From Chrysomallon squamiferum (Eukaryota; Animalia; Mollusca): a DNA stretch of 64,000 nt. Below the pieces are notes generated by a model that was given only the letters and a program-made list of their open reading frames with translations, was not told the DNA's origin and made no database searches. Below are positions 1-64,000 of the stretch, in pieces. The position numbers were made by a program, and so were the translations under genes. Where the stretch lies: the NCBI GenBank assembly GCA_012295275.1, contig CM022673.1, forward strand, positions 24,242,001-24,306,000, written 5' to 3'. Every line of letters starts with the position of its first letter. The stretch's first letter is position 1.

Positions 1-1
1 T

Positions 2-223
2 ACACGAAGTTATGACGTAACGCACCAAATGTGCTGCGGGGGAAACGTTGCGAACAGAAGAGGAATACGTTTTGCCTGTTGTGGACCACGAAGTTACGAT
101 GCGTCATTAAAAATGTGCTGCGGGGGAAACGTCGTCTTCATAACAGGATATCGTCCTGCATGTTGTGGAAAGCAAGGTTATGATGCAACATACCACAAGT
201 GCTGCAATGGTCGTATTTGCTAG
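2..223 (+). CDS. Galaxin-like di-Cys repeat secreted protein, copy 1 (3' part of exon 2; gene starts before the window)
   Basis: Frame reads TRSYDVTHQMCCGGNVANRRGIRFACCGPRSYDASLKMCC...HKCCNGRIC*. Near-identical to copies 2 and 3. AATAAA at 286-291. Confidence 0.85.
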   Translation, partial: TRSYDVTHQMCCGGNVANRRGIRFACCGPRSYDASLKMCCGGNVVFITGYRPACCGKQGYDATYHKCCNGRIC

Positions 224-1168
224 AAGAAAACAAGTACGAATTCAAAACTTGCAGCATTGTTCTATAGAAGAATGCTAATATAATTAATAAATATAATGTT
301 TTTCATTGATTACCTGTAAATTCTGTTCTCATTTTTATATTGACAGTCGAATTTTGAAGCAAGAAAAGAAAGAAAAACACAGCTAATAACAAAATATAAT
401 TATTCTATTCGAAATTCGAGGAAATATCCTAGAATTTGAATCATACAGTCAATAAAGTCATTAGCAAATATCAGCAAAATAGTGATTTTACAATGCACTT
501 ATTTTACACCACAGTAAGAACATGTTAATATTTTTATCTACTGTGGATGTGTATCGTACTTATTTTATGCAAGGTAAATTACTTCTTCTTTCTCGATACA
601 TTTCAATTCTTATTTCAATATATTAAAGAAAGGAATTGATAATAAGTAACAATAATGTATCTGTTTTATACATTAAAAATATATAAATGGTGCCAATAAA
701 TTAACTTCTTAAGATATTTATTAGCAATATTAACATCACATAATATTGTTAGTTTTAAAATTTTATGTAACATATCTTTCTAAACCAATGCGAAATTGTG
801 ATTATGAATAATTTCCCAACAATAATAATGTCACAAACTATTCATACAGTACAGATGTCAGTTTTAGAAATGTCAACCATATATTGATAACCCCAAACAT
901 TTTTAATCCATTTACAAGCGTTTATCCATGCCCTAGAAAATGGAATCCTCCTGTAGATAGACATATCAAGTTTGTCGACCTTTGATCAATGTTAAATTGA
1001 AATAAAAATATGTTTTTTTCTTAATTATTTGATGTTACTTGAGTGTAATATATACACTGTGTCTACTGTCTATAACAGTATAATTGTAGTGATTTATTTT
1101 TCTGTTCGAAGTATTCACCTTGTTTGCTTTTCAGTTCTTAAATAATATCCAGACCAGGAATTTTAACT

Positions 1169-1227
1169 TCCCAAGTGGACTAGTGGTTAGGATTTCGCGG
1201 GCCGGGGTTCGATTACCCGCTTGGGAA
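1169..1227 (+). pseudogene. tRNA-Glu pseudogene lacking the anticodon
   Basis: Matches 7380-7451 but has a 13-nt deletion (ctctcaccgcgac: anticodon loop and 3' stem strand), plus T11A in the A box and C>A in the B box (GGTTCGATTAC). Confidence 0.9.
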
Positions 1228-1395
1228 AATGTTTGATTTACTTTTTCTTTCATCTTTTTCGATACCTATGAGTCGTTACTTCAGTATATTAAAGAAAGAA
1301 ATTGATAAGATGGAATAACAATTTATCTGTGTTTGACAAATGTATAAATATTGTCTAGCTAAAAAGAAAAGAACATATACATATATATATATATT

Positions 1396-1448
<53 letters not shown>

Positions 1449-2720
1449 GTATATATGTATATTATGTATACGTATGGCTGTAACTGAACTCTGAAATGAG
1501 GCAAAAACCTGTATGATGTCTGATGTTGATGGCTTTGAAGTCAGTTTTGTCATTCATCGCGACGATGTTGGTAGACATCAAACGGTAAGCGTACACATAA
1601 ACGAATTCATTCAGTGGATATCGTTTCAATCGGATTGTAAATTTATAGTTTATGTTTTTTGAATAAAATCTTTGTATAAAAGAAAAAAGTTTTAAAAAAT
1701 TAAAAAATTAAACAAATTTATAAAATTAAAATCGTCACTGAAGGTATGTTAGACTGGCTTGATACATATCTACACTTGTGATTCGATAGCTGTATATCAA
1801 ACTAAATTGTGGATATATTTAATGGCGTACATGTGTAGGCACGTGCAGATGCGCAAAATCTGTCCACCTATTGGAGTGCTGAACATTTTCCATTGGCCAT
1901 TACCGTTATAATACTCAGATGTGTTAACAAAGTGTGAAACTTTGGAACCCAGATGAACATATAAATGACATAAGCTGGCCTAATTCGTGACTGTGCCTAA
2001 GAAAGAAATTAGATCATTTTTTTACTTAGAAATGTTAATCGTTTTATAATTTTAGATTCATTTGATGAGCTATCGAAAACTGAAAATAATAAGTTTTCTT
2101 TATCTTCGATTGGTGAACGTTGGTTTGTTTTTGCTTTAACAGTGTTAAAGTATTCGATCGAATTCTCCACCTCTGTAATAACAGATCCACGGTATTCAGG
2201 TTAGTAGTAAGTAAAACTGTCTAATCTGCATAGTTTAGCAACAGAACATTTATAAATGTTTATATTATCCATTTTCTTATATCGTTATTCTAAAATTGTC
2301 AGATGTGATGTTTTTTGCATGTATGTGTTTTAAATCATTATTATTATTATTATTGTTGTTGTTGTTGTTGTTGTTAGTATTATGTAGGATTATACATTAG
2401 AGAGAGACTGAAAAGAATTACGACTTTAAAACTTTCTATTTTCTATAAACCTACAATGGCGTCTCTTTCTTCAATTTTTAATATTTTGGACTTGGATGTT
2501 TCCGATTTTATCTTTTCATGTTATATTTTATTTATAAAACTAATAATATTATAGTGTTGTAATATTAAACTATTACAATTTTAAATATTTGCGATTGACT
2601 GGTATTCTGCAGAGTTATATTAATTTATTTTTTTGTGTATTGTATTATTAATGTTATAAATAATGTCATTTATTTTTCTCCAGACCATTAAAAAAAAGAA
2701 AAAAAGAAGAAAAGAAACAA

Positions 2721-3307
2721 ATGAAGAACATTTCTCTTTTGGCTTTTGTTGTCGCTGTATTACTAACACGAATTCAGTCTTTGGTAATATCGACGTCTTC
2801 ACCAGGTATTTATTTCTTTTTTCTTATGAGGTATAACTTTGATTACACAAATAAACAGCCTACACGCATTTCTGAACCCCTTACAGATGATTGTTTTAAT
2901 ATTGTTACGTGTACACACATCGGAATCAGGTAAATGCATGGATCGATAGATAATATATATATATATTTATATGTTAATGTTGAAATTCAGCTGTATGCGG
3001 TCAGAGCACCTACAATCCAAGGTTCAGCATGTGCTGCGCTGGAAACGTTGTGCCCAGCCCAGGAATATGTTATGGATGTTGTGGAACACGAGGTTATGAC
3101 GGAGCGTACCAAATATGCTGCGAGGGAAACGTTGCGGACACAACAGGAATAAGTTTTGCCTGTTGTGGACCACGAAGTTACGATGCGTCATTAAAAATGT
3201 GCTGCGGGGGAAACGTCGTCTTCATAAGAGGATATCGTCCTGCATGTTGTGGAAAGCAAGGTTATGATGCAACATACCACAAGTGCTGCAATGGTCGTAT
3301 TTGCTAG
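2721..3307 (+). CDS. Galaxin-like di-Cys repeat secreted protein, copy 2 (133 aa; exons 2721-2805, 2991-3307)
   Basis: Exon 1 encodes a hydrophobic signal peptide (MKNISLLAFVVAVLLTRIQS). A phase-1 GT..AG intron (2806-2990) joins in frame to AVCGQSTYNPRFSMCC.... The 28-aa/84-bp repeat CCxGNV...CCGxRxYD is typical of galaxin-like proteins. Confidence 0.88.
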
Positions 3308-4251
3308 AAGAAAACAAATACGAATTCAAAACTTGCAGCATTGTTCTATAGAAGAATGCTAATATAATTAATAAATATAATGTTTTTCATTGATTACCTG
3401 TAAATTCTGTTCTCATTTTTAAATTGACAGTCGAATTTTGAAGCAAGAAAAGAAAGAAAAATACAGCTAATAACAAAATATAATCATTCTATTCGAAATT
3501 CGAGGAAATATCCTAGAATTTGAATCATACAGTCAATAAAGTCATTGGGAAATATAACCAAAATAGTGAATTTTCAATGCACTTATTTCACACCACAGTA
3601 ACAACATGTTAATATTTTTATCTACTGTGGATGTGTATCGTACTTATTTTATGCAAGGTAATCGACTTCTTCTTTCTCGATACATTTCAATTCTTATTTC
3701 AATATATTAAAGAAAGCAATTGATAATAAATAACAATAATTTATCTGTTTTATACATAAAAATATATAAATGGTGCCAATAAATTAACTTCTTAAGATAT
3801 TTATTAGCAATATTAACATCACATAATATTGTTAGTTTTAAAATTGTATGTAACATATCTTTCTAAAACAATACGAAATTGTGATTATGAATAATTTCCC
3901 AACAATAATAATGTCACAAACTATTCATACAGTACAGATGTCAGTTTTAGAAATGTCAACCATATATTGATAACCCCAAACATTTTTAATCCATTTACAA
4001 GCGTGTATCCATGCCCTAGAAAATGGAATCCTCCTCTAGATAGACAAATCAAGTTTGTCGACCTTTGATCAACGTTAAAGTAAAATAAAAATATGTTTTT
4101 TTCTTAATTATTTGATGTTACTTGAGTGCAATATATACACTGTATCTACTGTCTATAACGGTATAATTCTAGTGATTTATTTTTATGTTCGAAGTATTCA
4201 CCTTGTTTGCTTTTCAGTTCTTAAATAATATCCAGAGCAGCAATTTTAACT

Positions 4252-4323
4252 TCACAAGTGGACTAGTGGTTAAGATTTCGCGCTCTCACCGCGACGGCCG
4301 GGGTTCGATTACCCCCTTGGGAA
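4252..4323 (+). pseudogene. tRNA-Glu(CTC), probable pseudogene
   Basis: Full 72 nt with CTC anticodon, but five substitutions relative to 7380-7451 disrupt the acceptor stem, D arm/A box and T stem/B box. Confidence 0.8.
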
Positions 4324-5786
4324 AACGTCTGTTTTACTTTTTCTTTCATCTTTTTCGATACCTATGAGTTGTTACTTCAATATATTAAAGAAACAAATTG
4401 GTAAGATGGAATAACAATTTATTTGTAATTGACAAATGTATATATTTTTTTCTAGCTCAAAAGAAAACAACACACACACACAGAGACACACACACACACA
4501 CACACACATATGTATATATGTATATTATGTATATACATGGCTGTAACTGAACTCTGAAATGAGACAAAAACCTGTATGATGTCTGATGTTGATGGCTTTG
4601 AAGTTAGTTTTGTCATTCATCGCGACGATGTTGGTAGACATCAAACGGTAACCGTAGACATAAACGAATTCATTCAGTGGATATCGTTTCAGTCGGATTA
4701 TAAATTTATAGTTTATGTTTTTTGGAATAAAATCTTTGTATAAAAGAAAAAAATTAAAAACATTAAAAAATTAAACAAATTTATAAAACTAAAAATCGTC
4801 ACTGAAGGTATGTTAGACTGGCTTGATACATATCTACACTTGTGATTCGATAGCTGTATATCAAACTAAATTGTGGATATATTTAATGGCGTACATGTGT
4901 AGGCACGTGCAGATGCGCAAAATCTGTCAACCTATTGGAGTGCTGAACATTTTCCATTGGCCATTACCGTTATAATACTCAGATGTGTTAACAAAGTGTG
5001 AAACTTTGGAACCCAGATGAACATATAAATGTCATAAGCTGGCCTAATTCGCGACTGTGCCTAAGAAAGAAATTAGATCATTTTTTTACTTAGAAATGTT
5101 AATCGTTTTACAATTTTAGATTCATTTGCTGAGCTATCGAAAACTGAAAATAATAAGTTTTCTTTATCTTCGGTTGGTGAACGTTGGTTTGGTTTTGCTT
5201 TAACAGTGTTAAAGTATTCGATCGAATTCTCCACCTCTGTAATAACAGATCCACGGTATTCAGGTTAGTAGTAAGTAAAACTGTCTAATCTGCATAGTTT
5301 AGCAACAGAACATTTATAAATGTTTATATTATCCATTTTCTTACCTCGTTATTCTAAAATTGTCAGATGTGATATGTTTTTTGCATGTATTTGTTTTAAA
5401 TCATTATTATTATTATTGTTGTTGTTGTTGTTGTTGTTGTTATTATTACTGTTGTTTTTATTTTATTATTATTAATATTGTTATTGTTGTTATTGTTGTT
5501 GTTGTTAGTATTATGTAGGATTATACATTAGAGAGAGACTGAAAAGAATTACGACTTTAAAACTTTCTATTTTCTATAAACCTACAATGGCGTCTCTTTC
5601 TTCAATTTTTAATGTTATAGTGTTGTAATATTAAACTATTACAATTTTAAATATTTGCGATTGACTGGTATTCTGCACAGTTATATTAATTTATTTTTTT
5701 GTGTATTGTATTATTAATGTTATAAATAATGTCATTTATTTTTCTGCAGACCATTAAAAAAAAGAAAAAAAGAAGAAAAGAAACAA

Positions 5787-6372
5787 ATGAAGAACATTTT
5801 TCTTTTGGCTGTTGTTGTCGCTGTATTACTAACACGAATTCAGTCTTTGCTACTATCGACGTCTTCACCAGGTATTTATTTCTTTTTTCTTATGTAGTAT
5901 AGCTTTGATTACACAAATAGACAGCCTACACGCATTTCTGAACCCTTACAGATGATTGTTTTAATATTGTTACGTGTACACAGATAGGAATCAGGTAAAT
6001 GCCTGGATCGATAGATAATATATATATATATATATATGTTAATGTTGAAATTCAGCTGTATGCGGTCAGAGCACCTACAATCCAAGGTTCAGCATGTGCT
6101 GCGCTGGAAACGTTGTCCCCAGGACAGGAATAACTTCTGGATGTTGTGGCACACGAAGTTATGACGGAACGTACCAAATGTGCTGCGGGGGAAACGTTGC
6201 GAACACAACAGGAATAAGTTTTGCCTGTTGTGGACCACGAAGTTACGATGCGTCATTAAAAATGTGCTGCTGGGGAAACGTCGTCTTCATAAGAGGATAT
6301 CGTCCTGCATGTTGTGGAAAGCAAGGTTATGATGCAAAATACCACAAGTGCTGCAATGGTCGTATTTGCTAG
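5787..6372 (+). CDS. Galaxin-like di-Cys repeat secreted protein, copy 3 (133 aa; exons 5787-5871, 6056-6372)
   Basis: Same exon-intron structure as copy 2. Signal peptide MKNIFLLAVVVAVLLTRIQS; 16 Cys (seven CC pairs plus two single Cys). Confidence 0.88.
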
Positions 6373-7379
6373 AAGAAAACAAGTACGAATTCAAAACTTG
6401 CAGCATTGTTCTATAGAAGAATGCTAATATATTTAATAAATATAATGTTTTTCATTGATTACCTGTGACATTCTGTTCTGATTTTTAAATTGACAGTCGA
6501 ATTTTGAAGCAAGAAAAAAAACAAAAAAAACAACGACCAGCTAATCATAACAACAAAATATAATTATTCTATTCGAAATTCGTAGATATCCTAGAATTTG
6601 AATCGTACAGTCAATAAAGTCATTAGCAAATGTCAGCAAAATAGTGAGTTTACAATGCACTTATTTTACACGACAGTAAGAACATGTTAATATTTTTATC
6701 TACTGTCGATGTGTATCGTACTTATTTTATGCAAGGTAAATTACTTCTTCTTTCTCGATACTTTTCAATTCTTATTTCAATATATTAATGGAAGAAACAA
6801 ATAAGAAGTAACAATAATGTGTCTGTTTTATACATGAAAAAAATAAAAATGGTGCCAATGTTCTAAAGTTTAGTGTCAATAAATTAATTTATTAATATAT
6901 TTATTAGCAATATTAATATCACATAATATTGTTAGCTTTAAAAAAAATTAATTTTATAATTGTTATTTTTAAAATTTCTAACACAATATGAAATTGTGAT
7001 TGTGAATAATTTCCCAACAATAATAATGCCACAAACTATTCATATAGTACAATTATATACCAACAGATTTCAGTTTTAAACATGTGAACCATATATTCAA
7101 TATTGATAACCCCAAAAGCTTTTAATCCAGTTATAAGCGTTTACCAATGCCCTAGAAAATAGAATCCACCTGTAGGTAGTCATATCAAGTTTCTCGACCT
7201 GTGATCAATGTTAAACTGAAATGACAATATGTTTCTTTCTTAATTATTTGTGATGTTACTTGAGAGTAATATATACACTCTGTCTATAACAATATAATTG
7301 TTGTGATTTATTTTTCTGTTCGAATTATTCACCTTGTTTGGTTCAATTGTTAAACAGTATCCAGACGGTATTTGTAACT

Positions 7380-7451
7380 TCCCAAGTGGTCTAGTGGTTA
7401 GGATTTCGCGCTCTCACCGCGACGGCCGGGGTTCGATTCCCCGCTTGGGAA
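7380..7451 (+). tRNA. tRNA-Glu (anticodon CTC), intact
   Basis: TCCCAAG/CTTGGGA acceptor stem, A box TGGTCTAGTGG, TCGCG-CTCTCAC-CGCGA anticodon arm, CGGGG-TTCGATT-CCCCG T arm, downstream T-run terminator. Confidence 0.95.
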
Positions 7452-9056
7452 AACGTTTATTTTTGTTTTTCCTACTTTGTTTCGATACTTTTGAATTGAT
7501 AAGGAGTAACAATTATTTACCTGTTTTAAATATAAAAATAGAAAAATGGTGCCAATATTATAAAGTTTAGTGTCAAAAAATTAATTTAGTAATATATTTT
7601 CTTATTTTTACTTTTATGTATTTATTATCACATAATATTGTTAGTTTTAAAATTATATGTAACATATCTTTCTAAAACAATATGAAATTCTGATTATCAA
7701 TAATTTTCACAACAATAATAATGCAGCAAACTATTCATATAGTACAATTATATACCAACAGATTTCAGTTCTAAACATGTCAACCACATATTGATAACCC
7801 TAAACACTTTTAATCCACTTCCAAGCCCTTGAAAATGGAATCCATCTGTAGATAGACATATCAAGTTGTCGACATGTGATCAACGTTAAACTGAAATAAG
7901 AATATGTTTTCTTTTTTGATCATTTGTGATGATACTTGAGTGTGATATACACACTCTGTTCTAAATATGTGAACCTCATACTGATAACCCAAAATTGTTT
8001 TTAATCCATTTCCAAACGTTTATCCATGCCCTAGAAAATGGAATCCACCTGTAGGTAGTCATATCAAGTTTGTCAACCTGTGATTAAGGTTAAAGGGAAA
8101 TAAGAATATGTTTCTTTCTTAATTATTTGTGATGTTACTTGAGTGTAATATATACATTGTGTCTACTGTCTATAAGAATATAATTGTTGTGATTTATTTT
8201 TCTGTTCGAAGTATTCACCTTGCTTCGTTTTCAGTTCTTAAACAGTATCCAGAAAGGGGTTAGTAACTTCCCAAGTGGTCTAGTGGTTAGGATTTCGCGC
8301 TCTCACCGCGACGGCCGGGGTTCGATTCCCCGTTTGGGAAATTGTTTTTTTTCGATACTTTTGAATTTTATTTCAGTAACAATAATTTATCTGTTTTATA
8401 AATAAAAATATAAAAATGGTGCCAATGTTCTTAAATTTAGTGTCGATAATTTAATTTAGTAATATATTTATTTTTACTTTTTTTTTGTCTATTTATTAAC
8501 AATATTAACATCACATAATATTGCAAGTTTTAAACTTTTATGTATCATATTTCTAAAAGATTTTGAAATTGTGATTATGAATAATTTCCCAACAATAATA
8601 ATGCAACAAACTAGTCATATACGATATAGTACCATTATATACCAACAGATTTCATTTCTAAACATGTCAACCACATATTGATAACCCCCAAAACTTTTAA
8701 TCCACTTCCAAGCGTTTATCCAAGCCCTAGAAAACTAGGAACAAGAAAATCAATCCTGAATGTGGTTGTCAAACTTTGGTTTTGGGGTTGTTGTAGTTGG
8801 CTCGAGTTTTGTTTCTTTTGATCATTTCAAACTGAAACAATTATACCTTAAGCTTACGATTTGTTCAGAACAGATTCTTGAGGTCTATTTAATAAAATAA
8901 AGAACAATTTCCACGACTGTTTTTCAAGACATGTTATAGAGCTTGCACACCATAGCACCACTAAAGTCAAACAAACTGCTCAAAACAACAGACACCTACC
9001 ATAACATGGAAAGACTGTACACTTCACCTTAGAAACTTCAGACTGCATTTGTAACT
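7452..9056 (+). repeat. Short tRNA-array spacer units homologous to the tRNA-upstream part of the 3-kb unit
   Basis: tRNA starts at 7380, 8269 and 9057 (spacings 889 and 788). Spacer motifs (aaaatggtgccaat, aacaataataatg, gataacccc, gccctagaaaa) recur and also match ~650-1168. Confidence 0.85.
8269..8340 (+). tRNA. tRNA-Glu (anticodon CTC), intact
   Basis: Identical to 7380-7451 except one C>T giving a G-U pair in the acceptor stem. T8 terminator follows. Confidence 0.93.
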
Positions 9057-9079
9057 TCCCAAGTGGTCTAGTGGTTAGG
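9057..9079 (+). pseudogene. 5' part (nt 1-23) of a tRNA-Glu gene split by a retrotransposon
   Basis: TCCCAAGTGGTCTAGTGGTTAGG is an exact match to tRNA nt 1-23, preceded by the same tttgtaact flank as the 7380 copy. Confidence 0.92.
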
Positions 9080-12000
9080 TTTAAGTTTACATTTAATAGT
9101 TGCGACACTGAAGGCAGGATTTTAAAAATTAATACGAAAATAGATGAAGAAGAATACAGTTTTATAAATGTATATGCACCAAATAATATTGAAGAAAGAA
9201 TTTTATTTTTTAAAGGATTATGTAAATTTGTGGATTTAAAAAATACAATAATGGCAGGAGATTTTAATGAAATTTTAGATCCTAATTTAGATTTGGGCAT
9301 TAATAATAAAACTTTCAATATAAAAAGTAGTAATGAATTACAGTCAGTTATTTTTAATTATAATTTAGTTGATATTTGGCGACACAGAAATCCAGATAAA
9401 AGGCAATTTACTAGATCTCAAATAGTTGAAAAAACTATAAAACAGTCAAGAATTGATTTATTCTTAATTTCTAGAAATTTATTGCAGTTTATAAGTAATG
9501 TATACATATCCTATACCTCGGTTAGTGATCACAATTTTTTATCACTTAAAATAGATTTTTCTCATGTAGAGAGAGGTCAAGGTATTTGGATCTTTAATAA
9601 TGAATTGTTGAAAGATGAAAGTTTTTGTAAAGCTATTATTGAAGTAATTAATAATGCTTCTGAGTGTCCTTTGTTACAGACTGAACCTAGTGTTTGGTGG
9701 GACAACTTAAAATATAAAATGAAAACATGTGCAAGAAATTTTGCAATAAAAAAAAGAGAAAATCAGATAACGAAAAATATTATAATATACAAAATGCTTT
9801 GAAAAGAGAATATGCTAAACTAGCTGTAAATAATCATCATGATTTGAGTAACATACAAATTTTAGAAGAAAAATTAAAATTAATTGAGAGATCTAAATGT
9901 AATGGTGCTATTTTGAGATCTAAAGCTCATTGGAATCTAGATATGGATAGAAATACCACATTTTTTCTCAGTTTAGAAAAATCAAAACAAGAATCAAATT
10001 CTATTAAAGAGCTAAAAACAGTAAATGGATTAACAAGAAAAACAGAAGATATATTACAATATGCTTATGACTTTTATTCAAAATTATTTACGCAAGAAAA
10101 TGTAGATATTATTAAACAGGAAGAAATAATAAATTTAATATCAAATAAACTAAAAGAATCTGAAAGTGAAAACTGTGAGAAAGACATTACAATTGAAGAA
10201 TTAACTGAAGCTTTAAAAGAAATGAATAGAAATAAATCACCTGGTTTGGATGGTCTAACAGTAGAATTTTATGTTAAATTCTGGGAAAATTTTAAAAATT
10301 TCTTTCATAAAGTAGTTATGTCAATTCAGAAAGAAGAAATGTTGTCACGCAGTATGAAAAAAGGAGTAATTAGTTTATTTTACAAGAAAAAAGGAGATAA
10401 AGCAGACCTAAAAAACTTCAGACCTATCAGCCTTTTAAATGTAGATTATAAAATTATTGCTAAAGTTCTTGCAAATCGTCTTAAACAAGTAATGTCAACT
10501 ATTATTTCATCAGAACAAACCTGTTGTGTAAAAGGAAGAGATATTGCTGACAATATTATGTCAGTAAGAGATATTATAGATATTGTCGAGTTAAATAATA
10601 CAGAAGGGTATATAGTTAAAATAGATCAAGAGAAAGCATTTGATAGAGTATCACATAGTTTTATTTTATAAGTTTTGAAAAAATTCAATTTTGGTGATAA
10701 TTTTATAAAGTGGATTAAAATACTATATAATAATATAAAAAGTTGTGTAAAAATTAATGGACATTTAACACCTTTTTTCAATATTACAAGAGGGGTTAGA
10801 CAAGGATGTCCAATATCAATGATGCTTTATGTTAGTGTAGCTGAACCCTTAAATAATTTAATTAAAAAAAGACATAGCATGAATGGAATTAGAATAACAA
10901 ATGAACTTAATTCTTTATTATTTCAGCATGCAGATGATACTACAGTAACTGTCTGTGATGCTCAGTCAGTAGAAAATGTTTTTAATACAATAAATATGTA
11001 TTGTAGTGCTACAGGGGCAAAAGTCAATGTAGATAAGTCAGAAGTACTTTATCTTGGTAAAACCATGATTGAAAACTTATCCTTTAACATTCCAATATCA
11101 ATAAATAAAAACTATGTTAAAATTCTAGGTATATATTTAGGACCAAATAAACTATTATGTGAAACTTTGAACTGGAAAAATAAATTAACTAAAATGTCTA
11201 TTCTAATTAACTTATGGAGTCAAAGGAAACTTACTTTGCACGGAAAAGCTGAAGTATGGAATACTTTATTAACATCAAGACTGTGGTATATCATTAGCAC
11301 AATAAATGTACCAAATTGGGTAGAAAATGAAATTCATAAATTATTTTGTAAATTTATGTGGGAAGGGAAAACATCTTTAATAAAATATTCAACAATAATT
11401 GGAAATAAAATGTCGGGTGGACTAAATATTCAAGATATTTCATTAAAGAAAATGGCTTTTCGAATAAAAATGTTAAAGAAATATTTTGATAATAATTTAA
11501 AAAATGTGTGGAAATATACAATGTCAATATTTCTTGAAAAATATATGAATATGAATCTAAATTATGACATTTTTAAAATAGTATACAGTAAAGAAGCTTT
11601 AAAAGTTATCAATCCCTTTTATGCTGAAATGTTATCAGCTTGGGACTATGTTAATAATGGAGAACGTAATTTCCCACTTGATACAGATGAAATATTGTCT
11701 CAGCCACTTTTTCAAAATCCATTCATTAAATATAAAAACAAATTATTATTATTTAGTTCTTTTATAAAAAGTGGAATAGTCAAAGTGGCTGATATTGCTT
11801 ATGAAGTAATACCAGGTTTTCTTCCTTTTACAGCTATTGTAGAAATTATTCATGAAAAATCTCCAGAATTATCCAAAAACCAAATTTATATAGCTTACAA
11901 TGTTATTAAGAAATCACTTCCAGATGAATGGAAAAGTTCTATTAACAGAAATGCTAAAAAATTTACTTCTAATAAAGATTTATTTTTGTTTCAGAATAAT

Positions 12001-12702
12001 GAAATGATAAATGTCAATAAATTTACAGCTAAAATAATTTATTCTATTTTAATTTTAAAAAACTTTAAAGCACCAATGTGTGAAGAAAAATGGAATGAGC
12101 TTGGTTTTAATATATTCTGGAGACCAGTTTGGAAATGGATACACTATAGTGATAAATTTACTGAATTTATAGACTTAGATTTTAGAATAGTTCATCATAT
12201 AATATATACATATAACAAATTATATAAATATGGCAAAATCTCATCTAGTGTATGTCCAGTGTGTTTGAAGGATGATGAAGATTTGTGCCATTTATTTTTG
12301 TATTGTTAAGAATTGAAGGAATTAATATCAATCTTTCATAAAATATGTATTTAAATATTTAAGAAAACAGGGTTTTCTCTAGAACAATTAAAAAGATTAT
12401 TAATATTTGGATGTTATCTCAAAATTGAAAATAGTACAATAGAATTTATTAATATTATTCTTTCAATTTATAGAATAACAGTGTTCAAAAGGCGTGTAAT
12501 AGCTCAAATGAAAGGAACAAATATCAATATAATACATTTTTTTAGAAATTATATGTATCAGTGCTTTAAAATCATTCTAAATCAATATCGTATTCAAAAC
12601 AAACTTTCAATTTTTATTAACAAGTATGTTAAGAACAATATTTTCCTAGAACTAAAAGATGACATACTTATTTTCAAATATCCTTTGGAAAACTACAAAT
12701 AA
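9080..12702 (+). pseudogene. Disrupted ORF2 (APE endonuclease - reverse transcriptase - CCHC knuckle)
   Basis: Motifs INVYAPN, MAGDFN, SRIDLFL, SDH (APE); KSPGLDG, NFRPISLLNVDYKI, IDQEKAFDRV, GVRQGCP, QHADD (RT); CPVC-x8-H-x4-C. One frameshift near the A-run at ~9750 and in-frame stops at 10669, 12307 and 12352. N-terminus and ORF1 are absent. Confidence 0.92.
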
Positions 12703-12924
12703 TCAATATAGATAAATCATGGAAATGGATAAAAGAATTAATACTATAAAATACTGTAAATATATATGAATATTCCGAATAAATAAGTATGCATGCATGT
12801 GAGTGTGAATGAGTGTGACTGAGTGTGTGAGAGGAAATAGTTTTTGTTATTGTTATTTACAGCTGTAATGTTATTTTAATTGTGTACAACTGGTGATTAT
12901 ACTAATAAAGATAAAAAAAAAAAA
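9080..12924 (+). mobile_element. 5'-truncated L1/Tx1-clade non-LTR retrotransposon inserted inside tRNA-Glu
   Basis: APE endonuclease, RT and CCHC domains. 3' UTR with AATAAA (12904-12909) and A12 tail (12913-12924). Flanked by the two parts of one tRNA gene with (A)GG duplicated. Confidence 0.93.
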
Positions 12925-12975
12925 GGATTTCGCGCTCTCACCGGGACGGCCGGGGTTCGATTCCCCGTTTGGGAA
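12924..12975 (+). pseudogene. 3' part (nt 21/22-72) of the split tRNA-Glu(CTC) gene
   Basis: (A)GGATTTCGCGCTCTCACCGGGACGGCCGGGGTTCGATTCCCCGTTTGGGAA directly follows the poly(A). One C>G in the anticodon stem. Downstream flank matches that of the 7380 copy. Confidence 0.92.
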
Positions 12976-13388
12976 AACATTTATTTTGGTGTTTCCTTCT
13001 TTCATTCGATACTTTTGAATTGAAATGAGGTATTAAGTATTTAGGTTTCTATTCTATTACATGAAGTTACTGGGATTTCTTATTAAAGGTAATTACATAC
13101 TGTAATGTAAATGGATAGGAAAAATTCTTTTTCTCATAAAATTACATATGCTGTTGCTTAACTACTCTACATTGACCAAATTAATGATGTTTTTTTGTTT
13201 TTGTTTTTTAAATTTCTACAAACCAAAATGATGCTAGACATATAGACAAGGACAGACACTCACACATAATGACAAATAAAATACAAATGGAGACGTATTC
13301 TGTCATTATTTTATTACAGTTATTTTTTTTACACTTTTCAGGTTTTGTACATTACTGTCATATCATTTTTTTAATTATTATTATTCAA

Positions 13389-13503
13389 CTATTTAGTACT
13401 TTTGGTAAGACGAGGAAATTCATCTGGAAGCAAAGCAATTCTTCTGCATGTTGGACAAGTTCTTTCATGGCCCACCAACCACGTTTTTATGCACTATAAA
13501 AAA

Positions 13504-13548
<45 letters not shown>

Positions 13549-16500
13549 TAAGCATAATAAAACAATGATGAAATGAGAGAAGCTCAAAATTTTACTGTTT
13601 GTTATCAGGACATCCATTCTTACCAAAAAGATGATAAAACCAATTAAAGTAATAGATAAATCTATCTTAAATGATTTTTTAGGCTTTTGAAGATAAATTT
13701 AACCTTTTTTGACAATATCCATTAGTTTAGGATTTTTTAAAAACATATTTTTCTCTTTAAATTATTAAATTTAAATTTTTTAGATTTTTTTTAGAACAGT
13801 TATGAAAATTAAGATTGCTATATAATTTTTAAAACGAAGCTGTACAGGGGACATACTGGTAAGTGAAACTTGTGTGAACAGTCCAGCGTTGTTACTTCAC
13901 TGGTCAACAGATCATCACAGCAGATGGGACAAATGTCTTTTTCCTCATCTTCTCTCTGTTTCACAGTCTGAAAAACATCTCATCATGTTTCCAAACAAAA
14001 CAAACAAAAACAAAACAAACATTTAAAACTGAAAACATCATTTTAAACTTTTAAAATTATTTCTCTTTGTTGCAGGCAGTGCGTAAACTGTAACTTGACA
14101 TTTAATTTGTGATGACTGTTTTTTACTGAGAAAACAGAATACTTTATTTGCTGATACTCACTGATGACTGTTTTGCTGATTTACTGCTGAATCTGTTTCC
14201 TGGGTAAGCCTGCTGTTTGTTTGTGATGAATTTTGCTGTCATCTCAACTAGCTTGCTGATTGAGAGACCAGACAGAGCACCCCGTTCATTGTGTATCTTC
14301 AGAATAATATCAACTACATCAGACCTAAAACATAAACACAAACACTGGAAAGTATAGAAAACAAAATTCAATCTTGTACATCTGTATATTAAAAGCAAAA
14401 TATATGAAGAACCTTCACAGAGATAATAAAATTTCTCAAGACAATTATTTCAGATAATCCAGATACTGACAACAAAGATTTGTTTCAAACTTCAGTAATG
14501 GTTAAACAACCCTAAATCTCACGAACATCAATTTCCCCCAAGTATGAAGGAATTAGTGGTTCCCAATACTATAAGTTATAGAATTAGGGTGAAACTTTCA
14601 TACTTGAATAAACACACATTTTTTAAAACTCATTTTCCTCAATATTTTCACTTCAGTGTACTATCTGTCCTCAGGGTTTTGACAACTGGAACTAAGAATT
14701 AGAAAATAAAGTCATAAGCTGCAGAAGAATGAGGGGAGATTATCCAGGCCTCAGTAACTTTCCTCTGTTAAATTACCAATTTTCCTAATGTTAAATGATA
14801 AATAGATGTGAATGCATATTCAGTAGAATATACTTTTAGTACAATTGTGTGTGCAGGGTGAAAATACTTATGATAATAAGAAACAAACTATTATTCAGTG
14901 ATTGCTGGTTGCACAAATAAAACATATAGCCCTCATATATATTTGTATGTATTTATCAATGTATCAATAAGGACTGTGTAACATATGAATGTTGAGTAGA
15001 TGTAATCTCACAATAAGCATACCAGAGCTTTGCAGTTATACAGAAAATCTGGGTTTCAGATGTTACAAGGTAAAAGACATAATGAGAGTTTTCAGTGAGA
15101 TTTGCCATTTTAAAACTACTTTGCTTCTTTTAAGTTCCCTAAAAATAAACATGTTACATGAATGTTTTTTTACCACCCACTGGAACTATGACTATCAAGT
15201 AACTTATCAAGTAACTTATCATACAATACACATGGCATTTCCTTCTGATTTAAAACTACCATGATCTTGTTTCCTCTAAGTCTTTGTGTTTATGAACTTA
15301 ATGATAAGTCATCACTAAAGTGATCCCTTTTGTGTGGTGTACCCTCTCTGGATCTGAAAGATTATGTCCAACTGTACTGGAGTAGATATTCTTAACATGC
15401 TGAAGCCCAAGGAGTTTGGAAATTTATATCATTCTGGTGCTGTTGAAGGCTGAAATTTATCTTGACTTGGCTTCTATTTCCTTTTCTCTGGGAGAGTCCT
15501 CAGCTTTCGGAGACTTGTTCAAAGGAGAGTTTTGGGGATTTTTTCCTTCTGTGATGGTGGCATAGGTTTCTGTTTCTTACTCTCCAAAGCAAACCCCTCT
15601 TGCAAAAGTCTGCTTTCAGTAGTAGCAGCAAAAGATTCAATTATCATTTTAAGAACATCAGTGTACAAAAATTCAGTCCATGGGTCACTGTTTATACTGT
15701 CAATCTATCTAATTTTTGAATTTGCCAGTCATTACTCATTTTCTCAATATAGATATGCTTCATTTAATCATTTAGTGTTTTATTTTATCTGTATTACATC
15801 ACAGCACATTCAATGAAAAGTGGAAAATGTTTAATATATTTCTACTATTGAATATTTTGAATGATGACTGCTGTTACAATGTACTTTTGCAAGCATCGGT
15901 TTACTGATTATTACCCACTTCTGTTTTTACCTGTCAAGCTGTGGAAACTTTGTCTGCAAGAACATGACAAGTTTTTCATAGTTAGTTTTCTGCATGTATG
16001 GTTTGGCTGCTTGTGAAGACTTGTCACATTCTAACCAGGGCTTGTGCTTCTTCTTCTTACAAACCTAAAAATAAATCACAGTCATTTATAAATCTGTGTT
16101 GTTTGTGCAGAAAGATAAGATTTGACATATCTAATATCAATTAAAAAAATATTTAACGTGACACTCTTTTCTGTCACATGTGTAATTTTCTCTTCATTTA
16201 ACAACATATACAAATCAAAATACAAGCTTTAAATAAAACTTTTAATTGGAATCATACAGTAAATTAAACTTTTCATCTGTAGTAATTTATTATTATTTTT
16301 TATTACTGTTGTTATTATTTTAAATTTTTTAATGTGGCACTATTTCCTTTTTTTTTATTAAACAATATAAAACCCTATCTTTAGTAAATTAACCCAGTTG
16401 ACTATTAATATAAGAATAGAAGGTTTAAAAATAACTTCATTTTTTTAAATTATAATTTTTCTCTTTGTGTTTTTTTGGAATTATGATAAATTAAAAAACC

Positions 16501-19500
16501 GTCTGCCAGTTTTCTTCTCCTAATTCATCATCCTCTGAAACTACACCTTCAGCACCTTCCATTTCTGCCACTAAAATTGTAAAAAAAAATGACATTTATA
16601 TATATATATATATATATATATATGATTTAAAAGTATTTAAAAAATTATAATACAGTGGTGAAATCATTTTTCTTTTTACAATTTTATTTTTTTATTGAAA
16701 ATTAGTTTTTTTCTAGCTTATATATATATACACACAAATAACAGAATATTTCAGTTAATGACATTTAAACCTGTATTAAGTTCTGAAGCTAGAAAACAGT
16801 AATTTTCAATAAAAAATAATAAAAAAAAAAATTTAAAAATGTTATAAAAAAATAAAATATAAATACAGTAATAAAATAAATAAAGAAAACAGAAAAATAT
16901 ACAAGAACCTGTTGTACTCTCAAGCTGATTTGTTCCTAATTTCTTCTGTTTATCATTGTATTTATTATTGCCTTCCAAAATTTTAGACAGAAACTCTTTG
17001 TTCATTTTTCCACAAAAACCTTTTTTTTCTTTGACATTATCTTTATCTGAATATGTGATTATGCTGCTAGAAGGAAGATTTAAAGAGTCACTGGCAGATT
17101 TTTTTGAAAACAATGGTAGAGGTTTCAATGGTTTTGGTTGGGATTTGCATAGCTCCACTGGTTGTTTTGGGTCATAGTTACATTTATACTCCATTGGGTA
17201 CTGTTCACACTGTGAGTTCCAGTCTTCACAAGATGCTCTCTTCACTGATCCAGTATTCCCAGAGTCTCCTTCCTTTGAATTGGAGGTCTTACCTTTAGAG
17301 CTGGCTTTAGTCAACTTGGTTAATTTACTAATGAATCTAGTGGCTGTTGATGTGGTATTTTTTGAAACTGCTGCCTCGCCGGTGTTCACTACAGCAGAGA
17401 AAGTTGGCTTGGTTGAAGGTTTTGTTGTTTTCTGTCCTGCAGACTTTCTGTTGTGAAGAACATAGGGCTGGAGAGATTCTGGAAGATCAGGTTCTGTGAC
17501 AGGCCCTGTGTTTTTGCTTGTGACATGAGTGGAGGTTGGAGGAACAGTTTGAACACTGTCAAACCATTGTGGTGTTAAGTCTGGAGCTTTAATGGTATGT
17601 TTTGCATCAGATTTATTCAGTGGTTCAGCTGAACTGAAACTTAATACTTTAGGTGAATGACCTGACACATCTGTTTCTTCTATCACAGCAGATGGTGTGA
17701 GATTCTGCTGCATTTGTTTACAATCTTTTCTTTCAGAGGCACTTAGTGGTGATGGTGAAACCAGATTTTCATTTGCATTTATTTCTGGCTTTTTTGCTTC
17801 GCATGCTTTTACATCAGTCATTACTATGCTATTATGTTCATTTTTATTTCCGTTATCAGTACCCGAATGACCAGCTGTTTGATCAACTTGACTGGCTTTT
17901 GTGCTTTCTGCATCTAATGTTTTACAAGATGTTTCACCAGTATTATCTAATTCTGTAGGATTCACACATGACTGACCATTCTGGATGTAAGACTGCAGCA
18001 CCATTGTCTGCTGTAAGCACACTGCCTGCAACAACTGAGGATTACCAGCCATCTGAGGATAGGCACTGGTTAACTGAGCCATCACAGCTTGGAACAATGC
18101 AGGATCAAATGCTCTGTTTTGCAAAGCTGCCAACATATGTGGAGATGTTTGGCCAAAGCCAGCAGCATTTGGATTTACACCTGTTCTTTGAGACCACGTG
18201 CAAGGACTTCTCACTTGAGGATGTGATAAAGATGCAGACACGAAAGTGCTGTAAGCCGGTGCTGGGCTGGTTGGTGTGTTGTGTTCTAAATTGACAGATG
18301 GGTAACACATCTCACTAGTTGTTAACAGATTGTTTACATGAGGCAAAGAGGTGAATGCTGTGGAAGGTGCAGGTGAAACTCCCACAGGAGTGCAAGACAG
18401 TTTAGAAGACACAGAAGTTGTAACACCTGTCAAATGTAGTTTATTAGCTGCTGATTTTGGGATACCAGACTGACAGCTTTCTGCATCTGGAGTCATGGGA
18501 ACATCTCCAGACGGTGAAGATTCCACATATTTTGCACTGTTTCCTGTGTTATCATTTCTGTCATTGTTAACTTCATTAACAGGCTGACATTTAGACAATG
18601 CCTCACAAATAGTGTTATTTCTGTCTGATTTATTAACCGATGAACTTAGTTCATTCACATCAGACCTGTGGTGTTTGTCTTTCCTCAATTCTTTGTATTC
18701 AAAAGTCTCAAGCACTTTTAAGTCATTTTTAACAAGATCTGCTGGTTTTGTTTTCAATGTGCTGGATGGAGATTCTTCTTCACTTTTGAGGAGGACATTC
18801 TGGGCTTGTTTTACCAACAGAACTAAATCAATATCATCACAAGTGGTTGAGTTGTACTTCTATAAAAAAAAAAAATAAGAAGATTTTGAAAGTTTGGTTT
18901 TTGTTCTAAGTCCCAAAACATTCATTTATTTAGAAAATATTAACTTTCTCATAGCATTGATATATAAATATTAAGTATTTAATGCAATTATCATTTTCTC
19001 TCCCAAATAAAATGATATTTAGTGTATTTTTAGAGGAAGACTGTTATCTCTGTTAACAAATGAAATATGTTATTTCATATCTGTATATGTATTATATAGA
19101 TAGATAGATAGATAGATAGACAGATAGATAGCTAGATCATTTAAGACATTTTGACTGCATTACAAATTACCAGGTTATTCAAGTCTGGTTGGGTTTCACA
19201 TCTGTCATTAGTCAAGCTTTCAATCTGGCTTCCATGTTGGATAGCAGACATACATTCATTAATATCTGGTGTAATAATTTCTACTCTGTGACGACTAGCA
19301 ACTTCTGTCAATACTTTTTCTTCTTCATTTTTGTCTTCAAAATTAATCTTGTCCTTCCAATTATTTGCTTTAGCTGTGTATTTTTCATTAAATGTTTCCG
19401 ATCCACTGACATCACCCTGATTTCTGCCCAACTCAGATGTTGATGTAGTAATTCTAGCAAAACGTTTGGTTGAAAAAAACGATATGGGATCACGAGACAA

Positions 19501-22500
19501 GTTCTTTTCAGAAGGAGGATGTCTCTGTTGTGTTGGCTGAATGTTACGTGACTCTGCTGAAGTCTGAGCAGAACACTGAGCATTGTCTGCATGCTGATTG
19601 ACGTTGTTATTATCGTCAGAGAACAAGGAGTCTTCACTTTTCCACCTCAAACTGCATTTCTCTAGAGATCTGTTCCACTCAGCAAACAGAAAGCTGCTGC
19701 TTCCATCTTCTGTGATAGAAGTATAAAAGTTTTCACTTTCAATGATTTTCTCTTCCATCAGATCATTTTCACGTTTTTCACTTTCATTCATTTTCTTTTC
19801 ACTCTGTCCTGCACCAGATGTTTCATTTTCATTCTCTTTCACATTGAATTGCTCAGCATTTAATGTTACAGGCTCTGCATTAAATGTTACAGGCTCTGAA
19901 TTTAATGTTATAGGCTCTGCATTAAATGTTACAGGCTTTGTTCTTTCGACCTGATCTGAACTGAGTGTTTCCTGTTCAGGAGTATAGCTGTGACTGTTTT
20001 GATCAGCGGGCTCACAGTGATGTGATGTAATGTTCAGTGTCGCAGTGCACTGGTTTATGTCTTCTTCAGCTCCCAAACACACATTCTCTTCAGATGTTTT
20101 CCTACTTGAACTGCAAGTCACATATTCTTGATCAGAACTGTAATCCACATAGCCAGAGTTTTCGTCTGAAACATCGACTTTCTTTTGAGATTTTACAGCA
20201 GGACATGTCAGTGAAGTGTTGTTAGTATTATGTTCTTTGTTTCTGTCTTGATTGGAGTTTCCCTCTGATTCAGTCATTTTCAAAAACATTTTATGTAATG
20301 TGGTTGATCTTGACTTTGGCTTGTTAGATGCAATCTCCAGCTGTCAGGAAACAAATAGAGAAAGAAAAAGGAAAGAAGGTAAGCAAGCAAATATAACAGT
20401 ATATGTTTATACATTTTAGTGTCTCTTAAGTGTCTTTTCTGAGGAATTTTCCAGTTTGTCAATTTTCAAACAGTTACGATAATTTTTTGTCTCCGAAGAA
20501 GAATGCCATATCAATATAAATTTGATTTGTCACAATTATCTGCAAAAATCATTTATCAGCATGTTTCAAACTTCATTATTTTTCTACTGCAATTATTTTC
20601 AAAATTATTTTCAATACAAACATATCATTTTCAAATTAAGTGGCAAAAATATAAAAAAAAATAAAATATGATTTTTTGAATTTTTCTTTTGACAGCTCCA
20701 AGACAATAATGAATAACTGATGTAATCCACTTGTACACAAAGTTTAACTTTACTCTTCAGTATCTTGGGACAGACCTCTACCTAGTATCACTGTGTCCAC
20801 TTTAATAAAAACTGTTCACAAATCAGTGAAAAGCTAACTACAGATGTAACCTAATTTTGTAACAAATAATTATCATTATTAAATATGGCTTTAAACTGAT
20901 GTTTAGCAATAACTAACTGCAGAATAGTAGGATAATGCTGAAAGACTACTTCTAAATTATGACAAATTTAAATATTACTTCTTTGGGCCTGAAAGAAATA
21001 TGGCCACATATGGATGGTATTTCAATACACGGAGTTGGTAATTCGTCCAAGTGTAAACCGCTTTTCAGAGCCTGCAAGCAGTACTGCTCTTGATCCTGAA
21101 AGAAACAACATTGGAGTAACCACACCCTACAAGCAGCTCGAGAATAGCAAATATATTCACTACTTAACATGATATAACCTATTTCTGGTTCAAAAACAGA
21201 ACTTTATTGTCATTTATTATGTCACTTTTTAAATCGCAAAATAAAATAATGTTTTATTTAAAAGTTTAAGAACAGTGCCATGTTTAGAATTAACACATCT
21301 CTACTAGTTTAACGTTTTCTTCACAATTTATGCTGACTAAATGCTGAATATTCTCCGTCAACATTTAGAATAATTTTGAAAAATGCACCCTCTGGATTAT
21401 CTGATGTTGTTTCTCTTTATTTAGGAATAATTAAGTTTTGCAAAAAAATAACAAGGTAACATACCTTAATTTGTGATATTTTATCTTTTAGTTCTTGAAT
21501 TTTTGTGTCTACAAACCATTCAATGTTTTCATCTTTATCCCTGATGAACATCAAAATTAAAACTTGTATAAAATTTTAATGGTTTTTAACTTTAATTGTT
21601 AAAAAACATAACTCATAAACAAATAAAAAACAACAATCTTAAACTGTCTGCATCTCCAGCCCAGCCAAAATATGGGTAGGGGGAGAAATTATTAAATAAA
21701 ATAAAATTAAAATAAAACATTTAAATAAAATATTAATATCCAATGAAATCAAGTTCAATTGATGAAATTATTATTTTTTGTCTGCCAATTTCAGTTTCAG
21801 ATAACTGTAAAACAGGTAGGATATTTGGAATTTAGCAGTTTCAGGAATCAAAGAAACAATATAGAAACTCAGTGTATGCTTACAGAGGAGTGAAGAATTG
21901 AGTCCAGCGAAGTTTAGAGTAAGTTAGATCATGCAGCTGCTGTTCTAGTTCCTTGAGACAGAGTTGTGATCTCAGATGAACAACTAACATCTAAAAAAAA
22001 AAAGTCATAAACTGAAAATGTCCTGCTGCTGTTTAATGTTTAGAAAGTAAGTGAGAATGCAAATAATGATAATCTATTAATTTTGTTCTATGGCAATTTG
22101 ACTACATTACATTATGTCTGGGATTAAGTGCAGTCCCTAGTATTCTCAGTCACAAATATGACTTCAAAGTGAAAAGATTTTATAGCCATTATAGTTTTTT
22201 CATCTGCACTTCTGATGTCAACTTTAAAATGATCTTTTTTTTGTCAGCTCCTGTTTAGAAATTATATTAACACAAATTTTAATCCACAAACTCTAAGGAT
22301 AAAAAAAAAAAAAAAAAAATCTATACCTCAGTATCCAGTAATTTCTGACTTTTTTCTTCACAAGAAGAACAAGTTTGGGACACAGTATTTTCAATGTCAT
22401 CATTCTGGATGTCAGCCTGCAATTTAAAAGATGTAATTTGGTTTTGAAAGACATTCTCAACATGTGTAATGCCTAAACAAGTTAACCTCAAATTGCAAAG

Positions 22501-25500
22501 TAATATAAATGTAATGTCTTCATAATTTTTATGATTCAAATCATTTGTTTTTATCCAGTTCTTAGTTACAAGTTAATGAAAATTCTTACTGATTCGTAAT
22601 CATGTCAATTTTACCTTTAGCTTTAAAAAATCAAACAACAATGTGCCTGAATAGATTAGTTAAATTAAGACAAAAGATTACAAAATATTTAACCTGGACA
22701 TATTCTGAAGAGACTTTGGTTGATGATGTCATTACATGACAATCTCTAGTTGAAACAGAGGTGGAGTCAAACTGTGAATGATCATCTGTGTTTTCTGATG
22801 AGGTTGATGTCTGTTCTTTCTTATCAGCTGTCAGAATGTTTTGTGTGTTTACTGCAACATCCTCAGTGTCCCTGTCTGGTGAAGTGAATGAAGTGTTGCT
22901 TTGGTTTGCTCCAGAATTGTTCACATTCAGTGTGAGTGCCTGATTCTCTAAGGGTTTATTTAGCAAAGAGCTAGTGTAGTCCTTACCCGTTAGACCTGAA
23001 TTATTCACATTCGACTTAAGTGCCTCTTTCTGTAGATGTGTATTTGATAAGGAACTAGTACACTCATTGTTAGTCAGACCTGAATTGTTCACATTCAGCT
23101 GGAACCAGGCTGGCACATTTATGTCAGAGGTCAGAAAATATTTGTCACCATCAGAATTATTCATATTTAACATGAATTCTCCATCAGACAAATATCTCTC
23201 ATTAAAATTACCACACATCACACTGTCGTTTAATCTGGAGACAGAGTCTAATGAATAACTGCTGTCCAAGTCACAACACTTTAGAAAATCACTAGCTAAG
23301 ACTGAATAATCACTACTGTATTTTTCATGTGAATCACTACCAAAGTTAGTTAGAGAATTAGACGAAGTTGGGTCACAAATAAAATCTAATCTTTCTGGAT
23401 TAGATTTCAATCCAGAAGTAGACAAAAAACAAGATGTGTTTGAAGTGGGAAAGTTATATTTTCCTGCATCTTGTAATTTGCTTTCAGTGAGAAATGACTC
23501 AGAAAACTTTGGCTCAAAGGGTGGGATGTCAGGGTTAAGATTATATTGCTTTTCGTATGTTGTAGCCCCTGATTCCTCTTTGTCTTCTGAGCTGCTGTTT
23601 TCACACTTGACCTCCTTGTAAACTTTGTCTAAAACTCTCACTACAATACATCCAGCATATTCATCCAGATACCTATCAGGTAATGCTGTTTGGCCTTTTC
23701 TTTTTCCTCTGTTACTGTTATCCTTGTCTTTAACTGTTAAATCACCGTTAAACAATTTATTTAACAAAATTTCTGCATTAAATTCTGCAGCCTTCTGAGA
23801 GGCGACATGTTTGCTGTCTTCAGTGCTTTCCTTTTCACTCATCTGCAATCCAGAACTGGTGATAGAAATACCATGTTCTGCAGCTCTTTTCATGAATTCT
23901 TGACTCACATCACTGGTAACAGCACCTGCAGATAAACAGAGACATTATGTATACTTCATTTTTTTTTCTCTGTTTTCCTTACTTACTTTACCAGATGAAA
24001 CTGTAGCAATATAGATTTTAAACACGTTAGAGTGATTTAAATTTGAAATATTTCTGAACTCAGCCATTCCATTTTATTTCTGAATACGTTTCATTTAAAA
24101 TGAAAAGTAGGAGAAAATCTGGATGAATGATTCATGTAATTAACAAAAAACACTTGCAGTTTTGCAGTTAAAACAAAATATATTGTTATACCAACTTACC
24201 ATGTGCATTTTCAGCTTTAGAATTGACAGTTGGTATTTTATCAGCAACCAAAGAGTCCCTATATTGTGAAAATACAATGTGTTAGAATGCTAAACTTTTA
24301 GTGCTGGACACATTATAGACATTAAAAATGTGCAATTTCCTTTAAAATATATAAAAATATGATCAATCAGGGTTAAACCTTGATTAAAATTAAAAAAATA
24401 TGATCAATCAGGGTTAAACCTTGATTAAATTAGCTCATCACTAACATGTCTCCACATGCTACACACACACATCAAGGAAAATATGAAAGCTAATCAGCCT
24501 AATGTACATTTTAAAATCAGTTTTATACCTTCTACCTGCTGGTGACAGGTCACTGGATGACTCTGTGTTCACAGACTTCGATGCTGACATCTTTGAATTT
24601 ACATCCTCAGTGACATCAACACAGTCAAAATTAAATAATGTTTTCACTCCTGTCATCTCAGAGTTCTTTCCACTGTTATCATATTTAGGCAGAGACTGAG
24701 CTGATGATTTAGTCTGTGTGACCTGCGACTCCTCACTGCTAGACAAGCACTGAGCTGCCAGCTTGGTTTCCTTTACCTCAGAAGGCAGACAGCTCTGTTT
24801 CAGAGTACCTGTTTTCACTTTATTGTATCTTAGATCTGACCTGTTAATGAGTTATTACAAAATTATTAAAGAGTGGATTACAATATTAATTTTATCATTA
24901 AAGAATAAAACAGGCACAGACTGTCTATATAATTTGCACTCTCTATTTAATGTAATAACAGTTCATCTGGGTTAATAATTATTTTATTTATTATGGACTC
25001 AACCCATTCTAATAATAAAGGCTGTTAATAACAACATGTCATTACATGAAAGAAGAATGCTATTTTAAACTGTAGAAAGAAGGACAGATTTCAGATAAAT
25101 TATTTTCAGATAATCAAGATCAAAAATCAAACCGTTTTCTTTACAGCAATCTTGTAACTCATTTCCAGCTGACTCACAGACTGGAAATAATACTTAACTA
25201 TTTGTCACTTACTTTTCAAGAGGCACTTTATCAGAGGATATTTTTATGTCTGACTGCTTCCTTGGTGTGTTTGTCATTACCGAACCTTCTTCATCTTTGA
25301 AAGTTAAACTTGCTTTTGCAGAACTCACTGGGTGATGTTTCAAAAGTGACGTCTGTAACTTTGGTGATTTATAAATAATGGGCAAAGAAATGGAGCTTGG
25401 CGGCTTCTTTGAAAGTGAATTGACTGAGTGCAGTTGTTGAAACGAAACAGGAGATGTCACCGAGTGATTCTGAGTCACTGGTGACAGTATTATAGGATTC

Positions 25501-25775
25501 GGAAACTGCTGCAGGTGCTCTGGAATGGGAACGGTTGTGAAATATGGTGACAGAACGTGATGAAGAGGTAGAGCAGCATGCTGTAGTGGAAGCAGTGGTG
25601 GTGGTTGTGGTGGTGGTGGTGCTGGCTGTGGTGAATGAAACACTGTCATATCTTGGTACGGTGGGGAATAGGAAACATTTGTACTAGTGTTGTACATGTT
25701 GAAGAGGAACACTGGTGTTGGTCCAGATGGCTGAATATATTCTGGTGCCTGCTGCGTGAAGCAGTATGGCTGCAT
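13389..25775 (-). CDS. TTC3/DZIP3-like RING-H2 E3 ubiquitin ligase, ~2086 aa, 15 coding exons
   Basis: Phase-consistent GT-AG exons: 25775-25213, 24840-24529, 24258-24200, 23925-22694, 22416-22327, 21990-21884, 21540-21465, 21095-20979, 20340-19171, 18859-16909, 16570-16500, 16064-15931, 14324-14162, 13967-13857, 13493-13389. C-terminal RING-H2 CPICCDDLLTSEVTTLDCSHKFHLPCIKTWLVGHERTCPTCRRIALLPDEFP. Helical domain TNYEKLVMFLQTKFPQLDRSDVVDIILKIHNERGALSGLS resembles TTC3/DZIP3/RBM44. The start codon is uncertain (an acceptor lies 1 nt upstream). Confidence 0.82.
19852..19935 (-). repeat. Coding 21-bp tandem repeat (4 copies; PVTFNAE/PITLNSE/PVTFNAE/PVTLNAE)
   Basis: taatgttacaggctctgcatt-type unit repeated in frame within the exon. 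Confidence 0.9.
24353..24429. repeat. Intronic direct duplication (41-bp period) of a hairpin-capable motif
   Basis: aaaaatatgatcaatcagggttaaaccttgattaaa occurs twice. Confidence 0.9.
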
Positions 25776-27767
25776 TCTATGGTGCAGAAAAAAAAAAAAG
25801 AGAGAAACAGTTTTTTAAAAAGTTTAAAAGCATAAAAAAGAAAAATGCTTCAGTAAAAGAGATATACTGACTGATAATATTTCAAATGCAACACATCAAA
25901 ACAAGAAGAAAAAAAAAAGAAAAAAAACATTAAACCTATACCTTTTACATCTTTTATTCTTCTGATTATAATTAATAGCTGTCCTTTAAAAAAAAACATC
26001 TTCGTGTTTTTTTAATACCCATCATTTTCTTTTGTTTCTTACACAGTTGGAAAATTATTATTATTATTATTATTATTATATTTATTATTAAGCGGTTATC
26101 TGCTTCTTTTGATTATCATTAAATTATCAAAATACAGATTTAGTTATCAACATTTTAAAAGAATGTATTGCTTTAATTTTAAAAAAATATTTAAAAATTA
26201 CAAAAACATTTTACCTCTCAGATTTTTATATTTAACCATTCAGGTTCACATTGGGCAAACTTAAATTCAAGTTTTTTTCTAAAAAAAAAAAAAAAATAAT
26301 AATAATAATAAAAAATAATAATAATAATAATAAAAACAAACTGGATCTGCAAGGTCCAGTGCCATTATTCCTGTATGAAAAATAATTTAAAAACTGGAGC
26401 AAGTACAGCTTTTAATGAATGAAAATTTAAACTTATTAGGAAATATTGCACTGAATTTGCATAACATGAATAAAATGTCAATTGTGATACACCCACCAAA
26501 TTCACAATGTCAATATATAAACAGAAATAATAGCTTAGGCTTATGGTACAATTTAGTTTTTTTAATAATTATTATACTTGGCTATTATAGCAAATGTTTC
26601 CGATGTGGTAAATTGTTAAAATTTGAAAGATCTTAAAATTGACAATATTGTTTCAACAAGAATGCTGCCTTTTTATTTATTTATTTATTTATTATTATTA
26701 TTATGCTTATTATTATTTTATTTATTTATTTTATTATTATTATTATGTTACTGAAACACAGAAATAAATTATGCAAGAGAGGTTACTGTCCGCGTTGACA
26801 TCTACAGTTTTCTAAATGGGACCTGGTCTATCATAAAAGTGTTGTTGTTTTTTTTTTTTTTCTTGTTGTTTTTTTTTCGTTTTTTTAAATTATTAACTGA
26901 AGTAACTAAAAAATCTTGATTTCTAAAATTAGATACTAATCAATTAAAACTGACTTCAAAACATCCGAATATCAAACTCCTAAATCATCTTGATTATCAT
27001 AACAAATACTAATCCGATAATACGGACCGATTTCATCGTCTAATCAAAATGACTGTCATTTTTTAATCGAAATGTCAAAACATTGTTTAAAAATATCCAT
27101 TTCAAAAACAAAAGTCTTGTTCAACAATGATACCTGTAGTTATGTACTTCAAATACTTTTTGTTAAACTATTTCAATGATTTTTTTTTTTTGGATCTAAA
27201 TAAACGTAAATATTCAAAAATAACTTCTCGAAACCAACGTTAATTTTACAACAACTTTGACCTAATGCGGAGCTGTTTTGTATTAATCCGCTGGACGTAA
27301 TAAAATTCCGAAAATTAGACCGCGTAATGGACGCATGTTATTGGTATTTAATTATCATCTTCGATTGCTGAAAAAAGTATAAAATAATAAAAAAGAAAAA
27401 CAGCAACAACCATAATAATAATAATAATAATAATAACGTACTAACGTTAATGTGGTTTGTGGACGTTTAAATGAAGAGTAATTCTGCATACTGTTATAAA
27501 TTTATATTGTGCATGAAATATGAGATAATAAATAAATAAATAAATAAAACAAATAAAATTTAAAAATAAATAGATAAATTAAATTTTAAAAATAATAAAT
27601 AAATAAATAAAAACTGGCCTTTCATTTGCATTGTGGATTTAACAAAAAGACATCTCTACCTTGCGAACTGGATAAGCGACAATCATTTCATTTCCCATTA
27701 CTTATTCTGTTTCATTCTCGGCCATTGTTCACTACATTAGTATTCGAAATTTTAAAAGTATCTGTCA

Positions 27768-27842
<75 letters not shown>

Positions 27843-28404
27843 TAAAAAAAAAAATTATATATATATATATATATATGCTTTACTTATCTTTAAATAAACA
27901 AACTATTTTATGTTAAGTGAGGAATGCCTGTATAGAAAATCAGTTCATTTTAACTGCTAGGAATTTAGCGTAGAACAGCTAACAAATCTGACTGGTCCTT
28001 ACTTGTTCAGAATAAAATGGAAAAATAAAACGCAGTGGAACAACGTATGTATGGTAAATATTATTTTCCACTGACTGAATACTTCAAATGAAAAATATTC
28101 TGCTGGTTTGTAGAGACGCGCAAATGCTACTACTTCCTAAATGAATTCTGAATTAAAAATCTTAAAATATTCTACTTCAGTTTGATACCTAGCTATGTCG
28201 TTTTCGAGAGTACAGAGGAAATTAACAGTTATCCAGACATTAGTAGAAAGCAGATTCTAGAAATGTGTTAATGAAGAATGACGTCATTGGTTAACACCGG
28301 GTGAAGACATCTGCAGCATTTGATCTGATACCTAATATTTCTAATATTTCAAATATATGCAGTAACATATCATACGTACATACACAGATACATATAAATA
28401 TACA

Positions 28405-28489
<85 letters not shown>

Positions 28490-29048
28490 TTTAACTTCTA
28501 ATATTGCAAATAAAGTAAATTAAAACTAAAACATTTAAGTCAAGGATATTTTATTTTTATTTGTTAACAGATACAGTTACAGACAAGGAACATAATCGTA
28601 CGAAAACAAATGAGAACAAACACGGACACTGTGTGTTTCTCTGTGTGTGTATGTGTGTTCGTTGTGTGTATGTGTGTGTGTGTGTTTCGAATAGTATTAT
28701 TTTTTTACTTCTTCTTTTTTTTTTTTTTGTATAATCCTTGATGATATCGATGCAGGCTCACTGAAAACAGTGAAAAAATGAGCATATTAATAAACAAAAT
28801 TAAACATTTTAAGAAACACAGTTATATAACACAAAAATAAATAAAATAAATAAATAAATAAATAGATAAACAAACAAACAAACAAACATACAAATAATTA
28901 AAGAAAGAAAGAAATAATAAATAAAGAAATAAAGAAATAAAATCATATTAATGTTAAATATATGAATCTGACTATTTTAGGAGAAAAAAATCAGAATACA
29001 GAATTTACATTTGAACAAAAATAAAAAATAAAATTAATTTCACTTACT

Positions 29049-29269
29049 TTACTGAATTAGGACTGTGATGAGTGCCAGGGCCACAGTCAACATGGAAACA
29101 GTAGTCATCGATCCACCTTAAATAAAAAACAACTGTTCTAGAAAATCTAGCAGTAACATAGTAGTAGTTGTTGTATCAGATGACAAAGAAAAGATGGTAG
29201 TAATAGGGTTATTATTAAACCGTAAAAGAAAATTCTGAAAATTACCATGGATTCATATTTAATAATAAT

Positions 29270-29300
<31 letters not shown>

Positions 29301-30386
29301 AAGAAGAAGAAGAAGAAAGAAGAAGAAGAAGTAGTAGTACAAACCATCAGGACACAGTTCGTTTATGTCATCTACCATCTGTCCGAAAGTGGCGTTGTCA
29401 TGACAACCGATGGAAGAAAGACAGAAGATGTAGTTTCTTTCAGCTCTATAAAACAACAGTTAATTTTTAGAAAATACAGACAGACAGACAGACAGACAGA
29501 CCGAAATAACAAAATCTTACATGGACTAATACACGTACAGAGATTGCTGCTGGTAATCTGTTTAACAAAAAAGCACACGTGCAAATGCACAAACAAACAG
29601 CTATAATCAATTTCTATTTCATGTATGCATACACTCATTAATCCATTATAATATTGCAAAAACAACAACGACAACAATAAATAAATAAATAATTAAAATA
29701 CAAGAAAATAACTTGTTCTTTTACTGATAACGAAGGAATATAGATGTTAATTCACCATGACTAACCGTTAACAATTTCTTAGAAAACAGCAGACAGTATA
29801 TGAGACGTTATTAAGACAATGAAATTAAACAAATGCGGCTTACTGGCATATACGTGGAATGTCGGGCCCAGCTTCGGAAATGGCAAACTTTCGAACAGCC
29901 AAACAGTTTTCTTCTTTGGATCGGTCACATGCGGAGTTTATGTCAGCAAAGGTAACTGAAAAAAAAAAAAAAAAAAAAAAAATGTATAAAAAAAAAATTC
30001 TTTCTTATATGCAATTCTTTCAGTAAAATTTTAAAGAAGAAATACAAATTAAGAATTTAGGCTACTTAAATAATATATGTATATATATATTTTACATACA
30101 TATGTTAATAATAAAATGAAATAAATCAGTCGATCAGTTAAATAAATAAATAAATTAATAAACAAATATTAAATTAATAAATATATTTTAAACAAATCTC
30201 ATTACAGTAAACTGCAAATGTGCAACTGGTTGAACATCACAGAATTTTCTAAAATGAGTAACAGAACATGTAAAGAGAAGACAACACACAATACAAAAGG
30301 TTAACGAGCAACCGATACGAAATTAAATAACCTTTGACTATTTACTTACCCAAGAACACAATTACGATCAAAGACATTTTGTTCAT
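29049..30386 (-). CDS. Small secreted, predicted GPI-anchored six-Cys protein (105 aa; neuritin/RGM-N-like cysteine pattern)
   Basis: Exons 30386-30350, 29955-29844, 29445-29345 and 29116-29049, all GT-AG and phase-consistent, give MNKMSLIVIVFLVTFADINSACDRSKEENCLAVRKFAISEAGPDIPRICQAERNYIFCLSSIGCHDNATFGQMVDDINELCPDGGSMTTVSMLTVALALITVLIQ*. Kozak-like CACCATG. Confidence 0.82.
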
Positions 30387-30485
30387 GGTGTGAGACAAAT
30401 GAAAAAACAGCTATTGTCGAGATAATTATTAAGATACTTCTATGTTGCGTGTGGAAAGGAAGAATAATCGAAGACAGCAGGAATC

Positions 30486-30492
30486 TTATATA
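30486..30492 (-). promoter_or_regulatory. Candidate TATA box of the GPI-protein gene
   Basis: TATATAA on the minus strand ~100 nt upstream of the ATG at 30386. Confidence 0.45.
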
Positions 30493-30858
30493 AAAGTAGT
30501 TTTGAAAAGCTGTGATCTCATCTATGACGCATGCAAGCAGTGCCACCTTTTTACTGTCGTAATCTGCCAGAACGTATTTTTCAAACTGTAAAGAAGGGAT
30601 GAGCAGAGTTACAAAACCTGCTGACAACCACAGGTAAACAGTTTGTAGCAGCAGCTGCTAGCCAACGAAGTGTTTCCAGAAGATGTACGCTTCCGTTGAC
30701 GATAGACTGCACAGTTAGGTGAGAGAAAAAGTATAAAAGAAATTAATGGATGACCAGATTGTGAAGTTTATCTGAGAAGTCATCAAATTTTGCTGTTACT
30801 GTTGAGATTTTACCATGACGGGTTTTTTTTTTTTTTTTTTTCACTCTTTGCAATTCAA

Positions 30859-30897
<39 letters not shown>

Positions 30898-31023
30898 TTA
30901 CATTAAAATTATTTTTCTCTCGATAATATTCTCTTTCATTGTTTTAATTCACTAATAGATTAAATACCATTCGTATAAATGGTATTAGATATCGTGATAG
31001 GAGAGAGATGACTATATGTGTGC

Positions 31024-31133
<110 letters not shown>

Positions 31134-31472
31134 CCAATTATAGACTAAAAATACGGAAGTGTTTATAAAAACATGTGTCTTTCCTCTTGTTGTCTTCATA
31201 ATGCCCTGTCTCCCAGAAGTTGACATTTAAAACCAAACTAAAAATGTTGTAACTGCTGCACAGATGACATTAAAACAGTATCTAAAAATGGCTGACACAA
31301 ACCACTGCGACAAAAGTTTGTCATTAATATCGGTATTGGCGGCTTCTCACTTATCGATCATAAATATATTATTTTTTTCCTCCATGATTTATTTATTCCA
31401 GTTATATATATATATATATATATATGTTAAATCAAATTCTAAGAAAAATGTGTACATCTAATAGTAGTAGTA

Positions 31473-31539
<67 letters not shown>

Positions 31540-31543
<4 letters not shown>

Positions 31544-32846
31544 GTATGAATAGAATATTTTGAAGGTGCCTCTATAAATGATTTAAAAGTTTTCAACATT
31601 TAGTAGAAAATGTTTAACACACAGTTAGAATTCTTCACGGAAAGACTAGTGTGTGAATATTTTTAAACTAGTGAGCAGAATATTAATATTCGGTTAGAAA
31701 CCAAAAGTATACAAGTCCTAGCGAAATAAAGCGAATGACAAAATGCAGTGTTTGTTAAAGCGATGTGCTGTTCAGATTTCATCCTAAGAAGTCGTGTATT
31801 TTGTTTATTTTTCTTTCAATGAAGTAGAAATTGCATGAAAAAGAAAAGAAATCATTGAAAGCCGTTAACAGATCTCACACACGTTTTTAATTCGTTGGTA
31901 AACGAGAAGATGGAAATCTGAACTTCAAATCAAGCTGATTAATTTGTATTTTGCTCTGAAGATTGAAAAAAGAAGAAATTTAAAGTTAAAAAAATAAGGT
32001 TATAAAATTACAACAGTGCTATAACAGAAACACATTAGTTAGTTAATAAGGTGAAATTGACAATCTAAGATGAAACATGATTTTTTTTTTTTTTTTTTTT
32101 GTGAAATTCCTTTTTACATATTAATTTTCCATTCTTAGAATACGTTGCAAATCATCTTTTACAATTTTAAATGTTGAATTTTCTTATCTTACGTTTGATA
32201 AATTATAATTCTATTTTTTTTTCTTTCTAAAATAGAATATATTTAAGTTAACGACGACTTACCAAAACTGTGACATTTTTATTTAAAGATATGACATGTT
32301 TATTGCATAGATTTGTTAGAGTACATTAGCTATCTTATGTAACAGCACCGTGCAGTCACTGCGTAATGTACTTATCTCATCTGTTTATCACATCTGTAGT
32401 TAAAATACTTCCATGTGGTCACTCTGATAACACAAACTGGTTTCATCTCTTAAAATATATCAATGATCGTGACTGTTATTATACATGTATATTTTATCTG
32501 CTAGTCCCAATCATAGTGTCTGAATAATTATAATTTTCGTTATACAAATTTATACCTAAATATGCATCCTCACTTATTATTATTATTATTATTATCATCA
32601 TCATAATTATCATCATCATTATTATTATTATAAATAAATAACGTGTCTGTATGTAAATTTGGACATGTTTTAATGATGTTATACTGTAAGCATTAACAAT
32701 ACAATATTGTATATCGCTAGTTAAGTCGGAGAATATGTTATATCTGTGTTTTCGGTCGTTTTTTTTTTTGGACAAAAAGTTTTAGAATTTTTAATCATTT
32801 TATAGAAGTGCTTTGGGATTAAATTTCTGTGTTCGTGTGTGTTGTT

Positions 32847-32932
<86 letters not shown>

Positions 32933-32995
32933 TATACAGACAGATCGATTGACAGAGAAACAAATTAAATTAATTTTAGATTGTTAAATATATGA
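31540..32995 (+). repeat. Long inverted repeat, arm A (pairs with 41130-42490)
   Basis: For example ttcttcacggaaagactagtgtgtgaatatttttaaactag (~31631) is the reverse complement of ~42361-42400. Homology is collinear over the whole arm. Confidence 0.92.
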
Positions 32996-33016
32996 CATTT
33001 GATCAACAACAACAAC

Positions 33017-33069
<53 letters not shown>

Positions 33070-33201
33070 TAACAACAACAAGAATAATAATAATAATATT
33101 ATTATTATTATAGTTGTTGTTGATTTTTATTTTTATTATTTTTATTTTATAGTTGTTTTTTCTTTTTTTTTTTTTTTTCTTTTTTTTCTTTAATCTTTTT
33201 C

Positions 33202-33234
<33 letters not shown>

Positions 33235-33761
33235 TTGTTGTTGTTTTATTGTTTTATTTTTTGTTGTAAGTAATTCTGTTTTTACCTGAAAAAAAGACGC
33301 TAGATGCTTTGCATGGTGAGCTAGAATCCTGCAAATGATTTATATTGATCAGAGATGTAGTTTCTTACAGTTCTTATTTGACGTCACGAAACATTTTTAA
33401 ACGTGAACTGAAATTAACATTTAATGGTTAAACTTTAAGTTTCATAGCCGTAAAAGTTTGAAAACTTTAAAGCGATACACATTAATTTTATTTAATGCTG
33501 TAAAATTGCTCATAAAATAATTAAATTAATCTACTCCGATACTGAACGAACGAGTGATAATAAAATTATGAAAATGCAACAAGGGAAATAATCAGGCGAT
33601 TCCTGAAATGTTTTTGAAGTTTTAAAATACGATTTATTTCCCTTTATCGATTTATAATTTTATTTGTGGGGAAAAGGCGGATAAAGAGTATTAGTTAATG
33701 TTTCATCATCATCATCATTATTAGTAGTAGTAGTAGTAGTAGAAGTATTGTTACTATTATT

Positions 33762-33797
<36 letters not shown>

Positions 33798-33893
33798 TTT
33801 CATTATATTTTATTTTATTTTATTTTATTTTTTATTCATATATTATTATTATTATTATTATCATCATCATCATCATCATCATTATTATTATCA

Positions 33894-33946
<53 letters not shown>

Positions 33947-34683
33947 TGTTTTTGTTTGTTTGTTTGTTTGTTTTTTATTACTGTTGCTGTTTCGGAATAA
34001 GGACTAATGACAATGAATTATTTGTTGCCACGGATGTTCATTGTTTATTTATTAAACTGATGGTAGTAGGATCTTTTAAGAAGTATTTTCAGTTTTCTCG
34101 GATTATTGTTATTACTACTACTACTACTATCATTATTTTTAAATTTCATTGATTCTCTACCAAGATTATCTGTGATTATTTCCACTCCGTCGGTATTTGA
34201 TGGATGGGTGTATGACCCCGGTTTTCAAAACACTCCTAATACCGTTAAGAAACAGACGTAACTCAACACGACAAATGTCTGTTTAGACGGAGCGAGGACT
34301 TAATGGAATGAAAGGTCGTGTCTGCCGGCGCGCGAATTTCGGCGGTAATTAGTCGACGTCTTACAATGGCGGGAAATCTGATCGAGGAGGAATTTGCGAG
34401 TGAGTTTGACAGCGAGGCTGAACGGAGGAAGAATAAGAGCAGCAGAGTTTAAACAGGATTAGTTTGTTGTAATATTAGAAAGGTCGGAACGTAGCATCTG
34501 GAATGTTTACCTCTTGTTTAAGAGGGAAGAACCTCCCTTTGGTTCAACTTTCTCTCCAATCATTTTAATATTTAAGTCATAATAAACCCAAACTGCTAGA
34601 GAATGGGGGAAGAAAGAAGAAAATGATACAATTTCGACAAAGAAATTATTTTATTTTAATTTATTTTTGTATTATTAGTAGTT

Positions 34684-34714
<31 letters not shown>

Positions 34715-35174
34715 TTGTTAATGTTGTTGCGTGTGGGGTTAGTTTGGTGATTTGTCTCTATTCCACACAAAACAAAGATATTTTCTGTTTAAAAGTGCTC
34801 GTTATATACCGTTAACAGTCAGGCCTATATTTCTAGAAATGCGACACACATTATTCTTAGTTTTTCATAAAAATCATCTCTTTCAAAAATGACTTGTAAT
34901 TTCATACGTTTCATAATTTGGGATTCACGAGCTAATTTTACGATGTACAAATTTTCTGATATAAAGATTAAACTTGTGGGTTTTCTACATCCTCTCCACC
35001 ATGATGCAGGGAAGGTTGCACTGAAATAAATTCTTTTGTCGTGTTTTTAAAAACATTTTTTTTTTTTTTTTTATATCAGACAGCTTTATATCTTATTTAA
35101 TAACTATTGCTTATACTGAGCTTGACTGTATTTGTCTTCTTTATTAACGTTACCACTATAACGATAGCGATAAT

Positions 35175-35210
<36 letters not shown>

Positions 35211-35348
35211 TCTCTTGTTTCATTTTCTTTTGCTATTTCGTATTTATTTTATTTTATTTATTTTTTTTTTTTTCTTCTGTTTTAAATTTTGTTAATGTTT
35301 CTGTACTGTTCTAGTTCCTTTACTGATTTCTTTAAATATGTTGATTTT

Positions 35349-35392
<44 letters not shown>

Positions 35393-35936
35393 TTTTTCTT
35401 TCTTCTTTTTACTATTATTTTTTTTTTCTGTTATATATATATATATAATTGTTCTATTTCTTTGTTGGTTTTGTTGATTTTATGTTGGTACTGTCCTTAC
35501 TCACCCTACCATTGTCGTAAATGTTACTCGTTTGCCTTTCTGTTAACGAAGGCGACGTAGTTAGTTAGTTACCTGTTGTTGTCGACGTTGTGGGTACTTC
35601 ACGCATCCCTGACAGCCAAACGAGTGATAGGTGCGAAGTCATACATCCTATGATTTCCCGGGTACTCAGCTCTGAATGGTGTCAGACAGCAAACCCGACA
35701 GACAGACGTTTTACTGACACTTCGCGTGTTTACCTGAAGTTCACTTGTTGCCTCTGTCGCATGCTTACACGCGGTTTAATTCATTTCCAGCCTGCGTGAG
35801 AAATCAAGAAGAGAGTTTAAAATTTTAAAATGGCTGTTATTAGATCAACAGTCGACTGACTGATAATAGAACGTGTTTTCTCTGTAACACAGTCGCTTGT
35901 CAGGTAGATCTGATAAATTTCAGTTTTACACACACC

Positions 35937-35990
<54 letters not shown>

Positions 35991-36206
35991 TACATACATA
36001 CATACAGATAGATAGATAGATAGATAGATAGACTGAAAGTTATATGAGTTATTGTGGTATAGCTTTTCAGGTGATTTGATTTCTAATATAGGGTATCTTT
36101 CTATTATATCTTTTTATTTGATTTTATTTTATTTATTTATTTATTTATTTTTATTATTTTTTTATTATTATTATTTTATTTATTCATTTATTTTTATTAT
36201 TTTATT

Positions 36207-36262
<56 letters not shown>

Positions 36263-37341
36263 TTAATTATTTTATTTTTATTTTTTGTTCCAGCTTAATT
36301 TTTCTCTCTCTGATATTTATTATTATTATTATTTGTTTTTTAAATCAAGAAAAAAAATAAAAATTTAATTGCTTGGTTTGCTGGATATTTTGCTGATACG
36401 GAATATGAAATAAAATAAGGAAATGACATCTAGATACCAATCAGTTATGAAATATTGCCGAATTATCTGCACGATCTGCCGAAATCTAGAGATCGTCAGC
36501 TTTGATATTTCCTTAAACAGCGAATTAATTCAGAGCCCAACGAAAATATCAGACCTGACCGAAAAGAAGACACATTTACGCCACAGGGGTGCTTTTCCTG
36601 TTGACGCCCCGTGTAATTCGATCCATTGTTCTTCGCCACAGACTAAGTGATTTCTTCTTAAATGGGCCCAGCAGCAAGACACACTTACCACTTGCTGACA
36701 TAAAGCAAAAACTTGACAATAGCAATTAAGTTTTATCGTGTAGGGATTGCGGCTTTTTATAGCCCCCAAAGTTCAGGAAGCAAAGCTTTTACAGCTTTGT
36801 TTCAAGCGATGTGAATGTAGTTTATTTCATATTTCACAAGATTATCTCGCTTGAAAGACATTGTCCGCATATTTTGCTCCGGGATATCATTCGTTATGTA
36901 ACATTGTAAACAATAAACACTAATTGTTGTTAGTTTGACGATGCACTCAAAACGTTTATATCAGTGAAAATAAGCAGATCTGCTGTTTTTACACGAGTCA
37001 CAGATAAGTTATGTGTGATACAGTCTTTATTTAATAAAGTAATAACTGGGTAGATAAGCAAGTGGCAAATACATATTTCATGTCTGTTTTTTTTTTTTTT
37101 TTTTTTTTTTATTAAAATTAATTAAAATTAATTAGTTAATTATGTTATTTATTTATTTATTATTATTATTACAAGATGTAGTGTGCTGGTGATGGTGATG
37201 GTATGTACTAATAGTGATAGTAGCAATAGTAATAGTATCAGTATATCTATATTTTTTTTTGTGATTTGATGGAGCTTTAGAGGAAACCTAATAGGCTTTT
37301 AATTGCATTTTGTATTTTGAAAAAAATAAATATAATTTAAT

Positions 37342-37373
<32 letters not shown>

Positions 37374-38237
37374 GTTTATTTGGACTGACAATAATGACAA
37401 CAAAATAACAACATTATTATTATTATTGTTGTTGGTGTTGTTGTTGTTGTTGTTAGTAATAATATTAATTATCTTTGTTGTTGTTATTATAAACCTAAAA
37501 CAGACTGTTCATTTATCCTAAGTACGGATATATTTATTTATTCAAAAAATCAAAAACTTATTTCAATGGCCGATTTAGCAAGCGCATTCGCACATGGACT
37601 CGCTCTTGTCTGTTTCACAGACGTCACGTCGTCGTAAACCATTCTAAGTGTGCTTTAACAATAAACGGGCTAATTAGAAGAATTTTTCACAGAGAGAGAG
37701 CAATGGAGTTAACGTTTTCCTGTGTAACTCACGATTAATGCTGAAATTTTAAACAGTTTCGAAACGCCTTTTTTTTCTTATTATTATTATTATTTATTAT
37801 CTTTTCTGTGGTGCTGTTTATTCTGCATATAGTTAATGGCATAATTATTTATTTTTATTTAAAGAAGAAGATAAATTTTGTAAATTTAAAAATGGTGGTT
37901 CTAATAAATAATTTTAAGTTAAAAAAGAATACAGTGAATAAAACGAAACGCAGTTTTTGCAATATTTGTTTCCAGGGATGTTTGATTAAAACGACTAAAA
38001 TAGATACATATTTTTAAAATTATTTGTTTATTATTTATTTCTTCTTCTTTTTTTTTTTCTTTTTTTTAATAAAAACGTATTTGAAGGTGAAGTAGTAATT
38101 AAATTATCGAAGGTTTCTAATATTTAAAATCTCAAATTAAATGAGTTTGCCAGATGTCTCTATATCTGAGCGGCTAGATAACATGATTCGAAAATATTTT
38201 GATAGCGGTTACAGTAACTAACCAGGTAAAATATAAC

Positions 38238-38515
38238 TGATACAGTATTTGATATGTATTGTAATAAAAGTATCTGATATCGTATTTGATATGTATTGTA
38301 ATACCTGTATTTGATATAGTATTTAATATGTATTGTAATACCAGTATTTGATACAGTATTTGAAATGTATTGTAATACCAGTATTTGATATAGTATTTCA
38401 TATGTGTTTGTAATACCAGTATTTGTAATAGTATTTAATATATATTGTAATATCAGGAAATATTTGACAGATATTGTAATATCAGTATTTAATATATATT
38501 GTAATATCAGGAAAT
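38238..38515. repeat. AT-rich minisatellite (~36-39-bp unit atagtatttgatatgtattgtaataccagtatttg)
   Basis: About seven degenerate tandem copies visible. Confidence 0.85.
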
Positions 38516-39109
38516 CTTAAAAGTTTATCGTTAGCTAGGCTGAAATACATTTTCGTTTTAACAGTGAAATCGAGCAGCGAAGTGGTTTATTTTTTCACAT
38601 TTAATATTGACTTGTCACACTGACAAGTCTTGGCGTTCCGTTTAACACTGACAAACATTCAACTTCAGTCTCTTCACAGACTTCGTTTACACGACAAACA
38701 CTCGGTCAAACAAAAACACTCCTCCACCGGAAGACGTCTGCTGATGTGGAAAGAAGGGACACAACCCAGCTTCTGATAATTATCATCCTCTTGTCAGCGC
38801 CTGGAAATTCGTTTATAGTCGTCTCTTTAAATAATAATAATAATAATAATAATAATAGAGAGTGGAATACAGGTAATGAAATCAGTGAAATGAAACTTCA
38901 CGTCACAGAAACAAATAAATAAAAACAGCAAATCGTACATATAAAATTTTACTTCAAAGAAAAGTAATTTTAATATTCTCATATTTATTAACATGACATT
39001 CTGAAAAATCAGTTTCTTTACAATGATCAAATGAATTTTTATTAGTCATTTGTAATGTCTCAAAAAATAACAAATAAAATTAAAATGCCTTTATATTTCA
39101 GCAACCACA

Positions 39110-39163
<54 letters not shown>

Positions 39164-39830
39164 GCAAAAAGCAGATAAACTGGAAATAAACCTTGTACTG
39201 AAAACTTCTATTCACTAACAGTCGCGCGGGATTTGTTGAGCGTACGCAACGACACTAGCAAACCATATGTACATCACAAACACGTAATATTTATTACTGA
39301 ATTAAATTATTTACAGGTCTCTTCGAGTTCAACAGTAGTCTTTATTTGGCATTAAAGAGTCAGATACACATCAACAAACCTGGCTTTTGAAAAGCTTCAA
39401 CAAATGATATATATATATCAATCACTCAAACACAATTCAAGGTTAAAAAAAAAAGCACCATAGAATAACAAATCATCCAGAAGAGCTTTGTCTAAATCTC
39501 ATCTCGATTGCTGTCAGTATTACCTCAACTTACAGTGGTAATACATTTTACTGACTTTGCCCTTTGACAAAACGACTTTGTCAGTGTAAAATTATATTCG
39601 TTGCACTTCCTTTTCTTTTCTTTTTTAACAAAAGGGGAATATTGTATGGCTAGAATCATTAACATCTTAGACATATTTTTTTCAAACTGAAACCACAGAC
39701 AATGATTTCCTAGCAATGATCGCGTAATCATCCAGAACGTGGTCACGAATTATGCACGTAAACTGCATTAATTTTCAGTTTTTTTTTCTGAGCACTAGTA
39801 AAGTAAGAGAAATTTGGTTTTGAGACTGTT

Positions 39831-48884
<9,054 letters not shown>

Positions 48885-50777
48885 CTGTAAATAAAAACGT
48901 TTTAAAAATAATTTGATATAATAACTAAAAAAACGTCCTGTCAAGTGTCATACGATATTTTTTAAAACTAAACTGCATGAGTTATTCTAAATAAATTCAA
49001 ACGAAATAAGGGTAACAAACACATATTAAAAACTTTTAGAATTCTGTTTACATATAACTTCTTTTCTTTATGATGCGTGATGAATTTTTATTTTTTAAAT
49101 TATAATTAGTATTAACTGTAACAGTCAAAAAATAATAATAAATAAATAAAATAAAATAAAATAAAACAAAAATAAATAAATTAATTAATTAAAAAGTAAT
49201 AAAAACTGTTTTAAAGATAATTAATTAGTATGCACTATTATGCATATTAAATAAACTGTATCGCGATGTACTACACTTCAGTGCTTTTTATTTTAACTTG
49301 ATTTTAAACTCTTTCCTCAAAAGTACAAGAAAAGTAATGTACCCTCGCTTCTTAAAAAAGTTTTCATCATACTTATAAATAACACAGGAATGGACATACA
49401 GCAACTGAATTTCCCGATTCTAATAATAAACAGCTACCAGACAGAGATAAAGATGACGACACGTCAGTTACAGCAATAACGAACACTCCTAAATATAGAC
49501 CCACCTTGGCGAATTTCTTAATCGGACACGATCCTTTCTTTTTCCTTTGTAAATTATAAATATTTTATACCTGTTTATTAATTATTACTATTTTTTATTA
49601 TTATTTTATTTTTTATTTATTTTATTATTATTTTTTTAAAATTATTATTATTATTATTATTATTTTTTTTTTTTTTTATTTTTTTTTTTTTATTAATATT
49701 ATTTTTAAAAATGTTTAATTGTTTTAAGTTGAGTGTATTTATTTTATAGATCTGGCTAGTATAAGTTGTACTAGCTGTTGTTTAATATTTAAATCATAAT
49801 TAATTATGAAATAACACTTTAGAAACACTAACTTATAAAAACCAGAAATTAATAACATTCTGGCGGGTAGCTGAAATCGTCGCCCTGAAATCTCAAACCT
49901 AAAGACTGGTATGTAAAAGTCGTGTGTCTGTGTGCGTGTGCGTGTGTGTGTGTGTTGTGTGTATGCGTGTTGTGTGTGTGTGTGGCTGTGTGTGTGCTAA
50001 AAAGAATCATCGAAGCGACGTCGTGGGAAAATACACGCCTGAATGAACAAAGTTTTTGATGCCTGTAGGCAAAGTGCGTTAACAAGTAATATCGTTATTA
50101 CGTTCGTCTGATGCACAACACTGACTGAGCGAGCGAGCGAAGCAGACGGCAACGCAAAACCAATCAACAAAGAGAGAGAGAGAAAAAGAGAATTTCGTAG
50201 ACTAAGTCTTTATAAAGTTACATCTTATTAAATGTAGTTAAAATCTTACCTTGCAGCTTGCGAGTCACCTCAGTTTGCGATTAGACGCGTCAGATATTCT
50301 CGGTTTATAACAGTTTTCAGAAACTCGTCCAGACGCGTTGACGGTTACAGGAGACATGCTGTAACATGTTTCAGTCCCGAATCGCTTCTTCGCTCGTCCG
50401 ACCAATCGGCTACCCGAGTTACCGCAAGGGGCGTGTTCTATCGAATGAGGTCAAGTCCATTCATGTTCCCAGACGTTTTCATTGTTATCTATACTTGTTT
50501 TATAACCTTTCAGTAACGTAGGCATAACAAGTTAGCGTGAAGCGAGTAAATGCAAATATGAGACGATGTTTTCAGATTAGAACAATAAACAAAGTAAACG
50601 CTAAGTGGCATACTGTACATGTCAGATTAATGAAACCTGATATTTCACCTTGCTTGTCAGCGCTGGAGTTTTTGCTTTTGATAGGTGGAGTAGTTGTTAG
50701 TGAAATGCATAAACTAAGTATATGCGTTAAGACTGTCGGATTTTTTTTCACTTTCTGTCATACTTTTCACAACAGGC

Positions 50778-50810
<33 letters not shown>

Positions 50811-50990
50811 ATATATATATAATGTATGTATGAAGTTTTGTATACTACTTATTTCTCCGACATAAGGTCAAAGGTTGTTTCATTATGACGTCATAATAGC
50901 GTAGTAATAAAAATACTACAATATTTTGAGTTAGTAAATAAAACTGGATATATTAATTTGAACGAAAGGTAAGAAATGATTGCTTCTTCT

Positions 50991-51050
<60 letters not shown>

Positions 51051-51308
51051 ATTTGTTTATTTAAATACTTTATAAAAATGTAAATAAGTAAATGCAAATA
51101 ACTGACTCAAGTTTATGATCTGAATTTATTTTAATGTCTCACTTTATACATACATACACACATACACACATACACACATATATTCTTTTCGTCCTTGTTC
51201 TTCTTTTTCTTCTAGTTACTACTGCTAATACTACCGCTGCTACTACTACTACCACTTTTGCTACTACAACCACATCTACTAGTGCTACTATCTTTAACAG
51301 CTACTGCT

Positions 51309-51475
51309 ATTAGTCCAGCTACCAGGTCTACGATTACTACTACAATTACCACTACTAATATTACTAATTAGTCCAGCTACCACGTCTACAATTACTACTA
51401 CTAATATTACTAATTAGTCCAGCTACCACGTCTACAATTACTACTACAATTACCACTACTAATATTACTACTACA
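51309..51475. repeat. Minisatellite (attagtccagctaccacgtctacaattactactac, 3 copies)
   Basis: Directly visible tandem copies in a (CTA)-rich tract. Confidence 0.85.
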
Positions 51476-52960
51476 ATGGTTAATGTTATTACTGTTGTTG
51501 TTTCTCTGTTCAGTGTAGTCCACGCAGATGTTGTTTTATGTCAGTTAATGTTGATAGAATCTCTGCCACGCTTTCTTCTTTTCCGATATCCGCCGCGGTC
51601 GTTTTCCTATTTGCTTATCATTCAGCAGTGTGCACTATCAAACAAACGAACAGGCAGAGTTATCTTTCACGGTGGTCCACTGATACCCGTTGATAAGGAT
51701 GTCACGGGATTTGGAAGAAAAAAACCGTACGGTTGATAAAAGCAGAGTGCAGCAAAGAAGAGAAATCTACGCCTGATGACTGGCGAGATAGCAGAACTGT
51801 GATCGTTGTGAAGCAGACGACAGAAAGAGAAATGGAGAAGATAGCAGATGAGAGTTAGCTCCTCGCGAACACGTGCAGATCCGAAACTTAGAATCGGTCA
51901 GTGGTTTTATTGGTCCACTGAATATCAGATTTGTCTCAAAAAGAATATATCACTGATAAATACCGACACCTACACAAATACCGCAGGTGACTCTTTAAAG
52001 TATCTTTTTTTTTTTTTTTTTTTTTTTTTCTTAAATTTAATCTACAGACGAGCGGTGGAAATTTAAATGGATACGTCTTTCGTCAACATAAAACTGGTTC
52101 GGTTACAATAAAGTAATTCGAAATATTTTTTGAATGGTACATCCTCAGTAATAGAAATTATAATATTGTTTTAATATATATATATATTATTGATGATGAC
52201 AATAGTAAAAAAAAAAAAAAAAAAATAAATAAATAAATAAATAAATAACAGACAAACAAAAAGGAGAAAGAATATAATTTTTAAAACTTCAAATTGAAAG
52301 TACCATTTTTCTGAAAAATCTAAGAATCTTTTTTTTTTTTTTTTTTTTTTTAAAGTTTTTACAGTTTATTCATTAATTATAATCATTATACTTTTTTTCT
52401 TCTGTTAATTATGCGTCTGGTAACTGAAATACGTGTATATTGTTGTTTCAATGCTATTTCATTCATTTTGTTTTATTAAGTAATTTTCAGCCTAGACTGA
52501 GATCCGGTGACTTTTCTGATCTAACATCCATCCGGTGTCACAATCGTGGGCGTTGTAAGCCGTCGTGGGCGTCGTGACCCGTTGTGACTGGCACAGGTTT
52601 GATGTTGTAGTCGTACAAAGATACCTGGACACACGTGCAACCCGAGACGTTCAGGTTAAAGTGTAATTAGAGAGAACGACTGACACGTGACCTTGCAAGT
52701 CTTAAGTTACATCAGTGTAGAAACTGAATGAACTCGTGTTAACTTTCACTAAGGTTTATCAACTTTTCTAACTCAAACACATCAAACTACACGTCACCTT
52801 AAATATTGTGTTAGCATATTATTAACAAACTATGTAAACATAAGTTTTAGAACTTAAATAAATAAATAATAATTCATAATAATATTAATAAATAGTGATG
52901 ATGATGACGATGCTGATGATTCTTATAATGATGATGGTGGTGGTGACGATTACGATGTCG

Positions 52961-53021
<61 letters not shown>

Positions 53022-53087
53022 TAAATAAATAAATAAATAAAATAAATAAATAACAGTTCAAGAAGTGTTTCTTTATACTGAAGATTT

Positions 53088-53129
<42 letters not shown>

Positions 53130-53523
53130 TTATTTTTTTCTTACCTGTTTCCTTTCTTTCAGTTTTCTTCTTTTTTTCCCCCTCCTTTTTTTCCCCTCTA
53201 TTTTCTTTTCCTATTTTTCAAATGCTACGAACACCAAATTGATATCTTTGGGTGTGTCAGCTATTACGAAACAGTGAATACACCGGATGTACTCCGATTA
53301 AACCATTTCTAAATATAGAGCTGATGAAACCACTTCAAAGTAAACTGAATTTAATCTCCGCAGCTAAAGGTTTCCATATCATCTGTTTGTTATTTCTAAA
53401 AGGTTTTTTTTTTTTTTTTTTTTTACATTTAAAACTTTTTCTTCAGAGTAAAATATAATAAATGTCTACTTAGTTAATACAGTTTTTATTTACTTTCTTG
53501 TTTGTGTGTCTTCTCGTGATACA

Positions 53524-53556
<33 letters not shown>

Positions 53557-53561
53557 TTGTT

Positions 53562-53604
<43 letters not shown>

Positions 53605-53625
53605 TTATTATTATTATTAATTTGT

Positions 53626-53656
<31 letters not shown>

Positions 53657-53718
53657 GTTAGTGTTATTATTATTATTATTATTACCATCATTATTAATTT
53701 GTTTTATTTATTTATTTA

Positions 53719-53767
<49 letters not shown>

Positions 53768-54199
53768 CTGCACTGGTAACAGGTTTTATAAATGATACGT
53801 CACGTGATTTTGGTTTGAATTACGTGCCTATAATTTTGTGATAGTCCCTCTCGAACGCTTTGTGACCAGAAACGTTTTGTTGAGACTTTTTGTTTTGTTG
53901 TTCTTTAACATTACTGTGAGGTGCAAATACATGGTAAGAAGAAAAATGTGTGTGATTCAAACACTGTATAGTTTAATTTGAATTTAAGTATGTTTACGAA
54001 TGTTTTAATATAAAAATATTTATTGCAGTGTAGATAATGTATCATTCGTTCTGTTTATTCTTTACAGACAGCTTAATACAGAAAAAAACCCATTAAATTT
54101 TCTTCTTTTCTTTTTCTAAATAAAGTTGTATACTGAAAATATATCTTATTCACTTACATTTATTTATAAACATAAAAACATTCTACAAAAAATAATAAG

Positions 54200-54430
54200 T
54201 AAATAAATAAAATTAATAAATAATGAAACATTCGGTAAGAATAAAAAAATAAAATAAACAAACAAATAAATAAATAAATAAATAAATAAAATTAATAAAT
54301 AATGAAAAATTCGGTAAGAATAAAATAAATAAACAAACAAACAAACAAATAAGTAAATAAATAAATAAATAAAATTAATAAATAATGAAAAATTCGGTAA
54401 AAAATAAATAAACAAACAAACAAAAATAAA
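54200..54430. repeat. Minisatellite (aaattaataaataatgaaaaattcggtaa core, 3 copies, ~80-bp period)
   Basis: Core repeated at ~54210, 54289 and 54372, separated by (AAAT/AAAC)n. Confidence 0.8.
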
Positions 54431-54830
54431 TAAATTAAATAAAGGAATATAAATAATGTTGGTGTTAGAAACAAACTTTATTCAGTTCCGAAAAAAAAAC
54501 ATGAGAGACAAAATTAAAAAGTTAAGAATTATACACAAAGTATGTTTTATAGAATATGACAACAGTTCCCGCCAAAACTGAAGTGTCATCTTTGTTTCGT
54601 TAAGCAGAGGAATGCAATTGACATAATCTGCTGGCTGAAGGTCAGCACGAGACAGGTGACAGCCAGGTGTTCTGACGAGGCGCGTGCAGGATTCAGTTTC
54701 AGGAAATATTAACCGGTCTTATCATGAAGTGACAGAGGTTTTTCTTTATTATTTTTTTTATCAGCAGAAATAAATCAGAAAAACGTTTTGAATAGAATGA
54801 ACATTTTTCTTTATATTTATTCTCATTTTT

Positions 54831-54862
<32 letters not shown>

Positions 54863-56288
54863 TTTTCTCCCGTTTTTTAAGTTGTTTTTTTAGTATTTTT
54901 CTTCTGTTATTGGACAGTGATATATAGGCTCTTTCTATCGTTATTTTTTTTTTTTGGGGGGTTCGTTGTTTTTTATTTTTTTCGTGGTAATGTTTTTTCC
55001 TTTGATTTTATTTTTACTAATTTTTTAATTTTAATTTTAATTTTATTTTTCTTACTTAGAACTATTCATTTTTAAAACAGCTTTAAAACATGACCAAACA
55101 AAATGTCATATAAAATATTATAATATTATTATTATTATTGTTATTGTTATTTTCTTATTTTTAAATTTGTTTATTTTTATATATATATATATTTTTTTTT
55201 TATTTTTTTTTATATATATATATATTTTTTTTTTTTTACTGTTTTAAGTTGAGTGTATTTATTTTATAGATCAGCTAGTATAAAATTATTATTATTATAC
55301 AAAATGTCATATTAAAATTATTATATTATTATTATTATATTTATTATTATTGATATTATTATCGTTATTATTATTATTGATATTATTATTATTATTATCA
55401 TTATCATTATTATTATTGTTATTATTATTATTATTATATTTATTATTATTGATATTATTATTATTATTTATTTTTTTATTATTGATATTGTTATTATTAT
55501 TATTATTATTGATATTATTATCATTATTATTATTGTTATTATTATTGATATTATTGTTACTATTTTAGATGTAAATGTAATCTGTATAAAATATGGAGCT
55601 GGTAACTGAAAAGGAAACATGGATGTTTTACTGTTTTAAAGTTTTAAACGTGTGAAGGTCAGCGTGGTCTGACCTGGGGTCAGATGTGCTTTTAAAAAAT
55701 AATAAAATTAAGATGATGCGGAAACGACAACAGCTGGCTGGACAGTGTAGAGATTATCTGTTAATCTCTGACCTCAGCGTGTTCAATACACAGGTGGTCT
55801 CAGTAGAGAGATACATCAAGCATTTTACTTTTATGTAAATTTTACTTCATTTTATGTTGCTCTTTGTTTGTTTGTTTGTTAATTTATTATATTTTTTTTT
55901 TTTTTTTTTTTTCTATAAATGTTTCTATCTATGTTTATTTTGATATTATTATTATTATTATTATTATTTTTTTGTTGTTGTTGTTGTTGTTATTTTTGTT
56001 GTTGTTGTTTTGGTGTCGTTGATGTTTGTTGTAGTATCATTACTTCTTAATTAATTTAATTTAAAAGTAAAAAAAATATATACCTCCAAGCGATTAAAAA
56101 CACTGAGACAAAAAATCTACGAAAAAATGAAATTTATTTATTACAATCACTGTAACGAATAAATTAATAAATTAAGAAAGTAAGTAAATAAGTAAATAAG
56201 TAACATTTATTTCTTTATTGTATGTTTGTTTTTAATTATATTGCACACATGCACACGCACACACCCATGCACACACACACACACGCAC

Positions 56289-56319
<31 letters not shown>

Positions 56320-56823
56320 AATACTTACGCTCTCGATTTAGTAAACACTATTTTAGAAAACATCTTCATTAAAACTTACTTTCCAGCTTACACTTTATTC
56401 GTGAAAGCGGCCACACACGTTTTCAATAAACAGTTGAGAACCGACAGAGAGCGCCACCTTCGATTCATAAATCAACACAAAACACTGCACGTGATTTAAT
56501 TATGGACTAACAGCAGTTATCCCACGCTCCATATGTAGAGGTCGCCCTACAAATACTTTCTTCATTATGACGTAAATGTATATCATATTTTCAGCGAAGC
56601 TGTCATTTCAGACCATAAACCTCACCGATTATAGAAACTGTTTTTCAGCCTCCGATTATGCAAAGTTTAGTTTATGAAATTCTGCTCAGATTTCTTTTAT
56701 TTACAGAAAATTTACTGTTTGAAGTTAGTAGTAATTATCAGTTTTGTTTTCTCTGTTTCGTTATGACAACCATTATTTTTATTTTCATTTGTTTTGACTA
56801 ACAGTTACTCATTAATATCTACG

Positions 56824-56975
<152 letters not shown>

Positions 56976-57064
56976 GTGTGTGTGGCTATAAATAAAAATA
57001 AAATATAAATATGTGATCAATATCACAAAACTTTAATATTAATATTATTTTATTTTCACCATAC

Positions 57065-57070
<6 letters not shown>

Positions 57071-57145
<75 letters not shown>
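57071..57145. repeat. (AT)n microsatellite
   Basis: Pure dinucleotide run. Confidence 0.97.
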
Positions 57146-57146
<1 letters not shown>

Positions 57147-58414
57147 CAAACAGTTTTAACGTTGACGTGTTATCTCTCTGACGGTTTGTTATGTTAATAA
57201 TACTTATATTTTTAAATGGACGCTGTTTTTAAATGGAAACATTTCAAGAATACGTATGTGTATACAGCAAGAAAAACACGCCCCCACACGCATTCACACG
57301 TATTTCAAACTACGCATGTAAAAAAATCATCTTAATTATTTGTTACATAATATTTTTACAAAACTTTTTTTTTAGTTTTTGGCTTTCTTTTTCAAAAGTA
57401 TATATATATATATATATATCATCGTGGTGAAACATAGACTCACCAAAACAGCATGTAATGAAATAAAAGAGAGGTTGTACATAAAAGTGTTTGATCTGGA
57501 GACAAGCGAGACAGAATGGTAATGTGTCTGCGTCCGAGAAGTATGCCACGAAAGAGCAGAAAGATGGCGATTGACAACATCTGCTTCTGAAATGTCTGTG
57601 ATGGTCAGTGATGGTCAGTGAGGCCAAACAAAACCAGCAGAAGACGAACATTCCGCGCACTGGCAGAATTCCTTTACAACTGAACATGTGTTACTCAGTG
57701 TGCGTGTGTATGAGTGTGCATATGTTTGTGTTTGTGTTTATGGTGTGCAAGTGTTTATATGGGTTTGTCGTGGTATGTGTGCATATATGTGAATGTGTAC
57801 AGGTACGTATGGGGGTGTGTGTGTGTGTGTGTGTGTGTGTGCGTCTGTTTCTGTGCGTGTGTCTGTCAGTATATGTCTGTGTATGCCGTGTGCGTGTGCG
57901 CATGTTTATGGATATCTGTTCTTGATGCTTTTTGTGGAAAAAAATACACTCCTACTTGACTGATTCTTTCTGTACAGATTAATTTTGTAAAATTAATTAT
58001 TATAGTAGACCAAACCATACACACACCGCATTAGAAGTAGAAATATGTTTAAATAAAAAAAAATAAAAAATAAAACACTTTATTATTTACATTTAGGACA
58101 ATTAGATATTAGAGAAATAATTTAACAAATATAACAATTATTTATTTAATAAAAATGATTACATGTCACATAAGTAAAGTCATAGGCATCATGCTTCTGC
58201 CAAACAACAGAACATGTTGTTTTCAGACATCGACACAGTTTATTTTAACATTTATATCATTTATTTCGATTGAAGTAAAAAAGAATGTTATTTGAGTAAA
58301 TTATACCCTTGAGATAAGGAAAAATAAAATAAGAATTCAAATCTTTATTCGAAGAAAAAAAAATACGTGCATTGATATTTGATTATAACAGGTGGCATTT
58401 AATTATTATTTTAA

Positions 58415-58451
<37 letters not shown>

Positions 58452-59461
58452 TAGGTGTGTGTACGTATTTTGTTTTAAACAGAATACATAGAACCCGATT
58501 TGACAGAATTTTATTTAATAAATTCTAAAGGTACTGTTTATTTTGTTCTAATTTCAAACCCATTTTTCTCTCTATTTATAAAATGGTTTTATCAGTCAGT
58601 TATCAGTTCTGACAAAGAAATAACTCCAGTATAGAAAAAAATAATAATAATAATAAAGAAAGAAATTAAAAAAAATCCCGCTATTCAAATGAAGAAACTA
58701 TAGCAACAGCTGAGTGGTTTCCAGGTGCGAGGCGCGCTACCTAGCGGACAAAAGCTACGACTCGGCACGATGCCTCCTTTCAGTACCGTTAAACCTCGTC
58801 TCAGCGAGGCCACAAAACAACATCATCTGATCACAATCGTCTGTCACACAAACACCCAGTTAGAGTCGTCTGCCTTTGTCTGCGATCGGTAGTCGGGATG
58901 CCCCGGCAGTTCACGACAAGTTCCGCTGCACCGAAACGCGATCTCCGAGTCACGCTCTGTGACGTTTCCGTGAGTTATACGTACATTAAAAGTCCCAGTT
59001 CGTCAGTATCCCAGCCCTCGTGTCACACGCGGTTAAATCAGGCACATTCGGCTTAATTCCCGTTTTATTTTTAAAGTGTATCGCTCCACGTCAGAGTCTG
59101 TAGGTAATGGTGACAGATGGTGCTCGAGGTAAGGACGCTAACTCCGCATGCGCCAGCCACCTGTTTTGTTATCATTGTACGAATTTTTAGAAACTGCTTT
59201 CACTTGTGAGAGTGTTTCATTTAACTAGTTCCATTATCGAGGCTTGTTAACATTTCAAAAAAAGAAAAAAAAAAAAAAAAAAAAAATGCTTCTTCAACAA
59301 AAGGGCTAGAATTATTATTTTTTTTTTCAATAGCAATTTTTTCTTCTTCTTCTTGTTCATTTTCTGTTAAAAGAAAGTTAACCACTTCTGGTTTTTGGTT
59401 TGATTTTTCACAACAGAACAAAACCGAGCCTGAGAATAATTTCAACACAGCAAAAATGTAA

Positions 59462-59506
<45 letters not shown>

Positions 59507-59755
59507 TCTTTCTGTCAAGTTATTAAAAACCTGAAAATAAAGCTTTGCAAGTCTGTTTCTGGACAAAAACAATTTCTGAAATTTTTACTACCTTCACCTT
59601 TACACAACAAAACAGTATTTTAAATATCTGTTTAAAATATTTAAGTTATCTTTTCACTGTATTCGATCAAGCGGACAAAACACCATCCGCATACAATGTT
59701 TCAAATTACTGATTTGAACAAGATTTGTTTGTGGACTAGAAGATTAAGAAGTGAC

Positions 59756-59806
<51 letters not shown>

Positions 59807-60126
59807 TCTATCTATGTATCTATGTATCTATCTATCTATCTAACTATCTATATAGCTAGCTAGCTAGCTCTATACATATATAATACATTTACAAACAACT
59901 GAAGATACTGTTCATTTCATAGCTTCTTGTTTACTAAAAGATTTTTTTTTTTTTTTAAATGTATCCTGTGTTCAAATATTAAATTTAAACTTGTAAATAC
60001 TTGAACGACTCGGATTACAGGAAACACGGTGTACTTACAGGATGTCAGTGATCTAAAGCGGAGAATAAGGATGAGCTATGTGGCTCAGGACAAATGAAAC
60101 TTTTCTGTGAACTTTAGTTTGAGGTA

Positions 60127-60164
<38 letters not shown>

Positions 60165-62741
60165 CAGAGACTTGTAATACGTAATGTCGGTATCATTTAT
60201 ATAAATAAAAATGAAGAAAACAAACAGCTGGAATTTTGTCCACATCTACGATAAATGATTGGTGTTTTTGTATGTTTTTATTTTGTTTGCTGGTATTATG
60301 ACTTTTTCTATTTTGTTTCCTGGTGTTTTGCATATTTTGATTTTGTTTGTTGGTGTTTTGATTGTTGTGATGTTGTTTTTTCTGGTATTTTGTCTTATGT
60401 GATGTGGTTTGCTGGTTTTTGTTTGTTGGGGTTTGTCAGATTGTGATTTTCAGTAACCGTCTCAGTTACGTCATTATAACCAGCCTGGTTAATACAGAAA
60501 CCAAAAGAATAAGGAAGATGAAAAATTAGGGAGAAAGTATCAAATAAAAAAAGGAAGAAATACAGGAATGTTAGAAAGAATACTGAGAGAAAAAAGAAAG
60601 AAAGAAAAACTGAAGCAACGAATAAACGAATGTTGATTTCTTTCAGAGAATCAGAGAAAGTAAAACAGAAAGCTGTAAAGACTCGCTATAAAAGGCTGTG
60701 TGACTTTCACCTCCATTTGTTATCTTTCAACAGCGCGTGTTTGCATTTCGATACCAGAAAGCAACAGATAATCCCAACAGCAATTACGCCCAGGGTCAAA
60801 GGTCAGAGCTTATCTCCAAGTCAAGGGGAATACGTAACTGGGAAGTCTTACCGAGAAAACTGTATAATAACGAAACCAACAATGAAATCCAGTTTTACAG
60901 CTGACAGATTTAAAACGGTGAAAAAGAATAGAAGGTTGAACAGTTCAATCTCCTCAAATAAATAAACATTTTTTTTCTGAATTTTCACAGTAAAAGAAAA
61001 TATGTTTAACAAACAAAGGTACTGATCAGAATACTCTATAACATTTGTCTGAAGGTTTTGTGATGTATGTAGCTGTTTTACCAATAGTAGCGATATTATA
61101 GTAATACTACTACTGTTAATTGTAGTTTTACTAGTAGTAGTTTTCTTAGATGGATATTTTTGTAAAACAGATTCGCACACAACAGTTTAATTTCAGTAAT
61201 CTCAAGAGTGAGTAACGCGGTCGTTAAACGTTGATGATGCCATGGATTACGTTGTGTGCATATAAATATAAATATAAATATAAATATAAATAATTAATTA
61301 ACAGAAGATTATGTTAGCAGCAGAAATCAGTTTTGTGAAAGTTATTTTTATTCTTTTACTATTTTCTTTTTCTTGTAATAATTATATTTTCATCGCCAAA
61401 CTCGCTGGTCGAAAAGTTGCAGCAGCAACGACAACAACAGCAGAAGGTGAAAGAAGAGGAAGACGCAAGTGCGTTGATACTGATTCATGTTTGGTGTATT
61501 TATTTAACCTAGTTAAAAATAATAATAAAAATATATATAATAATAATAATAATATATAATAATAATAATAATAATCTATCGTTCACTTCAAAATAAATCA
61601 ACAAAACCTTTCATTATTTTTTTCTCCTTCATTAAGACTCTTTCTCTAATTATAAAATTGATATCAGACGTCGGGAAGAGAAAGAGAAATGTTTGACATT
61701 TTATTTAGTTCTGATATATAAAATTAATCAGGAATATTGGCTGCCTGACAGGTTGTTTTTAATCTAGATGCCCATTAGCGTATTAAACACATAATTATCA
61801 TTTATTAACAATGAAGTTGACGTCATTATGGAACGCGAGGAGGCGTCACGTGTCTGTGTGTGTTTTAACACCACCACTGGAAACCGTAACAATTTACAAA
61901 ATGTATTTTTGTTGTAGACACAAGCGTCACTTCGCTAAACAACGTAACAAAAATAAACACATATTTTTAAACTCGCCTGTCTGTGAATTAATTAAATGTA
62001 CGTGGGGAGACATGCAAACTGCGGCAGATGAAAAGGAGATGTGTAAATTAGCGAGGTAAGCAAACCAGCCGCCAGCCGTTCTCATTGTGTGTGTGAAAAT
62101 TAATTAACATGTAGACGAAAAGAACAGAGAAAAAACAACAAAAAAAAAATGCTGGGGATATGAAACAAATGAATGCAGTCCCTTTTTTTTTGTTGTTGTT
62201 TTTTTACGTGTGAGGTACATTTTAACAAGTATTTTATACAAATTTAGATCAATCAGACAAAACACCTCCTATTTAGCACCTTTCCGACAAAACAACCAAT
62301 ATTACGTAAGAAACATTTCGTTGTGTGCACTTCAAAGACGTTCCGACCTAATTAATACAAGCCGCCCCGACCTTGCTGAACATTTCCAAGGTAACGGTTA
62401 CGTTAGCAACTGTTATCCAATCAACGACATCGGTGCAAATATCAGCTGACACTTGTTACCCAACTGTCAATGACACTTCTAATTAAAACTTTCCTTACCG
62501 TGAGAAATGGACATTTTTAATACAACGCAGAGGGGCGGGGCTTGGTTACTGCGATTGACAGCGTGGGTTGGTAAACAGAACAGTGACACTACAACAACGA
62601 CGATGATGATAATTATGATGATGATGATGTCGATAATAATAATAATATCGCGGTTATTATTGTTGTCGTTGTTTTGGTTCTTAATCGGATATTCTTTCTA
62701 AACTGAAGGCTTATTGTTGAACGAACAAAATTATTATGCAT

Positions 62742-62794
<53 letters not shown>

Positions 62795-63823
62795 CGTGCT
62801 TATTATGATTGAATATGTTAATATATATATATATATATATAAGATATCACAATTCAGGATTAACTCAGACAGGATGTTCTGTCAAAGGGATAGATGATAA
62901 ACTTTTTAATAAAATGATTACGAAGAGAAACAAACATGAGCAGGTTAAAACAGAGAAAACGCCTCTGTCATGTTTGTGATAGATTAGGAAATCACTGGAA
63001 ACGCCCAACCTGTGACACCAACGTCATGAATATCAAAAAAGTTTTAAAAATAAATACGAAAATGTACAATATACTTTCCTAATGTAGTTAAATGATTTTT
63101 TTTTTTAACAGATTATGCATGTAATAATTTACTCAAGTTATACTTTATAGCTGTTTTCTAGATTATTGATGTATTTTTCAATCCTTCCATTTTAAGCTCG
63201 TTCCTAACGATATCTTATTAAATCTTTGGTGTTTCTTTCTCTTTTTTTTTTTTTTTTTCTCTCTCTCTCTTTTTTTTTTTTTTTTTTTTTTTTTGTTTGT
63301 TTTGTTTGACAAACTAGTTTCTTGTTCAGAGTTCGGTGGGTGAGATGCACCATCGATGTAAATATAACTCTCAACCAGTCACCCGCATCTTTTGTAAAGA
63401 GACAGCAGCGCCCTGTACCCGCCTGTCCTCGTAAAACAGACATTGTGATACCCAGGGTGTTTGTTTACACACCGGCTCAAAGAATTGTTTTCTATCAGGG
63501 AATTACTGTTCAAATTGCCCGTTCTAACGCGAAGATTTACGACAATGAAAGTCGGATGTGGTTTAGAGAGAAATCAAAACAATGTACAGTAGAGAAGCGA
63601 GAGAAAAAAAGGCCTATTTTGCTCCTGATAATGGTCATTACTGTCAGATTTATGAACGAGAAGATCTTTTGTCTACTGTTGAATTTATAAACGAGTTGGG
63701 CAGGATAATGTGCAGGCTGGAAAAATAAAAAATATCGGGACAAATAAATCTGTTGTAATTTATTTTTTAGTGTTTGGTTAATATGTGTAATTACTTCCCC
63801 CATTTTGCTCTCTCTATGCATTG

Positions 63824-63913
<90 letters not shown>

Positions 63914-64000
63914 AAGTATGCAGCTATGAATTTATAAGTATTTTTTTAACTAACTATAATTGAATAGCAAAATTAAAGCAATTTATTTCCTCCCCCCAGG

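What the first reader, a model, noticed from the sequence alone, without database searches (positions are those of the whole stretch)
9057..12975. Tx1-like retrotransposon inserted inside a tRNA-Glu(CTC) gene: candidate tRNA-gene-targeting element
Seen in sequence: tRNA nt 1-23 (...GTGGTTAGG) sit directly before the element, and nt 21/22-72 ((A)GGATTTCGCGCTCTCAC...) directly follow its poly(A). The element is in the same orientation as the tRNA, and both outer flanks match the intact array copies, so removing it rebuilds one gene. Established: Tx1-clade APE elements include sequence-specific families targeting multicopy RNA genes (Keno/U2 snRNA, Mutsu/5S rDNA, Dewa/tRNA-array spacers). Inference: landing in a 72-bp GC-rich gene amid AT-rich DNA suggests an endonuclease specific for the tRNA-Glu D arm, with the redundant array buffering the damage. 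One insertion cannot prove specificity, and I cannot tell whether this family is already catalogued.
Basis: partly seen in the sequence, partly recalled or inferred. Interest (0 to 1): 0.9.

Follow-up and report, generated by a model that had tools for sequence, protein, structure and literature searches.

The report
Retrotransposon aimed inside tRNA genes
A broken LINE-type jumping gene splits a glutamate tRNA gene at base 21/22, and a relative from another animal splits an aspartate tRNA gene at the same base, so this lineage likely uses one fixed spot inside redundant tRNA genes as its landing site.

Summary
Observation confirmed. A 5'-truncated, decayed non-LTR retrotransposon (9080-12924: endonuclease remnant, reverse transcriptase, CCHC finger, AATAAA, A12) sits in sense orientation between nt 1-23 and nt 22-72 of a tRNA-Glu(CTC) gene, with a 2-3 bp duplication. 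Removing it gives a tRNA one base from an intact neighbour. Decisive new evidence: the only close relative with a visible 3' end (L090, 72% DNA identity, 1 of 3 close loci) is inserted in a tRNA-Asp(GTC) array at the same nucleotide and orientation. The chance of that, given landing in the array, is 0.001-0.003. The endonuclease has the 11-residue Tx1L-length hairpin, and ORF2 is far closer to U2-inserted (Keno-site) elements than to human L1. Corrections: the target is not Glu-only at lineage level, and the flanks match the neighbouring copies only over about 18 and 68 bp. Site-specific insertion inside tRNA genes is known for RLE retrotransposons (LIN15, LIN25) and Dada transposons. For Tx1, nine literature searches showed only Dewa (spacer); Repbase was not searchable. 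This scan earlier noted related habits on other DNA (Tx1 in SINE heads, LIN-like elements in tRNA arrays), but no sequence look-alike. Verdict: new variant of a known kind, resting on two insertions.

The parts
9039..9056 (+). Short genomic upstream flank shared with the intact tRNA-Glu copy at 7380; indicates a genomic target rather than a copied tRNA fragment
9057..9079 (+). tRNA-Glu(CTC) nt 1-23; the last 2-3 bases are the 5' copy of the target-site duplication
9080..12924 (+). 5'-truncated Tx1-type non-LTR retrotransposon copy: no ORF1, ORF2 begins at about residue 92 of the full-length relative P0002; one frameshift near 9750-9766 and three in-frame stops (10669, 12307, 12352)
   Evidence: other copies continue further 5' (loose ends before 9082 in 3 of 4 runs)
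9080..9574 (+). Remaining two thirds of the APE endonuclease (YAPN, GDFN, SRID, SDH motifs; 11-residue hairpin of Tx1L length); the N-terminal catalytic part is missing
10387..11133 (+). Reverse transcriptase domain (RVT_1, E 1.6e-35 when read with X at the stop)
12181..12318 (+). C-terminal CCHC zinc-finger region (zf-RVT, weak, E 0.007)
12703..12912 (+). 3' UTR with AATAAA at 12904-12909
12913..12924 (+). Poly(A) tail of 12 A; the last A may be tRNA nt 21
12925..12975 (+). tRNA-Glu(CTC) nt 22-72, with one private change at tRNA position 41 (anticodon stem)
12976..13043 (+). Downstream flank 81% like that of the copy at 7380
7380..7451 (+). Intact tRNA-Glu(CTC), empty-site reference
8269..8340 (+). 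Intact tRNA-Glu(CTC), closest to the rebuilt split gene
4252..4323 (+). Decayed tRNA-Glu(CTC) copy with several substitutions
1169..1227 (+). tRNA-Glu copy with a 13-nt deletion of the anticodon region

Best explanation
This is a truncated, broken copy of a Tx1-type LINE sitting at nt 21/22 of a tRNA-Glu gene, and its lineage likely inserts by design at this D-loop/D-stem boundary of Glu- and Asp-type tRNA genes. Shown: the anatomy, the 2-3 bp duplication, and a second, independent insertion at the same base and orientation in tRNA-Asp (L090). Inferred from established target-primed reverse transcription: the APE endonuclease would read the motif shared by both targets (TAGTGGTKA|GKAT) and nick the non-coding strand opposite nt 21/22 (or 20/21). 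The freed 3' end would prime cDNA on the poly(A) tail. Synthesis stopped early inside the endonuclease region, and the top strand would be cut after G23, giving the GG/AGG duplication. The precise 3' junction and variable 5' junction (nt 23 kept here, only nt 10 kept in L090) fit this model. The hit gene is predicted to be lost, and redundant copies would absorb the cost (1 of 37 tRNA-Asp genes on the L090 contig is hit).
For: The two insertions lie in different tRNA isotypes with different flanks, so they cannot be one inherited event; both have poly(A) followed by nt 22. Both fall in one clade (SH-aLRT 99; FastTree 1.0). The chance of the same base and strand, given landing in the 498-bp array unit, is 0.001, or 0.003 allowing +-1 nt. 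The endonuclease hairpin aligns without gap to the Tx1L loop graft 2v0r and has a 2-residue gap against L1; PMC1950540 ties this loop to target selection (passages). In the four clusters of 62-68% relatives, 6 of 40 distinct contig lengths (from 58 listed of 122 members) carry members of two or more subfamilies, five of them only 24-88 kb long. That is the clustering expected if they share array targets, though contig identity is inferred from equal length only. The family is multicopy, with less damaged copies, in public runs of the same organism.
Against: Only two insertions have a known 3' junction. The other two close loci (L091, L092) end before the 3' end. No whole genome is held, so the share of this genome's copies that sit in tRNA genes is unknown. 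A pattern scan for poly(A) plus the tRNA-Glu 3' part found 0 matches in metagenome contigs, and a Glu/Asp pattern found 0 in viral contigs and only L090 in 5 bins. Of 24 copies with a recognisable AATAAA-poly(A) end among 119 RT copies in the loci, 18 have other flanks, 4 U2, 1 U1 and 1 tRNA 21/22; all but L090 are distant (about 25-40% identity). No biochemical test was possible.
Confidence: 0.82

Rival explanations
1. Targeting is real but comes from tethering to RNA polymerase III factors bound at the A box, not from sequence reading by the endonuclease.
For: Both targets are Pol III genes, and the site lies just 3' of the A box. The two targets differ at 2 of the 13 shared-motif positions and more widely outside it.
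Against: Tethered elements such as TRE5-A insert at a distance from the gene, not at one base inside it (PMC3706591, passage). Here both junctions are at the identical nucleotide, and the endonuclease has the long hairpin of a sequence-specific Tx1 enzyme.
Confidence: 0.08
2. The family is only weakly specific. It nicks pyrimidine/purine steps broadly, and the two tRNA cases are a favoured subset among many other sites.
For: The non-coding strand at the Glu site reads TCCT/AA, like the loose L1 consensus TTTT/AA quoted in PMC1950540. Weakly specific families are known (PMC4640811). The L090 contig is mostly tRNA array, which raises its prior.
Against: In AT-rich genomes such steps are far commoner outside the GC-rich tRNA. 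The same base and strand were hit in 2 of 2 informative cases (p 0.001-0.003 within the array unit), and the Asp site reads TACT/CA, not T-tract/AA.
Confidence: 0.08
3. The arrangement in the window is an assembly error or a recombination between repeats.
For: No listed public contig bridges either junction by 31 bases on both sides (most pieces were not shown). The region upstream of 9039 does not match the neighbouring units.
Against: The tRNA halves are complementary with a 2-3 bp duplication, a poly(A) tail and a 5' truncation, the signature of retrotransposition. Both flanks are present letter for letter in independent runs (8658-9073 and 12949-13300, 0 differences in X1 and X5). The same junction type occurs in another assembly.
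Confidence: 0.02

Closest known systems
Keno (U2 snRNA) and Mutsu (5S rRNA), Tx1 clade (PMC4494074, PMC3706591, PMC4640811; passages read; the original 2004 paper not seen)
   Same: APE-type Tx1 LINE inserted at a fixed base inside a multicopy small RNA gene; in the U2-inserted elements found here it is in sense orientation with a precise poly(A) junction (4 such copies at U2 nt 36-39)
   Different: The target is tRNA nt 21/22; ORF2 belongs to a separate lineage from the U2-inserted elements
[quoted passage not shown]
   Same: Tx1-clade element associated with tRNA arrays
   Different: Dewa sits in the spacer and leaves the gene intact; this element splits the gene. No Dewa sequence was available for comparison
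LIN25_SM (tRNA-Glu), LIN15_SM (tRNA-Arg), NeSL-1_TV (tRNA-Pro); NeSL-related RLE retrotransposons (PMC4640811, passages and S6 Fig passages)
   Same: Non-LTR retrotransposons inserted at a fixed base inside tRNA genes, tRNA-Glu included
   Different: Restriction-like, not APE, endonuclease. By my count on the S6 Fig sequences, LIN25 has its 3' junction at nt 4/5 and LIN15 at nt 23/24, two bases from the site here: convergence, not kinship
Dada DNA transposons, e.g. Dada-tD (tRNA-Asp) (PMC3706591, PMC8869645; passages)
   Same: Families targeted inside specific tRNA genes; related families use related target sequences
   Different: DDE DNA transposons with 6-7 bp duplications, at nt 8-13 or the anticodon arm, not nt 21/22

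Membership tests
Non-LTR retrotransposon, L1 group | ORF2 with N-terminal APE, RT and C-terminal CCHC finger; poly(A) tail; 5' truncation; short target-site duplication | tested here: met
Tx1 clade | RT phylogeny groups with named Tx1 families (Tx1L, Keno, Mutsu, Dewa) | tested here: inconclusive
   No Repbase reference sequences were available. With U2-inserted elements as stand-ins for Keno, FastTree joined the lineage with them at 0.998, but IQ-TREE on 69 of the 238 rows (67 picked by hand, plus 2 added) left the node open at 88
Tx1 clade | ORF2 closer to Keno-type elements than to mammalian L1 | tested here: met
   phmmer 334-378 bits to 4 of 4 U2-inserted elements against 193-197 bits to human L1 ORF2; three elements of unknown target scored 339-416
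Tx1 clade | Endonuclease hairpin loop of Tx1L length (11 residues) | tested here: met
   Best PDB hit is LTx 2v0r, gap-free over the loop; 98 of 100 scored relatives, out of 121 examined, have 11 residues. TRAS1 also has 11, so this is supportive, not exclusive
Tx1 clade | ORF1 with zinc knuckles | tested here: met
   ORF1 is absent from this copy; the same-clade relative L091 has zf-CCHC, E 2.6e-6. That this marks Tx1 is recalled, not read
Target-specific family (criterion of PMC4494074: more than 20% of flanks in one repeat type) | Share of copies flanked by the target | not testable with these tools
   No genome held; 2 of 2 informative junctions, from two genomes, are at tRNA nt 21/22
Dewa | Insertion in the tRNA-array spacer | tested here: not met
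   Both insertions are inside the gene
LIN/NeSL tRNA-targeting elements | C-terminal restriction-like endonuclease, no APE | tested here: not met
   An N-terminal APE is present

The most novel reading that the evidence does not exclude
An undescribed radiation of Tx1 retrotransposons in marine invertebrates, with at least six subfamilies at 60-74% identity (the window's, the four clusters in the L090 host, and L091/L092). They all cut tRNA genes at the D-loop/D-stem boundary, and each is tuned to a different tRNA isotype (Glu, Asp, others). This would be the first APE-type retrotransposon family aimed inside tRNA genes, converging within two bases on the site used by the unrelated RLE element LIN15. 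It may derive from a U2-targeting ancestor, since the U2 context (GTGTA|GTATC) resembles the tRNA-Asp site (GTGA|GTATC). It would give a natural series of endonucleases for decoding how APE enzymes read sequence.
Probability: 0.3. Interest if true: 0.7.

Novelty: new variant of a known kind. Interest (0 to 1): 0.5.

Why it matters
It adds the inside of tRNA genes to the target list of APE-encoding Tx1 retrotransposons, for which the papers read here list U2 and U5 snRNA, 5S rRNA, the tRNA-Leu spacer, microsatellites, satellites and other transposons. Loop grafting showed that APE specificity is not simply modular (PMC1950540). Close relatives with one cut position but different tRNA targets (Glu, Asp) would make the specificity code testable by domain swaps between intact full-length ORF2 sequences (P0002, P0160, P0164). 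A site in a conserved, redundant gene family is also the kind of landing pad sought for site-specific gene insertion. The strategy itself (hide in multicopy RNA genes) is well known, which limits the surprise.

Tried and rejected
Whole-genome count of 3' flanks: no genome is held. A finer view of that junction was not obtained, so the share of copies in tRNA genes stays open. Depth ratios of long element contigs to flank contigs (about 10-60 fold in X1, X5, X11) show a multicopy family but are not a copy number. Run X9 (organism B) gave only 3 short internal pieces. Pattern scans: 0 in metagenome contigs (Glu-type pattern, which would not match Asp), 0 in viral contigs, 1 of 5 bins (L090 itself). 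Searches used a wrongly spaced pattern and are void. The metagenome homologue scan covered 4 of 64 parts and returned only distant relatives; viral hits were 25-33% identical. The bins behind L091 and L092 hold no 3' end of the element. The tRNA T-arm-like matches in L002, L025, L064, L093-L095, L098, L100, L110 and L014 are internal 3' UTR sequence of another lineage, not target flanks. The idea that the 5' tRNA piece is a copied RNA fragment was rejected because 18 bp of genomic upstream flank are kept. 8735-9038 was checked as a second LINE fragment: no significant protein or window match. A full IQ-TREE bootstrap run timed out. The ESM Atlas gave only generic RT names. PMC10886601 held nothing relevant. 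The supplements and Fig. 3 leaf labels of PMC4494074 could not be read and may list a tRNA-targeted Tx1 family.
Full report
OBSERVATION. tRNA-Glu(CTC) nt 1-23 lie at 9057-9079. A 3.85-kb insert follows, ending in AATAAA (12904) and 12 A (12913-12924), and then tRNA nt 22-72 (12925-12975). GG, or AGG if the last A of the tail is counted, occurs on both sides. Removing the insert and one GG in a script gives a gene that ARAGORN calls tRNA-Glu(CTC). It differs at 1 of 72 positions from the intact copy at 8269 and at 2 of 72 from the copy at 7380; the private change is in the anticodon stem, as expected from decay after insertion. tRNA-Glu sequence is 0.6% of the rest of the window. The flank claim needs trimming: similarity to the other copies covers about 18 bp upstream and 68 bp (81%) downstream, and 8735-9038 matches nothing else in the window. 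The neighbouring repeats are roughly 3.07-kb duplications of a galaxin-repeat gene plus one tRNA-Glu, followed by shorter partial units.

THE ELEMENT. The insert matches the full-length ORF2 P0002 from residue 92 to 1281 at 67%. It keeps two thirds of an APE endonuclease, an RT domain and a weak C-terminal zinc finger. It has one frameshift and three stops, and lacks ORF1 and the start of the endonuclease, so this copy cannot be autonomous. Eleven public runs hold part of the stretch, nine of them (organism A, three studies) more than half of its words. Contigs of 4 runs were laid. In the three organism-A runs, element contigs are 10-60 times deeper than flank contigs, other copies continue 5' of 9082, and most depth lacks this copy's stops. 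So a multicopy family with less damaged members exists. Both flanks are present without differences in X1 and X5. No listed contig bridges a junction, but most pieces were not shown.

INDEPENDENT TEST. A protein search found 3105 relatives among 7985 candidates scored. The closest are unnamed (62-68%); the best named are from Mytilus, Patella and Holothuria at 37-43%, so the host is likely a marine invertebrate (inference). Locus scans with an alignment of 30 relatives returned 80 metagenome loci (4 of 64 parts scanned), 9 viral loci and 57 loci in prokaryote bins. Three were close: L090, L091 and L092 (72-74% DNA identity to the window element); these look like animal contigs binned with bacteria (inference). 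L091 and L092 end before the 3' end. L090 is complete there. Its copy lies in a tandem array of tRNA-Asp(GTC) genes with a 498-bp unit. Its AATAAA and 13-A tail are followed by tRNA nt 22 onward, in sense orientation, the same position as in the window. On its 5' side tRNA nt 1-10 are kept and the element begins in the end of ORF1, so the 5' junction differs while the 3' junction is exact; PMC4640811 describes that pattern for Utopia and R2 (passage). The contig carries 35 intact tRNA-Asp genes, one cut by the contig end and one split. Different isotype and flanks exclude a shared ancestral insertion. Given landing in the array unit, the same base and strand has probability 0.001, or 0.003 allowing one base either way. 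The two targets share TAGTGGTKA|GKAT. Weaker support: among 58 listed members (of 122) of four subfamily clusters related to L090, 6 of 40 distinct contig lengths carry two or more subfamilies, five of them 24-88 kb long; equal length is only a proxy for the same contig.

RESULTS AGAINST OR NEUTRAL. Only two junctions are known. Pattern scans found nothing further: 0 in metagenome contigs (Glu-type only), 0 in viral contigs, and 1 of 5 bins, L090 itself; two searches were mis-spaced and are void. Among 119 RT copies in the loci, 24 had a recognisable AATAAA-poly(A) end: 18 other, 4 U2, 1 U1, 1 tRNA 21/22. The habit is therefore not shared by distant relatives; the targets of the 40-55% relatives are unknown.

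PLACEMENT. The window element, L090, L091, L092, P0002, P0003, P0160 and P0164 form one clade (SH-aLRT 99). ORF2 scores 334-378 bits against four elements inserted at the Keno site of U2 and 193-197 bits against human L1 ORF2. FastTree on 238 rows joined the wider lineage with the U1/U2-inserted elements at 0.998; IQ-TREE on 69 rows left that node open. The best structural-database sequence hit of the endonuclease is LTx (2v0r), human L1 endonuclease carrying the Tx1L hairpin, aligned without gap over the loop, whereas L1 has a two-residue gap. PMC1950540 identifies LTx and links the loop to target selection (passages). 98 of 100 scored relatives have an 11-residue loop. L091 has an ORF1 with a zinc knuckle. 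Tx1 membership is thus probable but was not tested against named reference families.

MECHANISM. Shown: anatomy, duplication, recurrence. Inferred from established target-primed reverse transcription: the endonuclease nicks the non-coding strand opposite nt 21/22, the freed end primes on the poly(A), synthesis aborts early, and a top-strand cut after G23 yields the 2-3 bp duplication. The tRNA gene is split between the A box and B box and is predicted to be dead; redundancy would absorb the loss. I put 0.82 on direct sequence-specific targeting, 0.08 on tethering to Pol III factors, 0.08 on weak preference, and 0.02 on artefact.

WHAT IS KNOWN. Literature searches. PMC4494074 (passages and section 15; supplements and figure labels not readable) lists Tx1 targets as transposons, U2, U5, 5S, satellites and microsatellites. 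PMC3706591 (passages) gives Dewa as targeting the spacer of tRNA-Leu. PMC4640811 (passages, S6 Fig passages) reports RLE-type elements inside tRNA genes: NeSL-1_TV (Pro), LIN15_SM (Arg) and LIN25_SM (Glu). By my count on the printed junctions, LIN25 inserts at nt 4/5 and LIN15 at nt 23/24. PMC8869645 (passages) places Dada DNA transposons at nt 8-13 or the anticodon arm, tRNA-Asp included. None of these searches showed an APE/Tx1 family inside tRNA genes; the 2004 Kojima and Fujiwara paper, subscription reviews and Repbase were not seen. Earlier notes of this scan describe Tx1 elements in tRNA-derived SINE heads and LIN-like elements in tRNA arrays on other DNA (unchecked), with no sequence look-alike and nothing from this genome.

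VERDICT. Real, and probably a tRNA-gene-targeting Tx1 lineage with a cut site at nt 21/22 shared by Glu and Asp genes. It is a new target for a known strategy: new variant of a known kind, interest 0.5.

Noticed in passing
window 1-6400 (exons about 2721-2806 and 2990-3304; 5787-5870 and 6061-6369; partial 1-225): Tandem duplicated small secreted-type genes with galaxin-like cysteine repeats (PF24748, E 4e-23 and 4e-22), each unit also carrying a tRNA-Glu(CTC); the two tRNA copies in the first units are decaying.
   Followed up: partly
L114:11605-11611: A Tx1-like element whose 3' end lies about 5-6 nt upstream of a tRNA-Gln(CTG) gene in a mixed tRNA cluster, leaving the gene intact (Dewa-like position); single case.
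   Followed up: partly
L002, L064, L093, L110 (3' ends), L034:3783, L111: Tx1-like elements whose 3' ends abut the start or interior of U1 snRNA genes; L093 also has copies at the Keno site of U2 in a mixed U1/U2/5S array. PMC4640811 lists only Dada-U1 for U1.
   Followed up: partly
L090, L093-L100, L110, L114, L122 and others (genome contigs): Several bacterial MAG records contain AT-rich contigs with spliceosomal RNA genes, eukaryote-type tRNA arrays and LINEs, likely host contamination.
   Followed up: no
window 9226-9738: Public contig depth over the endonuclease region is 3-4 times that over the 3' end, the reverse of the usual LINE pattern; may reflect internally deleted derivatives, more conserved subfamilies, or summed overlapping contigs.
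   Followed up: no
P0064 cluster (Patella caerulea): Related ORF2 copies have neighbouring locus tags or accessions (SNE40_021121 and 021123; KAK6190870 and KAK6190872), suggesting stacked copies at a repeated target.
   Followed up: no
window 48243-48947 (-); 16754-23944 (-): An exon with a TNFR cysteine-rich domain (E 6e-8), and three long open frames of a host gene with no clear Pfam family.
   Followed up: no
L090:5587-6280: A short decayed relic of a more distant Tx1-like ORF2 (42% to P0002) just upstream of the tRNA-Asp array.
   Followed up: no
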